Source: a virus
DNA length: 64,000 nt
Reading direction: 5' to 3' (one strand)
IMG/VR virus record: IMGVR_UViG_3300030110_003801
Location: 64,734-128,733 of that record
Part shown: piece after piece, positions 1 through 64,000 of the stretch
How positions within the stretch are numbered: the stretch's first letter is position 1
Layout: the number at the start of each line of letters is the position of its first letter
The notes under the pieces: model-generated
What the model saw: the letters and a program-made list of their open reading frames with translations, nothing else
Told to the model about the DNA's origin: nothing
Database searches by the model: none
Made by a program: the position numbers and the translations under genes

Positions 1-61
1 TGTTTTGCGCTACTGTGTTTTTACTCGGGTCTAACCAAGACTTTGAACTGTATGTTGACAT
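1..61 (-). CDS. 5' start of a gene running off the window (MSTYSSKSWLDPSKNTVAQN...)
   Basis: ATG at 61, open to position 1, co-oriented just downstream of 74..784. Confidence 0.45.
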   Translation of the reverse strand, partial: MSTYSSKSWLDPSKNTVAQN

Positions 62-73
62 GTTAAAAATTTT

Positions 74-784
74 TTATACTTCTTCTATTCTACTTAATAT
101 CGCCTCTCTCAAGGTGTCGTCTGATGCGATTTTCGCAATAGACTTAGGTTCGCTATTGCCTAAAGATACTTTAGTCTTGTTGAGGTTTGCCTCAAACAAA
201 AATCCTTTCTTTAGTATAACTCCTTTATTTAGTGCCTCCTTAAAAACAGCAGTGTTTGCAATTTCAGGAGTATCTGCTTTATCGTTAAAATCTCTATACT
301 GTAGCCTAGCATATTCCAAAACTGTAGCATGCTGAACCTCCGGGTCTTCATCAAAACAACCAACGTATAGAGCCATTTGTTTTAGTTTATCTCCTGTGCC
401 ATAAAGCTCAAGAGCATAATTTTCTGCTTTATTTCTTTCTTTAGTTTCCTCTATCGCTACCTTAGCGTCTCTCTTAAGGTTGTATTCGTAAAACATTCCC
501 TCTCTATCACAGATAGGACTTCCTTTACAATACGGAGAGTTTTTAAGGAACTCAACAAAACTTCTTCCTTCAACATCTTTTTTGTTTAAAGGAATGGTAA
601 TCATTCTTTTACCGGCAGGAAATTTTATTAATGCAAGGACATCCCTACCGTCTCTTTTGTCCACAACTAGCTTTTGTTCTTCGCCATTTTCGTCGTTATA
701 TTTAGCAGTAAATTGCCATAACGCTGTTCTTGGCTCGTGCAATACAAATTTTGCAAATCTTTTCTTAATCTTTCTTTGTGACAT
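74..784 (-). CDS. Hypothetical phage protein downstream of the major capsid gene
   Basis: 236-aa ORF in the head operon; no motif recognised. Confidence 0.75.
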   Translation of the reverse strand: MSQRKIKKRFAKFVLHEPRTALWQFTAKYNDENGEEQKLVVDKRDGRDVLALIKFPAGKRMITIPLNKKDVEGRSFVEFLKNSPYCKGSPICDREGMFYEYNLKRDAKVAIEETKERNKAENYALELYGTGDKLKQMALYVGCFDEDPEVQHATVLEYARLQYRDFNDKADTPEIANTAVFKEALNKGVILKKGFLFEANLNKTKVSLGNSEPKSIAKIASDDTLREAILSRIEEV

Positions 785-818
785 TTCTTATTTTTTTTTG
801 TGTTTCTTATTATTACTT

Positions 819-849
819 AAAAAAGAGGGAGAGCAGAACCCTCCCCCCT
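819..849 (-). terminator. Intrinsic terminator after the major capsid gene
   Basis: Minus strand G-rich/C-rich hairpin (GGGGGGAG...CTCTCCCT) followed by a T tract. Confidence 0.65.
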
Positions 850-865
850 AACAATTATGGAAAAA

Positions 866-2281
866 TTATGCACTAATAGAGTAAAGCGCTCCGTGCTGAT
901 TTAAGTTTCTAACACAAACAGCGATGTCTGACAACATGTGAGTTGCAACACCATCTTTTCCGTTAGCTACCTTAGCAGTATCGCCCATCATTCCGTCTTC
1001 ATACTTATACATGAACTTTCTTTGCTGACCATCAAGCTCCTTGTACTTAAGAGAAATTAATTTATTTCCTCTTTGAGAACCAAGGTTTAGCCACAATGAG
1101 AAGTTAGAATAATTGATTTTAGTTGCTGTAGGGTCACCTGTGTGAGGTAAAGTTTGAGCATCATCAAACGTTGGGTAGTGTACAAAGTGAATTGTACAAT
1201 CCATAAATTTGTATGCGTTTAATGAAATACCAACCATGTTTGCGCTTCCAAAAGAACCATAGTTAATAGCTCCTCCTGTATGGTACTCCTTTAATGCAGC
1301 GTGTGCATCAGACAAAAACTCCATTCCACAGAAAACAACATACTCAGTTGCAGGAGAAGAAATTCTCAATGCAGTAATGTGAGCCTGAATAGCAGCTTCA
1401 TTAACACCACCTGCATACTGAGAAGTAATACCTCCACTTGCTTTAAGGATTGCAGTAACAATACCCTCAGTAGTTTGAGTATCAGTTCCACTTGCAGAAA
1501 GATGCTCGAACATAATAGTGTTCTCTCTATCTCTAGCGAACTCATCCATTTCGATTAACTCTTGCTCGTAAGCCCAAGATTTACCACCGTTTAAGTAAGT
1601 TCTGTTAGTAAGTGCTTTACCTGAAATGTAAGTAGAACGTCTTGTAACCTGTAATTGGTTGTATCTTTCGTTCGGTAAGTAAAGACGACCTTGTGGTGCG
1701 TCAGAGTACTCTCCGAAAACACTTCCGATATGTCCAATTTGGTCTCCGTTAGCAATATCTTCAACCCCTGATGGGTTAATGTTAGTTGAGCCTACCGAAG
1801 CATCATAATTAACTTTAGTTATGGTAATAGTCTGAACACCACCTGCTTCAGCAACATTAGTAACTCTAAAAGAAGTACCTGTTTCACTTCTAACAGTATC
1901 TCCTACTAGGAAGTAACCATCTCCGGCAGCCGCTGCTGTGAAGTCTGTTGAAACAGTAACAGAGGCTGCATTAGCTCCTGATAAAGTACTAATTTCAGTA
2001 ATTGTTGCTCCTAAACGAGTTCTGTCCATTTCAGACCAAGAAAATACATCTTGTCCGATTCCTTCGTATCTACCAATTCTCTCAAGGATAGCAGTAGCTA
2101 AATACTGAGGATACTGATAAGATAAAAAGTCTGAATGCTCAGGCTCTAAAATACCTGATGCGAAAATATAACCACCTTCTCCTCTACCGATTCTTACGTC
2201 AGCAGCTTGAGAGGTTGATTTTGCCGCTTTACCTGTTGATATAGCGTCAATTTGTCCTTGACTTGGATTTCCAAATGCCAT
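866..2281 (-). CDS. Major capsid protein
   Basis: 471 aa; follows scaffold and portal, ends in a terminator; capsid-like segments (N..Q..R, ENTIMF, TTEGIVTAI). Confidence 0.8.
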   Translation of the reverse strand: MAFGNPSQGQIDAISTGKAAKSTSQAADVRIGRGEGGYIFASGILEPEHSDFLSYQYPQYLATAILERIGRYEGIGQDVFSWSEMDRTRLGATITEISTLSGANAASVTVSTDFTAAAAGDGYFLVGDTVRSETGTSFRVTNVAEAGGVQTITITKVNYDASVGSTNINPSGVEDIANGDQIGHIGSVFGEYSDAPQGRLYLPNERYNQLQVTRRSTYISGKALTNRTYLNGGKSWAYEQELIEMDEFARDRENTIMFEHLSASGTDTQTTEGIVTAILKASGGITSQYAGGVNEAAIQAHITALRISSPATEYVVFCGMEFLSDAHAALKEYHTGGAINYGSFGSANMVGISLNAYKFMDCTIHFVHYPTFDDAQTLPHTGDPTATKINYSNFSLWLNLGSQRGNKLISLKYKELDGQQRKFMYKYEDGMMGDTAKVANGKDGVATHMLSDIAVCVRNLNQHGALYSISA

Positions 2282-2305
2282 GATTAAAAAATTTTAATTA
2301 ATAAA

Positions 2306-3481
2306 TTATTTTGGACCACCCTTTTTCAAATCGTTGAAATAATCTCCAAACGCTGTGGTCTCTTTTTTCGTTGGAGCTACAAACTGTCCGTTATTACTTC
2401 TTACCTGTGGATTAGAAGCTTCATCGAAGACTTCTTTTTTCCCCTTATTAGTGGCTCTTGAAATATTAACTTTCATTATCTCTTTTATGTTCGACAACAG
2501 ATAGGCGTTTTCAACCATGCGTTTATGGTCAGGCTTGCCGTCTGTGTAAAACAAGTTTTTCATAAAGTTTCCGGTAGTGAGTTCATCATATAAACTCTTC
2601 TTCTTTCCTGATGTCAACTTAACTCCATAAAGAGAGTCAATAGAATCTAAAGAAGAACGAATCTTAGCATCAGTGTCGATTTTTTTCTTAGCAGCGTCCT
2701 GTCTAATCTTGTCCATCGCCTGTTGTTGCTCTTGATTGAGTTGGGTTCTAATTTGGTCAGCTTGGAGCCTTTTTTGTACAGGGTCCATATCTGCCATATA
2801 CTTATTCATGTTTTCAACATCATCACCAAAAACAGGTTTAAGTTGAATAGCGGCTATTAGCTCGTCGTCTCCAACTAAACTCCAATCGGTTTGGCTTAAT
2901 CCTAAAAATTCTTGATAATCCCCACCGTTCTTAGCGATTTCGTTAGCTTGAGCAAGTCTTTCATCTGCAAACTGAGGTTCCTTAGAAAGTTCTTCAACCT
3001 TCTGCTTGTACTCCTCGTTTTGCTGACGAATAGTTTCAAACTCCTTAACAATGTCTCCCTCTCTTCCTGATTCTATTCCTAAAGCTTTGCTTAAAGTTGA
3101 ATAGTCAACCGAGGAGGTTTCTTCGTTAGTAGTTGTAGCGCCCTCGCTGTCGTCATCCCACCAATTTTTTTCTTCAATACCGTCAGAACTTCCACTATCA
3201 TCAGACTCCTCATTTTGAGAATTATTGTCCTCGATAGAATTTTCAGCGTTGCTGTTATCTAATTCTTGAGTGGATTCTTCGTTCTTTGGCTGTTCTTGAG
3301 CCTCTTGTGTTTCTTGTGTTTCTTGAGGTTCTTGCGAACTAGCTTCTGAAGTTTCTTGGTTACTTGACTGCTCTTCTTGAGCTGAGGTTTCTTGTGATTG
3401 CGTTTCTTGTGAAGCGTTTGACTCAACATTGGAGCCTTGCTTTGCAAGCATATCCGCAATCGGATTTTCACTTTGTTCCAT
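2306..3481 (-). CDS. Capsid scaffolding/assembly protein
   Basis: Acidic low-complexity N-terminus, helical C-terminus, directly upstream of the capsid gene. Confidence 0.6.
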   Translation of the reverse strand: MEQSENPIADMLAKQGSNVESNASQETQSQETSAQEEQSSNQETSEASSQEPQETQETQEAQEQPKNEESTQELDNSNAENSIEDNNSQNEESDDSGSSDGIEEKNWWDDDSEGATTTNEETSSVDYSTLSKALGIESGREGDIVKEFETIRQQNEEYKQKVEELSKEPQFADERLAQANEIAKNGGDYQEFLGLSQTDWSLVGDDELIAAIQLKPVFGDDVENMNKYMADMDPVQKRLQADQIRTQLNQEQQQAMDKIRQDAAKKKIDTDAKIRSSLDSIDSLYGVKLTSGKKKSLYDELTTGNFMKNLFYTDGKPDHKRMVENAYLLSNIKEIMKVNISRATNKGKKEVFDEASNPQVRSNNGQFVAPTKKETTAFGDYFNDLKKGGPK

Positions 3482-3525
3482 TATTATCCGTTTTAAATAT
3501 ACAAATTATTACTTATGCGTTGCAA

Positions 3526-3810
3526 CTATTTTTTGTTTCTTTTAGCCTTCTGACGCTCTATGTAAGCGTTAGCGGACCTCATACTCTTACTTGGTTGTTG
3601 AGCAACATGTGTTATTATTGACACTTGCTCTTTTGGTTGACCAACATTAGCTTTTGGGTCTGCCGAAACAGATTTAGTTGCTTTCTTTTTAATTGCTTTC
3701 TTAACTCCTGCCGCCACACCTTTAGATGTATCTACAGTTTCTCCACCAACTTTAATAGTTGATTTTTTCTTACTTGTTACTTTCTTTTTAGTTGTTGCTT
3801 TCTTTTCCAT
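3526..3810 (-). CDS. Small Lys-rich basic protein
   Basis: 94 aa, K-rich, in the head operon. Confidence 0.7.
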   Translation of the reverse strand: MEKKATTKKKVTSKKKSTIKVGGETVDTSKGVAAGVKKAIKKKATKSVSADPKANVGQPKEQVSIITHVAQQPSKSMRSANAYIERQKAKRNKK

Positions 3811-3829
3811 TTTACTTATTATTTATTGA

Positions 3830-4438
3830 CTATTTCTTTTTCTTCTTTAATCTATTTGGTCTTTTAGTTCCGAAAGCAGCTCCTTTGATATTTGCTTTCA
3901 TACGGTCTTTATATTTAGTAACGTCAAGTCCTTTTTTAGTAATCTTATCTCCTATTCTGTGAGTTTTCTCATTAGTATAAGATTCACTTATCTCGTTATG
4001 AGACTTACTTGCAAACATTTTTGTATCAGTACCACCGTACTTACCCTTAACTTTTTTAGTCTTCCATTTAGCGTCAAAATAAGCATCATTCCTTGCTTTT
4101 TCTAACTGCTTATCAGTCATTTTTAATGCTTTCTCTTCAGCGGTTTGAGTGGTGTACCTCTTACCGTTGTACATGAAGGTCTTCTTCCCGCTTTTCCTAG
4201 CTGTAGAAAAGGCATTTCTGAAAGTTTGTTTCTTAATTACAGGCTTCTTAGCTACAACCTTCTTAGCCTTAGCTACAACCTTCTTAGCCTTAGCTACAGG
4301 CTTCTTAGCTACAGGCTTCTTAGCTACAGGCTTCTTAGCTACAACCTTCTTAGCCTTAGCTACAACCTTCTTAGCTACAACCTTCTTGGTTGTGGTTTTT
4401 TTCTTTTCAGGTTTTTTATAATTAACTCCTCCGGGCAT
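3830..4438 (-). CDS. Histone H1-like basic protein with AKKVV/AKKPV repeats
   Basis: Pentapeptide repeats encoded by tandem DNA repeats at ~4240-4386. Confidence 0.75.
   Translation of the reverse strand: MPGGVNYKKPEKKKTTTKKVVAKKVVAKAKKVVAKKPVAKKPVAKKPVAKAKKVVAKAKKVVAKKPVIKKQTFRNAFSTARKSGKKTFMYNGKRYTTQTAEEKALKMTDKQLEKARNDAYFDAKWKTKKVKGKYGGTDTKMFASKSHNEISESYTNEKTHRIGDKITKKGLDVTKYKDRMKANIKGAAFGTKRPNRLKKKKK
4240..4386. repeat. Coding tandem repeats (15/21-nt units, TTCTTAGCTACA core)
   Basis: Directly visible repeat array. Confidence 0.9.
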
Positions 4439-4472
4439 AGCTTATCGTTTTTTAATTATTGCTTTTTTCTTA

Positions 4473-5075
4473 CTATTTATTTCCTGTTTTTTTCTTTTTA
4501 GCTCTAGCTTTTGCTTCAGCCATTCTCTTCTTTTTCAAAGCCTCTTGATAAGTCGTCCTAGTAGTATTTCCTACAAAATTAGTTCTTGTTGACTTTACCC
4601 CTGTTTTACTTGGTCCCGGAATTTTATTGTTAGCAGCAGCAGCCCTTTTCTTAGCAATCTGTTGTTTTTGAGCTACAGTCTTTTTTGGTTTAGGCTTGTC
4701 AGGTTGGGATACTTTATATTTTTTAGCTTCAGTAACAGCTTTCTTTTTAGCTTTGGCTTTAGCTTCAGCCATTTTCTTCTTTTTCAAAGCCTCTTGATAA
4801 GATGCTCTTGTCCGATGTCCTCTTACCCCTGTTTTACTTGGTCCCGGTATTTTATTGTCAGAAGCAGCAGCTCTTTTTTTAGCTATTTGTTTTTTTTGGG
4901 CTACAGTTTTTGTTGTAGATTTTTGTTTTGTACCCATCTCGTTCTTCTTCTGCTTTGACTTAATAGCTTTCTGTTTGTCTCTCAAAGCTTTTTTCTTAGC
5001 CTCTTCTCTTTTCTTGGCTTCTCTTTTTTTTGCTAGCGCTTTCCTTTTAGCGGCTACTGTTTTTGGGTCCGGCAT
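4473..5075 (-). CDS. Lys/Ala-rich basic protein with an internal duplication
   Basis: KTVAQK.QIAKKRAAA..NKIPGPSKTGV...YQEALKKK.MAEAKA occurs twice. Confidence 0.75.
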   Translation of the reverse strand: MPDPKTVAAKRKALAKKREAKKREEAKKKALRDKQKAIKSKQKKNEMGTKQKSTTKTVAQKKQIAKKRAAASDNKIPGPSKTGVRGHRTRASYQEALKKKKMAEAKAKAKKKAVTEAKKYKVSQPDKPKPKKTVAQKQQIAKKRAAAANNKIPGPSKTGVKSTRTNFVGNTTRTTYQEALKKKRMAEAKARAKKKKTGNK

Positions 5076-5079
5076 AATG

Positions 5080-7203
5080 TTATCCTTTTAAACGTTCTTT
5101 TAATACAGTCTCTTTCATCCTGTTTTGATGACCTTGTTCAGAGCTTTGTGCAAGTCTCTGACCTTTCATTTGTTCTTCAGCCATTTTCATTTGCTGTTGT
5201 TGTTGCATCATTTGCTGTTGGCTTTGCGCCCTTGCCTGCTCTTGCTGTTGCATAGCTTGCATTTCAGCTCCCTGTCGTTCCTTATTTCTCTTATCTATAA
5301 TTCTCTTTAACTTTCTTATTGCATAATCTACGTCTTTAGAATCTCTTATAAAGTCTAAAGCATCAGATATATTTATTTCTTTAGTTTGGATAGCCGCAGT
5401 TAGCATTTCTTGGAACTGCCTAGCTTCACTTAACATAGGAGGAATGACCTCTATGAAAACACCATAATCGTTTAGGTGTAGGTCAATATCACTGTTAAGA
5501 AAATCTACAGCCGAATCCCCAATTATAGGAGCAAAAATATCCTTGTCGTGTCCGTAAGTTATCTTTACAAGACCCGCAAGATTATTCATTATCTCTTCGC
5601 TAAAAGCGTTAAAAGCAGAGAACATTGGCTCTGTAGATGTTTGTGAAGACATTATTGCCGACTGCGTAACACCTACGGCTTGTGAGGCGGGAGTGTTACC
5701 CATTCTTTCAGCATTAATACCCGAAACCTCATTCATCTCTTCGTCAATCATTCGGCTAAAAGTAATGTACTGACCAATAGATTGAGAAAGAGTCATGTCA
5801 AACTCATTAAAAGCTTGACCGGGCGAATGAATTCCATCCTTTTTAGAATTGTAAACACCTATACCTGAAGTCTTTAGGTAATAAAGTACTTCTTCTATAT
5901 TCCACCCTTCAGGAATCTGAGAGATGTCATACATAAATCCTTTAGAGCCTGCTCTGTTCATAGCTAACTGCATGTTATACAGAGCTATATTCTTGAACTT
6001 TTGAAGACCCTTCATTAGGTCAACTTTAGACACGCTTTTGTTATTGGTAAAACCATGACAAAGCGAGGAGTAGGAGGATTTTGTGTCGTATATATCATCG
6101 ACACTTCTTGGCATATTCTCCCTAAAACCAAAATTCCGCACCACGCAACCTCCTATAAGAGAACCCTTTCTCCAAGCTTTAATATCCTTTTGGACACAAT
6201 CTTTTCCTTTGTAGTTATCTTTAACCTTTTTATAGTGTTCGTTTCCGAATTTATCTACTGACTTTTTACGCTTAAGCCTCTTAGTATCAAGCCATTCTGC
6301 GTGAAAAACCAATACCTTCATGTCACTGCCCGATCCGGTGACATATTCTAAGGTTGTTTCAGAGCTATTGTTCAAAAAGTTATTGACTTCGCTTGAGCCT
6401 ACGTTTTGTATCTCTTCAACTTCTTTTTTAGTAAGGTTATATATTTGTTTAGCGTCTGCTAATGGAATGTATTGTATCTCTCCGAATCGAGTGCTGTCTG
6501 AAAGGAAATCATCTTTACAGCTTTCATCAAAGACCATGTATCTTGGGTCAATTCTTCTGTATGTTGGTAGTCCGTTTATTATTTCTGTTTTAACAAAACA
6601 CCTACCTGTTATGATTAAATCTTTGTAAACGTCTAACCTAACCATTTCCCACTTGTACTTCCTGATTAAGTATCTTAAAGCCGCCTCCATAACTAATTCC
6701 GACTTCCCTTTGTACTCGGTAGCCATAAAATCATCAAGCTCCTCTTCAGTCTCAGGCAGGTTTTCCACGGGAGCAGTAGGCAAACCCGAAGCAAACTCTA
6801 ACTCTTCCAAGTCTTCTTTAATATGAATTTTACCTAGCTTTTGATTTCTTATTTTTAGCTTTTCAGCTATAGCGTCTTTATTTATAGCTTTAGCTTGCAC
6901 TTGAAATCCTTTGGCACTTAACTCGCCAATAAGGGTATCTACTTTAACTCTAATCTTGTTGTAATTAATCCAAATAGCAGGAAGAGTGTCGCCATTGTCG
7001 GATTCTTGTAGGAAGTTTACTTCTTCAGTGGTTTGGGTTCCATCATAAAAATCATAAGACTCTTGCATAGTCCTATAAGAGAACTCATAACGCCCATCTA
7101 CAGCGTCGTTAATAATCCCTTTGATAAAATCTTTGTGCCACTGCTCGTCTTTCTTTGAGTCAGGTAAAGATAAATCAGGGTACCCGTCTGAGAATCTACC
7201 CAT
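5080..7203 (-). CDS. Portal protein
   Basis: 707 aa after TerL; YDFYDG, NYNKIRVKVDTLIGE, DLIITG, EVSGINAERMG and a Q-rich coiled-coil tail typical of podovirus/crAss-like portals. Confidence 0.85.
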   Translation of the reverse strand: MGRFSDGYPDLSLPDSKKDEQWHKDFIKGIINDAVDGRYEFSYRTMQESYDFYDGTQTTEEVNFLQESDNGDTLPAIWINYNKIRVKVDTLIGELSAKGFQVQAKAINKDAIAEKLKIRNQKLGKIHIKEDLEELEFASGLPTAPVENLPETEEELDDFMATEYKGKSELVMEAALRYLIRKYKWEMVRLDVYKDLIITGRCFVKTEIINGLPTYRRIDPRYMVFDESCKDDFLSDSTRFGEIQYIPLADAKQIYNLTKKEVEEIQNVGSSEVNNFLNNSSETTLEYVTGSGSDMKVLVFHAEWLDTKRLKRKKSVDKFGNEHYKKVKDNYKGKDCVQKDIKAWRKGSLIGGCVVRNFGFRENMPRSVDDIYDTKSSYSSLCHGFTNNKSVSKVDLMKGLQKFKNIALYNMQLAMNRAGSKGFMYDISQIPEGWNIEEVLYYLKTSGIGVYNSKKDGIHSPGQAFNEFDMTLSQSIGQYITFSRMIDEEMNEVSGINAERMGNTPASQAVGVTQSAIMSSQTSTEPMFSAFNAFSEEIMNNLAGLVKITYGHDKDIFAPIIGDSAVDFLNSDIDLHLNDYGVFIEVIPPMLSEARQFQEMLTAAIQTKEINISDALDFIRDSKDVDYAIRKLKRIIDKRNKERQGAEMQAMQQQEQARAQSQQQMMQQQQQMKMAEEQMKGQRLAQSSEQGHQNRMKETVLKERLKG

Positions 7204-7261
7204 TATGTAAAAGCCTTTTCAAGTGAGGAATTTCAAAAAAGAAATTCGTTACAATATACAA

Positions 7262-9157
7262 TTACTTTTTAACTCTAACAAGTCTGCCGTTTATTTTCCT
7301 AATTCTAGTCTTAGGAAGCGCCCTAGCTATCTCTTCTTTAGAAAAATTCTTTTGGTAAGAATCCTCTAAAGACACTAATAGCCAACCAAATGCGATAGCA
7401 CGGTCAGTATTGCTTTCTCCGTATACGAGAAATTCTTCAAGTAGTTCCTTGTCGGGTATTAAATCACAAAAATCATCTGTGTAATGATTGATGCACCTCT
7501 CCATTTCTCTTGTAGATTGAACGGTTTTTCTTACTCCTAATTGTTTAGACTGTATCTTATTAAGCTTATTTATTGCAACAGGCTCAGGCTTAAGTAGGTA
7601 CAAGTACCCTGTGTCTTCATAATACTTAATCATTCCAAACCTGTTATTCTCTATGAGTATCTTTGGGGAGTTGTAATACAGCAAAGCCATAATGGACTGT
7701 TCGTAGTAATCATTGACTCTTTCAGGTCTATCAGTATATCCAAAAACTATCTTTGGAGGTCTTGTTCCTTTTTGATGGGAGCCAATATACATAGATAACT
7801 TAGACGCTCCTTTCTGAACAAAGTCATGGTCTGCGGGGTCACAACCTGCCTCATACTCCAAAGAAGAGTTTGGCTCTTCATAGATAATACACTGACCTGA
7901 TTTATCGTAATGACTGTTTGGTTCAAAGACAACTTTAGGTTCGCTTTGATTACCCCACCTAAACCTTCCTATCTTACTGAAAGAATCTTTTTCTTCCAAA
8001 GAACTAAGTTGTTGGGAAATCTTAATCATGTTACCGATTCCTGTACCGCCTTTAGATATAAAAGCCTCTTCAGCCCACAATGGATACTGTTGCTTAAACT
8101 CTAAAAGTTTTTTGGCGTTATCAAGCTTGGCAAGTTTAACTCTTTCTTTAAGAATCCATTTAACTGCGCCTTTAATATCGTCGTTTCCGTCTTTTTGAGA
8201 CATAAGACCTGCCCAACCCGGAAAGAAGAATCTGACTAAATCGTATATCTCATAATTCTTCCAAAACTCTTTTTGACCTACTCCAACTTTTGTTTGCTCT
8301 CCTGCTGTACCAAATAAAACAGGAATACCAACTCTTTTCGTTTCCTCCATAAGCGTGGGGACTCCCATAGACCAAATGGTTTCTATATTGGAAATCTTAC
8401 CTACCTCATCAACAACCATCTTACCTATCTGCTCTCCCTCAAAGCAAGAGTCCGTTGGAGCTTTACAATAGATTTCAGATTCGTTTCCGGATAAAGTCCT
8501 TTGCCCTAAAGCGTCCTCGTCCTTTCTAGCAAGTACAAACGTTTCCTGTGTTTTAGAAGAGAATGGGTGTTTTAAGAATGTTGGTAGCCGTTCATACATC
8601 TGATAAACCTTAGTCATCAAATCTTTGGCTGACGTTTCATCTTTAGATGTCATTCCAACTCTAAAGCCTTCTTTGAACAAAGCATCGTGTAAAGAATCAG
8701 CGGCTTGTTTCCAAGAGTAACCTCCTCGCCTTCTCTTAACGCAAATAATACCTTGTCCTTGATTGTATTCACCCCACTCACAGCTTTCTAGTATATGATA
8801 CCAAATAATATCGCTAACCCTAAAATCCGGTCTAATGAATCCTCCTGAAATGTTTTTTATAGAGCAGAAATGGTAATAGAAGTACATCTTACCCGGAATA
8901 CCATCGTGTCCTTGCTCACACCTACGAAGAAGTTCAAATTCCCACTTTTTTTTAAGCAGGTCGTTAGAGAATTTTATTTGAACACCCTTGCTATCGTAGA
9001 ATTTATTGTTATTCCAATGTCTTTTGTAAAGACCTTTAGTCCAACGAGGAAAATATTTTTCGGCTTCATTAACGTAATTGTCAATGTCCTCTTCAGATTT
9101 TATTTTTGGCAGGTCGTAGTACTGATACTTCCAACCTTTATCAACTTGAAAGTTCAT
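7262..9157 (-). CDS. terL: Terminase large subunit
   Basis: Walker A-like KRRRGGYSW, Walker B MVVDEVG, motif III FGTAG, nuclease GCDP, ENN and DRAIA. Confidence 0.92.
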   Translation of the reverse strand: MNFQVDKGWKYQYYDLPKIKSEEDIDNYVNEAEKYFPRWTKGLYKRHWNNNKFYDSKGVQIKFSNDLLKKKWEFELLRRCEQGHDGIPGKMYFYYHFCSIKNISGGFIRPDFRVSDIIWYHILESCEWGEYNQGQGIICVKRRRGGYSWKQAADSLHDALFKEGFRVGMTSKDETSAKDLMTKVYQMYERLPTFLKHPFSSKTQETFVLARKDEDALGQRTLSGNESEIYCKAPTDSCFEGEQIGKMVVDEVGKISNIETIWSMGVPTLMEETKRVGIPVLFGTAGEQTKVGVGQKEFWKNYEIYDLVRFFFPGWAGLMSQKDGNDDIKGAVKWILKERVKLAKLDNAKKLLEFKQQYPLWAEEAFISKGGTGIGNMIKISQQLSSLEEKDSFSKIGRFRWGNQSEPKVVFEPNSHYDKSGQCIIYEEPNSSLEYEAGCDPADHDFVQKGASKLSMYIGSHQKGTRPPKIVFGYTDRPERVNDYYEQSIMALLYYNSPKILIENNRFGMIKYYEDTGYLYLLKPEPVAINKLNKIQSKQLGVRKTVQSTREMERCINHYTDDFCDLIPDKELLEEFLVYGESNTDRAIAFGWLLVSLEDSYQKNFSKEEIARALPKTRIRKINGRLVRVKK

Positions 9158-9683
9158 CTTTCATTTTTTTAGTTTCCATATACAGCTCTAAGGCTGTTTT
9201 TGGCGTTCCTTCTTCGTCTGATTCAAACTTCTCTCTGTATCCGACTATTTCCTCTAACTCTTTTATTCTCTTTGCGTGAGACGGCATTTTATCGAAAACC
9301 TTTATCGCCCTATCCTCTTCTCTGTCTGTCTTGTTCTTTTTCTTTAACTGCTCCCTCCACTCATCCATTTGTGCCTTCATAGCAATAAGGGACTCCATAT
9401 CCTCATCATACTGAATCTCTACATACTTAGATATCCCTTTTTTAAGGACATTTTTGTGCCTGCTAAAGAAAGTGCCTATAGTGGATTTGTTTATGTACTC
9501 TAAAGAAATTAGAACTTGCTCCTTCCTTTGTTCAAATGGAAGACGTGAGTAAGGAGAGAAGTAGTCGTACATCAAAACTATGTACTTCATAACCTTGTCG
9601 CTACAACTCTTAAACTCAGGTATAGCGTCAATACTGTCGTTTACCTCTCTTATTTTTTTTCCGTGAACTACTTTGAATATCAT
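9141..9683 (-). CDS. Putative terminase small subunit
   Basis: 180-aa helical protein overlapping the terL start; positional call. Confidence 0.45.
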   Translation of the reverse strand: MIFKVVHGKKIREVNDSIDAIPEFKSCSDKVMKYIVLMYDYFSPYSRLPFEQRKEQVLISLEYINKSTIGTFFSRHKNVLKKGISKYVEIQYDEDMESLIAMKAQMDEWREQLKKKNKTDREEDRAIKVFDKMPSHAKRIKELEEIVGYREKFESDEEGTPKTALELYMETKKMKDELSS

Positions 9684-9976
9684 TTCTTAACCGTATGGAA
9701 CATTTGTTTAGACCAAGACCAAGCAATATCTAGCTTACAGATATTTATGATTGCGTAAACAATAACCATTGGAAGAATAGGTGTTAGCAAAAACCAAAAA
9801 ACCCTTTTAGCTTTCTTTGTTGGAATGCTATCGTAGAAATATTTTAATCTCTTCGGTAGAGATAGAGAAAGGAATTTTCTTTTTTCATCATTTAATTGAT
9901 AAATTTTTTCCTGTCTGATTTGGTCTTCACCCTTGGTAGCCATTCTAGCTAACGCTCTTGCTTGTTTTCTTTCCAT
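9680..9976 (-). CDS. Small membrane protein
   Basis: One hydrophobic segment (VFWFLLTPILPMVIVYAII). Confidence 0.6.
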   Translation of the reverse strand: MERKQARALARMATKGEDQIRQEKIYQLNDEKRKFLSLSLPKRLKYFYDSIPTKKAKRVFWFLLTPILPMVIVYAIINICKLDIAWSWSKQMFHTVKK

Positions 9977-10003
9977 TTGTTTCTTGTTTTATAGTCCTTA
10001 GAC

Positions 10004-10261
10004 TTACTTCATTGACTTTTTGCCTCTACACTTCCACTTTTTTCTTGATAGAGCGTTAGCGCAAGGCGGTTTTTTACACTTCTTAATCTTAGCAGACCTA
10101 GCACAGTAAGCATCACCTTTCGCAGTTCCGGGACGAATTCTATCTCCACCGCTTTTAGCTTTACCTGCTTGACCATAAGAAACTTTTCTTGTTCTTCCTG
10201 ATTTAGTCTTAACTACTTTTACAAATCTCTTACCTTTTGCAGGTTTTTTCTTGGTAGCCAT
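10004..10261 (-). CDS. Small basic phage protein (GDAYCARS motif)
   Basis: KVSYGQ...GDAYCARS...RKKWKC, a pattern recalled from aquatic phages. Confidence 0.7.
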   Translation of the reverse strand: MATKKKPAKGKRFVKVVKTKSGRTRKVSYGQAGKAKSGGDRIRPGTAKGDAYCARSAKIKKCKKPPCANALSRKKWKCRGKKSMK

Positions 10262-10264
10262 AAG

Positions 10265-10582
10265 TTATTTTTTAGTTGTACGTTTTCGTTTTCTTACAGT
10301 GCTATTCTTTCCATTCCTAGCCCTGTTCTTACTTGCTTTTTCCATACCTCTAAATCCCTTACCACCTGACTTATGGGAGGCGTCTAATCCGTCTTTATTT
10401 CCATAAGTACCATTTTTCCTGTTAAAGGCATTCGCTTCAACTCGTTTCTTAACTGCCGACCTTTTCTTGTTGTACCTCTTATCGTACTCGGCTTTCTTTT
10501 TTCTAGCTTCAGGATTAGCAGCGTAATATCTTGCACTCTTCGACTGCCCCGTTCTCTTACCTGCTAATGTATTCCTTGCCAT
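10265..10582 (-). CDS. Small basic protein, degenerate HNH-like
   Basis: DGLDASH...SKNRARN. Confidence 0.6.
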   Translation of the reverse strand: MARNTLAGKRTGQSKSARYYAANPEARKKKAEYDKRYNKKRSAVKKRVEANAFNRKNGTYGNKDGLDASHKSGGKGFRGMEKASKNRARNGKNSTVRKRKRTTKK

Positions 10583-10588
10583 AATGAT

Positions 10589-10813
10589 TTATTTTACGCC
10601 ACAAGATAAGGATTTATCCTTTTCCTTGGTAAGATATACCGTAGGCATATCGTAAACTCTTTCGGCTTTTCTAACTTTATAGCCTTTATCAAAGTGAGTA
10701 TCTAGGAAAAAAACAAAATCTTCTATCTTACGAAAAACAATCCTCATAGTCATATCCCGACCATCGGGGTGTACTACGTTGATTATTCTTCTTTTATATT
10801 TGCTCTTAGACAT
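10589..10813 (-). CDS. Hypothetical protein
   Basis: Start placed at ATG 10813 because a promoter-like motif occupies 10826-10834. Confidence 0.55.
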   Translation of the reverse strand: MSKSKYKRRIINVVHPDGRDMTMRIVFRKIEDFVFFLDTHFDKGYKVRKAERVYDMPTVYLTKEKDKSLSCGVK

Positions 10814-10847
10814 ATCAATTAACTTAATATACAAAAATTGTTATTTA

Positions 10848-11090
10848 CTAATCCACAATTTCTTGGTTAAAATCACGTAACTTTTCTAAGTCATCTTCAG
10901 CAACATCTTCTTGTTTAGGAATATCTACCCAACCAATAGCATTTTCTTCTTTACTAAAAAGCAACGCTTTTTTTTTGCTCACGTCTATAAGGGTTATAAC
11001 GACCCCAACGTTAATAAGGTTCACTATATCCGACAGTTTTACCTCGTCTGTCCACCTGACAGCTCCCGAAACATAATTAATTATATACAT
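10848..11090 (-). CDS. Hypothetical protein
   Basis: 80-aa ORF tightly packed in the operon. Confidence 0.6.
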   Translation of the reverse strand: MYIINYVSGAVRWTDEVKLSDIVNLINVGVVITLIDVSKKKALLFSKEENAIGWVDIPKQEDVAEDDLEKLRDFNQEIVD

Positions 11091-11092
11091 CT

Positions 11093-11524
11093 TTACTTGT
11101 TTAATGGTCCTAATGTTGTTGAATTGACTTCTACCTTAGCCTCTGTAGCAACAAAATCTTCAGGCTTGGCTCCATCTCTATAAACACCGAGAATCCAATT
11201 TTGGAAAATCTGTGCATACTCTTTCGTGTTCCCCTTATCATCTTTCATAATCAAAGGGTATCCTGTTTGCTGACCCAAGATTACAAAATCCCCGGGACGC
11301 ACATTCACACACTCAGGACCGACTTTTAACACCTCATACGCTAAATCGTCCTCTGTGATAGACCTAGCTCCTTTTTTAGCCTCTTCAGGAATCAATATAC
11401 CCGAATCAGTAACGTCCTTAACTTCGTGCATCTTAACTACAATCCCGTCGTGAAGAGGGTGGTAGCTGTCTAGTGTTTGGTTATAGCCATTGTGCTTAAT
11501 ACCAACTAATGAATACTTACTCAT
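11093..11524 (-). CDS. groES: GroES/Cpn10-like co-chaperonin
   Basis: PLHDGIVVK, mobile loop TDSGILIP, VLKVGP..V.PGD.V. Confidence 0.85.
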   Translation of the reverse strand: MSKYSLVGIKHNGYNQTLDSYHPLHDGIVVKMHEVKDVTDSGILIPEEAKKGARSITEDDLAYEVLKVGPECVNVRPGDFVILGQQTGYPLIMKDDKGNTKEYAQIFQNWILGVYRDGAKPEDFVATEAKVEVNSTTLGPLNK

Positions 11525-11548
11525 ATCTATTTATTTAAAATTTACTTA

Positions 11549-11704
11549 CTAAAACGGAAGGTCCTCTAACAACATTTTAACATCGTGCGCTAAATCCCTC
11601 TCGTAACTCGTTGCATCTCCAACCTCTACCAAATCATCAAACCCAACTGTTGGCGGTTCAACTTTATCGGCATTTGGTCTGTATATAACTATCAAATTCT
11701 CCAT
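11549..11704 (-). CDS. 51-aa acidic microprotein ending EDLPF (not in the ORF track)
   Basis: Manual translation: MENLIVIYRPNADKVEPPTVGFDDLVEVGDATSYERDLAHDVKMLLEDLPF; fills the operon gap. Confidence 0.65.
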   Translation of the reverse strand: MENLIVIYRPNADKVEPPTVGFDDLVEVGDATSYERDLAHDVKMLLEDLPF

Positions 11705-11741
11705 ATCTTAACTAGATGCGGCAGCATCTCGACGCAAATTT

Positions 11742-11996
11742 TTAACCCCTCTTAAGGTACAAATTATCCAATCCATCACCCTTATCAGGGTCTATCCAAT
11801 AAACACGGTCGTTCTTCTTAGTGTCCATGAACAGCTTTGCTACCAAATTCTTAACTCTGTGCATCTTGCCCGACAAATTTACAAAACGGCTATCTGTAGT
11901 AAGGACTTTTCCATGCTTATTCCTTATCCTACCCAAAGAAGACACCCAATACGTACCATAGGGTATCCACACCTCAACCTTCGTTATATCTATCAT
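11742..11996 (-). CDS. NUMOD4/HNH-like protein, degenerate
   Basis: YWVSSLGRIRN...HRVKNLVAKLF...DNL; catalytic His not evident. Confidence 0.6.
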   Translation of the reverse strand: MIDITKVEVWIPYGTYWVSSLGRIRNKHGKVLTTDSRFVNLSGKMHRVKNLVAKLFMDTKKNDRVYWIDPDKGDGLDNLYLKRG

Positions 11997-12714
11997 TTCG
12001 GCAAAATTTAGAAAACTATAACTGTAAATAAGAGACCCTTATAGCATTTCTATTTACACTAAGTTAAAAATTATTCACACTAAACCCAAAATATAGCGGT
12101 TTTTTCTCAATATCCACCCCAAACACCCCATAAGTACCCCTCTTTTTGAAGCGCCACCCCTTTCGCATACAGGGCATTTCTAAGACATCTTTATCTCAAA
12201 CATGTACTACGACAACCAAATCGACTAGAAGTAAGCAGGGCAGGGTTTTAGAATAAATCTCACGAGGGGGGTAATAATATTTATTATTTGCATTGGCGCG
12301 CGAATCGAAAGGCGGTGGGGTGTTTTTCAGCTCAAAATTGGGTCCCATTAAAAAAATGTTTCCTCAATACCCTAATGTTTACAATACTTTGCGGAGTATA
12401 ACAATACAAAACGTTTCCATAATAGTGATAGTAATATAGTACTCAATAACCGTATTTCTATTTAACATAATAAGTATTATAAGAAACGGCTTTTTAACAT
12501 AACCCTTTGAAAACTAGGCAATTAATCAAAATTGTTTATCAATTAAGCCGAAAACCTAAACAAATTGACCGTTTTTTTTAATCTGTTTTTATTTCGCTTC
12601 AGTTAGGTTATCATTTTTTAACCCTTTATTTGTTGCCCACCAAAAACGGAAATTTCAAAACGTGTTGTTTCTTGCTTCTTATTCTCTTAATAGGTTAATA
12701 GTGTTTTATTGTGT

Positions 12715-12792
12715 GAAACGGTAACGGAAACGGAAACGAAAAACAGGAGCTAAAACAAGAGCTAAAACAGGAGCTAAAAACAGGAGCTAAAA
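12715..12792. repeat. Hexamer repeats (GAAACG) followed by 4 x AAAACAGGAGCT
   Basis: Directly visible tandem repeats in non-coding DNA. Confidence 0.85.
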
Positions 12793-13021
12793 AGCCCATA
12801 AATAAAAAAAATGATATATAAAAGAAAAACGTAAAAAAAAATATCAATTTTGCGCCTAATCGATTAACTAAGTTTTTTAATACTAGGATAAGCAAGAGTT
12901 AAAAAAAGTGCGTTAAAATGGCTTAAAATGAGTTTTAGATATTTTTACAAATTTTGTCATGTTAATTTTTTTTATTATACGCATGCGGGCGTTTCTATAT
13001 TAAAAAAAGGTATTTTGCTCT

Positions 13022-13236
13022 TAACTACTTGATAATCAATAACTTGCAAATAACCAATAAAGCTAACTAATTGATTTATAGTAAGTTAGCATTTCACCAC
13101 TATCATCAAAAAAAACGTTTCCCCTTGTAACTACTTGAAAAACAGACAGTTAACCAACTAAAAAATTTAACCAAAAAAAAAGTGAAAAAAAATTAAAAAA
13201 AATTTTACTTGTAACTAATTGAAAAACAAGTAGTTA
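13022..13236. repeat. Four 25-bp imperfect palindromes, TAACTA(C/A)TTGA-n9-AGTTA
   Basis: Copies start at 13022 (right arm degenerate), 13064, 13128 and 13212. Confidence 0.8.
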
Positions 13237-13278
13237 TAAATAAGAAGTAAAAAAAAATGATGGAAACGAAAAAAAAGT

Positions 13279-13310
13279 TTTGTTTTATCGAAAGTAATGA
13301 CGTAGATTTG
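13279..13310 (+). promoter_or_regulatory. Bacteroidota primary-sigma promoter (early)
   Basis: -33 TTTG at 13279-13282, 20-nt spacer, -7 TAGATTTG at 13303-13310 (consensus TAnnTTTG). Confidence 0.8.
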
Positions 13311-13316
13311 TAGAAG

Positions 13317-13831
13317 ACAAAAACATATAACCCCAATGAAACCGACCTACAGGTCGGGAAGGTAAAATATATACATATACGAGATAACGAGAAGCTGTGC
13401 TTCTTCAGGACTGCTGTGAGTAAGCCCGAAATTCGAACCCCATACGGGGGTTATCGGACGGTAGGATATACTGCTCACGGAATGAAACTTCGATGCTACG
13501 ATTAATTTTGTAGGGGGGAAACCCGTATTCGATTCCGTAATCTTTAGGCGTGGAAGCTAGAGGACAACCCTTGGCAACACGTAACCGAAACAAGCGAAGC
13601 GTTGTAATGGACAGGATACGTGTATCCAAACCAACACGACGGTACGTGGGCTGTAACAAGTGTGCCTGTATGGGACAGGGCAATTTACGGCGTATAAATG
13701 AGGCGACACACAAGGACTTTTAATGAGCTTTGGAGGAGGCTGTGGGACACTTGTGTCCTGTTAAAAAAGTGGTAACTCTTTACGTAGGTGAATACGTTTT
13801 GAGAGACGGTTCGATTCCGTCGGTCTCACTA
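13317..13831 (+). ncRNA. Large structured non-coding RNA candidate (~510 nt), family unassigned
   Basis: Starts just after a consensus promoter; GC-richer than its flanks; many helices with G-U pairs; GAAA and CUUG tetraloops; ends in a tRNA T-arm-like hairpin. Confidence 0.7.
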
Positions 13832-13852
13832 AACCATTAAATTTTATCAATT

Positions 13853-14311
13853 ATGAAGATTTCAGTAGAAATTTCGCAAGATGCTACGGTACGTAGTATG
13901 GAATTTGATATTCCAAAAACTGAGCTTAAGGCTCAAATCAATGCAGTATCTGACAGTTTAGCGTCGTACATTCACAAGCGTGTGAAAAGTGCGAAGTCGC
14001 AAAACAAACATTATTTGAAGGCTAACAAGCCATTGAGTATTCGTATTCAAGCAGGTACGAAAGTAGTATTTAATTCTAAAAAGTTGGATTGTTTAGACGC
14101 GCTAGGCTTCGAGTTGAAGTTTAATAGTCTACGCACACCCCAACAAATCCAAAACCTCAGTCGAAAGTTAAAGTTTGCTATGGACGAATTCTGTACGGAC
14201 TTCCGTATTGTAGACTTCGGTGATGACGTACTGGATTCCGTGGAGAGAACTATTGACGCTATGGACGTTCAATGGCTTAAGGAGTATTTAGCACAAAAGG
14301 AAGCAAAGTAG
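13853..14311 (+). CDS. Early hypothetical protein
   Basis: 152-aa ORF with AT-rich leader. Confidence 0.75.
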   Translation: MKISVEISQDATVRSMEFDIPKTELKAQINAVSDSLASYIHKRVKSAKSQNKHYLKANKPLSIRIQAGTKVVFNSKKLDCLDALGFELKFNSLRTPQQIQNLSRKLKFAMDEFCTDFRIVDFGDDVLDSVERTIDAMDVQWLKEYLAQKEAK

Positions 14312-14335
14312 GGAGGCGACAAGCCAAAGTTTCAA

Positions 14336-14357
14336 GGGGAGGGCGTATGCTCTCCTC
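14336..14357 (+). other. Stable hairpin immediately 5' of the tRNA
   Basis: GGGGAGGGC-GTAT-GCTCTCCTC; no U tract. Confidence 0.5.
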
Positions 14358-14362
14358 TAAAA

Positions 14363-14434
14363 GCCCCATTCGTCTAATGGTTAGGACGCACGGGTTTCAT
14401 CCGTGAAATAGGAGTTCGAATCTTCTATGGGGTA
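14363..14434 (+). tRNA. trnE: tRNA-Glu(TTC), CCA not encoded
   Basis: Acceptor GCCCCAT/ATGGGGT, D arm, anticodon stem CACGG/CCGTG with loop GTTTCAT, T arm AGGAG-TTCGAAT-CTTCT. Confidence 0.92.
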
Positions 14435-14449
14435 CTAAATTTATATACT

Positions 14450-14878
14450 ATGCTAACAAGTGATGTCTTCGACTTGAATGAGTCGAGCTTTAAAGGGCGT
14501 ACGGCTATGCAATATTTGTATGGTACGCCAAACGGTAACGTACGAGTGGTATTCTCGGACGGTATCAGAAACGATAGACGTGTGTCGTCGCATTTCAAAA
14601 CTCCTGTCAAGTACCTTAGTCATAAAGGCTTGGGAACGTGCGACACGTTCACTACCATCAAGGGTGGCAAGTCTGCAAAATTCGATAGGCTTGTTATTAA
14701 ATTTGAAAAGGCGCAGTTAAAAGTTCCTAAAGGATACGTTGAATACATACAACGCCCCGAAGTTTACGACTTTGATGTACTAGAGGACTTTGGTATTAAT
14801 CGTAAGGATGTAGGCGAATATTTGGGAGTCGGCAAAGTTCACAAAAAGAAAAAATTAATAATTTGTAAAGCAATTTAA
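14450..14878 (+). CDS. Hypothetical protein
   Basis: 142-aa ORF in the early operon. Confidence 0.7.
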   Translation: MLTSDVFDLNESSFKGRTAMQYLYGTPNGNVRVVFSDGIRNDRRVSSHFKTPVKYLSHKGLGTCDTFTTIKGGKSAKFDRLVIKFEKAQLKVPKGYVEYIQRPEVYDFDVLEDFGINRKDVGEYLGVGKVHKKKKLIICKAI

Positions 14879-14883
14879 TAGAT

Positions 14884-15189
14884 ATGGAGAATTTGTTTAA
14901 AGATGTAGAAAAAATTATAGACAAGTCTTATGAAACGTCCATATTTAGTGTTTGTGGGTTAATAAGACGTTTTTGGCGCACCAATTATAACACAGAAGAC
15001 TTGAAGGTTGCCTATAAATACTTTGATGAAACAGTACAAGATATTGATAAATCAATGTACACTTTAGGAGTAAATAGTTCGGTAACAAACAACAACACCG
15101 TTTACCTACACCTAGTCAATATTAGAGAGTTTTATGTTGAATTGGCTAAGGGTATACGAGAGGAATTAAAAAGAAGGGATAACCTATGA
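14884..15189 (+). CDS. Hypothetical protein
   Basis: 101-aa ORF. Confidence 0.7.
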   Translation: MENLFKDVEKIIDKSYETSIFSVCGLIRRFWRTNYNTEDLKVAYKYFDETVQDIDKSMYTLGVNSSVTNNNTVYLHLVNIREFYVELAKGIREELKRRDNL

Positions 15190-15314
15190 CTAAATTTAGA
15201 ATAGTAGACAGGCAAGCCAACACGTTAGGTTACGTGATGGCAGAAACAGAATGGCACGCCCGAGCATTAGGATTCGGATTGTGGTCGCAAACATTTAAAG
15301 CAATAAAACAATGA
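15186..15314 (+). CDS. 42-aa microprotein (not in the ORF track)
   Basis: MTKFRIVDRQ...; ATGA overlaps with neighbours on both sides. Confidence 0.6.
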   Translation: MTKFRIVDRQANTLGYVMAETEWHARALGFGLWSQTFKAIKQ

Positions 15315-15526
15315 CAAAGTTAGCAATGACGCATTACCTAGATACGCATAACAGACGTATAGTTAAGACAATGAATCAAGAAGGTACGAAATGGTGGATA
15401 CAAATGGATGACGGCTCAGCAGAGCAATGTCCTAAGTTTATGGTTAAACTCTTTGAGTCTAGCCAAAGGATAAAATTGCTCACTAAGATTGGGCATTGGG
15501 AAAGTTTAAGAGGAGTGTTTTTATAA
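15311..15526 (+). CDS. Hypothetical protein
   Basis: 71-aa ORF. Confidence 0.65.
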   Translation: MTKLAMTHYLDTHNRRIVKTMNQEGTKWWIQMDDGSAEQCPKFMVKLFESSQRIKLLTKIGHWESLRGVFL

Positions 15527-15541
15527 ATCAAATAAATAGTT

Positions 15542-15697
15542 ATGGCAAAACAAATGACGTTTAACCAAATTAAACAAAGGTTAAACGAGTTAAGAAACGA
15601 ATACGAGGAACTACATAAAAAAGGTGTAGCAATAGTGCGTAGGCGTATGGAATTAGAACAAGAACTTAAAGAAATAGAACAATCAATAGATAAATAG
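15542..15697 (+). CDS. 51-aa coiled-coil microprotein (not in the ORF track)
   Basis: MAKQMTFNQIKQRLNELRNEYEELH...; fills the gap. Confidence 0.65.
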   Translation: MAKQMTFNQIKQRLNELRNEYEELHKKGVAIVRRRMELEQELKEIEQSIDK

Positions 15698-15699
15698 TT

Positions 15700-16101
15700 A
15701 TGAATATAATTGACTTAGAAGACGTACAGAGGTACGAAAGGGAAATCCTGTTAGCCCTAGATGAGCATGCTAACATGTTTAAATTAATAGGTAGTAGTGG
15801 TAAATGGGGAGGCGTAAACGAAACGCCTAGGTATTACAATATCCACGACTTAGAAGACAACATGCTTCAGTTTAGAAGTACACAAAAGCATGGACTTGGG
15901 TTTAGTATCCCATTAAAGGGAGACGACATAAGAGATGACAATGAACTTTTGGATTATTCCGACATTTGGGAGTGGTTCAAAAAGTTGAGGACTAACTTTC
16001 TCATTGACTACCACCCTACAATAGACGCAGGGTATCCGTACTTTGAGGATTTTGATTATTCATTACGGCTCAAAAAATCAGGAGCGATTAGATTATTTTA
16101 A
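15700..16101 (+). CDS. Hypothetical protein
   Basis: 133-aa ORF. Confidence 0.7.
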   Translation: MNIIDLEDVQRYEREILLALDEHANMFKLIGSSGKWGGVNETPRYYNIHDLEDNMLQFRSTQKHGLGFSIPLKGDDIRDDNELLDYSDIWEWFKKLRTNFLIDYHPTIDAGYPYFEDFDYSLRLKKSGAIRLF

Positions 16102-16122
16102 ATTAAAACAATTATTATTATT

Positions 16123-16758
16123 ATGGAATCAAGGAGACACGTTGATTACAGATTCAGAAATGAATCAGAAATGGTCGCTACATTAGGCGAGAATTGGAGA
16201 GATAAAATTAGGTTTGGTTGGTGTCCCGACATGGACAACCTACTTGGTAAGCATTTTTGCACACTAGATATAACCTTAGCAAACGATTCTTACGACTCAG
16301 ACAAGATAGCGTATGTGAAGGGGGGAGAGAGGCAATATACTATTTCCTATGGCATGCTAGTACATGAGCAATCAGGAGGGCGTAAGATTATTCTAGCTCC
16401 TATTACAAAAGAGAGTATGCTGAAGCATAAGGACACTAGGAATTACTTGAAGGGAAGCGTCAATGGTTTAGAGTTTCTTGTAGTTGGCTCTGACTCAGAG
16501 ATTCATCTAGTAAATAAGAAGATAACTCTTACGATTAATCCGATAGATTTCACCATCACCATAATCGACTACCTTGACAAAACAAAGGAGGAGATACAAA
16601 GTGTAAATGATATCTTTAAGGAATTATTTACAGAGAGAGCTGAATTGGTTGATGGCACGTTCTTAGAAACAGACAAGTACACATGTGTGTACGAGGATAC
16701 CGTTACTAAATTTAATTACGCTTCAATGAAGCATAATGAAGACAAAACATTCTTTTAA
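16123..16758 (+). CDS. Hypothetical protein
   Basis: 211-aa ORF. Confidence 0.7.
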   Translation: MESRRHVDYRFRNESEMVATLGENWRDKIRFGWCPDMDNLLGKHFCTLDITLANDSYDSDKIAYVKGGERQYTISYGMLVHEQSGGRKIILAPITKESMLKHKDTRNYLKGSVNGLEFLVVGSDSEIHLVNKKITLTINPIDFTITIIDYLDKTKEEIQSVNDIFKELFTERAELVDGTFLETDKYTCVYEDTVTKFNYASMKHNEDKTFF

Positions 16759-16782
16759 TTATATACAAAACCGTGAATTAAC

Positions 16783-18399
16783 ATGAGTACATTTATTGGA
16801 CAGGAGAATACGTTCTCCTTTGGCGAACCTTTGTTACACGCCTTGATGAGTATGCAATCGTCTTGTAAGATTGCGAGAACTTTAACTAGCAAACAGTTTC
16901 CTTTGGATGCTGTTGTTGTGTTTGATGGACACTACGACGCAGATAAGGACGGCAAGATATTGTTTGCCAAACAAGTTGGGGATACAACCCAACAAATGAA
17001 GCCCGGCAAGTTCTTACGCAGGGTGTTTCCTACTATTACGAAATACTGTAGCGACCAAGACATCGAGAGGTTTGTGAATCTGTTAAAGTCTAAGATGTGT
17101 AATGGAGACATCGAGATATGGGAGGGAGACGACATAGTTAGGTCTTACAAACGTGAGAACCATTACTCAGATAGCGGACCGCTTGGGTGTTCATGTATGA
17201 ATAACAAGTCATACACAAGTGCCTACACTAGCTCTTCAAACAAAAGCCTACACCCAAAGGTGGCTTGTGTTATGAAAGATGGAAAGATTGCAGGCAAGTC
17301 CCTTATATGGGACAATGTAGAGGTTTACATGGATGGCGAATGGCAGACACGTAAAGTAATGGATAGGATATACACTGTTGAGGACAAGTATATACAAGCT
17401 GTAGCCGAGTGGGGATTTATGAACGGGTACATTGTTCGTGATGAACGGAACTACGACGAGCGTATGAAATTCTACTTTGACCTATCAGACTTCAATACGA
17501 GAAATTACAGACACCTTTCCATGAGGGTTGACTCAGCCCTGTTTAGTGAGGCTGACTATTTCCCTTATACTGATACGTTCCACTTCGATGACGACTGCTA
17601 CATAACTAATGATGACGATGGTTGTTATGAACGTTCTTACTGCTCTACGGGTGGTGGCTCTTCTGAGTATGAAGATGAGGATTATGTTACCCTAGCTTGT
17701 GGCGAAAGAGTACATCAAGACGATGCTACATGGGTTGAAGATAGAGGTGAGTACTATTGCAACGATGACGTTACATGGGTAGGAGATTACGCTTACCACT
17801 ACGACGATGTTGTTGAAGATGTTGATGGAGATTACATACACAATGACAATGCCGTAGAGACATACTTTGGAGATACCGTACATGAAGACCGTATCGCTTC
17901 AACCGATTGTTCAGACGCATACAACTACATAGATGAAGATGTTGACAATGGTAGAGTTGTAATGGCTACAGCAGGAGAATACGAAGATGGTTACATACTA
18001 GCAGATGATTCTGTTGAGTTGGGAGATGGCACGCTTGTACATACTGACGACGATGTTGTTAAGGCAACACTCGGAAAATACGAGGATGAGTACATACTCT
18101 TGTCTGATTCCGTTGAGATAGCAGATGATAACATTGTACATGATGACGACAGCACCGTTATAGCAACGGCAGGTATGTACGAGGGAGAGTTTATCCTTGA
18201 AGATGATTCTGTTGAGTTGGCAGACGACATCGTACATACTGACGACGACACTGTTACTGCAACATGGGGAGAGAATGATGGGCTAGATATATTAGAGACT
18301 TTATCCGTAACGATAGACGGACATATCATGCACGAAGATGAGGAAGATGACTACATCGCAGAAAAACAAGAGAGAGAAGAGAATGAAGAGAATGAATAA
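16783..18399 (+). CDS. SCM/DRIY-motif protein, paralog 1, with acidic C-terminal repeats
   Basis: MKPGKF, LGCSCM, GKSLIW, MDRIY and FPYTDTF are shared with 20873..22588. Confidence 0.8.
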   Translation: MSTFIGQENTFSFGEPLLHALMSMQSSCKIARTLTSKQFPLDAVVVFDGHYDADKDGKILFAKQVGDTTQQMKPGKFLRRVFPTITKYCSDQDIERFVNLLKSKMCNGDIEIWEGDDIVRSYKRENHYSDSGPLGCSCMNNKSYTSAYTSSSNKSLHPKVACVMKDGKIAGKSLIWDNVEVYMDGEWQTRKVMDRIYTVEDKYIQAVAEWGFMNGYIVRDERNYDERMKFYFDLSDFNTRNYRHLSMRVDSALFSEADYFPYTDTFHFDDDCYITNDDDGCYERSYCSTGGGSSEYEDEDYVTLACGERVHQDDATWVEDRGEYYCNDDVTWVGDYAYHYDDVVEDVDGDYIHNDNAVETYFGDTVHEDRIASTDCSDAYNYIDEDVDNGRVVMATAGEYEDGYILADDSVELGDGTLVHTDDDVVKATLGKYEDEYILLSDSVEIADDNIVHDDDSTVIATAGMYEGEFILEDDSVELADDIVHTDDDTVTATWGENDGLDILETLSVTIDGHIMHEDEEDDYIAEKQEREENEENE

Positions 18400-18419
18400 A
18401 TATAAATCACTGTCAACAA

Positions 18420-18659
18420 ATGAAAAAATCACATTATGAACCACCTCAAGAGATTACTGATGTTTATGGAAATAGTATTCTTATACTACATTTTATCGGC
18501 AATATGTACTTTGTCTACCCTAACAAACAGGCTTATATCAGCCATAAAAAGGACAAAATAATAGAGGCAGAGTATTTTATAGTCTACCAACACGTCCTAC
18601 CAAAACTTAGGACTTTAAGTGTTGTTAATTATCAAATTATTAAAAGTAAATACCAATGA
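18420..18659 (+). CDS. Hypothetical protein
   Basis: 79-aa ORF, ATGA overlap with the next gene. Confidence 0.55.
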   Translation: MKKSHYEPPQEITDVYGNSILILHFIGNMYFVYPNKQAYISHKKDKIIEAEYFIVYQHVLPKLRTLSVVNYQIIKSKYQ

Positions 18660-19030
18660 AAAAGTTACAAATTACACAGCGTATGCACGAGAATTGGACG
18701 ACCAATTCCGGAGACGAGATTATACAAGGGAGGTTTTATGTTGTAATAGACAGGAAGCCAAACAAGATTAAACTAGCGGGTTTTGAGAACCATTGGGCAT
18801 TGGAGAACAGGTTTTCTATAGCCAATAAACAGGTGCAAGAAAAACTAACAGCTTTAATAAATAGTTTTGACGACCTGCAAAACTTTAGCCCAAGCGATAC
18901 CAACACGTCAGCTAGTAAAATACAAAGAGTTTGGGGATTGTCTGACGAATCTATGGCAAGTCTTTACGAGTGCATAAACTACATAAAGGATACAAAAGAA
19001 CAGGCTTTAATAGTTTGGGCAACATCGTAG
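18656..19030 (+). CDS. Hypothetical protein
   Basis: 124-aa ORF. Confidence 0.65.
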   Translation: MKKLQITQRMHENWTTNSGDEIIQGRFYVVIDRKPNKIKLAGFENHWALENRFSIANKQVQEKLTALINSFDDLQNFSPSDTNTSASKIQRVWGLSDESMASLYECINYIKDTKEQALIVWATS

Positions 19031-19034
19031 TGTT

Positions 19035-19568
19035 ATGACATACGGAGATATAAGTTTTGTTGCAAGCAAAATATGCGACGAGTTTGACATGCCCTTACAA
19101 GATGTACTTCACAAAAGAAGTAGAAAGCATCAAATAGTAAGGGCTTTTGTTTCCTACTATGGTATCATGCACACAGACCTAAAGTATAAAGACTTTAATG
19201 TTAAGTTAGGTGAAGTGTTTACAGATGGTACTGTGAGGCGACAAGAGAAAACAGGTAAGAAACTTTACAGAGAGTACTTTCGATTGAAGTACTTTAATTG
19301 GTACACGAGTAGTATGTTGCATTTGGATTGGTTCTTTAAACAGGAAGCGTCTAAATACTACGAGAAAGAAATGAAGTTAGGGCGAGGTATTCTACCCCCT
19401 AAATACCCATACAACGACGAGCCTATTGGCATAGTCAATGATTCGGGAGAAACTATAGTTACAAGCTATAAGAGAAACAAGGTCAAGTCTACTTACCCAA
19501 GTGGTCTTGGCGTACACAAAAGAACAGCGTCTAGGAAATACCTAGAACAAATTAAATTAAAAAAGTAA
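19035..19568 (+). CDS. Hypothetical protein, N-terminus reminiscent of a DnaA C-terminal HTH
   Basis: ICDEFDM...SRKHQIVRAFVSY pattern; weak. Confidence 0.55.
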   Translation: MTYGDISFVASKICDEFDMPLQDVLHKRSRKHQIVRAFVSYYGIMHTDLKYKDFNVKLGEVFTDGTVRRQEKTGKKLYREYFRLKYFNWYTSSMLHLDWFFKQEASKYYEKEMKLGRGILPPKYPYNDEPIGIVNDSGETIVTSYKRNKVKSTYPSGLGVHKRTASRKYLEQIKLKK

Positions 19569-20854
19569 TGCTTATGAAAAAGATTAACTCAGAATACTTG
19601 AGAGAAGTATTAAGCGTAAACACATGCTCCAATAGAGAGGAGCAAATGGTTGCTTTCCTTACGCATCAACTATCTGTTTGGGCATCAAACGCAGTAGTCG
19701 AACACACTAAGGACGGCAACATATTAGTAACAAAAAAGCAAACAGATTTCACAGGCTACCTTCCCTGTGTTGTAGCTCACATGGATACAGTACACGACAT
19801 ATACCCGGGCTTTAAAGTTCGTGAGGTAGATGGTAAACTGTTTGCTGTTCAGAACTATGGAAAGAAAAACGTATCTAAGGCGGGTATTGGGGGAGACGAC
19901 AAGGTTGGCGTATTCATAGCCCTAGAAATGCTTAAGACGTTTGACAATATAAAGGTTGCCTTCTTTACTAACGAAGAGATTGGCTGTATTGGTAGTAATG
20001 CGGTGGACTTAGATTGGTTCAATGATACAGCTTTCGTACTACAGGGCGATCGGAGGGGTAACAACGAGATTATTTATTCAGACATGAATGGCGTTGTAGC
20101 TTCAGACGAGTTTATAAATGACACAAAGCCAATAGCTACCAAACACGGCTATGTATTTAGCGACCAAGGTTCTTACACTGACGCAACTACAATGTCGAGT
20201 AACGGGCTGTGTGTATCAGCATACAACATTGCTTGTGGTTACTACAGTGCGCACACTATTGACGAGTACGTAGTAATATCAGATGTAGAAAAATCTTTGA
20301 ATCTGTTTGTTGACATCATTCAACACCTTACCGTTGACAGCAACAAGCAGTACTTACACGAAAACAAGCAAGACTATTACACCAATGGATACTATGACGA
20401 TTGGTATGGAGGGTACTACAATGATAACTTTTCATCATCAGTAGACACAGGGACATCAGTAGTTAAGTTGCCCCTAAAACAAGCAGAGAGAGATTTCCTA
20501 AAAGATACGTATGGAGATTGCGTGAATCATTGTTCAGATGAAGAGCTTATAAATTGGTATAGCGACGACATTGAATTGATGCGAATCGACAACGGAGAGG
20601 ATGTTATAGAATCTGTAAACACCGAGGATGTAGACGGCTTTAAAATAGAAGGTGGGTTCTTTATATATGGAAACCACAAAGTACACTTACCTAGCGAAAT
20701 AAAATGCTGTGTGTGTAGTGGTGGTAAAGCAATCAAGTACTTAGAGGAAGAGCCAAAGAGCCAAGCAGATTATCAATTAGAATACGTGTGTCAGTCTTGT
20801 GGAGAGATACTTGTTGACGAGTACACACTAATGGATTACTTAGACGAATTATAA
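19568..20854 (+). CDS. M20/M28-family Zn metallopeptidase 1 with C-terminal Zn ribbon
   Basis: AHMDTV, GGDDKVG, NEEIG, DRRG, YYSAHT; CCVC...CQSC. Confidence 0.85.
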   Translation: MLMKKINSEYLREVLSVNTCSNREEQMVAFLTHQLSVWASNAVVEHTKDGNILVTKKQTDFTGYLPCVVAHMDTVHDIYPGFKVREVDGKLFAVQNYGKKNVSKAGIGGDDKVGVFIALEMLKTFDNIKVAFFTNEEIGCIGSNAVDLDWFNDTAFVLQGDRRGNNEIIYSDMNGVVASDEFINDTKPIATKHGYVFSDQGSYTDATTMSSNGLCVSAYNIACGYYSAHTIDEYVVISDVEKSLNLFVDIIQHLTVDSNKQYLHENKQDYYTNGYYDDWYGGYYNDNFSSSVDTGTSVVKLPLKQAERDFLKDTYGDCVNHCSDEELINWYSDDIELMRIDNGEDVIESVNTEDVDGFKIEGGFFIYGNHKVHLPSEIKCCVCSGGKAIKYLEEEPKSQADYQLEYVCQSCGEILVDEYTLMDYLDEL

Positions 20855-20872
20855 AACATAAAACCGTGAATT

Positions 20873-22588
20873 ATGAGAATAGAAATTTCAGAAGACTTAA
20901 AAGAAAAACTTAAGTCACTAGACAACAACGTTGTAAAACTTCTGTTTTGCAATAACAAAAAAGAATTTTTAGCACCCAATCCTGTAGTTATAATTAAATC
21001 CTATGTAGATGAGTCAGGAAACAACAACGATGGATATGTTACCATAATTAAAGAAGACAATAGGTCTGCCAACATGAAACTATCAAGAATCTTTAAGCAT
21101 GTTTTCAATAAGGATTTTTACAGTAATTTACTATCATCAGATATCGAACAAGCTAACAACGATTTTGTTTCTTTGTGTGCTACACACGTCTTTAAAGTTG
21201 TTAGTAATGTTAGACTGTTTTACGAAGAGTCGTCATACTATGGTTATGGTACATCTATTCAAGACGACAGGACAGGTACTCTTTGGAAGTCTTGTATGCG
21301 AAACAATATGCACAACTGTGGACAGTTTTTTGAGTGCAACCCGTCTATAAAACTACTTGTTAAGCTAAAAAACGACAAGGTTGTTGGTAGGGCGTTGCTT
21401 TGGCAGAGGGTTTTGTGTAACGACACAGGAAAAGAGTTTGACTTCATGGACAGAATATACACCGTTTATGACCACGATGTAAAAGCGTTTAAAGATTGGG
21501 CGCAAGATAATGGTTATTGCCGAAAAGAATTTCAAACGTATGAAGACCTAGTTGATTTTATTGATGAAAAAGGAAGTCATTTTAAGGTTCGTAACGCTTC
21601 TGTAGATATAAAAAACTATGACCCATACGACTACACAGATGAAAGAGGCATACCCTACTTCGATACGTTTATGTATGTAAATAACAATAATACCTTGTCT
21701 AACTACATAAACAAACACTCTGCTTTTGAAGCTAGAGACCCCGAAGGTCATAAGACTATTTTAGAAACAGCAGATTACAAGAAGTCGGGGGTTTACATGA
21801 ACACTCAATTTATGAGATACATTGATTCTACTAATCGTTGGGTATTAGAAAACGAATCTGTATGGGTACCAAGCGCATCTTGTTATGAAGAGATAGAAAA
21901 CGTTACGCACCTTGATGGAGAGGCGTACAGAACAAAAGATATTAAGTTTTCTAACATATACAAAAAAGACATACCTATAATTAATGGAGCTTTTTACTGT
22001 GAAGCGTCAGAGTCTTGGTTGCTTAGTAAGGACGGTGTACACGTAGGAGATAGGTTCATTTGGAAGGAAGCCGCACGTTGGTCTCACGCACAACAATGCT
22101 ACATAGAAGGCATAAAATCCCAAAACATACACTTTCTTGCTAACAAAACAAACGACGTTATAGAGAAAAATTTGTATGTAGAATTAAGAAAAAAGTATAT
22201 AAACTTTAGGATAACAACTGAGTTTATTCACGACATACTTAACTTCTCTTTTGGCAAGGTAATACCATTCAATACCGAAATGGCTTTAAACAAACACGCT
22301 AGGCACTTGTTTTTTCCACCATTATTTTTCTTGAGAGGGCTTCAAGACCTACATAATTGTAGCCCTAGCTTTTTTGATAAGTGCTATAAGCGTGAATCGT
22401 TTGATAATTCAGACTACCATAAAGAATCTTTTAGAGAAGACCTTGGTTGGATAAAAAAGTCATCCGAAATAATTGACAAGAATAATACAATACTTTATTT
22501 GTTTATGGACTTAGCTAATAACAGAGGGTTTCAAGTTGAGAACGCAGATGAGTTGTATAAAGAAAGTAATAACATTTTAATTAAATAA
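20873..22588 (+). CDS. SCM/DRIY-motif protein, paralog 2
   Basis: MKLSRIF, LWKSCM, GRALLW, MDRIY, IPYFDTF. Confidence 0.8.
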   Translation: MRIEISEDLKEKLKSLDNNVVKLLFCNNKKEFLAPNPVVIIKSYVDESGNNNDGYVTIIKEDNRSANMKLSRIFKHVFNKDFYSNLLSSDIEQANNDFVSLCATHVFKVVSNVRLFYEESSYYGYGTSIQDDRTGTLWKSCMRNNMHNCGQFFECNPSIKLLVKLKNDKVVGRALLWQRVLCNDTGKEFDFMDRIYTVYDHDVKAFKDWAQDNGYCRKEFQTYEDLVDFIDEKGSHFKVRNASVDIKNYDPYDYTDERGIPYFDTFMYVNNNNTLSNYINKHSAFEARDPEGHKTILETADYKKSGVYMNTQFMRYIDSTNRWVLENESVWVPSASCYEEIENVTHLDGEAYRTKDIKFSNIYKKDIPIINGAFYCEASESWLLSKDGVHVGDRFIWKEAARWSHAQQCYIEGIKSQNIHFLANKTNDVIEKNLYVELRKKYINFRITTEFIHDILNFSFGKVIPFNTEMALNKHARHLFFPPLFFLRGLQDLHNCSPSFFDKCYKRESFDNSDYHKESFREDLGWIKKSSEIIDKNNTILYLFMDLANNRGFQVENADELYKESNNILIK

Positions 22589-22590
22589 TT

Positions 22591-23589
22591 ATGAATTTAG
22601 AATCACACAAAAGAAAAGAACTACAGATACTTTTTGAATTGTTCAAAATAAACTCTCCTTCGGGAAAAGAACAAGCAGTAAAAAAGTACGTGAAAAACAT
22701 TTGCAAGATGTTTAAAATAAATTGCAAGACAGATAAAAAAGGAAATCTATACCTTAAAAAGGGTAGAGGAGTTAGACCTTGTTTGGCGGCTCACTTAGAT
22801 ACCGTGTTTACAGACAAGCCTATCATTACACCTGTTGTTGTAAACAGCACTACTATAATTGGTTACGACACTAAAGGTAATGAGCAATGTGGCTTAGGCG
22901 CAGACGATAAGGTTGGAGTGTTCATTGTGCTTAGAGCTATGCTTAAGTACAAGAACATCAAAGCTGTTTTGACGGTTGAAGAGGAGACGGGTTGCCTTGG
23001 AGCTAAAGAAATAAATTTAGATTTCTTTCAAGATGTCGCATACGTATTACAGGCAGACAGGAAAGGGTATGGAGATTTTGTAACGATAGCTTCAAACTCA
23101 AGATACTCAGACATAGTTTTATGTAGTAAAGAGTTTGAAGATGGGTGTAAACCTATTATATCCAAGTATGGCTTTAAGCAAACAGATGGCGGTTCAACAG
23201 ATGTTGTTATGTTCAAGGAATTAGGTATGGATATATCTGTCGTCAATATGTCTTGTGGATACTATGACGCACACGAAGAGACAGAATACATCAACCCTGA
23301 AGAGGTGCTAAACACACTGAAGATGACCTTTGATGTTATAGATAACTTACCCTTAAAAAGGTATACGCACAAAGCAACACTTAAGAAAACTACCTACAGT
23401 TATAATGGGTATTCAAGCAAGGCTTCATGGGGTACTTCATCATGGGGTAAATCAAGCGGAAACTACAAAAGCTCAAAGGCTAGTAGTGCTAAAAGAAATA
23501 CGTGGACGAACTACCACAGCCTTCAGCAGATATCAAACACTATGAACTCAAAAGTTTCAAGACCAATACCAAAATCACTCCCTTTTTAA
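22591..23589 (+). CDS. M20/M28-family Zn metallopeptidase 2
   Basis: SPSGKE, AHLDTV, GADDKVG, EEETG, DRKG, YYDAHE. Confidence 0.88.
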   Translation: MNLESHKRKELQILFELFKINSPSGKEQAVKKYVKNICKMFKINCKTDKKGNLYLKKGRGVRPCLAAHLDTVFTDKPIITPVVVNSTTIIGYDTKGNEQCGLGADDKVGVFIVLRAMLKYKNIKAVLTVEEETGCLGAKEINLDFFQDVAYVLQADRKGYGDFVTIASNSRYSDIVLCSKEFEDGCKPIISKYGFKQTDGGSTDVVMFKELGMDISVVNMSCGYYDAHEETEYINPEEVLNTLKMTFDVIDNLPLKRYTHKATLKKTTYSYNGYSSKASWGTSSWGKSSGNYKSSKASSAKRNTWTNYHSLQQISNTMNSKVSRPIPKSLPF

Positions 23590-23608
23590 TGCGATAAAGT
23601 GATAAAAA

Positions 23609-23872
23609 ATGTTTAACTTTAAACAAAAAACAATGGAACAAATCAATTACGAAAAACTTAGGAAGGCTTTTGATAACCTTCCTAAAGACTATGCAAAATT
23701 AGTTCAAGAAAAAATACCTAATGTGTCTAGTTCAAGGATACACAACATAAGAGCTTTGGCTTATAATGTAGATGAAAAAACATATAAGCCGGGTTCAAAA
23801 ACTATTAATGTTTTTATTGAGCTATTGAGAATATCAGAAGAGTACAAAAAGAATATGGATTTATTAAAATAA
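23609..23872 (+). CDS. Small helical protein, possible HTH
   Basis: LPKDYAKLVQEK..VSSSRIHNI; start may be ATG 23633. Confidence 0.55.
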   Translation: MFNFKQKTMEQINYEKLRKAFDNLPKDYAKLVQEKIPNVSSSRIHNIRALAYNVDEKTYKPGSKTINVFIELLRISEEYKKNMDLLK

Positions 23873-23877
23873 TTATT

Positions 23878-24372
23878 ATGTCAAAAGTAGAAGTATTAAG
23901 AAGATTACATAAAGATTTCAACCTAGATAAGAGCGACTTCTTTACATCAAAACAAGGATTTACTATCATCGTCCGTAGTGGTATAGAAAAAATACAATAC
24001 AAGCTCGGTCTAAAAGTTGAGTTTGAAGTTATATCCTGTGAAAAGGATTTCTGTTGCATTAAAGCAGTAGGTATTGCTCCCGACAGGATACCCATTCAAA
24101 CTTTTGGTTCGGCTATACATAGCGAATACGTTGACATCAAAAAGAAAAACAAGGCAGGTAAAGAGTACATGTCTAAAGAGCTAAAGGGTTCTACAAACTC
24201 TTATTACGTTATGGAGATAGCAGAGAAGAGGGCGTTAGCTAGAGTAACTCTTAAAATGGCAGACCTGTATCAATTCAATGTATTTTCTGAAGATGAGAAT
24301 CCACAAGAAATGGGAGCCGCCCAAGGTGCTGTATTAGACAAATCGAGTTCAGCAGTAGCTCAAGCGTTTTAA
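23878..24372 (+). CDS. Conserved phage protein, possible single-strand annealing protein
   Basis: IIVRSGIEKI...EIAEKRALAR; lies near the YqaJ exonuclease; function is inference. Confidence 0.5.
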   Translation: MSKVEVLRRLHKDFNLDKSDFFTSKQGFTIIVRSGIEKIQYKLGLKVEFEVISCEKDFCCIKAVGIAPDRIPIQTFGSAIHSEYVDIKKKNKAGKEYMSKELKGSTNSYYVMEIAEKRALARVTLKMADLYQFNVFSEDENPQEMGAAQGAVLDKSSSAVAQAF

Positions 24373-24373
24373 A

Positions 24374-24694
24374 ATGGGAAAGCAAAAAGATTTATTCTTG
24401 AAAATATGGAAGACAAGAGAAAGAGTGTGTGTCTTGTGTGGTCAGCATTTAGGCATAGAACCAAGAGCGCACTACTTCTCTCATGTGTTATCAAAAGGTG
24501 CTTATCCTTACTACAAGCTAAACCCTGATAACATAGTGCTAAAGTGTATTCCTTGTCACACCTTATGGGAGACGGGAAGTACAGAAAAGAAAAAAGGACA
24601 CCGTGAATTAATTAAGTTAAAAGAGAAGTTAAAAAGAAAGTATTATGAAGACACTAACAAACTGTCGTCAAGCAAAAAAGATAAGCTATTCTGA
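24374..24694 (+). CDS. HNH/NinG-like endonuclease
   Basis: CVLCG...SH...NIVLKCIPCH. Confidence 0.8.
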   Translation: MGKQKDLFLKIWKTRERVCVLCGQHLGIEPRAHYFSHVLSKGAYPYYKLNPDNIVLKCIPCHTLWETGSTEKKKGHRELIKLKEKLKRKYYEDTNKLSSSKKDKLF

Positions 24695-25394
24695 CATTAA
24701 AGAAGATAACTTAATAACCCTTTTTGGTCTTGTTTTTAAAGTAATCAAAAAAGAAATAGACCTTACTGAACGGGAGTCGCTTTGGTGTTTATCACCTGTT
24801 GGTCATTTAGGTGACAAGCTAGAGCTAAATAATGTTTTCAACAAAGACACCGTAGAGTGTAAAAACAACGCTTGGTTTTACAGAGTTCTTACTAAGCCTG
24901 ACGACGAGTTCTATGTAGGCATAAACACCGAATACTCAGTAGACTGTGCAATGTCTGAAATAGACAGACATGGAAGGGTTTGGTTCAAAAAAAGACGGGA
25001 TTTAAAAAGAGCTATAAATGACTCTGTTGACTTGGTAAATAAAGAATACGTGCCTAAGTCTGTTTATTTCGGATATCTTTTAAGAGAGGTTAATAGCGAC
25101 AAAAAAAACGCCTTATCTAACATTATAAAAGATGCGTTTAAAAAACACTACAAATGTCGTAAAGTAAAAATAGTTATAGATTGTGGTAGGTGGGAATACT
25201 CAGAAGCGCACATGAACATCAATGTTTTTTGTGACACTAGAACATCAAAAGTGTTAACCCTATCTATACCTATATCTGTAAAGGAAGATTATTTAAGTAT
25301 CGCTTCTGACGAAAAGCTAACCTCTTTAGCATTAACTGAATTATTAAAAATTTTATTAAACAACTCAATATCAAATTTAGAAAACCATGTATAA
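24645..25394 (+). CDS. Hypothetical protein
   Basis: 249-aa ORF. Confidence 0.65.
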   Translation: MKTLTNCRQAKKISYSDIKEDNLITLFGLVFKVIKKEIDLTERESLWCLSPVGHLGDKLELNNVFNKDTVECKNNAWFYRVLTKPDDEFYVGINTEYSVDCAMSEIDRHGRVWFKKRRDLKRAINDSVDLVNKEYVPKSVYFGYLLREVNSDKKNALSNIIKDAFKKHYKCRKVKIVIDCGRWEYSEAHMNINVFCDTRTSKVLTLSIPISVKEDYLSIASDEKLTSLALTELLKILLNNSISNLENHV

Positions 25395-26379
25395 AATTGA
25401 CATTAACAAATTAAATCCAAACATAAACGTTACGGACGTTTCAGATTGGTCAAAGCAAAAATGGATTTCTCATCGTGTAAACGCCCTAGGTTGTTCCGAC
25501 TTAGGTACTGCTTTAGGGTTTAACCCTTGGTCTGAACCCGCTATTTTGTTTGCGCAAAAAGTAGGTATAATTCCTACAGGAACGGAAGACAATATGGCTA
25601 TGTTTATGGGTAGAGTAATGGAGCCTGTTATAGCAAACCTTTGGAAACATTGGGACATTAACGAACCCGATTGGTCAGAGTGTTCAAAAAACCTAGAATC
25701 AGGTATAGTCAAGAGAGAGCTTTATACTCCTAGTGTTTATGTTACTAACCCAAAGTATCCTTACTTAATGGGTGGTCCTGACGGTTTATTTATGCACGAA
25801 GGAAAATTAGCTGTTCTTGAAATCAAGACAATATCAAAGTATTCTGCCGACCAATACGAGTCCGGTATACCAACGTCTTACATATTTCAGATACACGGAT
25901 ACATGATGTTATTCGATGCTGACTATGCAGAGATAGCGTTACTACAAGACGGTAGGGAATTAACTGTAGTTCCTTTTAACAGAGACGAAAGGATTGTAAA
26001 GATAATAGAAGAGCAGTGTTCTAGGTTTTGGCAAAACATCCTTGTTGCTAGAGAGTTCTATCTTGACCAAAAAGACATTTCTCACTTAGAGCCTGAGCCA
26101 ACCGACACTAAAGTTTATGAGCAATTCTTACTTGATAGGTTTAAAGCTCAAGACGACTTAGAGGTTCCGTGTAGTAAGTCTGCTCAGTTTTGGATAGACA
26201 AGTTTATATCGTTTAGAAATAAGGAGAATGAAGCTGTAAACAGAAAGAGGTTTTACTCTAATAAGATAAAGTATTTTATGGGTGAGGCGACAAAGATTAC
26301 AGACATCGACGGTGCTAATGTAACTTGGAGAGCAACACGAGACGGTAAAAGCAGAAGATTTAACGCTAGAGAAATATAA
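25387..26379 (+). CDS. YqaJ/lambda-exonuclease family protein
   Basis: LGCSD, MGRVMEP, GGPDG, LEIKT, YIFQIHGYM. Confidence 0.9.
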   Translation: MYKIDINKLNPNINVTDVSDWSKQKWISHRVNALGCSDLGTALGFNPWSEPAILFAQKVGIIPTGTEDNMAMFMGRVMEPVIANLWKHWDINEPDWSECSKNLESGIVKRELYTPSVYVTNPKYPYLMGGPDGLFMHEGKLAVLEIKTISKYSADQYESGIPTSYIFQIHGYMMLFDADYAEIALLQDGRELTVVPFNRDERIVKIIEEQCSRFWQNILVAREFYLDQKDISHLEPEPTDTKVYEQFLLDRFKAQDDLEVPCSKSAQFWIDKFISFRNKENEAVNRKRFYSNKIKYFMGEATKITDIDGANVTWRATRDGKSRRFNAREI

Positions 26380-26385
26380 CAACAA

Positions 26386-26796
26386 ATGATTGACCTTAAA
26401 AATCAAATAGATTGGCTAGAGCATCAAACCTCTTACTTTAAAAAGCAGGCTAAAACAGGCAATATACAATCTAAAATTGATATTTATGAATCAATATTGG
26501 AGACGGTTAAAGGTGTCTATAAAAACGACACCACTGTCATCCAATCATTTGTAATACCAATTACGCTAGAACCTGTTGTTAAAATGCCTAAAGGTAAAAT
26601 AGTAGGAGTAAGTTGTTATAAAGATAAAGAGTTATACGTAACTGTAATGTTCGATAACAAAGACGACTTAATAGATAAAATGTTTTACGTTATACCTGAC
26701 GGAACAAAGATGAAAGATACGTCTAGCATTGGAGAGTTTTACGGAACTTTTCACGTAGATAAATTGGTTCACGTTTTTGAAAAATTATTTAATTAA
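26386..26796 (+). CDS. Hypothetical protein
   Basis: 136 aa; C-terminal FYGTF...LVHVFE. Confidence 0.65.
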   Translation: MIDLKNQIDWLEHQTSYFKKQAKTGNIQSKIDIYESILETVKGVYKNDTTVIQSFVIPITLEPVVKMPKGKIVGVSCYKDKELYVTVMFDNKDDLIDKMFYVIPDGTKMKDTSSIGEFYGTFHVDKLVHVFEKLFN

Positions 26797-26801
26797 AAAT
26801 T

Positions 26802-27137
26802 ATGGAAAAAAGAACAAGAAGGTCTAGGCATACATTTGTTTGGACAGATGAATTAGTTTTAGAGTTTGCAAAAATATCCATGAAGGGACCTTATGGTTCT
26901 TATAAAGGGTGTAAGTCTACTGAGCAAAAATTGATTAGATTTAAAGAGGTAGAACATAACAAGAATCTTGTTTGGGTAAAAGAAAACAAAGACTTTCTTA
27001 GCATAGCTCGTATAGAAAAAGACATTGGAATGCCTGAAACAACATTACTTAAAGCGGTTAATGGTATCCAACACTTCCCTAAAAAATGGGAGGCGGATTT
27101 AGATGATTTTGTTAGAAAATTTAGAAAGAAATATTAA
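26802..27137 (+). CDS. HTH-like protein, paralog A
   Basis: WVKENK.FL.I..IEK.IG.P..TL.KA..G....PKKW, shared with the next gene. Confidence 0.65.
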   Translation: MEKRTRRSRHTFVWTDELVLEFAKISMKGPYGSYKGCKSTEQKLIRFKEVEHNKNLVWVKENKDFLSIARIEKDIGMPETTLLKAVNGIQHFPKKWEADLDDFVRKFRKKY

Positions 27138-27139
27138 AG

Positions 27140-27328
27140 ATGGAAAACACGAAAAAGCAATTAATTGAATGGCTAAAGGAGAACAAGAAAATTCTCCATA
27201 TTAGGAACATAGAAAAAAGAATAGGAATACCCGACAGCACAATAGGAAAGGCGTTGTTAGGTACTAGGAATTTACCCGACAAATGGGTAGAGCCTTTAGA
27301 AAAATTTAGAACAACATTTAATACTTAA
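27140..27328 (+). CDS. HTH-like protein, paralog B
   Basis: WLKENK.IL.I..IEK.IG.P..TI.KA..G....PDKW. Confidence 0.65.
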   Translation: MENTKKQLIEWLKENKKILHIRNIEKRIGIPDSTIGKALLGTRNLPDKWVEPLEKFRTTFNT

Positions 27329-27334
27329 AAAAAA

Positions 27335-27526
27335 ATGAACCCAAGAGAATTTCAAGAAACACTCTATACAGAGATGAGAAACGCATTAGAATCGAACCCT
27401 TCAAAAATATCAAACAAGTCATTTTTGTGGCTATTAAAAGCAACTAGGGTTATGTTCCCTAATGACCAAGAATTTGGTAGGGAAGTGTCGAAACTTTTAA
27501 ACATTCACGTAATACAAAAGAGCTAA
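27335..27526 (+). CDS. Hypothetical protein
   Basis: 63 aa; FPNDQEFGREV. Confidence 0.6.
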   Translation: MNPREFQETLYTEMRNALESNPSKISNKSFLWLLKATRVMFPNDQEFGREVSKLLNIHVIQKS

Positions 27527-27531
27527 CTTTT

Positions 27532-27542
27532 TTGTATATTTG
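27532..27542 (+). promoter_or_regulatory. Promoter -7 element upstream of the SSB-like gene
   Basis: TATATTTG at 27535-27542 matches TAnnTTTG. Confidence 0.6.
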
Positions 27543-27586
27543 TGTCTATATTATTTGTATTTATTTAATTTAAAATTTGTTTTATT

Positions 27587-27901
27587 ATGGCTGAAAAAGA
27601 AGCTAAGCAGAGAATCGGAAGTGTTCAAACAGTACTAGGTAAGTTTGGACCATTTAAGAAAATTTCGTTAAACCTCAGTAACATGGGGAAAGTCTTTAAA
27701 AAAGACGGAAAACATTACCTAAAACTTGATGAGGTAGAGGGGTTTAATCCTTGGACTAACGCTGATGGAGAAACAATCTACTTCTTGAATTTGCTTATGA
27801 ATAGTTATGAGACTATTTCTACTGACAACTTCAAACCAAGTACTGAGTCTAGTAACTCAACAAGAAAGCAAGAAACAGTAAATGATGACTTGCCTTTCTA
27901 A
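27587..27901 (+). CDS. Putative single-stranded DNA-binding protein
   Basis: Small beta-rich protein with a disordered linker and a DDLPF C-terminus, in the replication module. Confidence 0.6.
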   Translation: MAEKEAKQRIGSVQTVLGKFGPFKKISLNLSNMGKVFKKDGKHYLKLDEVEGFNPWTNADGETIYFLNLLMNSYETISTDNFKPSTESSNSTRKQETVNDDLPF

Positions 27902-27924
27902 TAATAATATGTATCTTTAAGATA

Positions 27925-27998
27925 CGAAATGCTTATTTTGCTACTCTGCAAAATTAATTCACGGTTAAGAACGCTTCTTTTTTAAGGAGCGTTTTTTT
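27925..27998 (+). ncRNA. Small RNA candidate: hairpin, 12-nt seed, terminator
   Basis: Stem ATTTTGC/GCAAAAT, unpaired TAATTCACGGTT (27955-27966) complementary to 16769-16780 and 20862-20873, then an intrinsic terminator; 5' end is approximate. Confidence 0.55.
27970..27998 (+). terminator. Intrinsic terminator
   Basis: AACGCTTCTT-TTTT-AAGGAGCGTT followed by TTTTT. Confidence 0.85.
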
Positions 27999-28053
27999 AT
28001 TCTAAAAACTTTTGCATATTTTAGTAGGAACGTGAATTTTTAAATCAATCTTA

Positions 28054-28899
28054 ATGGCAATTATTCGTAACCACAAGAACAAGGACTACACTGTTATGTC
28101 CAATAACCACTTGAACAACAACGAGTTAACTTTAAAAGCAAAAGGATTACTTTCTTTTATGCTTAGTAAACCTGACAGTTGGGACTTCTCTGTAAGAGGG
28201 TTGTCGGCTCAACTAAAAGAGGGTAAAGACTGCGTTGCTAGGGCTATAAATGAACTTATAAAACACAGATACGTAGTTCGTGAACAAGAAGTAAGTGATG
28301 AAAGTTTTAAGTTTAGTAAAATTATATACCACGTATACGAAAACCCGTGTCCGGGAAATCGGGATACGGTAAAACCGGATACGGTAAACCGTCCACAAGT
28401 AAATACTAAAGAAGTAAATACTGAAGAAGTAAATACTAAAAAAGAGAAAAATAATATAAAAGAAATTCAAGAAGTTATTTCTTATCTCAACGACACCGTT
28501 GGTAAATCGTTTAAGGCAGACTCAAGGAACTCTTTAAGCTTGATTAACGCAAGACTAAAGGATTACTCTGTTGATGATTTAAAGAAGGTTATTAAGTACA
28601 AATCACAACAATGGTTGAAGGACAAGATTATGTCTCCTTACTTAAGACCGTCTACTTTATTTAACGCTACTAAGTTTGAGAATTATATTAATGAAATTCC
28701 TAAAGACTTTAGCGTGAAGCGTCAAAAGAAAAATAAGTACACAGCTTGGTCTTTAGAGCCTGAAACAATACCATTTGAATTAATGGACGATTGGTTTGGA
28801 ATGACTTACGACCAAATGGTAAAGGAAAAAGGAACTGTTACAACCGAGAATTTAATTATAAGTAAACTAATGGAAGAGAATGCAAAAGGAAACATTTGA
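28054..28899 (+). CDS. Replication initiator (N-terminal HTH plus conserved phage C-terminal domain)
   Basis: YTVMSN..L...LTLKAKGLL..MLSKPDSW; C-terminal YLRPSTLF..KFENYIN; internal iteron-like repeats. Confidence 0.85.
   Translation: MAIIRNHKNKDYTVMSNNHLNNNELTLKAKGLLSFMLSKPDSWDFSVRGLSAQLKEGKDCVARAINELIKHRYVVREQEVSDESFKFSKIIYHVYENPCPGNRDTVKPDTVNRPQVNTKEVNTEEVNTKKEKNNIKEIQEVISYLNDTVGKSFKADSRNSLSLINARLKDYSVDDLKKVIKYKSQQWLKDKIMSPYLRPSTLFNATKFENYINEIPKDFSVKRQKKNKYTAWSLEPETIPFELMDDWFGMTYDQMVKEKGTVTTENLIISKLMEENAKGNI
28362..28437. repeat. Iteron-like 15-bp-period repeats inside the initiator gene (putative ori)
   Basis: GGATACGGTAAA at 28362 and 28377; AAGTAAATACT at 28397, 28412 and 28427. Confidence 0.7.
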
Positions 28900-30793
28900 T
28901 TGGTCTTTGATTGACCAAAGTAAATTAAGAAATTTTAATGGGGAAAACTCTACAACATGTCCTATCTGTAGCCACACTAGAAAGAAAAAAGGAATTAAGT
29001 GTTTGTCGGTAAATACCGCAAAAGGGTTAGCGAAGTGTAATCATTGTGGCTCTGTATCTTTTGACCCTAACAAGAGGGACGACAAAAAAGACGACAGGAT
29101 GCAATTAAGGACTTACAAAACTCCCGATAAAAATAATATAACAGGGCTACCTGACGAGATAGTAAATTGGTTTTCAAAAGAAAGAGGTATCGAACAAAGA
29201 ACTTTAGTTCATTTTGGAATAGGCAAGTCTATACAATGGTTTCCTCAAACAGGAAAAGAAAATATTTGCGTAGCCTTTCCTTACTACAATGGAGACAAGT
29301 TGATAAACTGTAAATACAGGACAAGAGAAAAACATTTTAAACTTACCTCTCAAGCTAAACTCATATTGTATGGACTAAACAACATTAAAGATATTGATGT
29401 AGGTATAATCGTGGAGGGTGAGATTGATGCTTTAGCCGTATGGCAAGCAGGATACCCTAATGTTGTTTCCGTTCCAAATGGAGTGTCAGGACTAAGCGAT
29501 TCAGAAAAAGAAATGTTTAAAGAAACAGGTAAGTTTGATTCAGATAGACCTGTTAACTTGGAGTATATTGACAACTCTTACGATGACATTAAGCACGTAA
29601 AAAAATGGATAATTTGGACAGACACAGACCTACCCGGTCTTAAACTAAGGGATGAGCTAATAAGGAGGTTTGGTCAAGACGATTGCATGATTGTCAATTC
29701 AGGCGATTTAAAGGACGCAAATCAAGTCCTTATAGAGAAAGGTTCACTAGAGGTAGAAAGATTGATTCAGAACGCAAGAGAAGTTCAAATAGAGGGTGTT
29801 GTTGATGTTGATGTCAGACGTGATTATATAAAAAATTTAATTGAGTACGGTATTGAAAAGGGATTGGAAACTCCATTGAGAGGATTCAATAAACATTACA
29901 GACCGAAGTTAGGAGAGTTAGATACTATAGTGGGAGTCGCCAACCACGGTAAATCGTATTACGCTTTGTGGTATGCTGTTTGGACGGCTATGGAATACAG
30001 TTGGAAATGGGCGTTGTACATGCCCGAAAATGCTCCCGCCTCACGAATAGATAAAACTCTAATAGAGATACTAGTAGGAAAATCTTTTGAAAGCATAAAA
30101 TTAAGTGAAGCTGACGCTGCTATAAATTGGATTCATAAATACTTTGTTGTTGTGGATTATCAAGATAAGGTGGTGTCAATGGATGATGTTCTGATTACTT
30201 TTAAATCAGCAGTTAAGAGGCACGGTGTTAATGGTTTCATCGTGGACCCTCTTAACGATTTGTATCACGACTATACTAAAGGAAGTATAGACCAATACTA
30301 TCAAGCTATGTTGTCTAATGTGAGACGGTTTAAAAAAGCTACTAACACAAAGTTTCTTTTAACCGTACATCCTCATACTCACGCAACAAGAGAAAAAGAG
30401 CAACATAATGAGCAAGGAGAAAGACCAAGGGTTATTGAACTACCTGACGCTACGGGTGGTAATATTTTTCATAACAGGACTGATAATGGTATTAGTGTAT
30501 ATCGTAACGTTTGGAGCGATAACCCTGAATATTATCTTACATCTGAGATACATGTTCAAAAGATTAAGTTCCAAGATGAGGTCGGGAGACCAACTCCAAG
30601 ACAAAGACCTATAAAGCTAAAATTTGACCCCGCAACGAGACGATTTAAAGACGAGGACGGTGTAGATGTTCTGAAAGGAAAGTTTGAAAATAAAATCTAC
30701 GAACCTCAACAACTTTTGTCAGACAAAGGAGATGTTGATTGGCTAAAAGGCTCCTCTCTTAAAGGTAAAAATAAAGACGATTTACCTTTTTAA
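28880..30793 (+). CDS. Primase-helicase (T7 gp4/Twinkle-like)
   Basis: Zn finger CPIC...CNHC, TOPRIM IVEGEIDALA and DTDLPG, Walker A GVANHGKS, Walker B FIVDP. Confidence 0.92.
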   Translation: MQKETFDWSLIDQSKLRNFNGENSTTCPICSHTRKKKGIKCLSVNTAKGLAKCNHCGSVSFDPNKRDDKKDDRMQLRTYKTPDKNNITGLPDEIVNWFSKERGIEQRTLVHFGIGKSIQWFPQTGKENICVAFPYYNGDKLINCKYRTREKHFKLTSQAKLILYGLNNIKDIDVGIIVEGEIDALAVWQAGYPNVVSVPNGVSGLSDSEKEMFKETGKFDSDRPVNLEYIDNSYDDIKHVKKWIIWTDTDLPGLKLRDELIRRFGQDDCMIVNSGDLKDANQVLIEKGSLEVERLIQNAREVQIEGVVDVDVRRDYIKNLIEYGIEKGLETPLRGFNKHYRPKLGELDTIVGVANHGKSYYALWYAVWTAMEYSWKWALYMPENAPASRIDKTLIEILVGKSFESIKLSEADAAINWIHKYFVVVDYQDKVVSMDDVLITFKSAVKRHGVNGFIVDPLNDLYHDYTKGSIDQYYQAMLSNVRRFKKATNTKFLLTVHPHTHATREKEQHNEQGERPRVIELPDATGGNIFHNRTDNGISVYRNVWSDNPEYYLTSEIHVQKIKFQDEVGRPTPRQRPIKLKFDPATRRFKDEDGVDVLKGKFENKIYEPQQLLSDKGDVDWLKGSSLKGKNKDDLPF

Positions 30794-30797
30794 AACA

Positions 30798-30805
30798 TAT
30801 ATTTG
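30798..30805 (+). promoter_or_regulatory. Promoter -7 element for the nitrogen operon
   Basis: TATATTTG, 30 nt upstream of the P-II ATG. Confidence 0.6.
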
Positions 30806-30835
30806 TAATCAATTTTTAACCAATAAATAATCGCT

Positions 30836-31174
30836 ATGAAAAAAGTGGAAGCAATTATCAGGAAGAGTGTCTTCGCTGATGTTAAAACCGCACTCATGGA
30901 CGTTAAGGTAACTTTTTTTAGTTATTGGGACGTAACCGGAGTCGGTAATGAAAAGCTCGATATGCGTTATCGAGAAATTGAGTATAGTACTTCTGATATA
31001 CAACGGAGGTATTTAAGTATCATTGTGTCAGATGAGTTTTTAGACAGGACTGTTAAAGCCATACTAGACTCTGCTTATACAGGAGATATTGGAGACGGCA
31101 AAATCTTTGTCAGCGATGTGCAAGAAGCATATCGAATCCGAACAAAAGAAAGAGGAAACCAAACTTTAAACTAA
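30836..31174 (+). CDS. glnK: Nitrogen regulatory protein P-II (GlnK-type, amtB-linked)
   Basis: MKKVEAIIR...TGDIGDGKIFV...RIRT; 112 aa. Confidence 0.95.
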   Translation: MKKVEAIIRKSVFADVKTALMDVKVTFFSYWDVTGVGNEKLDMRYREIEYSTSDIQRRYLSIIVSDEFLDRTVKAILDSAYTGDIGDGKIFVSDVQEAYRIRTKERGNQTLN

Positions 31175-31181
31175 AAGAGAG

Positions 31182-32417
31182 ATGGAAATGTTAACTGTAA
31201 ACAACGTGTGGATGATGGTCTGCACAGGATTGGTGTTCTTTATGCACCTTGGCTTTTCTTTCTTAGAGATTGGATTAACTCGCCAAAAAAACACTATCAA
31301 CATCTTGTTCAAGAATATCTTCATCATCTGTATGGGACTTCTTGTTTACTACATTGGTGGTTTTAATTTAATGTACCCCGGATTTGAAGAAGGGGACTTA
31401 GGTATTCTTAAGTTCGCAGGATTCGGAATCGAGGCTCCTGCAAATGGAATGACTGCCGAGTATGCTTCAGGAGGATATACTTGGTGGACAGACTTCTTGT
31501 TCCAAGGTATGTTCGCAGCAACAGCAGCAACTATTGTAAGTGGAGCTGTGGCTGAACGTATCAAACTAACTAGCTTTATGCTTTTTAGTATTATTTACGT
31601 AGGTCTAGTTTACCCAATAGTAGGCTCTTGGAAATGGGGAGGAGGATTTCTTGACAAATTAGGATTCTACGACTTTGCCGGAAGTACTCTTGTTCACTCA
31701 GTAGGTGGATGGGCAGCACTAGTATCTGTATGGTTATTAGGTCCTAGAATCGGAAAGTATCTTAAAGTAAACGGAAAGTCTTTCCCTATTTTAGGACACA
31801 ACATCCCCTTTGCTACAGCAGGAGTATTAATCTTGTGGCTAGGTTGGTTTGGATTTAACGGTGGTTCAGTACTTAGTGCAGACCCTGCGTTAACCTCTTT
31901 AACTCTTGTCACCACTTGCCTTGCGGCAGCAGCAGGAGGCTTTGGAGCTGCTATTACATCTTATCTTAAGAATAAGACATTAGATTTAACTATGTTTCTT
32001 AATGGAATTTTAGGAGGTCTAGTTGCTATTACGGCAGGTGCTGACCAAATGTCTCCAAATGAATCTGTTGTAGTTGGACTTATAGGAGGTATTATAGTCG
32101 TGTTTGTCGTTTCTCTTTTAGACAAGGCTAAACTAGACGACCCTGTAGGAGCAATAGCAGTACATTTAGGTTGTGGAATATGGGGAACATTAGCGGTAGG
32201 TATTTTTGGAAACCTAGCTAGTGTGAGCCAATTCATATCACAATTCTTTGGAGTTGTAACAATAGCGGGATTCTGTCTAGTAACTTCTTTTATAATTCTG
32301 TTTACCATTAAAAAAACTATGGGACTTAGAGTTAGCAAAAGTGAAGAGCTAGAAGGACTAGATAGTTCAGAACATGGAATGTCATCTTATCCCGACTTCC
32401 GACTTAATCAACATTAA
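31182..32417 (+). CDS. amtB: Ammonium transporter
   Basis: FQGMFAATAATIVSGAVAER, DFAGSTLVH, WFGFNGGS, DDPVGAIAVH; both pore histidines are present. Confidence 0.97.
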   Translation: MEMLTVNNVWMMVCTGLVFFMHLGFSFLEIGLTRQKNTINILFKNIFIICMGLLVYYIGGFNLMYPGFEEGDLGILKFAGFGIEAPANGMTAEYASGGYTWWTDFLFQGMFAATAATIVSGAVAERIKLTSFMLFSIIYVGLVYPIVGSWKWGGGFLDKLGFYDFAGSTLVHSVGGWAALVSVWLLGPRIGKYLKVNGKSFPILGHNIPFATAGVLILWLGWFGFNGGSVLSADPALTSLTLVTTCLAAAAGGFGAAITSYLKNKTLDLTMFLNGILGGLVAITAGADQMSPNESVVVGLIGGIIVVFVVSLLDKAKLDDPVGAIAVHLGCGIWGTLAVGIFGNLASVSQFISQFFGVVTIAGFCLVTSFIILFTIKKTMGLRVSKSEELEGLDSSEHGMSSYPDFRLNQH

Positions 32418-32422
32418 AAATC

Positions 32423-32443
32423 AGGGGGCTAAACACCCCCTTT
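32423..32443 (+). terminator. Weak hairpin/terminator between amtB and the porin gene
   Basis: AGGGGG-CTAAACA-CCCCCT then TT. Confidence 0.45.
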
Positions 32444-32456
32444 AATATTTCATAAA

Positions 32457-33434
32457 ATGAAAAAGATATTTACAATTTTATTGGCACTAAGTGCATCACT
32501 TATTACAGCTCAAGATAGCTTGAAATCAAACCTTTCATTAGAAGGAAGCGCTGATATTTATTACAGAAAAAACCTTAGTACAAACAGCACAGGTGTTGCT
32601 CCTGCTACATCTTTTGCTAACCTAAATGGTTTTAGCTTAGGTATGTTTAATCTTATCGGTTCTTATGACACTAAGAATACAGGATTTGTAGCCGACTTAG
32701 TATTTGGACCTAGAGGAGAAGATGCTGTTTTCTTATCGTCAGGAAACTCTAGCATTGTCAATCAGCTTTACGCTTATTGGGATGTAAGCGATAACCTAAC
32801 TTTAACAATGGGTAACTTCAATACCTTCTTAGGCTATGAGGTTATTAGCCCCGCAGGAAACTTTAACTACTCAACTTCTTACATGTTTAGTTATGGTCCA
32901 TTCTCCCATAGTGGTCTGAAAGCCGACTTCAACCTATCTGAAGATTTTACAGGTATGGTTGCTGTCTTAAATGCTACCGATGAAACAGAGTTTAACTCCA
33001 CCAACTACAATACGCTAGGTGGTCAGTTGGCTTACAAGAGTACGTACTTAAATGCTATATACGGTAAGCAAGACTCAAGCTCTGAGGCTACTTTTCAAAT
33101 TGACTTGACAGCAGGTTATGACTTGTCAGAAAAGTTCTATCTTGGAGTGAACACTACATACAATGAAACAGAAGGTAGTGGTTTTTACGGGGTAGCCTTA
33201 TATCCTCAATATGCAATTCGCAAATTGACAACAGGATTAAGAACAGAGTATTTTAGCGAGTTTACTTCTTCCGGAAATACAGACGTTATCGGATTAACAG
33301 CTACGCTTGATTATTCAGTAGAGAATTTAAACCTAAAATTAGAGTATAGGCTTGATAAGGCTGATGATAAAATCTTTGAAACAAAGGATAATTTATCTAG
33401 CATAGTTCTAGCAGCGGTATATTCTTTTAATTAA
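32457..33434 (+). CDS. Outer-membrane beta-barrel porin (BBP2/DUF1597-like)
   Basis: Signal peptide; GNFNTFLGYEVISP..NFNYSTSYMFSYGPF.H.G; LEYRLD; terminal YSF. Confidence 0.85.
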   Translation: MKKIFTILLALSASLITAQDSLKSNLSLEGSADIYYRKNLSTNSTGVAPATSFANLNGFSLGMFNLIGSYDTKNTGFVADLVFGPRGEDAVFLSSGNSSIVNQLYAYWDVSDNLTLTMGNFNTFLGYEVISPAGNFNYSTSYMFSYGPFSHSGLKADFNLSEDFTGMVAVLNATDETEFNSTNYNTLGGQLAYKSTYLNAIYGKQDSSSEATFQIDLTAGYDLSEKFYLGVNTTYNETEGSGFYGVALYPQYAIRKLTTGLRTEYFSEFTSSGNTDVIGLTATLDYSVENLNLKLEYRLDKADDKIFETKDNLSSIVLAAVYSFN

Positions 33435-33441
33435 TCCAAGA

Positions 33442-33621
33442 ATGCAGGAAATAGAAGAAATAACAGAAGGGTGGTATTTATGCCTTAGAAACGGCAAAGA
33501 ACTACAAATGTATAACGACGGTAATGGTACATGGCACTTATCAGCTCATCACACAGACGATGTAGTGTTCAGTAGAATAGCTAAAAATCCTGACGTGGTA
33601 TTGAAAAAAATATCAAAATGA
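33442..33621 (+). CDS. 59-aa hypothetical protein (not in the ORF track)
   Basis: MQEIEEITEGWY...; ATGA overlap with the next gene. Confidence 0.55.
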   Translation: MQEIEEITEGWYLCLRNGKELQMYNDGNGTWHLSAHHTDDVVFSRIAKNPDVVLKKISK

Positions 33622-33899
33622 TAAAGGATTTAGTACCCGTTAAGTTTATTCCAAAAATTAGAAGGTTGGGTTACATAGGTTGCCCAACCTTTTATAGAGT
33701 ATCTAAGTGGTTTAGAAAAGAGCTAGGATATACATCTTGGATTGAACAGTCAGAAGATACATACATATATAAGATATACTCTATGGGTTCCTTTAGAAGA
33801 CCTAAAGGATACGATTTAAAATATCCACACTGTAAAACCTACGAACAAGCAGAAAAAGAACTTATACGTGAATTAATTAAAATAGCAGAGAAAGTATAA
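33618..33899 (+). CDS. Hypothetical protein
   Basis: PT....KWFR...TYEQAE pattern. Confidence 0.65.
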   Translation: MIKDLVPVKFIPKIRRLGYIGCPTFYRVSKWFRKELGYTSWIEQSEDTYIYKIYSMGSFRRPKGYDLKYPHCKTYEQAEKELIRELIKIAEKV

Positions 33900-33901
33900 A
33901 C

Positions 33902-34381
33902 ATGAAAAAATTAGCAGTTGAAACCCCAAGGGGAAAGCATTTTTTAAAAATACAACAAGACACACTCAAAAGACTTTGTGATTCATACAACATGAAGAAC
34001 TTAGAAATGAAGCATAAAGATGCAAGAATTGATGGTGTGTTGGGAACTCAAGACAATAAAGCCGTGTGTGTTTATGAGTTCAAATCAAGGTCTAAAGATA
34101 TAGGCTACTACAAAAAAAACGGACTTTTTATTTCTCAATATAAAATCAAAATGGGTACTAAGTATTCTGCCCTTTTTGGAGTGCCTCTTGTGTTCTATTT
34201 TTATTTATACGAACAAGACGAAATGTACAGCATAATAATGTCTGACGACAGAGGCAAAATAATAATAGACCTTCCAAAACCTGTTTACAAAACAACTCAG
34301 TATAACTGTAATAGAGAAGATGTAAAGCAAGATTTAGTTGTCTACTTACCCGTGGATAAATTCAAACTTTTAAAATTATAA
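33902..34381 (+). CDS. PD-(D/E)xK nuclease-like protein
   Basis: RIDG...YEFKSR. Confidence 0.65.
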   Translation: MKKLAVETPRGKHFLKIQQDTLKRLCDSYNMKNLEMKHKDARIDGVLGTQDNKAVCVYEFKSRSKDIGYYKKNGLFISQYKIKMGTKYSALFGVPLVFYFYLYEQDEMYSIIMSDDRGKIIIDLPKPVYKTTQYNCNREDVKQDLVVYLPVDKFKLLKL

Positions 34382-34383
34382 GC

Positions 34384-34611
34384 ATGGACTACGCAAAAGG
34401 AAACGGAGATTACAGACCGTTCAAGTTTACATTTGAAGACGGTCTTATTATTGAAATAATTCACGATGTTCACAAGCACGGATTAAGCATATTAGAATTA
34501 TTTGAAGAGTGGTATAGCATAACTGAAGAAAGAACTGTAGAAAGCTTTTGTGAATATATAATGACACAACATAAGAAATGTTTGGCTTTCCCAAAAGCAA
34601 CTTTAACTTAA
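34384..34611 (+). CDS. Hypothetical protein
   Basis: 75-aa ORF. Confidence 0.6.
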   Translation: MDYAKGNGDYRPFKFTFEDGLIIEIIHDVHKHGLSILELFEEWYSITEERTVESFCEYIMTQHKKCLAFPKATLT

Positions 34612-34618
34612 ATAAATT

Positions 34619-34870
34619 ATGGAAAAATTAAAACAATTAGGGTTTGAAATAATAGTAACCCCTTGGAAAGAAACTTTGTGGCAATTAAAAGAGGACGACT
34701 TCTTTTTGTGTTACAATGAAAAAACAAAACGATTAGACTTATCTCAAGTAGAAGATGATTACTTAATGTTTAAGAGTGTAAAAATTCAGAACGTTTCTAT
34801 CGAGAAATTAAAGACTCTTATTTCAATACTTAAACAAGATGAAAGACAACGGACAGTTCAAGAAGGGTGA
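34619..34870 (+). CDS. Hypothetical protein
   Basis: 83-aa ORF. Confidence 0.6.
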   Translation: MEKLKQLGFEIIVTPWKETLWQLKEDDFFLCYNEKTKRLDLSQVEDDYLMFKSVKIQNVSIEKLKTLISILKQDERQRTVQEG

Positions 34871-35195
34871 TGAACCTTGGAACAAGAATATGAAAGGCAT
34901 TCACTTGTCGCCTCACAGCGAGTTCAAGTCAGGTGAACAACACACAGGTAAAAACCACCCCTCTTGGAAAGGAGGTGTACAGAAAATAAAAGACGACTGT
35001 ACTTATTTGTGGAAAGACAGTAATGTAAGAGTAAGAAGACCCCGGTCGGTGTATGAAGAAAATTTTGGTCCAATACCTCAAGGATATGTTATTAGACATA
35101 TAGATGGAGATAAGAACAACGACCACCCTTCAAACCTACAGGCAATTAGTAGAGCAGAAAACATGAAACTAAACAGTAATAAAAATGGAAAATAA
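34839..35195 (+). CDS. HNH homing endonuclease-like protein
   Basis: FKKG..PWNK, HPSWKGG, HIDGDKNNDHPSNL. Confidence 0.85.
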   Translation: MKDNGQFKKGDEPWNKNMKGIHLSPHSEFKSGEQHTGKNHPSWKGGVQKIKDDCTYLWKDSNVRVRRPRSVYEENFGPIPQGYVIRHIDGDKNNDHPSNLQAISRAENMKLNSNKNGK

Positions 35196-35472
35196 CATAA
35201 GATTTGAAGCTACAGAAAGCTTAAGAATGTCAAACAGTTTTGGAACTGTAAGAGAAGAAGAAAACATCAAGCTAGATGTTAGTATAAACATAAAAGACGA
35301 AAAAGGAAGTTTTGAAATTTATGACATCAAAACAGGAGGAGAAGATTGGTACGCTGAAGGAGGTCTATGGTTTAAAGGAAAAGACTTAGTTGATTATGAC
35401 GGAGTTTTTGCACTTCCTAAATGTATAGAGTCAAAACTAACTGAATTAGAATACAACCTAGACAACTTATAA
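35185..35472 (+). CDS. Hypothetical protein
   Basis: GGLWF....LVDYDGVFALP. Confidence 0.65.
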   Translation: MENNIRFEATESLRMSNSFGTVREEENIKLDVSINIKDEKGSFEIYDIKTGGEDWYAEGGLWFKGKDLVDYDGVFALPKCIESKLTELEYNLDNL

Positions 35473-35475
35473 GAT

Positions 35476-35610
35476 ATGAAACCATTTTGGAAAAAACCCA
35501 AGTTTGTGATTTGGCACATCAAAAACGACTTATTAATACAAGCAGTACTAAACTGTATTTTACTATTGTTTATAATAGTAATATGGATTTATTGTGAAAG
35601 CATTAGATAG
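35476..35610 (+). CDS. 44-aa membrane microprotein (not in the ORF track)
   Basis: MKPFWKKPK...AVLNCILLLFIIVIWIY. Confidence 0.45.
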   Translation: MKPFWKKPKFVIWHIKNDLLIQAVLNCILLLFIIVIWIYCESIR

Positions 35611-35614
35611 ACCA

Positions 35615-35632
35615 AAGGGGCATAAGCCCCTT
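35615..35632. terminator. Terminator at the convergence of the two transcription units
   Basis: AAGGGGC-ATAA-GCCCCTT. Confidence 0.7.
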
Positions 35633-35656
35633 ATAATCTTCTAGTCGTCTAGTACT

Positions 35657-35788
35657 TTACTTAGACAACTTTCCTCTAGGGATTTGCTTAACAACAGGAG
35701 TAGAGCAACCTTTTCCTTTAATGTGTTGCGACTTTCCTATTGACCCTTTAGGACCAACATTTGAGCTTCCGCTTCCGTACTTTGCCAT
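35657..35788 (-). CDS. 43-aa basic Gly/Lys/Ser-rich microprotein (not in the ORF track)
   Basis: MAKYGSGSSNVGPKGSIGKSQHIKGKGCSTPVVKQIPRGKLSK; TTGTATA motif upstream and terminator downstream. Confidence 0.6.
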   Translation of the reverse strand: MAKYGSGSSNVGPKGSIGKSQHIKGKGCSTPVVKQIPRGKLSK

Positions 35789-35850
35789 TGGATATAGTTT
35801 TAAGTTATACAATTAAAAATAAGGATTTTCCTTATTACATTCAAGCGTTA

Positions 35851-38800
35851 TTATCTTTCAATAGGAGCAGTGTATTCTTCAACAGTTCCATTCATTATAT
35901 GATATATAGTCTTGTTTCTAAATCTTAATTTTTTAAAATTCTGAAATAATTCTTGTTGACTTACACCTGTATTTAAAGCCGCCCTATACGACCTAGAAAA
36001 TCGTTCATAAGCCTCCTTCAATTTCTTATTAACTTGCTCCTCACTACCTTCTCCGTCTTCCCGTCCAAGAGAATAAGCCATGTCAATATCTGCTTTAAAG
36101 TCTCTAGCCCTAAAGTACACAGACGTTTTTGGTTTTACAGTATATGCTCTAAAACCAAATAAACTCCCGTTAACATCTGCAACGCTAGGTCCTCTTTTGT
36201 AATCACTATCCTCATCATCAGCAAAAGCTTTTTCCATGTCTTGCGCCCACTTAACATATCCGTTTCTGTATATTAAGTTGTACCCAAACACACCTAAGTC
36301 CGTCATTTTACCTAAAGGAGTATCAGCCTCATTATAAATTCTTCTATCCTTTGTTCCGGGCTTAACGTTATACGCAAAACCATAAGCAAGTTGACCTGCA
36401 AAAGAGTTGCTTATGAAAGGTTCTGCAAAAGTACTAGCCCCTTCTTTAAACCCGTCATTGAAAATAGCTTTAACTATCTCTTTTCCAAAACCAAATGAGT
36501 CATATCGAGACAAGTCAAGATACCTCATATCTCCATCTTCTCCATCTTCAGGCGCTCCAAGAAATACCCAATTAGTATGTCTTGACCAATCAGCAGCAAG
36601 TTCTCTGTAGTCATCCTCTTCCTCTTCATCAATGTTCAACAAAGCTGCACTTGCGCTTGTAGCCGAAAGAAAGGCTGCATTAGCAATTAAATACCCCGAC
36701 ATTCTTCTAATCCCTATTTTTTTAATACCGGGATTAGGACTTGCCATTTCAGCAATAGCCTGAATAGGTATATTAATCATACAACGTATAGACTCAGCAG
36801 GGAAAGCAACAAAAGTACCAAATAAAGGAACTCTTCTTAAAGCCTGAACTATACCCGGTAACTTACTGTAAGTAGGCACAACGTTAGTAGATATCTTAGA
36901 GGCAGTGTCTACTATTGTGTTATAGTTGTCTGTCTTAATAAACTCGTCCCATGCTTTTGCGTGGTCTCCATTGTTATCTTTTACTAATTTTTGAAATAAT
37001 GGGTCTGCTCTCGTGTATGAGTTTATTTCGGAAACAGCCATCATAAACTTAGGTAAATCATCACCCATAGCATAAATCCATTGATGAGCTTTTTTAAATC
37101 CTTGAATACCTCCACCTATAATCTGTGTGGTTTTTGATGCGGCTCCAAACTTATCTATAAGCTTAGAAGTGATAGACTCAGGATTACCCGAAACCACCAT
37201 AGCTTTAAACGCAGCCTGAAGCTCTTTTAATTGAACAGATTGGTCAATAACACCATTTTCTATAAGTTTTTTATAAAGCCAAGCTGTGTGATTTGTTTCA
37301 GGGCTAACTCCTGCGTTGGCAAAAGAACCTCCTTTGGTTGCTATTTTCACAAAATCCATCATGCTGTAAGAGGCGGCACCACCACCACGACCCTTAGAAA
37401 AAACATTAAAAATATTTCCATTGTATACAGATACTAAAGACGCAGAGGCTAGGTTAGCAACAATAGAACCCGGAGAAAAAACTGTTTTTGAAAGTTTAGC
37501 TGCGGCATTTAACCTAGTTAGTAGTCTTAAAATATTGTGGCTAGTATTACCGTTACTTGCCGCTTCAAGCCTATGAAACTCACTTAAAACTGATGCCATT
37601 TCAGGAGTAGTGTAAAGCTTATATTTATTAGGTCCTTCTCTAAGACCTGTTGCTTCATTAATGTTTTGCCCTTTACCTAAAGGATTATTTGTATAATTTG
37701 AAGAAGAAGGAACTTCAACCGTTAACCTTCCTTTTTTTCTTGTGCTAAAAACTCCTGCTTTTATACCCGCATCCCTAACTGCCTCTAACATCTTATGATT
37801 TTCAATCATTTCTGTTAATTTAGTAGTTGTGTTTATAAAGTTAAAAGAAGGGTTTTTGATTTCTCCTAACAAAGCTTTTATTTCAGGAGCTATCTCAAAA
37901 TCAGATTTTTTTAAGTTGTCGTACTCTTTTTGAAGCTCTGCTGCTTTAGCCGAATCCCCTTTTAATTTAGCTTTATCTATAGCGTCTTTTAATTCTTTTT
38001 GTTTTTTCTTAAACTTTTTTGTTTTTAAAGGAGCTTTGAATACGCTAGTGTCTATACCGCCAAAAGTTTTATTCGTAACAATAACACCCGACCTTTTAGG
38101 ATTCATTATTAATTTATCTATAACTCCTCTTGCGTCTTCATTACTTATACCTTGAGCCATAACGTAAGAAACAGCAGCGTCGTAAACTTTTTTATCTACA
38201 GTGTTAACCCAATCTTTGTTCATGTGAACAGAGTATCTAGTGTTTAGATACACTCCTAGGTTTTCTTGAATAACACCTTTCATTGACTCGGTAACAGCTC
38301 CTGAGTCTATTAACTCCTTAGACAAGCTGTCTATCGTTTGTCTCATTTCTCCAACAACGTCAAAAAGCTCGCTACTAGGCATATCCTTTAACACCTTTAA
38401 GGCATCAGTATCACCCCTTAAAGCGTTATTAACAACTTCTAAGTCTGAATTAGAAGGTACTCTTCCATACGTTTTTCTAAGTATCTTTTCAAAGTTTTTT
38501 TGAATCCCCGATATTTGATTCATTCTATTTTTTATGGTGTTCATTCGTTTTTCACCAAGTTCATGCACAAAGTCAGGAGCAAGCTTCTTATTAGTTAGAA
38601 GGTTTCTAAATTGGTCAGCCCACCATCTTTTTGATGTAACTCTATCTATAACACCTTCAATACCTGTAGACTGAATCCTGTTATATCCAACATTCTGCTC
38701 AAGAGCGTCAGCAAGGAATTGAACTCCATCAGCAGTACTTACAACAGGTATTCCTGACTTTTTAGCGTCAGCCGCAGCGGTAGGAGATGACGAGTGTGTA

Positions 38801-41800
38801 GGAGGAGGATTAAGACCGTTTATAACGTTGTTTGTTATTCGGATATTGTTAGCGGCAGAAAATGCTTTTTGAAGTTTTTCTGCAACATCATTATCTGAAA
38901 TTGTTTCATTTACAGCTTCAGAAAAAGCTTCTTGAGAAACCTCAACAGAAGCCGCAGTAGCAGCTACTCTCTCTAAAGCAAAAACAGCAGCGCTTTCTTT
39001 CATTTGCTCGTCAGCCTGACTTTGCACGTCTGATTCAGACACGTTAACTAAAACATCACCAACCTGACCAATAACCTCTTTATCTTGAAGAGATTCTCTA
39101 GCCATATTTACAGCATACTCGGGCGTAAAATTACCGTCATTAACTGTTTGAGCTAACTCTGCATCTGCTTCAGGAATTCCTTCAAATGAATAAACCCCGT
39201 CTTTTTTATATTTAAAATAGCTTTCGTTTCCTTTAGTTATTTTTGGAGCAACATTACTTATACCTCTAATTATACCCTCTTTTTCAACTTCAGAAAAAAC
39301 GTTTAAGCCTTTTTCATCGTTAAACACAAGGTTAAAAACATTTTCTCTTAAGGACTTTGAGTTGCCTATTTCCGAATCTGAAGCATACCTTAAATTGTTT
39401 TCTTTTATAGCGTTAGCAATATCAATAACATCTTGAGCAACTTTCTTTTCTTCTGCTGTGTATTTTCTTGTGAGACCGCCTTTTTTATCATTTAAGATGT
39501 CTCTTGCTTGTTTTATAGTTTTGTTTGCCTCTGACTTTACCCTTTTTTTATCCTTTAATGCAGTTACAGTGTTTCCAAGCAAAGACATAATCTTTGAAGC
39601 TTGTTCGGCTGAGTAACCTTTTTGTAAAATATCATTAAACAAACTTTCTCCGTCTTCATCAAGAACGTTTTTCAAGTCTATTTCCCCATCAGAAGTTGAT
39701 TTTGTGTACTCAACATATTTATTACCCGACTCATTAGCTATCTCCTCTACCTGCTCATCTGATAATTGGTCATAAACACTTCTAATATCTTGTATTTTTT
39801 TAGAGTCATTATCATATCTAGCTTGATGTATTTCTTCTACTGAAAAATCTCTTTGACCTGAAGCCTCCGCCTCTGAATCCGCTAATGCGGAACTCATAGC
39901 TTCAGACATATTAGTGTTATAATCCGCAACAAATTGATTTAAAATAGACTTTTGAGCCGAACTAAGCTCTCTTCTAAGTTTAGCAACCTTTTTGGAATAA
40001 GCATCACCAACGTTTGTATCAGCAACACCAAAACTAGCTCCTAAAATAAATGATGAAACAGTAAGTTTTAACGCTTCGTCAGCATCTCCATAAGTAGCTT
40101 TAAATTGTTCCCAAAAAGGCTCGTTGTTGTTTTGCCACATTTGAGCTATTTGTTGAAAATTCTCTTCCCCTACTTCACCAATACCTTTACCACCCATTCT
40201 ACGAAGGGTTGCTCCGTGTTTAGATATAAGCTTAAATACATCATCAGCTTTGTCCCCAAAAAGGTTTTTAATTACGCCACCAACAGACTCCATTTTTGGC
40301 AACATTTTACTAAGTAGTTTTTCACCAAAATAACCAAACAGACCTGTACCAAAGTTTAACTCATCCATATCTTTAGGGAATATGGTTCCGGCTACTTGAT
40401 AAGTAAGACCTGTTTCAATCATTCCCGCCCCTATGGTAGAAGTACCTGCTCTAGTAAGAATTCTTTTAAAGAAATTTTGTTTAGAAAGTTTTTCTGCAAA
40501 AGCAGGAGACTTCATAAGCCTCTTCATCGCTTTCCTTTTTGTGTTAGAAATCCTTACTAACCGATTACCCCACGAAGTACCTTTAAGAATGGCTTTAGAA
40601 CCTTTACCCCCGGCTATTATGTCAACCATTATACCCAAGCTGTTACCCACAGCGTCTTGCCAAAATTCTGCATCATCTAATCCTGCCGATTTAAACTCTT
40701 GTTTTTCAAAGTCATAAACCTTGCTCATCTGTTCTTGAACACCTTCAGGCATTACATTAATGTCAGAAACATCAGCTTCCCTCGCAAGACTCATAACTTC
40801 TCTAGCGTCTTGAAAATCAGTGCCTAAACCAAGAGAAATTGCAGGCTGTACAGCTCTTGCGACAGTGGTAGCTACATTTGTTACAGCACGAGAAGGTCTT
40901 TCTAAATTGCTTTGAGGGATTACATCTAAAGAGTTAAAGTTTAAAAGAGCTAAGTCAGAGTAGTCCCTTAAAACCCTACCAATATCTCTCATTATTTGGT
41001 CTTCTTCTTCACCGGGGAAAAACGCCTCGCTAAAGGTGTCAAAAAACATAGCGCCTCCTTTAAACAAATCAAAACCTTCAGGGTCTCCTTCCCCTTCCTC
41101 CAAGTAAGGATACCTTCTGTCCATCCAATCTTTAAATTGAGCGTACTTGACATGCCACAAGTAGTTGAATCTTTCTGCGTTATTTAAACCTTCAGGAAAA
41201 TCTCTGTCTTCAAAATAAGTTAATTCGTTAAGTTTTTGAGTAGCCTCTTCTCTTCTTATTTCGTCAGGCTTTGCAAAAACAGTCTCTTCCTTTGTGCTTT
41301 TTATATAAGCCTTGTTTAAATAATTGTAGGCATCTAATTTTTTTGTGTCAGGTTTACGTGAATCGCCTTCCGTTGTAGAGCCTTGACCCATTTGGGAATA
41401 AATATCCTCTGTATACTTAGTAGATTCTGTTAAAAGCTCATAAACCTCTTTTATGTCTTTATTTCTCTCTGTTTCTAAATTTTCTGTGTAGTCGGTTAGG
41501 TCAATTCTTCCTTCTTTATCTATTAAACCTTTTTTCTTTAACCGGTCTATTAATGGATAAAAATACGCATCTCCTTCTCCTAAATTGTGAGATGCGGATA
41601 TAATATCGCTTGTAGTCGTGCTTAATTCCTGAAGAGATAATTTTTCTCTTTCATAAGAACTCATATCCTCCCTACTAAACGAAACATCACCTTCTTCCGC
41701 TATAGCGTTAATAATCTCAATAGGAACATCTTCTCCATCAACCAACTTTACGGCTTTAGCCAACACAGCAGACTCTACACGCCCCTCGTCTAAAGCTTTT

Positions 41801-43032
41801 TTAAACAAAGGAAGAGTACCTCCAATTTCTTTATACCTTTCAAATCTTAAGTCTGTTATTTTCTTTTCGTTTTCAGCAAGCTCTCTTTTATACACAGAAA
41901 CTTGTCTTTCGTATTCTGCATCTAAATACTTTGTGTCTTCTGAGCTTTCATCATCCGGGTTAACATCACCTTTTGTTGTTTCTAGTAAATAACCACCCTT
42001 CCTTTTTTGATAAGCGTCTTCATATATTTGAATGTCTTCTTTTATCCTTCTGTTTTCGGACATAAGACGAGATTCTAGCAACCTACTAGGGTCATCTTTG
42101 TAATAGGTTTCAGAAAATGCAGCGTTTTGGTCATTAAGAAACGATTTGGTTCCATTCAAATAGTTACTTTTGTCGGTAATATATCCACGCTCTTTCGCTT
42201 TTTTAATAATGCCTCCTGACCAATAATTAAAAGATTTTACGGCTAATGAAGGGTCTGTAACAAAATCAGACTTTAACTTTTCTTGAAAATACCTTTCAGC
42301 CCTATTCTTTCCCGAGTAAAGCTTATCTATTTCTTTTAGTTTTTCAACTGACTCAAAATTGTTTGCTTTTGCAACCTTTTCAAGCTCTTCTTGAGACATT
42401 CCGTCTAGGTTGAAAAAACTTTTTTCTCCCTCAGCCAAAAGCTCTTGATATCTAGCATCTGTTGATTTTAAAAGCTCCTCATGGGTCTTCATGTTCTCAT
42501 ATACAGAGTCTTCAAAAAGTTCATCATCGTCTTTAAGAATCCTATGACCCGACTCGTCAAAAGAGCTATCATTTTCTAAGTAATCATCATCAGGCATCGG
42601 GTTTAAAACACTCTCAAAATCAGAATATGTTCCTAAATCAAAGTTATCTTTTAACGCATTATAAAGGTTAAGCCTTTCTTTTTTACCTCGTAAAGCGTCT
42701 AAATACGAATCATAGTCGCCTAAATCATATTTACCTTTTGCAGCGTCATATAGATTTTTCGCAGCATCCGTATTTAAATCCTCTAAATTAGCCCTCTTGT
42801 TTTCTATACTGTCAATATCAAGACCTTCTTGCTCCTTGAGCTGTTCTTCAGGCTGTTCTTCAGGCTGTTCTTCAGTTTGCTCTTCAGGCTGTTCTTCAGT
42901 TTGCTCTTCAGTTTGCTCTTCAGTCTGTCCTTTTAGTTGCTCAACTAACTCCTCTACTGATATATTGTTTTCTTCTGCATACTTTAAAAGCTCTTCTTGA
43001 GACATTCCGTCTAAAATACCCGTTTGTATCAT
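35851..43032 (-). CDS. Giant virion ejection/cargo protein (large polyvalent-like)
   Basis: 2393 aa, last of the genes after the tail; EEQP/T repeats; C-terminal P.FGTFVAFPAE and YLDLSRY segments. Confidence 0.65.
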   Translation of the reverse strand: MIQTGILDGMSQEELLKYAEENNISVEELVEQLKGQTEEQTEEQTEEQPEEQTEEQPEEQPEEQLKEQEGLDIDSIENKRANLEDLNTDAAKNLYDAAKGKYDLGDYDSYLDALRGKKERLNLYNALKDNFDLGTYSDFESVLNPMPDDDYLENDSSFDESGHRILKDDDELFEDSVYENMKTHEELLKSTDARYQELLAEGEKSFFNLDGMSQEELEKVAKANNFESVEKLKEIDKLYSGKNRAERYFQEKLKSDFVTDPSLAVKSFNYWSGGIIKKAKERGYITDKSNYLNGTKSFLNDQNAAFSETYYKDDPSRLLESRLMSENRRIKEDIQIYEDAYQKRKGGYLLETTKGDVNPDDESSEDTKYLDAEYERQVSVYKRELAENEKKITDLRFERYKEIGGTLPLFKKALDEGRVESAVLAKAVKLVDGEDVPIEIINAIAEEGDVSFSREDMSSYEREKLSLQELSTTTSDIISASHNLGEGDAYFYPLIDRLKKKGLIDKEGRIDLTDYTENLETERNKDIKEVYELLTESTKYTEDIYSQMGQGSTTEGDSRKPDTKKLDAYNYLNKAYIKSTKEETVFAKPDEIRREEATQKLNELTYFEDRDFPEGLNNAERFNYLWHVKYAQFKDWMDRRYPYLEEGEGDPEGFDLFKGGAMFFDTFSEAFFPGEEEDQIMRDIGRVLRDYSDLALLNFNSLDVIPQSNLERPSRAVTNVATTVARAVQPAISLGLGTDFQDAREVMSLAREADVSDINVMPEGVQEQMSKVYDFEKQEFKSAGLDDAEFWQDAVGNSLGIMVDIIAGGKGSKAILKGTSWGNRLVRISNTKRKAMKRLMKSPAFAEKLSKQNFFKRILTRAGTSTIGAGMIETGLTYQVAGTIFPKDMDELNFGTGLFGYFGEKLLSKMLPKMESVGGVIKNLFGDKADDVFKLISKHGATLRRMGGKGIGEVGEENFQQIAQMWQNNNEPFWEQFKATYGDADEALKLTVSSFILGASFGVADTNVGDAYSKKVAKLRRELSSAQKSILNQFVADYNTNMSEAMSSALADSEAEASGQRDFSVEEIHQARYDNDSKKIQDIRSVYDQLSDEQVEEIANESGNKYVEYTKSTSDGEIDLKNVLDEDGESLFNDILQKGYSAEQASKIMSLLGNTVTALKDKKRVKSEANKTIKQARDILNDKKGGLTRKYTAEEKKVAQDVIDIANAIKENNLRYASDSEIGNSKSLRENVFNLVFNDEKGLNVFSEVEKEGIIRGISNVAPKITKGNESYFKYKKDGVYSFEGIPEADAELAQTVNDGNFTPEYAVNMARESLQDKEVIGQVGDVLVNVSESDVQSQADEQMKESAAVFALERVAATAASVEVSQEAFSEAVNETISDNDVAEKLQKAFSAANNIRITNNVINGLNPPPTHSSSPTAAADAKKSGIPVVSTADGVQFLADALEQNVGYNRIQSTGIEGVIDRVTSKRWWADQFRNLLTNKKLAPDFVHELGEKRMNTIKNRMNQISGIQKNFEKILRKTYGRVPSNSDLEVVNNALRGDTDALKVLKDMPSSELFDVVGEMRQTIDSLSKELIDSGAVTESMKGVIQENLGVYLNTRYSVHMNKDWVNTVDKKVYDAAVSYVMAQGISNEDARGVIDKLIMNPKRSGVIVTNKTFGGIDTSVFKAPLKTKKFKKKQKELKDAIDKAKLKGDSAKAAELQKEYDNLKKSDFEIAPEIKALLGEIKNPSFNFINTTTKLTEMIENHKMLEAVRDAGIKAGVFSTRKKGRLTVEVPSSSNYTNNPLGKGQNINEATGLREGPNKYKLYTTPEMASVLSEFHRLEAASNGNTSHNILRLLTRLNAAAKLSKTVFSPGSIVANLASASLVSVYNGNIFNVFSKGRGGGAASYSMMDFVKIATKGGSFANAGVSPETNHTAWLYKKLIENGVIDQSVQLKELQAAFKAMVVSGNPESITSKLIDKFGAASKTTQIIGGGIQGFKKAHQWIYAMGDDLPKFMMAVSEINSYTRADPLFQKLVKDNNGDHAKAWDEFIKTDNYNTIVDTASKISTNVVPTYSKLPGIVQALRRVPLFGTFVAFPAESIRCMINIPIQAIAEMASPNPGIKKIGIRRMSGYLIANAAFLSATSASAALLNIDEEEEDDYRELAADWSRHTNWVFLGAPEDGEDGDMRYLDLSRYDSFGFGKEIVKAIFNDGFKEGASTFAEPFISNSFAGQLAYGFAYNVKPGTKDRRIYNEADTPLGKMTDLGVFGYNLIYRNGYVKWAQDMEKAFADDEDSDYKRGPSVADVNGSLFGFRAYTVKPKTSVYFRARDFKADIDMAYSLGREDGEGSEEQVNKKLKEAYERFSRSYRAALNTGVSQQELFQNFKKLRFRNKTIYHIMNGTVEEYTAPIER

Positions 43033-43045
43033 TTTTTACTGTTGC

Positions 43046-45241
43046 TTATTTTTGTTTTTTTTGTTTACCAAATCCTTCAACCGCTGTACCATCTCCTGCT
43101 TCATCTTCTGCTTCATCTCCTGTACCACTGCCTCCCCCGGCAACTGTTTGCGAAGTTTTAAACTCTCTCAATAATTGATTGATGTTTTTATAAGGTAAAT
43201 TAGATTTTTTATATTTTTCGTTTATCGTATTAACTTTTCGAGCAGATTCTACAACATTTTTAGTGTTTTCCAAAATCTTTGCTGATTGCAAAAATGCTAC
43301 AACTTCGACATCGCTAATTGCTATTGTATTGTTACCGCTAAAAATTTCTCTCCACTTTCTGTCACCACCAACAAGTTTAGAAAGTTTATCTCTTGTTATT
43401 GCATTGTCGTCATCTACATCTTTCAAAACTTCTCCTTCAGGACTGTACACTAAATCCCAATTTTCATCGTTACCGTCACTCTCTGACTTAAATAGATATA
43501 TTGAACCTAAAGCTCTTAAATCGGCATTGTCACTATTACTTAAATCAAAAAACATGTGCTGCCTACCATCTTCAATATCTTCTTGCTCATAATTATCATA
43601 AAAGAAATCTGTGTATTGGTCCCAATCTTGAGGATTTTGTAGTTTATCCTGTAGGTTCTCGTACATTTGACTATAATTACCATTAGCAGCCATTAAAAAT
43701 GCGTTGTATTCTTTGTTAAGCTTCTTATACTGACCTCCTAGTATCTTATCAGGGTTATAATCACCTGTGGTTGTGAGCCACCCGCCCTTAAGACCTAAAT
43801 CAATAATAGCATCTCCATCAACAAGCTTTCCGTTATATTCTGTTAATACATTTAAGAATGACTTCATTCCTCCAATGACATCAGAACCGCTAGCAGTTAC
43901 CTCTGTCATCTTGCTCATATCCATTCCTTCACCCGTAATTTCACCTGAGCTTGATTGAGTTGTCCAATGAACCTTTATCACAGGAGTTTTGTCTCCAAAT
44001 TTCTTTGTGAATGCTGCTTTTTTAAGTTTCAACTCTGCAAGTCTTGCCTCTTCCTTTGAGGTATCGCCTTCATTTCCATCGATTTTAGCATTAAGTTCTG
44101 TGATATTTTCTTCAAGCGTAGAATAGTTGACCCATTCTTGAGGAGAAAGACCTTCAAACCCTAACATTTCAAGCTTATCTATAGTTTTATTTTTTCCGTA
44201 CTTCAAGCCTTGGAAATTTCTATTATAAAGCTTACCGTCTACAGGGTCAAGCTCATAAGAAGCTTTATTAGCAAAAGCATTAGCTGTCATAACAACAATG
44301 TCAGCGGCTTGTCGCATTTTCTTGAAATTCTTGTAGTAATCTTTAGACCATTTATCTTTGTCTAAATCAAGTTTTTTCTTGTCTAATTCAAGTCTTTTCT
44401 GAACATTTCCGTTGTACAAAGGACGTTTTAGAGACTCTAAATGTTCTGCATACTTTAAGGCTACGTCTGTGTTATTGTTCTCAGAGTTCCATTTAATAAT
44501 TTCCTCTAAGTTAGCTCTCATTTGGTCATAACGCTCTTTAGTAGCTTTATATGCGCTATAATCCGTATACCCGTCTGTCTTAACAGAACTATTAAACTTC
44601 TCAATAGATTTAACTTCGTCAGGAACAAGGTCTTGAAACTGAAGAGGTTCTTTTTTAGGTAGTAAAGGTCTATAACCTTTTTCGGCTCCCATTTTTCTTG
44701 CTTCATAACCCTGCTTTAGATTGTCTGCCAAATACATAGTCTCTGTGTAGAGCTTGTTGTAGTAGTTTGATAAATTCCTTTGGTCTTCACTATCAGGGTC
44801 AGGGCTTTTTATGTTTATTCCGTTGGAGGCGGCAAATGAAGCTATATCGTTAAGCTTTTTAACGCTATCGTAATAAACATCCGTGTATCCCTCAACATCC
44901 TCTAAATTCTCTTCAGGCGCTACAATTTCAGGTTCTATAGGTCCTGTAGGAGCGTCCATATCTGAAGCTCCTCCAACAGGGCTAAAAGCCGGAGCTGCAT
45001 CAGGAGACATATAGTTTACTCCTTGCAAATAAGCGGCTCCTCCTGCCTCTGTTCCGATGTCCGGACTCATGCCTTCTGCATACGTCGCTAAAATATCGTC
45101 TTCATTAGGCTGAATAACCCTACCATCTGAATAATCTTGTGCAAATTGACGTTTTTTTTGCTCTAATTCTGCGGCTCTTGTTTGTGCATTCAAAAGCTCT
45201 ATAGCCATCCTTCTTTGAGTCTGCTCTTCTCTTGTTGCCAT
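43046..45241 (-). CDS. Putative ejection/cargo protein
   Basis: 731 aa, coiled-coil rich; positional call. Confidence 0.55.
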   Translation of the reverse strand: MATREEQTQRRMAIELLNAQTRAAELEQKKRQFAQDYSDGRVIQPNEDDILATYAEGMSPDIGTEAGGAAYLQGVNYMSPDAAPAFSPVGGASDMDAPTGPIEPEIVAPEENLEDVEGYTDVYYDSVKKLNDIASFAASNGINIKSPDPDSEDQRNLSNYYNKLYTETMYLADNLKQGYEARKMGAEKGYRPLLPKKEPLQFQDLVPDEVKSIEKFNSSVKTDGYTDYSAYKATKERYDQMRANLEEIIKWNSENNNTDVALKYAEHLESLKRPLYNGNVQKRLELDKKKLDLDKDKWSKDYYKNFKKMRQAADIVVMTANAFANKASYELDPVDGKLYNRNFQGLKYGKNKTIDKLEMLGFEGLSPQEWVNYSTLEENITELNAKIDGNEGDTSKEEARLAELKLKKAAFTKKFGDKTPVIKVHWTTQSSSGEITGEGMDMSKMTEVTASGSDVIGGMKSFLNVLTEYNGKLVDGDAIIDLGLKGGWLTTTGDYNPDKILGGQYKKLNKEYNAFLMAANGNYSQMYENLQDKLQNPQDWDQYTDFFYDNYEQEDIEDGRQHMFFDLSNSDNADLRALGSIYLFKSESDGNDENWDLVYSPEGEVLKDVDDDNAITRDKLSKLVGGDRKWREIFSGNNTIAISDVEVVAFLQSAKILENTKNVVESARKVNTINEKYKKSNLPYKNINQLLREFKTSQTVAGGGSGTGDEAEDEAGDGTAVEGFGKQKKQK

Positions 45242-45256
45242 AGTTTATTTTATTTT

Positions 45257-46348
45257 TTAGTACCTACCGTGCTTGAATTTGTCGTTAGTCCCATCAATAT
45301 CGTTCATGTCAAGTCCATAGTAAGGCGGATAACTGTTAGCTTTTTCTTGCTCTCTTTTTTCTTCTTGAGACATAACAGGTTGAGACATGTATGGACTTAA
45401 TGGGTTTAAGCTTCTGAACAGCCTTCTTCTTGCGTCTTGCCTTCTAGCTTGTTCATCAAGAAAAGTAGACCTCCTATCTAGCTTCATTTTTTCTTTTGCT
45501 TTTGACCTTTCCAATTTTAAATCCTCTTGAGCTTTATCATAAGCCTCTCTTTCTTTAGTTCCCTTTATTGGAATTTGACCTCTTTGTTCTTTCCTTCTGT
45601 AAAGATTTTGAACAATATTGGCTGCTTGAGTTGGTACTTGAGAAAGAATTTTATCTCTATTTATTCGACCTGTTTGCTCGGCAGCTTTTAAATCTACCAA
45701 TTTAGCGTCGTACCTTCTTAAATTGTTAAGGTGATTCTTAAATTTTATATTTCTTAAATCTGAATCTTCACTTACCCCTTGACCAACTAAAGCTGAGTGC
45801 AAAGCTACTTTTTCATTTTTTTCTTTTTCGTTTGCTATAGCTGTTTGTAAATTTGAACCAAGAATATCTCTATACGCTTGAGTTTGCATACCCGCAGTAA
45901 CACCTGTTTGACCACCACCCATAGTTTGAGCAGCTTTTATAGCATTGGCGTACGCAGTTAAATCTAAAGCGCCTTTCGCTCCTAGTGATTGCGCTCCAAA
46001 ACCGTACTGAGATTCAGCGCCTGTTTTTTGAAGAGCCTCTTGTAGTTGAGCGTTTTTTGTTAAACCACCTAGTTTAGGCTTGTTTTTCTTAAGCTCTTCC
46101 GCTTCTTTTTTCGCTTTCTTAATTTGCTTTCTAGCTTCAAGAAACCTAGCAATACTAACACCTGTATTGGCTAGCATAGAAACATCTGCAACTTTATTTG
46201 CTACATCGTTTTTTAAATCTTGTTCTGCTTTAGAGCCTTTTTCATAATCGTCAGAATCTTGCTTGTTTTTTGCAGCGATTCCTTCCATAGCTTTTTTTAT
46301 CTCGTCTGCATCAAACATTGATAAGAGCGCTTCTAAATCTAGTGCCAT
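45257..46348 (-). CDS. Putative ejection protein
   Basis: 363 aa, A/Q/K-rich helical; positional call. Confidence 0.55.
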   Translation of the reverse strand: MALDLEALLSMFDADEIKKAMEGIAAKNKQDSDDYEKGSKAEQDLKNDVANKVADVSMLANTGVSIARFLEARKQIKKAKKEAEELKKNKPKLGGLTKNAQLQEALQKTGAESQYGFGAQSLGAKGALDLTAYANAIKAAQTMGGGQTGVTAGMQTQAYRDILGSNLQTAIANEKEKNEKVALHSALVGQGVSEDSDLRNIKFKNHLNNLRRYDAKLVDLKAAEQTGRINRDKILSQVPTQAANIVQNLYRRKEQRGQIPIKGTKEREAYDKAQEDLKLERSKAKEKMKLDRRSTFLDEQARRQDARRRLFRSLNPLSPYMSQPVMSQEEKREQEKANSYPPYYGLDMNDIDGTNDKFKHGRY

Positions 46349-46382
46349 AGTTAGTTAACTTTAATTAAAAATAAATAATATT

Positions 46383-47018
46383 TTATACATATCCGTAAAT
46401 ACTTGCGTTGTAATAAGGAACAACATTTTGACCTCTTTTAGCATAAGATTGAGCCTGCGCTCTTGACCTTGTTTGGGTTCCTAGTTTGTCGTAATATCGT
46501 TGGTTAGCTAGCTTGTAGTCTTTATATCTTTGGTCTTGTCTAGCTTTAAATTGCCATTTTTTTTCGCTTGCGTCGTGTCCAACCACACCCGAAACTACAC
46601 CTGCACCGATAAGACCAAGACCACCTCCGACAAGACCACCAATTCCGGGAGCTATTTTATTCCCTAGGTTGTAACCCGCCATCGCTGCTCCGGGGGCGTT
46701 TTTCATAAAAGACCTAACCCCTGCTCCCGACTCAAGCTCATCAGGAAGTTCAATTTTATCGTAAGCTCCCGGTTTTTCGTAATTGTTGTAATACTCATCA
46801 GGAAGAAGCTCGTCTACATCCATATTTTTCACAGTGTTATAATCTTCAGCCATACCCATAATCGGCTGAGCCATACCTAAGCCGGCTCCTGCGTAACCCG
46901 CTATATTTCCTGATATTTTCTTCCAATCTCTCTTTTTCTCTTTCTTTTCCTCTTCCTCACCTTTATTTAGTATTGATTCTTGACCACCTTTGTATGAACC
47001 TTCTGTTTTGTCAGACAT
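46383..47018 (-). CDS. Putative ejection/pilot protein with a glycine zipper
   Basis: PGIGGLVGGGLGLIGAGVVSG. Confidence 0.6.
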   Translation of the reverse strand: MSDKTEGSYKGGQESILNKGEEEEKKEKKRDWKKISGNIAGYAGAGLGMAQPIMGMAEDYNTVKNMDVDELLPDEYYNNYEKPGAYDKIELPDELESGAGVRSFMKNAPGAAMAGYNLGNKIAPGIGGLVGGGLGLIGAGVVSGVVGHDASEKKWQFKARQDQRYKDYKLANQRYYDKLGTQTRSRAQAQSYAKRGQNVVPYYNASIYGYV

Positions 47019-47024
47019 AATATT

Positions 47025-50000
47025 TTATTTAAAAATTCTTGAGCTTAATCTATACTTTGTTGACAAAGAGACAATATTAATTTCTTTGCCGTCTCCATTA
47101 TTAATAATCAACCTAGCTATTGCATATTTACCTCTTAATCTAGCACCATTTGCATCGTAAAGTACAGGGAACTCATAGCCATCATGCCTAGGTCTTACAT
47201 TAGCATTCATAAGGGCTACTTGAGACACTACACCATCTTCTTTTTCAACAGTAAGTTCTACATTATCTAGTCTTTCATTTGAGTCTATTCTTAAAACGTC
47301 AAAAGATTTCCCAAAGTTTCTTTCTGCATTTATAACAACCGAAACTTCTGATGGATTCACCTCTCCTAATATTTTACCTTTAACGTCTCCCGTATAAAGC
47401 TCCTCAATAACATAACTATTATCTGCCTTTTTTCCTAATAAATAAAACTCACTTTTTGAGAAAACTAAATCTAAAATCTTTGTAGTATTTTTTAAAACAA
47501 TACTTGTCATCCAAAAATTTCCCTTATCAGACCAAACAGCCATAAAAGCATCTCTAGGTATTCCTGTTGTAGTTGTGCCTGTATCATCTGATTGAATTAA
47601 AACATCTGTATGTTCGTTAAATCCAATCCAATACTCTCTATTATTGAAGTCATATCCCGAAACTATATTAACATCTTTTAACCCCGAGAATGATTCAAAC
47701 TTATCCAAAAAAACAGAGTGTAGTCCCATTTCTGTAACACTGCTATCTTTTCCTCCTCCAACTCTAAAAGCTTCTCTTTTATTTGCGTCTAAGAAGTATA
47801 TTGTGTTGTCTGACGTTATTACAGAGCGAATATGTTGTGAGCCGTTTTCAGTTAGTAGAAATTGAGGTTTATTTATTAAAACACTTCTATTTACAACCAT
47901 TTGATTTCCATCCGACTGCTCAATAATGTTTTTGTTAATTGGTATTACTGATACGGCAAGCTCTTGAACGGCATAAACGTTTCCGTTAGAAAGAATGGTT
48001 AATTTCGTCAATGATTCGTAAGTTTCTTCTAAGTCAAATATAGAAGTAGCATCGTACCTGTCAAAACCTTCAATGTCTGATTGATAAACTTTTTGTCTTG
48101 AATGAATTATTCTAGCAGGAAACTCTAATCTTTCCGTTTCCGTTTCCGACCTAGAGACCCAAGTTCTATTAATATTTTCAAGAGAATAACTAAAATTATA
48201 AGGATACCCATAGTCTATAGCAAATTCACCTAAAGAACGTGTATCTCTTACAGGATAAATAAAAGGACTCGCTTGTAAGCCCAAGTTTACACGAGACTCT
48301 AAATAAAGGCTTAAAACTTCTTGATGGTCGGGATAGGCAAAAACTCCATATCCACCCCTAGCACCTGATGTAGCGTTAGTTCCAAGGCTTGTATCTGCTA
48401 TTTTAAAACTGCCTTTACTAATAAAGCAATCTCCTCCCCAAACCTCTACGTCATATTTTTCATCTACCCCCCTATCAAGAACCACGTATGTTCCTGTGAA
48501 GATGTATTGATGAACGGTTTTTTTATCACCATACCTCTCATCAGATAAACCTCTTGTTAAATTAGCAATAGGCACAATGGATGATGCTCCATCGGATAAT
48601 TCTGTTACCTCATTTGTGATTTTTTGACCATCAAGACCTTGATAAGAGGTTGCACCGCAATTTAACTTTCTCGTTTGACTCTGACCGCTACCAAAATCTA
48701 AAAACAAGTCAGGTACTGAAAAATCTAAAAATTCATTTTTTGAGAGCATTGTAAAATCTCCAAACCTGTCGTTTATTAATAATACAAGACCTTTTTGCTG
48801 AGTAACATTATTGCTACAGTTTGATAAAGAAGCGTCGTTTAAGCCAAACGTATCCATTCTTTTAAACGGAAAGTGATAAGCCGCAGGGTTTGTAGGGAAA
48901 GTATATTTCGCCCCTCTATTTGTCATCTCTCCAAAATCTACCACTCTTGATGTAAGGTTATCGGGTAATGAAACTCTAACATCTGTAGAATTTGCAAACA
49001 AAGGATTTCTCATAGAGAACCTTACGTCTCTTTTGTTGGGATACCACCAATTAGACTGCTTGTAGTAATAGTTAGAAGGAGCGTCTGCCCTTAAGCCAAA
49101 AGCCATTTGATGGTTCGGAGATGAACCGTCATCAGCCCCTGTTCCTTCAACGTTTAATCTTGGAGTCCTATAAAGACTAACAGCGTCAACTACTTTTATC
49201 TCAGAACCGGGAGGAACTACAACAGTCTCAAAATTAATGCCGTCTTGAGACATCATATACTCAGGAGGGACACAATAAACTATTGGCAAGTCGTTATTTC
49301 GTTCTTTTAATTGAACTACCCTTTTGCTTTGTGAGGCAGCTACTACCTCAGCCCCTGTTCTTTCAAAATTGCTTGCTATTCCTTTTGTCAGTGGTTTTGG
49401 ACCAAAAGCCCCAACTCTACTTCCGTCGTATGAAACACAAAAAGTTTCGCTAGAAGGATAAACTGAAGGCATTACGGCTATTGTGGTTATTAAGGGAGAC
49501 TGCCAAACAATGTCTTTTAATCTTCTGACCCTTACTATAGCAAAAGCTCTAGCCCAATCAGGATGAGAACTAATTCCTGTTATTTTAAGACCTACAGGCT
49601 GTATAAACCCATCTGTAACACCAACAGCAGAGTCTGCGTCTTCATCCCATTCAGACATCATGGGAAAAGCTGTGTTTTCACGATTTGGGAACTTCCAATC
49701 TATACCTGACTCAACATGAGAATACTCAGCACCTCTTGTTGCTTGTACCGTTATATTACCATTTATAAAATTGTTATAAAAACCTGATGTAGCGAAGTCA
49801 TCTCTTCTCCAATTAACTAATAAGTGACCATCATAATATATTTCAATTACAGGTAAGTAAACCTGCCCTGCGCCTGAAACCCCTGCTGAGGTTTGTATAT
49901 TAACATAATCTCCCCTCCTGATACCTAATACACCATTTTCTGTTGCATTTGAGAAACTACCTGAAGGCTTTATTTTTGCAACATTAGTTTTGTGACCAAT

Positions 50001-52136
50001 CACTATGTCTGAAATTGGTGTTGGGGCTGTAAACGGTATACCATCGTTCCTAGAGCGATGCCCTTTAAAATCAAAAGGTACAGGTTGTGACCAACACCCA
50101 TACTTGTCTTGCCAAGTAATACCAAACCTATAAACTTCATCTCTAAAATAACCCCTTGTGTTTACGGCGTTTAGCGGATTCTTATACCCCCCTTCTACGG
50201 AGTTCTCACTATTAATTAAGTCATCAAGTTCAGCATTTGAATCTGCGATAGTAATATTGGTTCCCGGCTCTGTCCAATACATAACATCGGCGCAACCATG
50301 CTCTTCACGACCGTAGGTGTTTTTTATTAACTCATATTTAACATCTACTTTAAACTCATTAGTTCCTTCAACATATACAAGTTCTATTTTATCCTTGTCT
50401 AGGACAGCATTAAGCTCCTTGACTATTTTCTCTGCAATAGATTTATCAGTGTCACCGGGTTGGGCAATATATTTATACCCCATTATAGATGTATCCGGGT
50501 ACATTCCAAAAGCTGATGTAGGACCTTCAGGACCCACTTCATAATTATTAGTATTTCGCTGTATATTATTTAATGCCTCAGCCTTCATAACCATTTGGTC
50601 ATTAGAAGCCCAAATAGTGCCTAACGTAGAGCTTTCTATAAAAGCGGCTTGATAACCTCTAATAGAGAAAGCAAAAACATTTCCCGGTACAGCGTCTTCA
50701 ATAGACAAGGTAAAATGACGTTCATAAGCTAGGTTTGGGATACCGTTACCGTGACGAACATTGTCAAATCCGAACCCTGTTCCTGCGGAATGAAAATACA
50801 AATCTAAATCACTCGGGAGTACAGTTACTTGTGCAATACTGTCTACTTCGGGATAAGGAGCAAAAGGACCGTCTTGGGTGGATAACCCAAACATCTTCCA
50901 ACGGTATGGCTCTGACAGACCATCAGACGCAGAACCTGATAAGTTACCATTAAATTTTACACGTCCAACACTTGTGTTTTTTGAAAATGGAGCATAAACA
51001 GTGCTTTCAAGACCTAATTGCTTTGTAATAGTTTTAGCTTCATCAAATAACGGAAAGTAAGATGGAACAGCTCTATCTGCGTATTTTAAGTTTCCTCTAA
51101 ATAAAACGTTGTCTTTGGCAATTAATGTTTTAGCAGCCTCTACACAAGCGTCTGTTCCTATTATTTCAGAAATATCTAAAGTTGGTTCTAAGCCTCCACC
51201 ATGATACTCTATTCTGTCTGTAGCATCAAGAAAAGTCGTCTCAGGAGATGTTATGTAGGCTATAGTTGGAGATGTTAATAATCCATTTGTGTTTTTTATT
51301 ACACAAAGCTGAAAAGAATCATAAAGTTCTGAATTATAAGTTGTTTTATGAATTTTTAATATTATAGACTTTCTAGTATTTTCATTAGCAACTCCACCAT
51401 ACAACTCATCTAGCCTATCAACGTCTGAATAGTCTAAAGGATAAACAGGTATTGGGTTTGTAAGTAAACTCCAAGTTGTGTGTTTTTTGTTTTTAATATT
51501 AAAATATCTATATCCAAATTGATAAGTTCCCGAAGCAAGCTGACCCGAACCATTTTCTTGAGTTACATAAGATATAGGGTCAATAGGAGCATAAGGTATA
51601 GCAGTAACTTCCCTAGCGTCTGTTAACACAGTGTCTTTTACGTCTATTCTTCTTAAAACATTTTTGTGGTCTTCCCAATAAACTTTGTCAATATTATTTT
51701 CTCCAAAAACACAAGCATCAATAGTCCCTTCCTCGGGAAAGTCAAGCTCATCTTTTGAGTCAGAAGAGGTCTCTAAAAGAGTAAAGCTTTTATCATTTAT
51801 AATATCATAGAGAATTATTTTACAAACATTGTCGGTTAATGTGTCGTCATATCTTATATAATATAATATGCTTGGGTTTTTTTGTGTTGGACCGGTATAC
51901 TTTTCATAAGTACCAACAACTCTGAAAGCTCCTAATACATTAACCTCATTTGTTCCTGCGGGCAAAAACGCTTCAACCTCTTTGCTTCCTGATATATTTC
52001 GACAAGAGTAAAACTTTCCGTCAGATAAAACAGAAACGTTTACAGGGTTTCTGTATGTAGAATTTTCTTGAAACCTTGGGTCTATATCTTGATTCCAACC
52101 TTTGCTGAAGCCATTTTCAAAAACTTTAAACGCCAT
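47025..52136 (-). CDS. Tail nozzle/stabilisation (muzzle) protein
   Basis: FSKGWNQD N-terminus, YFRDEVYRFGI, VWGGDCFI, RLRGKY C-terminus; resembles crAss-like stabilisation proteins. Confidence 0.7.
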   Translation of the reverse strand: MAFKVFENGFSKGWNQDIDPRFQENSTYRNPVNVSVLSDGKFYSCRNISGSKEVEAFLPAGTNEVNVLGAFRVVGTYEKYTGPTQKNPSILYYIRYDDTLTDNVCKIILYDIINDKSFTLLETSSDSKDELDFPEEGTIDACVFGENNIDKVYWEDHKNVLRRIDVKDTVLTDAREVTAIPYAPIDPISYVTQENGSGQLASGTYQFGYRYFNIKNKKHTTWSLLTNPIPVYPLDYSDVDRLDELYGGVANENTRKSIILKIHKTTYNSELYDSFQLCVIKNTNGLLTSPTIAYITSPETTFLDATDRIEYHGGGLEPTLDISEIIGTDACVEAAKTLIAKDNVLFRGNLKYADRAVPSYFPLFDEAKTITKQLGLESTVYAPFSKNTSVGRVKFNGNLSGSASDGLSEPYRWKMFGLSTQDGPFAPYPEVDSIAQVTVLPSDLDLYFHSAGTGFGFDNVRHGNGIPNLAYERHFTLSIEDAVPGNVFAFSIRGYQAAFIESSTLGTIWASNDQMVMKAEALNNIQRNTNNYEVGPEGPTSAFGMYPDTSIMGYKYIAQPGDTDKSIAEKIVKELNAVLDKDKIELVYVEGTNEFKVDVKYELIKNTYGREEHGCADVMYWTEPGTNITIADSNAELDDLINSENSVEGGYKNPLNAVNTRGYFRDEVYRFGITWQDKYGCWSQPVPFDFKGHRSRNDGIPFTAPTPISDIVIGHKTNVAKIKPSGSFSNATENGVLGIRRGDYVNIQTSAGVSGAGQVYLPVIEIYYDGHLLVNWRRDDFATSGFYNNFINGNITVQATRGAEYSHVESGIDWKFPNRENTAFPMMSEWDEDADSAVGVTDGFIQPVGLKITGISSHPDWARAFAIVRVRRLKDIVWQSPLITTIAVMPSVYPSSETFCVSYDGSRVGAFGPKPLTKGIASNFERTGAEVVAASQSKRVVQLKERNNDLPIVYCVPPEYMMSQDGINFETVVVPPGSEIKVVDAVSLYRTPRLNVEGTGADDGSSPNHQMAFGLRADAPSNYYYKQSNWWYPNKRDVRFSMRNPLFANSTDVRVSLPDNLTSRVVDFGEMTNRGAKYTFPTNPAAYHFPFKRMDTFGLNDASLSNCSNNVTQQKGLVLLINDRFGDFTMLSKNEFLDFSVPDLFLDFGSGQSQTRKLNCGATSYQGLDGQKITNEVTELSDGASSIVPIANLTRGLSDERYGDKKTVHQYIFTGTYVVLDRGVDEKYDVEVWGGDCFISKGSFKIADTSLGTNATSGARGGYGVFAYPDHQEVLSLYLESRVNLGLQASPFIYPVRDTRSLGEFAIDYGYPYNFSYSLENINRTWVSRSETETERLEFPARIIHSRQKVYQSDIEGFDRYDATSIFDLEETYESLTKLTILSNGNVYAVQELAVSVIPINKNIIEQSDGNQMVVNRSVLINKPQFLLTENGSQHIRSVITSDNTIYFLDANKREAFRVGGGKDSSVTEMGLHSVFLDKFESFSGLKDVNIVSGYDFNNREYWIGFNEHTDVLIQSDDTGTTTTGIPRDAFMAVWSDKGNFWMTSIVLKNTTKILDLVFSKSEFYLLGKKADNSYVIEELYTGDVKGKILGEVNPSEVSVVINAERNFGKSFDVLRIDSNERLDNVELTVEKEDGVVSQVALMNANVRPRHDGYEFPVLYDANGARLRGKYAIARLIINNGDGKEINIVSLSTKYRLSSRIFK

Positions 52137-52148
52137 AAGTATATTTTT

Positions 52149-52880
52149 CTAAAATCTTGTTATTCTTGAGTTTCTAGCTCTTCTTTTAAAATTAGGTATT
52201 CCTGATACCCAACGTCTAAACATGGTGTCAGCACTTAAAGGGTCAGGCATCTTAATATCTCCTCTAATAGCCATTCTTTGTCGCTTCCACTCATCTCTTG
52301 CATCAGCAACCTCTGCTAAAGGCAAATCTCTAGTACCCACTCTTCTCCTCCTTTCTCTTTTTAAATATCGGTATTCTATATACGTGATAATAGCCTCTTT
52401 CATTTTTTCTTCAACAAGAGGCTCTCCATACTCATCAACAGGATAGCTGTAATAGGAAATCTCCATTTTAGTAACGCCCGACTTAGAAGCGTTGCTGCTA
52501 AAGACAAAAGCTTCTTTTTGTTCTGCCACTTTTATTGAAGAACCCTTTGAACGAGTTATATCTGTAGAGGTATCAAAACTTCCTTTAAAGTCTTGCTCTG
52601 ATTCCAAAACACCACTCTCTGCCATTTGATAATAATATATTTGACCACTATCATCTAATATGTTCATGTCTAAACCATACAGGTAATCATGTGGCTTCAT
52701 AGCACAAAGATTAGTTATAGGAATACATTTAGTCTTCTTGTCAACCCTGCTAGGTCCTATCTCCCTAAGAGCGTCCCAAGCCCACTCTTTAAATACCAAC
52801 TCATCTCTCGAATCATCAACATCTAAAGCAATAAAAGCTGAAGAAACTATTTGTTCTAATGTTATTGAAGGATACGCCAT
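52149..52880 (-). CDS. Tail ring/adaptor protein
   Basis: ISYYSYPVDEYGEPLV...EAIITYI; position. Confidence 0.6.
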   Translation of the reverse strand: MAYPSITLEQIVSSAFIALDVDDSRDELVFKEWAWDALREIGPSRVDKKTKCIPITNLCAMKPHDYLYGLDMNILDDSGQIYYYQMAESGVLESEQDFKGSFDTSTDITRSKGSSIKVAEQKEAFVFSSNASKSGVTKMEISYYSYPVDEYGEPLVEEKMKEAIITYIEYRYLKRERRRRVGTRDLPLAEVADARDEWKRQRMAIRGDIKMPDPLSADTMFRRWVSGIPNFKRRARNSRITRF

Positions 52881-53554
52881 TATCGTTGTCGTTGTCGTTG
52901 TTGTTGTTGCTGTTCTTGTTGTTTACCGTCATTATCCAAATCTTCAGGAATACCTAAAATTCTTCGCCCAACTTCCTCAACCATCTGAAGAAGTTCCATT
53001 ATTAGATTTGAACTAATAGGGTACTCATCAGTGTCCTTTAATTTAGAAGTGTTTTCTATAGCTACATATACATTAACTCTACCCCCTCGTTTGAAATTAT
53101 CAGTACCACCAAATATGGTGAGTTTGTCTGCGGTTCTATAATATACAATATTTTCTCTTGAGGGTTTTCCAAACTTAAGTCTTTTTAGACGGTTTAATTC
53201 ATTTGGTTTTATTCTAATTATAGTGTTTCCTGCCTGAGTTTCAACCCTGTACAAACCTACATCGTTGCCGTCTATAACTATTGGTTGGGAAGGAAGTGTT
53301 ACAGTAAATTTAGAGTCACTACATCCGTCAGGACAATCTTTGTCAATTTCTTCTATAGGTACACACTCGTATAAACTCAAAAACGACTCAATAGTTACGG
53401 AACCGTTCTCTTTAAATTTATCGTTAATTAATTTTGAGCGACTACTATCTAGCCAAGCTCTAATAAGCCTTCGGTCAATTTGAAAATCGTCAGAAACGTT
53501 AGATTGAGTTAGCCGAAGCTCTATGTTTGATATTAAGTCTATAATTTTTGCCAT
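52880..53554 (-). CDS. Tail ring/adaptor protein
   Basis: VSDD..IDRRLI...RSKLI; YPIS...DLDNDG. Confidence 0.6.
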   Translation of the reverse strand: MAKIIDLISNIELRLTQSNVSDDFQIDRRLIRAWLDSSRSKLINDKFKENGSVTIESFLSLYECVPIEEIDKDCPDGCSDSKFTVTLPSQPIVIDGNDVGLYRVETQAGNTIIRIKPNELNRLKRLKFGKPSRENIVYYRTADKLTIFGGTDNFKRGGRVNVYVAIENTSKLKDTDEYPISSNLIMELLQMVEEVGRRILGIPEDLDNDGKQQEQQQQQRQRQR

Positions 53555-53898
53555 TACACTTCTATTATTCTAACAACGTATGTATTAAACTCTAAACTCT
53601 CGTCAGGCTCTATAAGAATGCCTCGATTAAATTTTTTATTGTCGTCTTTGATAACCCCTGAATCTTTTAGGGCATCAAGAAAGAACTTCAACGTTACATT
53701 ATCGGTATCAATCTTACTGTTAAATCTTACGTGAACCTTAAATCTTTCCATTGGTCGTGGCTTTTGCTCAAGTATTAACCCTTTAAAAAGCGCTCTTCTT
53801 TGTTCTTTTAAGCCTTGATTAGCCCTCCAATGTTTGTTTCTTAAATCATTAGTAGAAGTCCATTTACCTTTGTAAACGACCTCTATAATATTATTCAT
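53554..53898 (-). CDS. rusA: RusA-like Holliday junction resolvase
   Basis: DTDN..LK..LDAL...GVIKDDN. Confidence 0.8.
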   Translation of the reverse strand: MNNIIEVVYKGKWTSTNDLRNKHWRANQGLKEQRRALFKGLILEQKPRPMERFKVHVRFNSKIDTDNVTLKFFLDALKDSGVIKDDNKKFNRGILIEPDESLEFNTYVVRIIEV

Positions 53899-54556
53899 TC
53901 TCGTTTATTTCGTTTGTAGCCATACCATAAAAATCCTCCTCCCTAAGCGATACTCCTGCTTGGCGTAAAGCCATAAAGATTATTTTATTAGCAGCTTTGT
54001 CTGACAATTCTATCTTAGAATCTGTACTTGCCTTGCTAACCTCAAGATGTTTTTTTAGAACTACAAATTCTACGTTTGACTCTGTTGCAGGGTTAAACTG
54101 TATGTATCCATTAAATAATCTGTGAGTCGGATACTCTTCGGTTGGCTTTTTGTAGGTGTTATCTTTTTGCGCCAACCAATCATTGTGTCTTACGAATCTT
54201 GACTTTCTTTGTTCTCCTCCGCACTCTTTACTACTAGCTTTTGACGCACTTAGTATGTATGAAAACTCCCTATCAGTAGCTCCGGCTCCTGTTAGGCTTT
54301 CATTAATCTCCGTGTCTTTAATCTTTCCGTTTGAATCAGTTCTTACATCGTCAACAATCTCTATAAGCTCTCTAAGCTCTTCTACGTCTCTAATAGAGGC
54401 TTCTGCTCTGTGAACCGGCTTGGTGTCGAAATGGTCATTAACAAACTCGACGATAGCCCGATTAAGAAAAAGGTCTATTTCATCATCCGTAAAATACGGA
54501 GACGCTGTTTTGTCTATCCAAAGATTAAATAATTTATGTGCGTCATCTATCTCCAT
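53891..54556 (-). CDS. Head-tail connector/ring protein
   Basis: FTDDEIDLFLNRA...ELRELI. Confidence 0.6.
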   Translation of the reverse strand: MEIDDAHKLFNLWIDKTASPYFTDDEIDLFLNRAIVEFVNDHFDTKPVHRAEASIRDVEELRELIEIVDDVRTDSNGKIKDTEINESLTGAGATDREFSYILSASKASSKECGGEQRKSRFVRHNDWLAQKDNTYKKPTEEYPTHRLFNGYIQFNPATESNVEFVVLKKHLEVSKASTDSKIELSDKAANKIIFMALRQAGVSLREEDFYGMATNEINENE

Positions 54557-54558
54557 AG

Positions 54559-55731
54559 TTATGCAGAAACTTTAATATAGTAATACAACATTAAATAACT
54601 ATCTCTTGTATCAACGGGAATATTCGATGTAGTATTTACATCTGTAGACTGTCCTGAAATAGGAACCTCAATAGTAGCGTCTATAGATGTTCCTGCACTG
54701 TCTCCCGACCTAGCGACAGCGACGCTAGTACCATCAGAACTAACAGTCTCAAGCGTGGCGTTAACAGTGAAGTTTACATCGTGTGCGTGTTGCGGTAATT
54801 GATTTGCAATTAAAGTAACGTTTTCTGCCCCCCCTGTTTGACCAATAGCTCCATAAGAAGGGTCTCCTGATTTATAACCTCTCTGAACTTTTCCTCCTAA
54901 ATCAGGAAGGTTGAAGGTCGTACTTCCATCTCCTGCTCCATAAGATGTTCCTATAAGGGTGAATAGAGCTGAGTATGTAGTTCTACTTATCGCTCCTCCA
55001 TCACAAATAAGCCAATTAGCAGAAGGAGGTACACCCGTAGACAAAGTTACAACTTCCCCTAAAAACCTATTATCGGCAGGGTTGACCGCTGCAATAGCTG
55101 CTGCGTTAGTCGCTATGTTGGTTGTATTAGTCGCTATGTTGGTTGTATTAGTTGCTAGACTAGCTGTGTTTGTAGCTATGTTAGCTGTGTTTGTAGCTAA
55201 ACTCCCTTGTAAAGAAACAATGTTCCCCTGTATAGCCGTTATGTCTGATTGAATAGAAGACATATCGGGAACTCCTGCGGAAACACTATTAATATTAGCC
55301 TGAAGCGTGTCAAGCTCTGTAGATAAAAAAGAAATAAACTCAGTAGAAAGCTCCACCGTGTAATCGTTATTATCTAGTGAGCTAGGATTAGCAACAGCAG
55401 TGACAAGTTTTGCCGTTAGTGATTTTATAGTCTGTGTCTTATCCTTTACAGTAGGCAAGTTTTTTATCTGTGCCGCATAAGTAAATCCGTCATTGGGAGG
55501 CGTGTTGTTTTTGGCATTACTCCCGCTTGCTGTTTTAACAAGACCTTGGTAGGATTCGCTAGCAGTATCTTCTTTGTTTAGGATAAAAGTTATAGAGTCA
55601 AACAGCTCCTTAAAAGTTTGCTCAGTAGGACTATCTTTATCACGAAATCTAGTACCCGGAACTTTAGTCCCGTCCGCATTTATTATTTGCGTTTTTTCTC
55701 TAAAATAACTCTTCTCTTTTCTACTTGCCAT
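54559..55731 (-). CDS. Tail fibre with heptad coiled coil and tail-collar domain
   Basis: (IATNTTN) repeats; WLICDGGAISRTTYSALF..IG..YGAGDGSTTFNLPDL. Confidence 0.88.
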   Translation of the reverse strand: MASRKEKSYFREKTQIINADGTKVPGTRFRDKDSPTEQTFKELFDSITFILNKEDTASESYQGLVKTASGSNAKNNTPPNDGFTYAAQIKNLPTVKDKTQTIKSLTAKLVTAVANPSSLDNNDYTVELSTEFISFLSTELDTLQANINSVSAGVPDMSSIQSDITAIQGNIVSLQGSLATNTANIATNTASLATNTTNIATNTTNIATNAAAIAAVNPADNRFLGEVVTLSTGVPPSANWLICDGGAISRTTYSALFTLIGTSYGAGDGSTTFNLPDLGGKVQRGYKSGDPSYGAIGQTGGAENVTLIANQLPQHAHDVNFTVNATLETVSSDGTSVAVARSGDSAGTSIDATIEVPISGQSTDVNTTSNIPVDTRDSYLMLYYYIKVSA

Positions 55732-55742
55732 TTTATTAAATT

Positions 55743-56372
55743 TTAATATTCTACTACTTTTTCTCTAATGTCAGAAGCCATGTTTGCGTGATGAAAAACT
55801 ATGTTAGGAACAACACAAAAAGAGTTACCCCTAATTTTTTGAAAGCTTAGAGTCATTTCATCAATAGGACACTCGCTTCTCTCTAACTCTTCTAAATAAA
55901 GGTCGTACATGGTCTCGTTTACAGCATAAGCTTGACAACACCAAGCACCCCTTAATCTATGAACAACTCCGCTGTACCATTTTGTAGGAACCTCGTGAGT
56001 TGAGTTTAAATGAAAAAAGTCAAAATCTTTCGGAAGGTGTTTAACAGACTCCTTGTAGATAGAACCAAAGTTTTGTATAAAGTCTACATCGTCTTCCATT
56101 ATAAAAACATTTTTCCAACCTTCTTTTTTTGCTTTTTCAATCAATCTTTTTGTTGTGTAAACCAATCCCGCAGCATTCCTATTCCAACCTTGGTACGGTT
56201 TACCATTAAATTTAGCGAATTTACTTCTTCCTGAAGTTGCCTTCCAAAATTCGTAATGTTCACCTTCAATCATTCCTAGTTTTTCCTCTAGTCGTTTCTT
56301 AGTTGTAGAGCGTCTGTCTTTAGACTTTGGTAAGTTTATGACAAATACTCTATCAAAGTTTTCTTGTATCAT
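55743..56372 (-). CDS. Glycosyltransferase family 25
   Basis: FVINL..SKDRR, IMEDDV, AYAVN, PID. Confidence 0.82.
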   Translation of the reverse strand: MIQENFDRVFVINLPKSKDRRSTTKKRLEEKLGMIEGEHYEFWKATSGRSKFAKFNGKPYQGWNRNAAGLVYTTKRLIEKAKKEGWKNVFIMEDDVDFIQNFGSIYKESVKHLPKDFDFFHLNSTHEVPTKWYSGVVHRLRGAWCCQAYAVNETMYDLYLEELERSECPIDEMTLSFQKIRGNSFCVVPNIVFHHANMASDIREKVVEY

Positions 56373-56388
56373 ATTTATGTTTCATTTG

Positions 56389-58353
56389 TTACGTATTCAA
56401 GTCAACTGTTGGGTCTGAGCCTGTTACGTTGTTGCTTATAAAGTTAATCAACAATGGGTATCCATCGTGAGTCCACTGAAAAGCTTTGTTTGTTGGTGGA
56501 CCAAATAACCTGTATTCAGCATCAGTATTCCCGGCAGCAGTACCACCTCCATCAGCTCTTTGCGCACCACTACCTCCTGCTGACGTATCAAAAAACGAAC
56601 CTGCTCTTTGATAACCAATAGCTATTTGGTTAGTGTTGTTATTTGTTTGACTAGCAGAGCTAGTAAGTCTTTTACCGTCGTTAGTTAACACACTACCTCC
56701 TGCTTGGTCAGGATTTAATGTTCCTACGAACAACTGAGGAACATACCAATCATCCTCTGTTATTGTAGCTGAAGTTTGATTAGGAACAATAAAAGAAGCT
56801 CCGTGCAAAACTGACTCAAAAGTTTTATTTCTAATACCTCTAACAAAATCACACCCTACTAATCTCCAAGAGTTGCTTGCCGTATCAACAAAAGTTAAAT
56901 TAGCACACTCATCTCCAAAGGCGTTTCCTCTTCCACCTACATTTTCAAAAGAAATATTCTCACAACTTGTTCCAAAAGTATTGTTATCCATTTTAGAATA
57001 TGGAGAAACGTAAGATGTACCAAACCCAAGGGCTTCATCCCTGTCTCCCAACATGTTTATTAATGTACAACTTTGAGCAAATCTATTGTTACTACCTCCG
57101 TAAATCTGAATAGAAGAACAGTTAGACTTAAAACTATTATTACTTCCTTTAAAAACAGTTATGTTTGCGTTGTTTTTACCTAATACGTTATAGCTAGCGT
57201 CTCTCACAAAGTAAATAGCTGAAGAATCACACCCTACTTCATTGTTTGAAGAATTGGAAATAGAAACTATTCTCTCACTGTTCGCTCCTACTTCTACGTC
57301 ATCGGCTGAAATACCTAAGTAGTGCCTAACTAAATAACCGAAATTATTGCTAGTAATACTAAATCCATATATGTTTTCACAAGACCCATTTATTACCACC
57401 GCTGTACTAGATTTTACAATAGCCTTAGAAGAGCTTGCCCCTATTTTAACATCACTAGACGCATTAACAGTTGTTTTGGAGACAGACTGTCCAATAGAAA
57501 CTCCTGAAGAGTTTACAAGTAAAACATCTGTAGTATCTTTTTGTATGATTACATTCTTAGATAAAGCATCAATAGATTGATGATAAGCTATTGACGACCC
57601 GTCGTGAGCTATAGTCGTATCTGCTATTTGAATAGAGACATCTCCATACATATCTTCATCAATCTGAGTTATAGCGCTCAAGGTATCTGCGTTTGCTTCA
57701 GCAGAAGATACAATATTAGTCGTTGTAGAGTTTACAAAATACCAACCTGCCGAAACAGTAGAGCCTGCTACATTATAGTAAATAATATCTCCCTTGTTTT
57801 TTGCAACAGGAGTAGTTACCTCAACACCAACCTTACTTAATCCGTACCTAGCAACATAGTTATTTCTAAAGTCAAAAAACGCTTCAATATTTTTATCAAC
57901 ATCTCTCCTGTACTTTATAAAACCACTTCTTGATGTAGCGGTAGTAGATTCGGTGTCATCCGTAAAATCGTAAACTATAATATCTTTAGGATGGTTTAGA
58001 GACCTAGCAGACCCAAAAAAACTATTATTGTTTTTAGCAACAATAGCTAATTGCTCCGTAATGGCTGTGTAACCCGGAACAGAAGTATTTAACGTAGGTG
58101 TAGATACTGAACCAACTAAAGAAACGGTTTCATAAGGAAAAATATATATAGTTCCCGGTTCTAAACTTGAAGAACCAACAAGAGTTGCTAAATCAGCATA
58201 ACTAGCCATGATTTCTACCTTACCACAAAGAGTATCTATAGTATCTTCAAAAGAAGAACGGATGTCTTCTGCCGAAACTTCAAAAGTCGTATTGGTAAAA
58301 ATCTTGCCATCTATTGATGTTTTTAACGCACTTTTACTTCCTAAATCTGCCAT
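56389..58353 (-). CDS. Tail spike/fibre with beta-helix repeats
   Basis: IVYDF, GFIKYRRD, FDFRN, then N/S/G-rich NxFGxxC repeats. Confidence 0.7.
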   Translation of the reverse strand: MADLGSKSALKTSIDGKIFTNTTFEVSAEDIRSSFEDTIDTLCGKVEIMASYADLATLVGSSSLEPGTIYIFPYETVSLVGSVSTPTLNTSVPGYTAITEQLAIVAKNNNSFFGSARSLNHPKDIIVYDFTDDTESTTATSRSGFIKYRRDVDKNIEAFFDFRNNYVARYGLSKVGVEVTTPVAKNKGDIIYYNVAGSTVSAGWYFVNSTTTNIVSSAEANADTLSAITQIDEDMYGDVSIQIADTTIAHDGSSIAYHQSIDALSKNVIIQKDTTDVLLVNSSGVSIGQSVSKTTVNASSDVKIGASSSKAIVKSSTAVVINGSCENIYGFSITSNNFGYLVRHYLGISADDVEVGANSERIVSISNSSNNEVGCDSSAIYFVRDASYNVLGKNNANITVFKGSNNSFKSNCSSIQIYGGSNNRFAQSCTLINMLGDRDEALGFGTSYVSPYSKMDNNTFGTSCENISFENVGGRGNAFGDECANLTFVDTASNSWRLVGCDFVRGIRNKTFESVLHGASFIVPNQTSATITEDDWYVPQLFVGTLNPDQAGGSVLTNDGKRLTSSASQTNNNTNQIAIGYQRAGSFFDTSAGGSGAQRADGGGTAAGNTDAEYRLFGPPTNKAFQWTHDGYPLLINFISNNVTGSDPTVDLNT

Positions 58354-58364
58354 TTTTTTGTTTT

Positions 58365-58739
58365 TTATGTTGTCTGTTCTGTAACATTATTTGTTGTAAA
58401 CTCATTAGTTGTGAACTCTCCATAAGGAGGGTCTATGTTGCTTATTGTAATAAAAAAATCACTAGGAGAGCCTATTGTTATTGGCGCTGTTTCAGGTGGC
58501 TCCACTATTGGTTCTGTTGCAGGATTTGGCTGTATTTCAATACCTGAGCAAGGACTTTGTAAATATCCCAACTCAAGAATAACCCAATTAGAGTCATCGA
58601 TTAAACACTTAGCCTTGTCCCAATCCCCTAATCCGTCTTGGATAGCCGCTTTTAAAACATAACCAACCAATCTTCTTTCAAGAATAGCAATCTTATCATC
58701 AAATTCTTTTTGAGTATATGTTTTATCTTCTTTTCCCAT
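58365..58739 (-). CDS. Hypothetical virion-module protein
   Basis: Start placed at ATG 58739, overlapping the upstream stop. Confidence 0.55.
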   Translation of the reverse strand: MGKEDKTYTQKEFDDKIAILERRLVGYVLKAAIQDGLGDWDKAKCLIDDSNWVILELGYLQSPCSGIEIQPNPATEPIVEPPETAPITIGSPSDFFITISNIDPPYGEFTTNEFTTNNVTEQTT

Positions 58740-59941
58740 TAGCAACCACAATTACACTTTAAAGGTTCACAAATAGTATGTCCTAAATTAACTACTTGCT
58801 GAATCTCAGCTTCTTCGTAGTTATTCTTTTTCATTACGGATATAGCTTTGATTACGTTTTGAATCGTTGCCGCATCATCATAAACATTCTTACTGTTCTT
58901 ACAACACTCCTTCTTGCTTAAAAGACTTACAAAACAACATTCAAAATTATCTATATCATAACACCAAGAGAAAAAGTCATTTTCGTCTACATTGTAATCA
59001 CATCCGGAAACTACGGTCAAAACAGACGTATATTCACCACCCTTCTCAATAGCTTTATAAACAACCTCATTTGACGCTGTTTCGCTAGGTATAGACATAG
59101 AGGATGCGTTTGCTGTTTTATTTGAATAAGTAAAAGCTCCTTCCCAAGCTAGCGACGTATCTGTACTCACTGTAAAAGGAACTCCTGCTTCTTTTGCGGT
59201 AAGGGTTACAACTCCACTAGCGCTTGTAGCTGAAATGTATTTGTAAAACAAGCTTGTTGTATCTGTAACAGCGTTAATAGCTTTAGCTACTCCCCTAGCT
59301 ACACACTCAGCAGTGTTATCACTCTCAACAGTATATTCAACAGTGTTTCCACAAAAACTTAACGAAAGTTTTTCACCCTCCTTATACTCTGCGCTTGTAA
59401 ATGAAATTTCATCAACTTGTTTAACAGCTCCTAAATCTAAAGGACTTCCATCGGGACCATATAGAGACATGTTTCTAGCGCTAACTAAAGGAGCTGTAGA
59501 TATAGTTCCTGTAACAGGCGTTATGCCCGCTGTTGAATCAATATCCGTTGAGCCTCCCGACCAAGAACCGTCGTAAGCATAAACGCTAACGTACCAATCT
59601 TTAAAACTTGTTCCGTCAGGTTTTATAAGTTTTGCTTTTATACCCGAGTTTTCGTTGTTTATTTTATCAATAAACGCTAGGTACTGAACTTCAGGATTGA
59701 TGATGTTTCCTGCTCCATCTGTTGATACGCTTAAGGTAACAGTTGTGAAATTATAAGAATCAAAATCAAAATTAGAAAAATTAAATGTTGTGTTTGCCGT
59801 CGGAAGACCACCTGAATAGTCGTGAAACCTGAATTCAGCAGAAGGAAAAAACCCTTCTTTTACGTAGTCAGTTTCATCAGGAATAGTTATGTTTGGACAG
59901 CTTTCTACTGAACTCCCTAGTGTTAAATTTAATACTCCCAT
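58739..59941 (-). CDS. Putative structural protein with Cys-rich C-terminus
   Basis: Beta-rich VTLTAKEAGVPFTVS; ends KCNCGC; start placed at ATG 59941. Confidence 0.6.
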   Translation of the reverse strand: MGVLNLTLGSSVESCPNITIPDETDYVKEGFFPSAEFRFHDYSGGLPTANTTFNFSNFDFDSYNFTTVTLSVSTDGAGNIINPEVQYLAFIDKINNENSGIKAKLIKPDGTSFKDWYVSVYAYDGSWSGGSTDIDSTAGITPVTGTISTAPLVSARNMSLYGPDGSPLDLGAVKQVDEISFTSAEYKEGEKLSLSFCGNTVEYTVESDNTAECVARGVAKAINAVTDTTSLFYKYISATSASGVVTLTAKEAGVPFTVSTDTSLAWEGAFTYSNKTANASSMSIPSETASNEVVYKAIEKGGEYTSVLTVVSGCDYNVDENDFFSWCYDIDNFECCFVSLLSKKECCKNSKNVYDDAATIQNVIKAISVMKKNNYEEAEIQQVVNLGHTICEPLKCNCGC

Positions 59942-60011
59942 ATCGTAATAAAAATACAAATAATATCAAGTTAATTGCAAGAGAACTAACAGATACTTTG
60001 ATTAGTTTAAA

Positions 60012-60215
60012 TTATTTACCATTTATAATATCCACCGCATCATCAGCCTCTATAAGACCCTTATACAGTAAATAAACAGCAGCGGCTATCTGTATAACCC
60101 TTACGCTGCTTTTAATTATCTTCTTAGCCTTTGATGTCTCAGCAATAGTCTCAATCATTGGGTCTAATTTTGGAACTCCTTTCCAAACCAACTTAGCAAC
60201 TTTTAATAGTTTCAT
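60012..60215 (-). CDS. Small membrane protein in the lysis cassette
   Basis: Hydrophobic VIQIAAAVYLLY; follows the endolysin. Confidence 0.5.
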   Translation of the reverse strand: MKLLKVAKLVWKGVPKLDPMIETIAETSKAKKIIKSSVRVIQIAAAVYLLYKGLIEADDAVDIINGK

Positions 60216-60230
60216 AATAAACAAATTAAA

Positions 60231-60689
60231 TTAAACATCAAATTGATAAACTTTAGGCTTGTCTTCGTCTGACATTACATCTAAATGAACCCAAGTTATA
60301 GGCTTGCCGTTTAAATTTCTTTCTAACCTTATCTTGCAAGGTATTTTACTAGGGTTTTTTACAATCCACTCCCTAACCTCAACAGCAGTCATTCCTGATA
60401 CATCAAAATCTACAGCTTTTCCAAACATGTGAGCCGACAGATAAATATTTTCTCTTGAGGTTACTAACGGGCTTCTATTATGCCTTAATCCTCTCTGTGT
60501 AAACCTACCTCCGTAAATCCAATTATTTACAGATATTGGAACTCCTAATTCATTTCTAATAGCCAATAAACAATCTAGTAATTTTTCATCCATAAATCTC
60601 CAAGCCGACTCACCAAACTTGTCATAAACACCCTTGTCTACAAGCTCTTCAATTCTAAAAAAATCTTTAATCGTTTTAATCCTCTTCAT
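60231..60689 (-). CDS. Endolysin, peptidase M15 family
   Basis: RGLR, SAHMFGKAVDF, WVHLD; ATG 60689 overlaps the upstream TGA. Confidence 0.82.
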   Translation of the reverse strand: MKRIKTIKDFFRIEELVDKGVYDKFGESAWRFMDEKLLDCLLAIRNELGVPISVNNWIYGGRFTQRGLRHNRSPLVTSRENIYLSAHMFGKAVDFDVSGMTAVEVREWIVKNPSKIPCKIRLERNLNGKPITWVHLDVMSDEDKPKVYQFDV

Positions 60690-61024
60690 TGTTCCATGTT
60701 TATAAAAGCTATAATCACAGCCCACAAAACTTGTATTGCTATTATAATTCCATAAACTGTAGCCCACTTCTGTTTTTGTAGGTATATTTCTTTTTGAGCG
60801 TCCTCCATATTTGATGGACTCCATACTTCAGAAACCTCTTTCTTCCACTGCCTGAGAGCTTTAACTTCCTCTCCATTAATCTTAAGCTTCTCCACAGCAA
60901 ATTTAAGCTCGTCTAAAGACTTTCTAGTTTCTTTATTACAGTCGTACAACTGTTTTAGTTTCTCTAATATAGAGTTGGCATATTCAGACCAACCATCATT
61001 ATTTTTTTTATCTCCTATACTCAT
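60686..61024 (-). CDS. Putative holin (coiled coil plus C-terminal TM helix)
   Basis: WATVYGIIIAIQVLWAVIIAFI; directly upstream of the endolysin. Confidence 0.5.
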   Translation of the reverse strand: MSIGDKKNNDGWSEYANSILEKLKQLYDCNKETRKSLDELKFAVEKLKINGEEVKALRQWKKEVSEVWSPSNMEDAQKEIYLQKQKWATVYGIIIAIQVLWAVIIAFINMEQ

Positions 61025-61038
61025 TTGTTCTTGTATAA

Positions 61039-61698
61039 TCAACAAATAATTATTCTTCTCCTAGAGCTTCCACTATCACTTAAACCCTTTATCTCTGTTC
61101 TGTCTAACGATACAGTTCCGCTAGTAGATGTAGACCTTAAACTTATTGTGCCTGCGCTATGACCCGCATCAGCACTAATAGCTCCCGTTGCTACCTGTCT
61201 ATTAGTATTATGAGTAGTAAAAGTTCTGTTAGTTCCTTGTGGTATTTGTTGAGTAAGGACAGCATTAATACTACAAGATGTAATCATTATTAATGAATCC
61301 TCTTCAACCGTTAAATCTTTAGTATTAGGGGTTGCTGAAGCACCACTCCTAGAGCTAGCACCTACACCACCTGAGCCTGTAAAGCTTCTAATGTGAATAC
61401 TAATAGGATTCCATTGTGAGCCGCTAAAGCTAACAACTAAATCATTATTTCCTGTTGGCGGATTCTCTAAATAATAAAAACACATTCTCTGACCTAAACC
61501 ACTTCTGTTAATTTGGTATAACTCTGTCATGGCTTGCCCTCCATAAGTACACCCTGAGTAAGTTTTACTGTTACTCATAGTAAACTGAGCAATAATTAAA
61601 CCGTCATCACCCGTGTTATGGGTATGGGCTTGAGTTTTAGAACTAGCTCCCGGAGTAGGATTGGCATTTGTTGTATTTCCTTTAGTCGCCGTTGCCAT
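61039..61698 (-). CDS. Ser/Thr/Gly-rich beta protein, fibre-associated
   Basis: 219 aa; TYGGQAMT, YYLENPPTG. Confidence 0.6.
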   Translation of the reverse strand: MATATKGNTTNANPTPGASSKTQAHTHNTGDDGLIIAQFTMSNSKTYSGCTYGGQAMTELYQINRSGLGQRMCFYYLENPPTGNNDLVVSFSGSQWNPISIHIRSFTGSGGVGASSRSGASATPNTKDLTVEEDSLIMITSCSINAVLTQQIPQGTNRTFTTHNTNRQVATGAISADAGHSAGTISLRSTSTSGTVSLDRTEIKGLSDSGSSRRRIIIC

Positions 61699-61979
61699 TA
61701 TAGTTGACTTATATCAGTTACCTTTATTAAACCTAAATCCTCCACGTCGTCTGTCTGAGTCCTAGCCTCGTGAACATATTCATATTCTGAAAAAAACTCA
61801 CCAACACCAACACTTCCTAATTCAATATTAGTTTTGTTTTCTCCCAAAAACTTACCTAATGTCGAATCGTAAGACTTATTGATTTCATTTATAATATTAA
61901 CATCTTCAGTATGACCAACATCTGTATACTTAAGACCGTCTGTTCCCTCTAATTCTATTTTGCTAATTATAGTCTTCAT
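61698..61979 (-). CDS. Hypothetical protein
   Basis: 93-aa ORF with stop/start overlap. Confidence 0.6.
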   Translation of the reverse strand: MKTIISKIELEGTDGLKYTDVGHTEDVNIINEINKSYDSTLGKFLGENKTNIELGSVGVGEFFSEYEYVHEARTQTDDVEDLGLIKVTDISQL

Positions 61980-61980
61980 T

Positions 61981-62343
61981 TTAGTCCTCTGTATAAGTTA
62001 TTGTCATTTTAAGACCTGTCGGAGTTCCGTTAATAGCGCTCGCTTGATATTGGATATAATTATCAGCAGTACAAGTAGCGTCGTCAAAGCTCGTAATTGT
62101 TTGCTTTGTTGTTGTGGCTACTTTGTCGGCTGACCATAAATCAGTACCTCCACTATGATTAATATTAAAGGTTGTTGATGTTGCGCCAACTCCCTCAACA
62201 ACCACCTTAGTTATTGTAATAGCAACTCCCGGCTCCCATATTCCAAAATCATCAGTAGCTATTGGGTCGGGTACAAATATACTTTTAGTAAGTTCGGGTA
62301 AACCGCTTATTTTCTTTGCGTTTATGTTTGGTGTTGCACTCAT
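61981..62343 (-). CDS. Hypothetical beta-sandwich protein
   Basis: 120 aa, Thr-rich. Confidence 0.6.
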   Translation of the reverse strand: MSATPNINAKKISGLPELTKSIFVPDPIATDDFGIWEPGVAITITKVVVEGVGATSTTFNINHSGGTDLWSADKVATTTKQTITSFDDATCTADNYIQYQASAINGTPTGLKMTITYTED

Positions 62344-62346
62344 ACC

Positions 62347-62520
62347 TTAATTATTTTCTTTTTGTTCTAACCACTCTACGTACTCAGCGGGAGGTGTATC
62401 ATACCACTTCCAACCATCTTTTTCAATCTTATTGTCTACTGATAAAGTAGTACCATCGGGAAATGAAATCTTATTTCCTGTAGTCCATATATCAAATTCT
62501 TCTTCGTATTTATAAAACAT
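62347..62520 (-). CDS. Small fibre-associated protein
   Basis: MFYK...DGWKWYD; start placed at ATG 62520. Confidence 0.55.
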   Translation of the reverse strand: MFYKYEEEFDIWTTGNKISFPDGTTLSVDNKIEKDGWKWYDTPPAEYVEWLEQKENN

Positions 62521-62531
62521 AATCTTTTTAA

Positions 62532-64000
62532 TTAACTTACTACTGTCCAACCTTTATTAGTAGCTATTAATAAATCACTTGCAGTTAAATCTGCTGAACC
62601 CGGATTTGTATTAACATAAATTGTCTGTGCGCCATTTGCCGTTCCTAAGTTGTTAAAAATAGTAACTATCGCATCTTGCTTCAAACTACAATTTTGATAA
62701 CTGTGTCTTGATGTTATTCCTGTAACTAATGATTCTCTTAAATTATTTGCAGATATTGCAAATTGATACCCGTTAGGATATGAAGTCACACCGGATAAGT
62801 CATAAGCGGGAATAGACGCAATATTTTTCGCACCATTAACCATAGCCCTACAACTTGTTAGTGTTCCACTTATTGGTGGAGCAACTTTTAAACCATAACA
62901 ATTATAAAAAGTATTATAAGTATCTGTAATATTTCCTGTGTTATTTAAAGTAGGAAAATCCTCCAATATATAACAAGAAGCAAATAGACCTTTAATAGTA
63001 GTAACATTAGTACAGTCAAAAGATGCAGGAGTTTTTTCCAACTTAGTACAACCTTGAAATATCTCTGTTAAATTTGTAGCATTTGATGTAACATTAAGAA
63101 AACTAGCATCTCTTAAATGACTTCCTTCAAACATTGATTCAAAGTTTTGTGTGCTTGACGTGTCTACCCAAGTAAAATCACATTGAGTTTTTATTGCTGC
63201 AAAACACCATAGAAAACTAGTCACACCTGATGTATCAAAAGGCTTTATTTCTTTTATATTAACACAATTCCTAAATGTATAACTCATAGTAGTAAGAACA
63301 CCTGTGCCTGCTGTCATGTTTACTACTTCCAAATCACTGCAACCGTCAAAACAAAGGTGCATACTTGTTACGTCAGGTAAACTTCCGTCAAATGTTTTAA
63401 GTCTTGTGTTGGAATATGTTGCTGTCATACTTGTAATTCCTGCATAACTAGATATGGGATTATTTGTTAAACTCCTACAAGTGTTAAATGTATATGTTAA
63501 ATTTGTTGTAGATGAAACATCCATTGGTGGTATATAATCTATTGAAAAACAATTATAATACATATACCCCACGTTGGTCGCACTACTTGTGTCCAATGTT
63601 GGCACTTGGATTAAAGTATAACAATTTTGAAAAACATTAGCAAATGTTGTAACTGCCGATGTATTCCATTGATAAATTTTCTTTAAACTCGTACAACTCG
63701 TAAAAGCATTATTCACATTTGTTAGGTTTGGTGCTGTACCAACATATTCAAACTCTTCAAGAGCAATCCACGTCCAACAAGCTAAAGACATACTTGTAAA
63801 AGCTGTACCTGCCATTTTCACGCTTAAAACATTTGAATTTCCAAATCCTCTATATACATCAGATGAATGTGCGTATGGTGAAGATGGTCTAATGAACGAG
63901 GTTAGTGTGGAACCTGATTGAGCTGTAACAGTTAGTATTACTTGCCTATAGCCTCCGCTTGTTAATGAACTTGAGGGAGCATTTGCCCAATCATAGTCAT
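62532..64000 (-). CDS. BspA/DUF285-like leucine-rich repeat protein (adhesin/fibre), 5' truncated
   Basis: Repeats of DTSS.TN...MF..C..L; the frame stays open to the window edge. Confidence 0.8.
   Translation of the reverse strand, partial: DYDWANAPSSSLTSGGYRQVILTVTAQSGSTLTSFIRPSSPYAHSSDVYRGFGNSNVLSVKMAGTAFTSMSLACWTWIALEEFEYVGTAPNLTNVNNAFTSCTSLKKIYQWNTSAVTTFANVFQNCYTLIQVPTLDTSSATNVGYMYYNCFSIDYIPPMDVSSTTNLTYTFNTCRSLTNNPISSYAGITSMTATYSNTRLKTFDGSLPDVTSMHLCFDGCSDLEVVNMTAGTGVLTTMSYTFRNCVNIKEIKPFDTSGVTSFLWCFAAIKTQCDFTWVDTSSTQNFESMFEGSHLRDASFLNVTSNATNLTEIFQGCTKLEKTPASFDCTNVTTIKGLFASCYILEDFPTLNNTGNITDTYNTFYNCYGLKVAPPISGTLTSCRAMVNGAKNIASIPAYDLSGVTSYPNGYQFAISANNLRESLVTGITSRHSYQNCSLKQDAIVTIFNNLGTANGAQTIYVNTNPGSADLTASDLLIATNKGWTVVS

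What the first reader, a model, noticed from the sequence alone, without database searches (positions are those of the whole stretch)
13317..13831. ~510-nt ornate non-coding RNA as the first early transcript, ending in a tRNA-like T-arm
Seen: directly after a consensus promoter lies a GC-richer stretch with no plus-strand ORF in the track and dense pairing. Helices include CCGACC/GGTCGG (13342-13357), AGAAGC/GCTTCT (13390-13404), CTGTGAGTA/TGCTCACGG (13414-13480) enclosing AACCCC/GGGGTT, and GGAAT/ATTCC enclosing CTACGA/TTGTAG and GGG-GAAA-CCC. Further 3' are GGATA/TATCC (13614-13627), GGACA-CTTG-TGTCC (13745-13758), and a terminal TGAGA-GACGG-TTCGATT-CCGTC-GG-TCTCA. The last helix runs into ACTAAA, the same 3' flank as the neighbouring tRNA. 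G-U pairs support the plus strand. Known: large phage RNAs near tRNAs exist (GOLLD, ROOL), but I see no tmRNA, RNase P or intron signature. Inference: a divergent or new class of large phage RNA processed by tRNA-maturation enzymes, possibly a scaffold, ribozyme or anti-defence decoy.
Basis: partly seen in the sequence, partly recalled or inferred. Interest (0 to 1): 0.88.

Follow-up and report, generated by a model that had tools for sequence, protein, structure and literature searches.

The report
Phage structured RNA with tRNA-like end
A marine crAss-like phage carries a roughly 510-base non-coding, folded RNA that ends in a tRNA look-alike and matches no catalogued RNA family, so it is a candidate new phage RNA, supported so far by very few relatives.

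Summary
The observation largely holds. Window 13318-13828 (+) is ORF-poor and GC-rich (0.47 against about 0.37). It follows a Bacteroidota-type promoter match and hits no Rfam family at gathering score.

The only usable relative is L003, a metagenome contig covering the 3' 280 nt. It keeps the predicted helices through compensatory changes: 11 of 63 pairs changed on both sides, none broken, against 0-1 in slid controls. A structure predicted from the window alone gave 10 of 73.

The last ~93 nt (13736-13828) form a tRNA-like fold: acceptor stem, three hairpins and a T arm. Its 3' flank, A-CTAAA, is the same as that of the neighbouring tRNA-Glu. It is not a tRNA or a tmRNA. The acceptor partner lies at 13736-13742.

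A metatranscriptome contig is identical to 13385-13748.

Best reading: a new large phage ncRNA whose tRNA mimic recruits RNase P and 3' tRNA processing to release it from the operon transcript.

Limits: the 5' half has no comparative support, there is no evidence of processing, and the function is unknown. A more distant phage (L005) has a similarly placed ORF-free region ending in a mini tRNA-like element. Homology of its body to this RNA is unproven.

The parts
13005..13236 (.). Array of repeated, partly palindromic sites upstream of the promoter (iteron- or operator-like)
   Evidence: the repeat finder found 3 copies of a 42-nt unit and a 32-nt inverted pair. L005 has an analogous array of 4 copies of an 18-nt unit upstream of its ORF-free region.
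13279..13310 (+). Promoter match: TTTG (-33), 20-nt spacer, TAGATTTG (-7)
   Evidence: Pattern match. In DNA variant X4 the flanks carry 8 substitutions between 13289 and 13314, but the TAnnTTTG letters are kept. The consensus itself is recalled, not tested.
13318..13565 (+). 5' half of the RNA body. Hairpins at 13342-13357 and 13390-13404. Helix 13477-13483 with 13532-13538 enclosing two hairpins.
   Evidence: MFE folds. The X4 variant lists one substitution in 13320-13436, C13343T, which turns C-G into U-G, and 8 substitutions plus 3 indels in 13282-13319. No divergent homologue covers this half. The 5' end is inferred.
13566..13735 (+). 3' domain of the body. CCTT 13569-72 with GAGG 13700-03. 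CACGT/ACC 13578-86 with GGT/ACGTG 13641-48. Hairpin 13614-13627. Helix 13650-56 with 13685-91. Hairpin 13665-13679.
   Evidence: RNAalifold with L003 gave 39 pairs, 5 with both sides changed and none broken. Hairpin 13665-79 is replaced in L003 by a different 5-bp hairpin (by eye).
13736..13828 (+). tRNA-like element. Acceptor 13736-42 with 13821-27. Hairpin 13744-59. Invariant segment 13760-76. Long arm 13776-13803 capped by a GNRA-type loop. T arm 13805-21. Unpaired A13828.
   Evidence: 24 pairs, 6 with both sides changed. In the window-only fold 24 of 25 pairs are kept in L003. Rfam tRNA-Sec scored 18.7 bits, E 0.8, below the cut-off of 47. ARAGORN calls it only at an 80% threshold.
13829..13852 (+). 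3' trailer CTAAA and spacer up to the first ORF (ATG at 13853)
   Evidence: The same A-CTAAA follows tRNA-Glu at 14435. No terminator-like site lies on the plus strand.
13385..13748 (.). Stretch present as one 364-nt contig, 100% identical, in a marine metatranscriptome library (run X3)
   Evidence: read-laying table 8. This shows presence in an RNA library only. It gives no strand, no ends and no proof of transcription.
14363..14435 (+). Genuine tRNA-Glu (TTC) in the same transcription direction
   Evidence: ARAGORN and Rfam tRNA at 55.2 bits.

Best explanation
A plus-strand transcript starts near 13318, after a Bacteroidota-type promoter. It folds into a multi-helix non-coding RNA of about 420 nt (13318-13735). 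A roughly 93-nt tRNA-like element follows directly (13736-13828), keeping a tRNA-like acceptor stem stacked on a T arm but lacking a working anticodon arm.

Proposed mechanism (inferred). Host RNase P cuts at 13735/13736. The host 3' tRNA-processing activity cuts after A13828, as it would for the adjacent tRNA-Glu. This would release three products from one early operon transcript: a stable large ncRNA with a defined 3' end, a small tRNA mimic, and the downstream mRNA. It would be the phage counterpart of MALAT1/mascRNA-type maturation, and of tRNAs linked to GOLLD RNAs.

The large RNA then probably acts in trans as a protein- or RNA-binding scaffold or decoy. That last step is a guess.

What is shown: the region is non-coding, the structure is conserved on the plus strand, the tRNA-like fold exists, the 3' flank is shared with tRNA-Glu, and the sequence is present in an RNA library.

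What is inferred: the transcription start, both cleavages, the stability of the products, and the function.
For: Non-coding:
- No plus-strand ORF exceeds 57 aa.
- Indels of 1, 1, 1 and 2 nt against L003 break the minus-strand ORF and the 57-aa plus-strand ORF.

Structure:
- On window 13566-13832 against L003, 63 of 63 RNAalifold pairs hold in both sequences. 11 changed on both sides. Slid controls gave 0-1, and 0 of 500 shuffles reached the observed value.
- With a structure predicted from the window alone, L003 keeps 59 of 73 pairs and 10 changed on both sides. Slid controls gave 0-1, and 2 of 500 shuffles reached the observed value.

Strand:
- 16 of 126 cells are G-U pairs, which would be A-C on the other strand.
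- The X4 change C13343T gives a U-G pair.

Conservation:
- RNA identity to L003 is 216 of 278 aligned columns. That is like the neighbouring ORF (359 of 463) and tRNA-Glu (59 of 73).
- In X4, conservation starts sharply at about 13320.

tRNA-like element:
- Searches support the fold.
- Its 3' flank is identical to that of tRNA-Glu.

Other:
- No terminator-like site lies between the RNA and the ORF.
- An RNA-library contig spans 13385-13748.
- No Rfam family matches.
- Precedent: GOLLD and ROOL lie near tRNA islands, and tRNAs sometimes sit in the GOLLD linker (passages read).
Against: - Only one divergent homologue exists, and it covers only the 3' 280 nt. The 5' half has no comparative support.
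- The RNAalifold structure was derived from the same two sequences that were used to count covariation.
- Two helices of the window-only fold fail in L003. Helix 1 has 3 of 13 pairs broken and helix 6 has 5 of 8 broken.
- Folding-energy z-scores are weak.
- Covariance models of both modules find no further member among 17-20 related loci.
- The acceptor plus T stack is 11 bp, not the canonical 12. No CCA is encoded.
- The RNA-library contig runs 12-13 nt past the proposed RNase P site. So either uncleaved molecules exist or the library holds DNA.
- A 25-codon ORF (13698-13775) stays open in L003.
- Nothing bears on function.
Confidence: 0.55

Rival explanations
1. It is a long structured 5' leader that acts only in cis on the early operon, through antitermination, mRNA stability or control of translation of ORF 13853. 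It is never released as a separate RNA. The tRNA-like fold would be a regulatory protein-binding or punctuation site.
For: No terminator-like site lies between the RNA and the ORF. The tRNA-like element ends 24 nt before the ATG. The RNA-library contig crosses the proposed cleavage site. TAATGG at 13605-10 is complementary to CCATTA at 13834-39, and both are kept in L003 (by eye).
Against: A 500-nt leader with conserved multi-helix domains and a near-complete tRNA upper half is unusual for cis control. The 3' flank shared with a true tRNA points to processing. No known leader family matches.
Confidence: 0.2
2. The transcript belongs to a replication origin. Iteron-like repeats, an AT-rich stretch and a promoter would yield an RNA that activates or primes replication, as at ColE1 RNA II or the T4 and T7 origins (recalled).
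For: Repeat arrays lie upstream in both the window and L005. GC skew changes sign near 12200-12600. The region lies between divergent gene blocks.
Against: The skew change coincides with the switch of coding strand. Compensatory changes show selection on RNA folding rather than on an R-loop. The tRNA-like end is not explained.
Confidence: 0.08
3. The last 95 nt are a working but aberrant tRNA, for example Thr-GGT with a long extra arm. The upstream 420 nt would be merely its long leader.
For: ARAGORN at an 80% threshold calls tRNA-Thr(GGT) in both the window and L003. The loop GTGGTAA has T at position 33 and A at position 37.
Against: There is no call at default thresholds. The Rfam tRNA model gives no hit at E up to 10, and tRNA-Sec scores 18.7 bits against a cut-off of 47. 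The anticodon stem has 2 of 5 mismatches in each sequence and shows no compensation. The upstream body itself shows covariation.
Confidence: 0.07
4. Conservation of 13698-13775 reflects a 25-aa micro-protein, or a tmRNA-like tag frame, rather than RNA structure.
For: The ORF is open, has the same length and has no indel in L003. Its last 10 codons are nearly identical.
Against: Differences by codon position are 6/6/3, which is not coding-like. The real ORF next door gives 26/12/70. ARAGORN in tmRNA mode finds nothing. There is no G3-U70 pair. The same bases form helices with compensatory changes.
Confidence: 0.05
5. It is a chance-folding intergenic spacer with no function.
For: Energy z-scores are weak. 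Very few homologues exist.
Against: Identity to L003 equals that of coding DNA. All 17 varying RNAalifold pairs stay paired. Conservation starts sharply at about 13320.
Confidence: 0.05

Closest known systems
GOLLD and ROOL large ornate phage RNAs
   Same: Large, multi-helix, phage-borne RNAs of unknown function that lie next to, or are covalently linked with, tRNAs (passages read in bioRxiv 10.1101/2024.12.08.627333).
   Different: No match to either Rfam model, even at E up to 10 on a 901-nt search. It is shorter, about 510 nt. The host virus is a marine crAss-like phage. The linked element is a tRNA mimic, not a tRNA. Multimer formation is untested.
MALAT1/NEAT1-mascRNA 3'-end maturation by tRNA enzymes
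   Same: A long ncRNA followed directly by a tRNA-like fold that lacks a working anticodon loop. In MALAT1 this fold is cut by RNase P and RNase Z (seen only in search listings and abstract starts of PMC8457004 and PMC12941219).
   Different: That system is eukaryotic and nuclear, and there is no sequence relation. Cleavage is not shown here. No triple-helix end protection is seen.
Canonical tRNA and tRNA-Sec
   Same: Acceptor stem, T arm with a TTCGATT loop, a 6-bp/4-nt hairpin in the D-arm position as in tRNA-Sec, a long extra arm, and the same 3' trailer as the phage tRNA-Glu.
   Different: It scores below every tRNA threshold. There is no sound anticodon stem. The acceptor plus T stack is 11 bp.
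tmRNA
   Same: A tRNA-like domain next to a short open frame that ends in TAA.
   Different: It is not detected by ARAGORN or Rfam. There is no G3-U70 pair. The acceptor strands are 80 nt apart and do not enclose the body.
Stable RNAs of phage tRNA clusters and RNase P-processed phage RNAs (T4 species 1 and 2, P1/P7 C4 RNA)
   Same: Phage non-tRNA RNAs matured by tRNA-processing enzymes.
   Different: Those RNAs are small, about 80-140 nt, and unrelated in sequence. No large folded body is attached.

Membership tests
tRNA (Rfam RF00005; ARAGORN) | Scores above the family or program threshold as a cloverleaf | tested here: not met
   Only tRNA-Glu 14363-14435 is called. In the sensitive search the region gives tRNA-Sec at 18.7 bits against a cut-off of 47, and no RF00005 hit.
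tRNA (Rfam RF00005; ARAGORN) | Acceptor stem stacked on a 5-bp T stem with a 7-nt T loop | tested here: met
   Acceptor of 6-7 bp with 2 compensatory pairs. T arm of 5 bp with one C-G to U-G change. The total stack is 11 bp, not 12.
tRNA (Rfam RF00005; ARAGORN) | 5-bp anticodon stem with a 7-nt loop | tested here: not met
   It appears only at an 80% ARAGORN threshold. 2 of 5 stem positions are mismatched in the window and in L003.
tmRNA | Detected by ARAGORN in tmRNA mode or by the Rfam tmRNA models | tested here: not met
tmRNA | G3-U70 in the acceptor stem, with 5' and 3' ends of the whole RNA forming that stem | tested here: not met
   Position 3 pairs as G-C (window) or A-U (L003). The 5' strand lies only about 80 nt upstream of the 3' strand.
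GOLLD (RF01998) / ROOL (RF03087) | Match to the family covariance model | tested here: not met
   No hit at gathering score or at E up to 10 on 13100-14000.
GOLLD (RF01998) / ROOL (RF03087) | Phage-borne, and adjacent to or linked with tRNAs | tested here: met
   The record is a phage with terminase and portal. The tRNA-like element is attached, and tRNA-Glu lies 535 nt downstream.
GOLLD (RF01998) / ROOL (RF03087) | Self-assembly into multimeric cages | not testable with these tools
   This needs cryo-EM or size-exclusion chromatography with light scattering (SEC-MALS).
tRNA-like 3'-end processing module (mascRNA type) | A tRNA-like fold directly 3' of a long ncRNA | tested here: met
tRNA-like 3'-end processing module (mascRNA type) | Cleavage by RNase P and a 3' tRNA endonuclease | not testable with these tools
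   Only contigs were available, with no read ends.
Bacterial Y RNA (YrlA) with Ro/Rsr | Rfam match, and a TROVE-domain protein in the genome | tested here: not met
   No Rfam hit. There is no PF05731 match in the 128.7-kb record. The record is estimated 86% complete.
RNase P RNA / group I intron | Match to the Rfam models | tested here: not met

The most novel reading that the evidence does not exclude
A previously undescribed class of large RNA in marine crAss-like phages. A folded RNA of about 420 nt is cut free and given its ends by a covalently attached mimic of the acceptor-and-T-arm half of a tRNA, making it a bacterial-virus counterpart of MALAT1/mascRNA. It then acts in trans early in infection, as a scaffold or cage, or as a decoy for host enzymes or defences that recognise tRNA. 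The similarly placed RNA of L005, with its stripped-down tRNA mimic, would be a second and very divergent member.
Probability: 0.3. Interest if true: 0.8.

Novelty: new variant of a known kind. Interest (0 to 1): 0.6.

Why it matters
Large structured RNAs of phages, such as GOLLD and ROOL, are few and striking, and their function is still unknown. A new unrelated example would widen that class to an abundant but poorly known virus group: a crAss-like phage of marine Bacteroidota, in which the RNA is joined to a tRNA mimic rather than a tRNA. It would also give a simple, testable maturation mechanism, namely RNase P-dependent release of a long ncRNA, which to my knowledge is documented for eukaryotic lncRNAs but not for a phage RNA of this size. 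The present evidence is thin. It rests on one divergent homologue, so this is a lead and not an established family.

Tried and rejected
Homologue hunts that found nothing:
- blastn of the region against 50,697 phage records, and of the L005 region.
- tblastn of the neighbouring ORF against phages.
- The search for related loci with the neighbouring ORF alone, and with its 6-sequence alignment, in IMG/VR.
- DNA patterns from the tRNA-like element and from the body in IMG/VR and in GTDB genomes.
- The terminase alignment in GTDB genomes.
- The first ORF of L005 in IMG/VR, which returned only its own contig.
- The search of earlier findings by sequence: 0 windows.

Homologue hunts with limited yield:
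- A looser pattern for a D-loop-plus-T-loop mimic gave 25 loci. 1 was L005's own contig. 3 (L026, L027, L037) were an unrelated odd tRNA-like element. The rest looked like chance matches in coding DNA.
- Of 14 terminase-related IMG/VR loci, only L005 holds an equivalent region with a T arm. L002, L006 and L007 end before it.

Homology of L005 to the window RNA:
- blastn, nhmmer, k-mer comparison and local alignment show similarity only at the T loop and trailer.
- Models R1 and R2 give no significant hit in L005.
- The first ORFs after the two RNAs are not detectably related (E 1.8).
- I therefore do not count L005 as a member.

Partner genes. There is no RVT_1, TROVE, PolyA_pol/CCA or RtcB match in the phage record. 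Twenty downstream proteins gave only peptidase, YqaJ, initiator-like and PDDEXK domains.

Coverage gaps. In run X3 no contig lay on 12600-13384 or 13749-14600. The run was chosen because it holds this stretch, and contigs prove no absence, so this is not used as evidence of higher abundance. The contig ends at 13385 and 13748 are not used as RNA ends. Habitat: the 4 laid runs, from 4 studies, are marine or seawater.

Literature. Searches listed no paper on a large ncRNA or tRNA-like element in crAss-like phages. PMC9226505 mentions crAss-like phages only in relation to reverse-transcriptase families. Supplements were closed and not consulted.

Recalled, from no call:
- The Bacteroidota promoter consensus.
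- The D-loop resemblance of AGTGGTA.
- GNRA loop lore.
- T4 species 1 and 2 RNAs and the P1 C4 RNA.
- Origin RNAs of ColE1, T4 and T7.
- The MALAT1 triple helix.

Full report
Setting. The window is the second half of a 128.7-kb IMG/VR virus record with an estimated completeness of 86%. Its terminase and portal match phage families. By tblastn the terminase is 23-25% identical to those of crAss-like phages of Bacteroidota. The phage is therefore a distant, environmental crAss-like phage. Leftward structural genes end at 11524 and rightward genes start at 13853, which leaves a 2.3-kb divergent gap. The finding occupies the right end of that gap.
Noticed in passing
window 13698-13775: A 25-codon plus-strand ORF spans the linker and the first half of the tRNA-like element. 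It is open, with the same length and no indel, in L003 167-244. Differences by codon position are 6/6/3, which is not coding-like.
   Followed up: partly
window 13005-13236; L005 4255-4510: Both phages carry an array of repeated sites upstream of the promoter of the ORF-free region. The window has 3 copies of a 42-nt unit and a 32-nt inverted pair. L005 has 4 copies of an 18-nt unit spaced 70-85 nt apart. They look like operators or iterons.
   Followed up: partly
L005 3330-3900 (minus strand): An ORF-free stretch of about 550 nt ends in a mini tRNA-like element: a 6-bp acceptor, a D-loop-like hairpin, a T arm, an unpaired A and CTAT. It sits at the same relative genome position as the window RNA. 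There is no Rfam hit and no sequence similarity of the body.
   Followed up: partly
L037 12258-12340 and about 12616-12687 (also L026, L027): In an unrelated IMG/VR phage, ARAGORN calls a tRNA with a 4-nt anticodon (tgcg). About 280 nt downstream lies an uncalled 72-nt tRNA-like element with a G3-U70 acceptor pair and a good T arm.
   Followed up: no
window 13605-13610 and 13834-13839: TAATGG in a conserved junction of the RNA body is complementary to CCATTA in the trailer, just before the first ORF. Both are kept in L003 (by eye). This is a possible long-range contact that could affect translation of ORF 13853.
   Followed up: no
window 12800-12850: Many contigs of other organisms in runs X4, X5 and X8 align here at under 90% identity with loose ends. 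The stretch is low-complexity and repeat-like, and it overlaps a minus ORF with SSCF repeats.
   Followed up: no
window 16783-23589: Two M20/M28/M42-type peptidase genes (19568-20851 and 22591-23586) each follow a large protein with no Pfam or PHROG match.
   Followed up: no

Follow-up and report, generated by a model that had tools for sequence, protein, structure and literature searches.

A short sequence tag of 9-14 nt, with a consensus of about AACCGTGAATTAATT, is associated with the starts of five genes of a phage replication module, and one antisense copy of it, which we call the mirror copy, lies in the 3'UTR of a small gene of the same block. This tag-and-mirror arrangement is real and non-random. 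In our opinion the single most likely reading of it, which we hold tentatively and at somewhat less than an even chance, is that the mirror copy would serve as the seed of a trans-acting antisense RNA, either borne by the 3'UTR or about 75 nt long. Judged from the sequence, the arrangement makes a well-defined candidate; the small RNA (sRNA) mechanism is weakened by the comparison with a relative, L006.

The timing of phage gene expression is mostly explained by promoters and proteins. If the proposed reading is true, it would provide a case of a phage regulating itself by RNA in a host group without a known RNA chaperone, and it would suggest a purpose for start-associated sequences in other phages.

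Genomic setting

The window, that is the whole stretch of 64,000 nt analysed here, comprises bases 64734-128733 of the contig of IMGVR_UViG_3300030110_003801 (128,733 bp, 36% G+C). The phage is uncultured and marine. With a simple ORF model 161 genes are called, which fall into five strand blocks, and the tag and its mirror copy lie in the plus-strand block 13607-35610. This block contains two diverged paralogs (16783 and 20873, named here by their starts), of a family for which the searches gave no functional assignment, with a peptidase after each, a RecE-like exonuclease, a primase-helicase, a P-II/AmtB/porin set, a replication initiator (HTH_36 plus Phg_2220_C, gene 28054-28899), a PDDEXK nuclease (ATG 33902) and an HNH nuclease. 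GC skew tracks gene direction and is uninformative on the origin.

The host is likely a member of the Bacteroidota, Flavobacteriia-like, since SD-like 4-mers are scarce (9 of the 161 genes, with an A-rich peak at -14 to -11), since TATATTTG boxes are found in intergenic DNA (n=6, 17-81 nt upstream of same-strand starts), and since the nearest GenBank phages by primase, at 29-35% identity, grow on Riemerella-type (sewage isolate), Tenacibaculum and Flavobacterium hosts. sRNAs of Bacteroidota-type hosts are known to act at start regions, and to our knowledge this host group has neither Hfq nor ProQ nor any known RNA chaperone.

Could the tag simply be all or the core of a promoter that a phage-directed RNA polymerase uses? 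Transcripts would then begin at the tag or right behind it, the messages of the two paralogs would be leaderless or almost so, and a short leftward RNA would be driven by the mirror copy. There are phage promoters of kinds still unrecognised, since a crAss-like phage was reported to have early transcripts with no detectable common motif (10.1101/2020.03.07.982082). The tag would also fit in its sense orientation, its variable distance to the ATG, the copies inside the 3' ends of upstream genes and its ninth base, an A that is the A of ATG 20873; the copy at 24602 and the gene downstream of it were, further, gained or lost together between the window and L006. However, no phage RNA polymerase was found, as the DFDxD motif occurs in no protein of more than 600 aa and a PDB sequence match is lacking for both the 2805-aa and the 2393-aa protein. 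Promoters of host type, with TATATTTG, are visibly in use in this phage, and the conserved part of the tag is short. We regard this reading as highly improbable. Two further readings of the tag were dropped: an ECF-type or host -33/-7 promoter, for which no matching second element was seen by eye, and a DnaA box, with whose consensus the tag agrees at 6 of 9 positions.

Copies of the tag

Everything on which the preliminary description built its case (the palindrome, the hairpin, TAATTCACGGTT, the terminator, the two copies of AACCGTGAATTA, and ACCGTGAATTAATT, CGTGAATTAATT and CGTGAATT) was found where it had been placed (Table 1). The proposed count of matches and of their enrichment near start codons also came out in its favour: the copies are non-random and sense-biased, and the five sense copies of CGTGAATT in the block each end 0-35 nt before an ATG (16783, 20873, 24645, 28054, 33902).

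Table 1. Tag copies and features of the mirror-bearing region (positions are those of the window)
Feature	Position	Strand	Remarks
Sense copy AACCGTGAATTA	16769-16780	+	24-nt gap, 2 nt before ATG 16783 (paralog A)
Sense copy AACCGTGAATTA	20862-20873	+	18-nt gap, last A is the A of ATG 20873 (paralog B)
Sense copy ACCGTGAATTAATT	24600-24613	+	3' end of ORF 24374-24694, in-frame R-E-L-I-K, 31 nt before ATG 24645
Consensus Bacteroidota-type -7 box TATATTTG	27535-27542	+	45 nt before the 104-aa gene; likely promoter of the mirror-bearing transcript
104-aa gene, C-terminal DDLPF	27587-27901	+	3'UTR carries the mirror copy
Perfect palindrome GTATCTT-T-AAGATAC (GTATCTTTAAGATAC)	27911-27925	+	Encloses the -7-like TATCTTTA (27912-27919)
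Hairpin 1, ATTTTGC-TACTCT-GCAAAAT	27935-27954	+	Predicted 7-bp stem
Mirror (antisense) copy TAATTCACGGTT, proposed seed	27955-27966	+	Between hairpin 1 and terminator
Intrinsic terminator	27967-28002	+	13-bp stem and 4-nt loop at 27967-27996, then a T7 run
Sense copy CGTGAATT	28031-28038	+	15 nt before initiator ATG 28054; 75 bp from the mirror copy, inverted pair
Sense copy CGTGAATTAATT	33867-33878	+	3' end of ORF 33618-33899, R-E-L-I-K, 23 nt before ATG 33902 (PDDEXK nuclease)
Second antisense copy CGTGAATTA	34457-34465	-	Inside gene 34384-34611; absent from the preliminary description

CGTGAATTA occurs six times in the window, whereas 100 dinucleotide shuffles averaged 0.45 copies and none reached six (the largest count was 3). 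Over the whole genome of 128,733 bp these remain the only copies, all six within positions 16772-34465 of the window. The shorter CGTGAATT has nine copies genome-wide, of which seven are in the plus-strand block and the other two (37234 and 13527) are deep within genes. The intergenic DNA of the block (13853-35610) amounts to only 614 nt in 27 segments and holds three sense copies (16772, 20865, 28031) and one antisense copy (27956) of CGTGAATT; shuffling gave a mean of 0.017, and 0 of 5000 shuffles contained at least four.

Inside genes the picture depends on orientation. The sense 12-mer CGTGAATTAATT was observed twice against 0.052 expected, a count reached by just 4 of 3000 synonymous-codon shuffles, and the sense 9-mer twice against 0.165 (6 of 400 such shuffles). 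The in-gene antisense copy at 34457, on the contrary, was observed once against a mean of 0.46, and 154 of 400 synonymous-codon shuffles reached one, so that it is probably a chance occurrence. Hence the solidly non-random set consists of five sense copies and one antisense copy.

One may still argue that the copies are coincidental in an AT-rich genome with common codon usage. Indeed, both in-gene sense copies encode their R-E-L-I-K in common codons, the in-gene antisense copy fits the codon null, and given ~131,000 possible 9-mers (our estimate) the existence of some 9-mer with six copies would be unremarkable post hoc. Yet the intergenic shuffles and the codon shuffles of the 12-mer both speak against coincidence, the core of the copy at 28031 is conserved amid changed flanks, and the exact copies are conserved in L006, unlike the near-matches CGTGGATAAATT at 34351 and CATTCACG at 27502, which are not conserved there and were dropped. 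Coincidence is the least probable of the explanations considered here, and a very unlikely one. Another near-match, TCCGTGAAATA at 14400, was set aside as it lies within tRNA-Glu.

Paralogs A and B have A(C/T)AAAACCGTGAATTA in common at their starts. Since the two proteins are only 30% identical over 151 aa, the shared tag has been maintained and is no remnant of duplication. In seven other multi-copy phage contigs, none of the paralog homologues (17 loci) has a tag resembling CGTGAATTA. The sense copies resemble one another as closely as they resemble the mirror copy. A second and unrelated start tag, TTATCAATC, stands directly before five ATGs and has no intergenic mirror copy, which means that start tags in this phage need no antisense partner.

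The 3'UTR with the mirror copy

The mirror copy is the sole intergenic antisense copy in the block. The gene upstream of it was earlier labelled SSB-like, a label that goes back to the C-terminal DDLPF alone and that found no backing in Pfam or PHROG, neither of which gave a match to the 104-aa protein. Because the gene forms a compact unit from promoter to terminator, a transcript covering the mirror copy is very likely. The array in its 3'UTR (palindrome, 7-bp hairpin, TAATTCACGGTT and 13-bp terminator) has a z-score of -4.9, and the predicted unpaired probability over ATTCACGGTT is 0.4-0.99 in three transcript contexts, i.e. the site would be mostly unpaired.

It is less clear that a shorter RNA would have a promoter of its own. 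The near-consensus -7 box that the preliminary description saw in the palindrome is TATCTTTA, without the final G of the TATATTTG boxes of this phage. In L006 the palindrome is not conserved: its right arm is deleted, which makes it dispensable, and the TATATTTA that remains is likewise without the G. An own promoter is in any case unnecessary for an RNA derived from the 3'UTR. A cmscan of 15000-36000 against Rfam at E up to 1 returned only a chance-level GA-cis match at 18834.

When the region 27902-28075 is folded as a read-through RNA, 27956-27963 pairs with 28031-28038 in the minimum-energy and centroid structures. This predicted helix may coexist with either an RNA or a DNA-site reading. 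Alternatively, the tag could be a cis RNA element read by a protein or by the ribosome (an enhancer of translation, say, or a site for an endoribonuclease or a RegA-type translational repressor), and the mirror copy would act locally, by forming an 8-bp helix with the tag in the initiator leader that encloses the terminator in read-through RNA. Both arms of the helix are kept in L006, sense bias and proximity to start codons are what such an element would show, the TTATCAATC tag manages without an intergenic mirror, and the start-associated sequences (SAS) of Cluster K mycobacteriophages (PMC3203893) offer a precedent. Against this, the position of the tag relative to the ATG ranges from -1 to +34 nt, the block ORFs scanned include no recognisable RNA-binding protein family, and read-through should be rare given the strength of the terminator. 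It also leaves unexplained the 12-nt identity between the mirror copy and the tags of the paralogs, for which the genome-wide expectation from base composition is about 0.015. In our view this explanation is improbable, if less so than a promoter.

Predicted pairing and the proposed mechanism

Duplexes between the seed and four start regions are predicted at -16.4 to -19.0 kcal/mol, compared with a mean of -5.8 (sd 2.8) over the 161 start regions. The real seed matches five start regions at -15 or below, while 0 of 300 composition-matched shuffled seeds reached at least three. With random genomic 21-mers as a control, 29 of 300 matched at least five start regions, a comparison that is confounded by GC content. 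The copy at 16769-16780 can pair with the mirror copy over 13 contiguous nt, at a predicted duplex energy of -17.1 and an estimated net of about -10 kcal/mol, and near 33867 the complementarity to the mirror region extends over 16 of 18 nt. After opening costs, the estimated net energies for the four targets in the window are -10.0, -5.0, -7.4 and -8.4 kcal/mol. The initiator copy pairs with the seed over 8 bp only, at an estimated net of +3.9 kcal/mol. Predicted accessibility of the targets (0.44-0.76) is no different from background (0.56, sd 0.20), and two of them are 27-46 nt upstream of the ATG, beyond the usual range of ribosome occlusion.

According to the proposed mechanism, the 3'UTR of 27587-27901 would pair with the tag at four start regions and lower their translation. 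The targets would be the paralogs 16783 and 20873 (MDRIY-family), gene 24645 and the PDDEXK nuclease gene 33902; the initiator gene 28054 carries the tag in a shorter form. The active form might be the ~450-nt mRNA itself or a ~75-nt RNA that arises by processing or is started at a weak internal promoter, and in either case the output of the target genes would be coupled to the transcript level of the small gene. That an RNA with such ends exists, that it pairs and that the pairing represses is what we infer.

As criteria for a trans-acting sRNA we considered an intrinsic terminator at the 3' end, a conserved single-stranded seed, complementarity to start regions beyond chance, and co-variation of seed and targets. 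The terminator is present in both the window and L006, and the single-stranded seed is predicted in these two sequences. The complementarity exceeds chance when judged by shuffled seeds and by intergenic shuffles; the random-genomic control, GC-confounded as it is, failed. Seed-target co-variation is absent in L006, one relative.

A trans-acting antisense RNA would explain why there is a single intergenic antisense copy, why a site predicted to be unpaired precedes a terminator, and why the pairing extends to four start regions. It accounts poorly for the conserved 8-nt copy at the initiator, for the loss of extended pairing in L006 and for the likeness of the sense copies to one another. The initiator copy is conserved and yet, going by the predicted pairing, of a length that makes it implausible as a target in trans. 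The multi-target sRNA of the preliminary description survives in part. What stands is a mirror site predicted to be mostly unpaired, the conserved hairpin and strong terminator around it, a consensus promoter upstream and strong predicted duplexes; what is weakened or finds no support is the own promoter, the initiator as a target and the placing of the regulon at the switch to replication.

A further-reaching idea would be that an abundant SSB-tail message doubles as a regulator, the seed in its 3'UTR and the start tag forming a virus-internal multi-target regulon in a Bacteroidota phage, and that the same explanation holds for the lone opposite copy of the Cluster K SAS. The 15-year-old question raised by these SAS would then become directly testable. 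This extension is doubtful, and we put it forward as speculation.

Relation to known systems

The number of tested phage RNAs that control genes of their own phage in trans is small according to a review (PMC12197685), which names c4, sar, OOP and a few described recently. The c4 antisense RNA of P1/P7 is about 77 nt long (Citron and Schuster 1990, as given in PMC12197685) and, in the account of the same review, blocks translation by covering the ribosome-binding region. Like the candidate, it is a phage-encoded trans RNA of similar size with a structured 3' end, which uses short exposed complementary stretches against genes of its own phage (PMC12197685). As the review presents it, c4 is part of the prophage immunity of a temperate phage of enterobacteria and acts on a single operon (PMC12197685). 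The candidate, read from sequence alone, differs in having 4-5 dispersed targets, a Bacteroidota-type host and a location in a 3'UTR. The C4 family of Rfam has no sequence or covariance match in 15000-36000.

Also comparable are bacterial sRNAs that are derived from 3'UTRs or encoded in trans, such as DapZ, CpxQ and GibS of Bacteroides; these are encoded by the host, their ends have been mapped and their targets tested. The candidate would share with bacterial 3'UTR sRNAs a single-stranded seed just before its own intrinsic terminator and several targets in start regions; it is unlike them in that regulator and targets are both phage genes and in that it is known from its sequence only. A 3'UTR-derived sRNA acting on phage mRNA is mentioned in one report (PMC13250501).

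For the Cluster K SAS, Pope et al. (2011) left it open whether their reader is 'either RNA or protein' (PMC3203893). SAS and tag are both short asymmetric repeats in a non-structural region, near the starts of unrelated genes and mostly in one orientation. Both also have a single opposite-strand copy per genome, which in SAS is not tied to a gene start (both points for SAS as described in PMC3203893). By that description SAS are 13 bp long and of GGGATAGGAGCCC type, with an SD core, and they stand 3-7 bp before the ATG of 13-20 or more genes (PMC3203893), whereas the tag reads AACCGTGAATTA(ATT), has no SD, varies in register over 0-35 nt and marks five genes. Thus the tag agrees with SAS in orientation, region, proximity to starts and the single opposite copy, but it has neither the 13-bp sequence with the SD core nor the 3-7 bp spacing.

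Comparison with a relative

L006 is the sole close relative among the matches listed in a metagenome scan, and what we say about conservation of seed and tag concerns two sequences, the window and L006, with the relatives P0002, P0003, P0005 and P0006, whose primases are 84%, 79%, 55% and 49% identical, left out. The two share 93% primase identity and 74-88% nucleotide identity, with 68% identity at 652 four-fold sites. The 104-aa gene is 88% identical at both the nucleotide and the amino acid level, and its TATATTTG box is identical together with its surroundings. The stem of hairpin 1 is kept (8 bp in L006, one loop change), as is the terminator, with a shifted G-U pair. In the mirror copy TAATTCACGG is identical and both flanks are altered: one T is lost, and GGTT has become GGGG. 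As a consequence of these flank changes both neighbouring stems are predicted to be longer and exactly ATTCACG is left open, with a predicted unpaired probability of at least 0.91.

On the side of the targets, AAACCGTGAATTATG of the paralog B tag and the nuclease copy CGTGAATTAATT at 33867 are kept. At the initiator ACGTGAATT is kept, while 4 of 4 preceding bases and the following bases have changed. The copy at 24602 is absent from L006 (CACCGTG reads CATGAAG there), and so is gene 24645-25394. Overall, a core of 8-10 nt is kept at four sites, and the flanks that allow 12-16 nt of pairing are neither kept nor compensated. Since the flanks of the seed have changed and the targets have not, pairing in L006 would be cut to 8-10 bp, with estimated net energies of -4.3, -3.4 and +1.1 kcal/mol. 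The preliminary description had suggested looking for compensatory changes between seed and targets; L006, the sole relative compared, has none.

The main rival of the antisense RNA is a protein-binding site: the tag would be an asymmetric stretch of double-stranded DNA that a sequence-specific phage or host protein recognises, so as to work as an operator or as a roadblock where genes start. The initiator promoter would then have one site of the inverted pair 27956/28031 on either side, which together would form an operator of two sites. Conservation of an 8-10 nt core with free flanks, alike at sense and antisense sites, is what a DNA site predicts; so is conservation of the initiator copy despite its poor pairing with the seed, and the spacing of the inverted pair is nearly constant (75 bp in the window, 74 bp in L006). 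The consensus of the sites is mutual and not specific to the mirror copy, and a protein reading ~14 nt would explain the extended matches equally well. In L006 two additional antisense copies have arisen inside genes, mostly through synonymous changes; its three such copies compare with a mean of 0.71 (17 of 400 shuffles reached three, a marginal enrichment), which hints at orientation-independent selection. A possible reader is the initiator itself, whose HTH_36 (E 6.9e-7) is the sole recognisable DNA-binding domain among the 38 block ORFs scanned with Pfam.

Nevertheless, the strong sense bias (five sense to one antisense among the copies beyond chance) does not suit an operator well. Two copies lie in gaps of 18 and 24 nt that touch the ATG, with no room for a promoter, the sites are spread over 17 kb, unlike iterons, and the in-gene antisense copy of the window fits chance. 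The Pfam scan of the 38 block ORFs also returned no repressor-like protein. Stoperators of L5 and Cluster A are 13-bp asymmetric DNA sites, about 24-30 in number, that are bound by the prophage repressor, and like the tag they are scattered, placed in short intergenic gaps and oriented with transcription. The tag is unlike them in that no repressor gene or lysogeny module was seen among the block ORFs scanned. As a precedent, the stoperators of mycobacteriophage L5 (mentioned in PMC3203893) nonetheless lend the operator some weight. On balance we consider a DNA site unlikely, though as a rival to be taken seriously, and retain the trans-acting antisense RNA as our preferred reading.

Searches of IMG/VR with the initiator, paralog A, the primase-helicase (single sequence and alignment) and two exact DNA patterns yielded no close relative. 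L001, whose initiator is 40% identical, has no gap before the initiator and is uninformative. When the two sequences of the putative RNA were made into a covariance model and 165 sources (1.81 Mb; L166-L248 left out) were searched with it, the model recovered the same two sequences and, at E 0.56, one further match in L134. Of the runs listed for 22500-32499 none is an RNA run. The four that were compared (X3-X6, of 20 runs) are DNA contigs, and among the 40 variant rows listed for them none is at a motif copy. A 7152-nt contig of run X4 spans 23961-31074 with 403 differences.

Tag and gene in the close relative

The function-unknown gene at 24645 carries a copy of CGTGAATTA, the short start-associated tag of the replication module, 34 nt upstream. 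In the sole close relative that we found, the metagenome locus L006, this copy is missing (four substitutions within 5 nt) and so is the 249-aa gene itself. Since both are missing together, we conclude that the tag is gained or lost along with its gene. In the window, the copy upstream of 24645 lies in the C-terminus of the 106-aa ORF at 24374, whose weak NinG-like match (E 0.08) is below threshold; together with its cysteine and histidine spacing (see the table), this may indicate a small nuclease. At 14400, a sequence that nearly matches the tag falls within a tRNA-Glu gene and was dismissed as chance.

Coordinates of the features discussed
Feature	Position	Remark
106-aa ORF	window 24374-24694	CxxC...H...CxxCH spacing
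Function-unknown gene, 249 aa	window 24645-25394	
tRNA-Glu (TTC)	window 14363-14435	in gap before gene 14450
Two paralogs	window 16783-18399 and 20873-22588	
P-II, AmtB, OmpL-like porin genes	window 30836-33434	Pfam-confirmed
Large proteins	window 35851-43032; genome 6233-14650	
TATATTTG boxes	window 27535-27542, 30798-30805; genome 6170, 28554, 32337, 35388	
TTATCAATC start tag	genome 36437, 36906, 37874, 38954, 42514 (outside window)	+ block
TTATCAATC look-alikes	window 13845-13852 and 28040-28053	
CTGGGCCCC(T) repeat	genome 36866, 37317, 39250, 41124, 41394 (outside window)	intergenic, one orientation

Other genes

The paralogs at 16783 and 20873 belong to a virus-only family with invariant SCM, MDRIY and PY.DT, for which neither a Pfam nor a PHROG model was found. 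IMG/VR holds 181 relatives, and jumbo-phage contigs often have several copies each. The L006 copy is only 60% identical, whereas the primase is 93% identical. Marine metagenome contigs stack over the P-II, AmtB and OmpL-like porin genes to a depth of up to 250; this pile-up probably derives from host-like cellular genes. Neither the 2393-aa nor the 2805-aa protein matches any PDB sequence, and a DFDxD motif was found in no protein above 600 aa in the whole genome. These results do not confirm a crAss-like assignment of the phage.

Promoters and a second start tag

The Bacteroidota -7 box TATATTTG occurs six times in intergenic DNA, 17-81 nt upstream of same-strand starts. Judging from the position of these boxes, the phage uses host-type promoters, at least for the genes behind them.

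Five genes of another + strand block share a leader of about 25 nt, the end of which, TTATCAATC, directly abuts the ATG. This is a second start tag, unrelated to the first one, and no reverse-complement copy of it was seen in intergenic DNA. The intergenic gaps of the same block also contain five CTGGGCCCC(T) repeats, which could represent either the stems of terminators or a different kind of regulatory repeat.

Follow-up and report, generated by a model that had tools for sequence, protein, structure and literature searches.

A predicted ammonium-uptake cassette in a phage genome

The window, by which we mean the whole stretch of DNA analysed (64,000 nt), contains an ammonium-uptake gene cassette at positions 30836-33434 of the plus strand, comprising three intact open reading frames (ORFs) on the same strand for a P-II signal protein, an Amt-family ammonium channel and a BBP2/OmpL-type porin. 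The presence of such a cassette in a phage is a confirmed observation. Three intact genes had been claimed in the original prediction, and the ORFs were found exactly there with family scores above curated cut-offs, establishing both their identity and their intactness. The cassette lies within the block of replication genes of a phage, hereafter phage B, whose ~65-kb genome encodes a crAss-type muzzle protein. It is preceded by a primase/helicase gene containing Toprim domains (28880-30793, + strand; phrog_239, 1.6e-64) and followed by small ORFs, a PDDEXK_14 nuclease and an HNH endonuclease. Hallmark genes of the cassette-bearing genome include those for a portal protein (7e-94), a terminase (2e-59) and the muzzle protein (2.1e-64) in addition to the primase/helicase. 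Residence in a phage rather than in a host flank, as had been proposed, is established by the primase/helicase upstream, the small phage ORFs downstream and 27 more viral contigs.

The first gene (30836-31174, + strand) encodes a 112-aa P-II protein that matches the entire PF00543 profile (positions 1-102 of 102; 6.1e-21; 75.1 bits against a cut-off of 25) and has 8wm7_E as its closest PDB match (1e-19). Its stop codon is separated from the Amt start by a gap of 7 nt, and it is thus an amt-linked, GlnK-like P-II. The ATP-binding B-loop (TGDIGDGKIF) and the C-terminal RIRT are present, and residues G86, D87, G88, K89, F91, R100 and R102 are invariant across 37 sequences. Tyr45-Arg46 of the T-loop is found in all 25 phage copies, and residue 50 is Tyr in 22 of them, including the window copy (His in two, Phe in one). 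We take the modifiable T-loop tyrosine to be Y51 in E. coli numbering. Two NCBIfam equivalog models score far under their cut-offs on this protein (NF008111, 74.2 against 202; NF007946, 66.1 against 181), and by its sequence it is a divergent flavobacterial subtype that does not stand at equivalog level with E. coli GlnB or GlnK. Where aligned cyanobacterial P-II has R38, Q39 and K58, which are effector-binding positions, the phage protein has N, E and R. P-II proteins of host operons share N38, E39 and R57 with a T-loop that is also one residue shorter, and because these departures are common to hosts they are not a sign of decay. Given the non-canonical effector positions and the low equivalog scores, the gating chemistry of this P-II cannot be assumed.

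The phage proteins also differ from those of hosts. A T-loop apex of G-H-V at residues 42-44 is present in 31 of 40 hosts and in one of 25 phage copies; the residue preceding the conserved T-loop Tyr is Ser, Ala or Thr in 40/40 hosts and Glu in 19/25 phage copies; and the C-terminus RGNQTLN occurs in every phage copy (25/25) and in no host (0/40). A phosphomimetic role for the phage Glu was considered and dropped, as the alignment shows Glu to be canonical and the host Ser to be the departure. A 1:1 complex prediction for Amt and P-II, each with its own alignment, scored 0.02 against a mark of 0.32 and was used neither way.

The second gene (31182-32417, + strand) encodes a 411-aa Amt-family channel aligning with the full PF00909 profile (positions 1-399 of 399; 1.7e-114; 383 bits against 23.2) and exceeding the TIGR00836 cut-off (404 bits against 343.3). 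Its 426.9 bits with TIGR03644, the 'marine subtype', fall short of the cut-off (514) and place it outside that subtype. PDB matches include 8qj3_A (4.6e-76), 6eu6_A and 2b2f_A. Five pore motifs, FLFQ (105), W.WGGG (149), DFAGSTLVH (164-172), WFGFNGGS (222) and AVHLGCG (326), align with 2b2f, 6eu6 and 8qj3 and are found in 25/25 phage copies; we take their roles to include the twin His, the Phe gate, the Trp/Ser recruitment site and a conserved Asp. At one locus (L028) amt is split, so copies can decay.

The third gene (32457-33434, + strand) encodes a 325-aa BBP2/OmpL-like outer-membrane porin with an N-terminal signal peptide, residues 2-18 forming an N-terminal hydrophobic helix, and matches PF07642 over profile positions 2-339 of 339 (3.6e-62; 211 bits against 26.2). 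A confident AF2 model (pLDDT 86.3, pTM 0.80, about 16 strands) predicts a closed 16-strand barrel, which Foldseek matched to OmpF-type trimeric porins (TM 0.60-0.68), with OmpF, BpsOmp38 and OmpM1 at E about 1e-10. The net charge of the porin is -17 (copies range from -9 to -20); this acidity was not used as a pointer to cation selectivity, most porins being acidic too.

Promoter, leader and intercistronic hairpin

The original prediction gave the cassette its own promoter element, beginning at 30798, and a candidate Bacteroidota-type -7 element, the box TATATTTG, is indeed located at 30798-30805 (+ strand), 38 nt before the P-II ATG. The consensus of such elements we take to be TAnnTTTG. Matches to it are not enriched in the window (85 against 85.07 expected), and a scan for the sigma-70 consensus was likewise at chance level and uninformative (26 sites, 25.0 expected). 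The position of the candidate box is nevertheless kept, 32-42 nt upstream of P-II, in 20/25 phage copies, and its placement is matched in host operons that have P-II as first gene. Between the box and P-II (30806-30835, + strand) is a conserved leader, ...AATTTTTAAC...AATAAATAATCGCT-ATG, which travels with the cassette and is near-identical across phage copies, including those whose upstream genes are unrelated. An Rfam scan of 30000-34500 at E-values up to 1 returned no RNA family and thus no riboswitch in the leader. Between amt and the porin gene (32423-32441, + strand), a scan for terminator-like structures matched a G+C-rich hairpin with a T-rich tract after it. It is present in most phage copies, with compensatory changes in the stem, and is a predicted terminator or attenuator that may limit expression of the porin.

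Distribution, origin and residence

Another 27 viral loci (L003-L030, excluding L027) carry the cassette to the extent that their contigs reach. All three genes are found in unchanged order in 23 of these, and they occur together in 23/23 loci that span the unit. The insertion site is marked by a phage backbone gene of 93-94 aa with no known family (33618-33899, + strand in the window), which is not host-derived and gave no match in Pfam or PHROG searches. It comes after the porin in 20 of the 25 loci extending past it and before P-II in two. We rejected this gene as a fourth member of the cassette because it is also present in L182 and L185, closely related phages whose corresponding site is free of the cassette. 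A nucleotide search with the 8 kb around the cassette gave no match among GenBank phages, and an Amt protein search of GenBank phages returned 22 records, all under 60 % identity (best 44.5 %), with no cultured relative.

The 25 phage copies of Amt form one clade (SH-aLRT 99) within a clade containing 40 Flavobacteriales rows (support 100), and the 26 phage copies of the porin likewise form one clade (support 100). Phylogeny thereby places the phage Amt and porin clades each inside the Flavobacteriales, and the flavobacterial origin that had been proposed is established by this nesting. Between the window copy and the copy in half A of the IMG/VR record, dN/dS is 0.15 for P-II, 0.056 for Amt and 0.085 for the porin, with near-saturated dS between phage copies (1.1-1.9); these ratios indicate strong purifying selection on each of the three genes.

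It had also been noted by eye that the cassette shares the genome's avoidance of CCAG/CTGG, and by count this avoidance is real and extreme. The 64 kb contain one such site where about 250 are expected and the cassette contains none where about 13 are expected; GATC and GGCC are each absent from the cassette, in keeping with their near-absence from the rest of phage B. The other phage copies carry 7-19 CCAG/CTGG sites (19 copies) and host copies 18-44 (seven copies). There are 26 alignment columns at which four or more of the other copies have a site; phage B has none at any of them, and at 18 the amino acids are kept. Long residence of the cassette in phage, suggested on the strength of the shared avoidance, is borne out by this purging of sites together with the near-saturated dS between phage copies.

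Relation to known systems

The host counterparts are chromosomal porin/P-II/Amt operons of Flavobacteriaceae (e.g. L087, L102 Robiginitalea, L108 Sediminicola and L113 Salegentibacter), which hold the same three families, seven loci having the order P-II, Amt, porin. The highest identities between phage and host proteins are 76 % (Amt), 73 % (P-II) and about 60 % (porin). Unlike the hosts, where the amt-porin spacer is about 200 nt, the phages have a spacer of 42 nt, and their copies form clades of their own with their own P-II T-loop apex and C-terminus. As in the E. coli GlnK-AmtB system (PDB 2nuu, 2ns1), the Amt gene lies beside a P-II gene with T-loop Arg and Tyr, and the E. coli homologs were recovered from PDB (AmtB 2nuu_A, 1.3e-39; GlnK 1gnk_A/2nuu, 9.8e-16). 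The two systems are nevertheless distant (NCBIfam equivalogs: AmtB 168 against 657, GlnK 66 against 181), and they differ in the third, outer-membrane component of the cassette and in a host family lacking GlnD in five genomes. A host-derived Amt is also carried by an Ostreococcus tauri virus, for which Monier et al. reportedly showed ammonium uptake experimentally in 2017; that virus infects a eukaryotic alga, and its Amt gene stands alone, accompanied by neither P-II nor porin.

The occurrence of P-II next to amt was first noted by Roux et al. (2016, bioRxiv 10.1101/053090). In the available passages of Gazitua et al. (ISME J, PMC8115048), three-gene glnK-amtB-ompL units of ocean viruses were described in 2020 as a 'PII-1' clade of flavobacterial origin with promoter and terminator. 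The novelty implied by the original prediction, which knew of reports of single amt or P-II genes, is therefore lost, since the complete P-II/Amt/OmpL viral unit is already published in those passages; the kind of system is known and the window adds no new kind. A comparison by description, not by sequence, with what these passages report finds in both cases the order P-II, Amt, OmpL-like porin, phage hallmark genes on the same contig, a T-loop Tyr that is kept, a predicted promoter before P-II (here 30798-30805), a predicted terminator after amt (here 32423-32441) and nearest cellular relatives in the Flavobacteriales, whose P-II is about 70 % identical. The contigs described there are fragments of 13-35 kb with no reference genome, unlike the near-complete ~65-kb genome of the window. 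The cassette-less siblings, the purging of restriction sites and the spread over many sets of flanking genes were found here and are not mentioned in the passages of PMC8115048 available.

A host-derived module, probably for ammonium influx

The reading we favour, and consider probable, is that the cassette is a host-derived auxiliary module, captured as a unit and kept for a long time in marine flavobacterial phages, where it raises ammonium influx during infection. Capture from a Flavobacteriales bacterium would have brought in promoter, P-II, Amt, hairpin and porin together. We infer that the genes are expressed in infected cells, the phage porin entering the outer membrane and phage Amt trimers the inner membrane; the runs listed as holding the stretch include no RNA. 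Ammonium influx would then rise and feed phage nucleotide and protein synthesis, to the benefit of the phage. The co-expressed P-II would gate the channel through insertion of its T-loop, with the conserved Tyr-Arg, into the cytoplasmic exit. Gating would probably follow the binding of ATP, ADP and 2-oxoglutarate, not uridylylation, because the host family appears to be without GlnD, which scored above cut-off in 0/5 flavobacterial genomes in a search that detected its controls. On the same grounds the uridylylation model of PMC8115048 is probably not applicable.

A more elaborate proposal has two parts: the cassette, self-contained in that it brings promoter and leader with it, would have been repeatedly gained, lost or exchanged among at least eight different flavobacterial phage backbones at a fixed site by the 93-94-aa gene, and its P-II would have been retuned in the phages, through the new T-loop apex and the invariant, phage-only C-terminus, so that gating is freed from host nitrogen status and the channel is left open or under phage control. 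We regard this combination as rather unlikely.

The same lineage-specific changes, at the T-loop apex (42-44 and the residue before the Tyr) and the C-terminus, could instead indicate that P-II is the main payload and rewires host nitrogen signalling, either as a competitor of host P-II for the same targets, an idea raised in PMC8115048, or by holding channels open, with Amt and porin as linked passengers. Selection on Amt and the porin is however as strong as or stronger than that on P-II (dN/dS as given above), and passengers would be expected to decay, whereas the three genes stay together in every locus spanning the unit. We consider this explanation improbable.

Quite improbable, in our estimate, is a different role for the envelope proteins, in superinfection exclusion, receptor masking or the admission of a non-ammonium solute by the porin. 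The porin substrate is not settled in the passages of PMC8115048 available, the predicted fold is that of general diffusion porins, and a tail-fibre-like gene is highly conserved between the two phages joined in the record, implying a common host surface. In host genomes of the Flavobacteriaceae and Cyclobacteriaceae, however, the porin gene is genetically linked with those for P-II and Amt, whichever comes first, which argues for a shared role in nitrogen, and no exclusion-type domains were found.

Integrity of the assembly

The 128.7-kb record consists of two different ~64-kb phages joined together, each with its own copy of the cassette. The two phage genomes meet in a ~43-nt sequence that both contain in identical form, and some 32 kb lie between this join and the cassette. 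The concern over chimeric assembly raised with the original prediction thus holds for the record, which is a join of two phage genomes, but not for the cassette, which the distant join leaves unaffected. Support across the junctions, which had been called for, is provided by independent contigs bridging both: one of 954 nt over 30460-31412 (sample X3) and one of 582 nt over 33174-33755 (sample X4). A 10,020-nt contig from sample X1, possibly the source, matches 32867-37000 with no difference. Among the matches listed for the run that is the likely source, 30841-31204 within the P-II region is covered by variant contigs only, a gap that we read as breakage of the assembly graph from co-occurring cassette variants, not as absence. 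An artefact, whether a host fragment built into a phage contig by mis-assembly or a viral label on what is a host contig, was tested and rejected as having a negligible chance: the record is truly a mis-join and Logan contigs from the likely source run do have breaks within the cassette, but the mis-join is phage to phage and distant, the breaks are explained by several variants in one sample, the cassette shares the near-absence of CCAG/CTGG, GATC and GGCC of phage B, unlike every host copy examined, and the 27 other viral contigs and the bridging contigs of other samples concur.

Implications

Overall, the interpretation originally offered for this locus is partly supported: gene identities, phage setting, flavobacterial origin and long residence hold, and relief of nitrogen limitation by the genes is a putative benefit. 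What is added is a near-complete genome context for a cassette known earlier in fragments, together with its long residence, the strong selection on it, natural cassette-less sibling phages and, with GlnD in 0/5 genomes, a correction to the assumed control by uridylylation. The two-phage join in the 128.7-kb record, with a cassette copy in each half, is new here; as two genomes end to end, the public record would mislead analyses of genome size, completeness and gene copy number. If the module is indeed gained and lost among backbones with a retuned P-II, siblings of the L182 and L185 type, which naturally lack the cassette, would be ready-made controls for the worth of viral ammonium uptake at sea. 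Virus-encoded nutrient uptake alters the draw of infected cells on scarce ocean nitrogen, and therefore bears on models of the nitrogen cycle.

A cassette of three genes in a phage genome

Three intact ORFs on the + strand, together spanning 30836-33434 (the cassette), encode a P-II protein of 112 amino acids (PF00543, 75.1 bits), an Amt ammonium channel of 411 amino acids (PF00909, 383 bits with the entire profile covered; TIGR00836, 404 bits versus 343.3) and a BBP2/OmpL-like porin of 325 amino acids (PF07642, 211 bits). These family matches, together with phage neighbours and hallmark genes, bear out the three genes of the original prediction. The TATATTTG box starts at 30798 (+), where that prediction also began, 38 nt 5′ of the P-II ATG; a TAnnTTTG box lies at an equal distance from the P-II start in 20 of 25 phage copies and in hosts with P-II first. 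The gap between amt and the porin gene contains a G+C-rich hairpin with a T tract (32423-32441).

The cassette is preceded by a replication initiator (phrog_428) and a primase/helicase (phrog_239, 1.6e-64) and followed by small ORFs and a PDDEXK_14 nuclease. The same genome encodes a portal (7e-94) and a large terminase (2e-59), besides a tail-collar protein and a protein of 1703 amino acids that carries a crAss muzzle domain (PF25731, 2.1e-64; 47025-52136, -). The neighbouring 2393-aa protein (35851-43032, -) has no Pfam family and a single weak PHROG match (3e-05). This phage, phage B, may be a small crAss-like relative with marine flavobacteria as hosts. It also carries one tRNA-Glu (TTC) gene (14363-14435, +) and, in the early region, two paralogous peptidase-like genes (19568-20854 and 22591-23589, +; phrog_4191, M20/M28/M42-type matches) sharing 33 % identity.

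Cassettes of this kind are already known from viral contigs. Roux et al. (bioRxiv 10.1101/053090) report a viral P-II adjoining amt, and Gazitua et al. (PMC8115048) a viral glnK-amtB-ompL unit derived from flavobacteria and equipped with a promoter and a terminator. A literature search for further reports returned nothing closer than these two; PMC12379486 proved unrelated.

The record joins two phages

The viral record (G000) is 128,733 nt long, and the window makes up its second half. On self-comparison its halves, A and B, are syntenic yet deeply diverged (portal 21 %, terminase 23 % and primase 33 % identical), and each carries a cassette and a hallmark gene set of its own. A separate viral record, G001 (63,652 nt; estimated completeness 92 %), matches half A at 100 % identity across 12,195 nt and passes without interruption from where half A ends to where it begins. 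The record's start, its end and its middle join (the last at G000 ~63600-63646) all lie in a conserved tail-fibre-like gene, within a stretch of ~43 nt that A and B share exactly. Half A contains 274 CCAG/CTGG and 97 GATC sites and no GCGC (38 expected), while phage B has one CCAG/CTGG (~250 expected), no GGCC (58-71), two GATC (147-214) and three CGCG (39). The differing hallmark sets, circular continuity of G001, shared stretch and unlike site avoidance thus identify the record as two circularly permuted genomes, A of ~63.65 kb and B of ~65.1 kb, joined by the assembly in a figure of eight. The window covers nearly all of B, and the join lies ~32 kb away from the cassette.

Both cassette junctions are bridged by contigs from public sequencing runs. 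In X1, which may be the source, a 10,020-nt contig spans 32867-37000 without any difference, and another, of 20,758 nt, stops at 30840; a 954-nt contig (X3) crosses 30460-31412 and a 582-nt contig from another study (X4) crosses 33174-33755.

Site avoidance and residence

The cassette of B has no CCAG/CTGG (13 expected), GATC or GGCC, in agreement with the predicted sharing of the genome's CCAG/CTGG avoidance; 19 other phage copies carry 7-19 CCAG/CTGG sites per cassette and seven host copies 18-44. B lacks a site at 26 alignment columns where at least four other phage copies carry one, and at 18 of these its amino acids are unchanged. Such depletion is incompatible with a recently mis-joined host fragment, which we dismiss, and lends support to the long residence originally proposed. 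CCAG is not a palindrome, and an enzyme whose site is precisely these 4 nt is not known to us.

Distribution, mobility and origin

Of 105 candidates from a scan of viral contigs for Amt, 98 were relatives, and 80 were retained. At 27 loci (L003-L030 without L027) Amt is 82-94 % identical and the cassette is visible to the contig limits; 23 have all three genes in order, two begin inside amt and two end inside it. At L028 amt (~5990-7226) is split into ORFs of 156 and 258 amino acids and the P-II match is shortened, which reflects either decay of this copy or a sequencing error. Some 50 other viral contigs (L031-L082) have an Amt only 41-49 % identical with no similar P-II or porin alongside; these are either separate viral amt lineages or miscalled host contigs.

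At least eight different flank sets were counted among carriers. The insertion site is marked by a phage gene of ~93-94 amino acids (33618-33899, +), whose protein family is invariant at W, Y-K-I-Y, P and C positions and matches no entry in Pfam or PHROG. The gene lies 3′ of the porin gene in 20 of the 25 loci reaching past it, 5′ of P-II in two, and is missing in three. Its family comprises 29 viral loci in our scan, two of which, L185 and L182, extend 5 kb upstream yet contain no cassette. L185 is 87 % identical to L014 over 4.9 kb, with 123 nt where L014 has 2,680 nt; L182 is 83 % identical to L022, with 552 nt replacing 2,727 nt. These cassette-free sequences indicate that the cassette is an accessory block, present or absent between close relatives. 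An HNH endonuclease gene 1.4 kb 3′ of the cassette (34839-35195, +) has a 71 %-identical copy at L018 (4994-5314), also 3′ of the cassette, in a phage whose flanks otherwise differ from those of B.

The nearest cellular Amts are all from Flavobacteriaceae, at ≤ 76 % identity. A quick IQ-TREE of 113 rows places the 25 phage-cassette Amts in a single clade (SH-aLRT 99), nested in a clade that includes 40 Flavobacteriales rows (support 100). The tree omits L007, for its identity to half A; L135, whose match contains a stop; L026, L028 and L030, which are too short; and 44 of the 52 distant viral Amts. The viral Amt of L027, 58 % identical and accompanied by neither P-II nor porin, falls outside the phage clade. 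Similarly, 26 phage porins form one clade (support 100) among amt-linked porins of Bacteroidota. The three genes also occur together in hosts, where their order varies, with the porin first in 15 loci of the porin tree and the order P-II, Amt, porin in seven flavobacterial loci. The data are most simply read as a single capture of the whole unit, promoter included. Because the phage clade lies outside the clade of sampled hosts, itself supported at only 80, no donor genus can be assigned. The Amt and porin trees conflict on the nearest relatives of B, which suggests recombination inside the cassette.

Between A and B the cassette proteins are 80 % (P-II), 91 % (Amt) and 75 % (porin) identical, and the only other highly similar genes are three or four tail-fibre-like genes (74-87 % amino acid identity; G000 60645-63861 versus 125772-128733). 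This pattern suggests that A and B infect one host and swap host-interaction modules.

Conservation and predicted function

When phages A and B are compared, the dN/dS of P-II is 0.15, that of Amt 0.056 and that of the porin 0.085 (dS 1.1-1.9); the medians across all phage pairs are 0.085, 0.059 and 0.097, in the same order. The Amt pore-lining motifs align to solved Amts, and 25 of 25 copies have them. For the porin, a confident model (pLDDT 86.3) matches OmpF-type porins of 16 strands (TM 0.60-0.68). In P-II the ATP-binding loop and C-terminal arginines are retained, as are the Tyr-Arg of the T-loop and Tyr 50. Compared with solved P-II proteins the T-loop is shorter by one residue, and N, E and R stand against R38, Q39 and K58 of the aligned cyanobacterial protein; host P-II has all these traits too.

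In the published account control is attributed to uridylylation of the T-loop Tyr (PMC8115048). GlnD, which would perform it, was above cut-off in none of five flavobacterial genomes (best 27.6 bits versus 519), with control genomes matching, so that effector-driven gating is more likely than uridylylation. Phage copies of P-II differ from those of hosts at the T-loop apex and C-terminus, which leaves room for a regulatory hijack by the phage protein. We read the unit, from its predicted products, as a regulated ammonium route across both membranes that would be made during infection.
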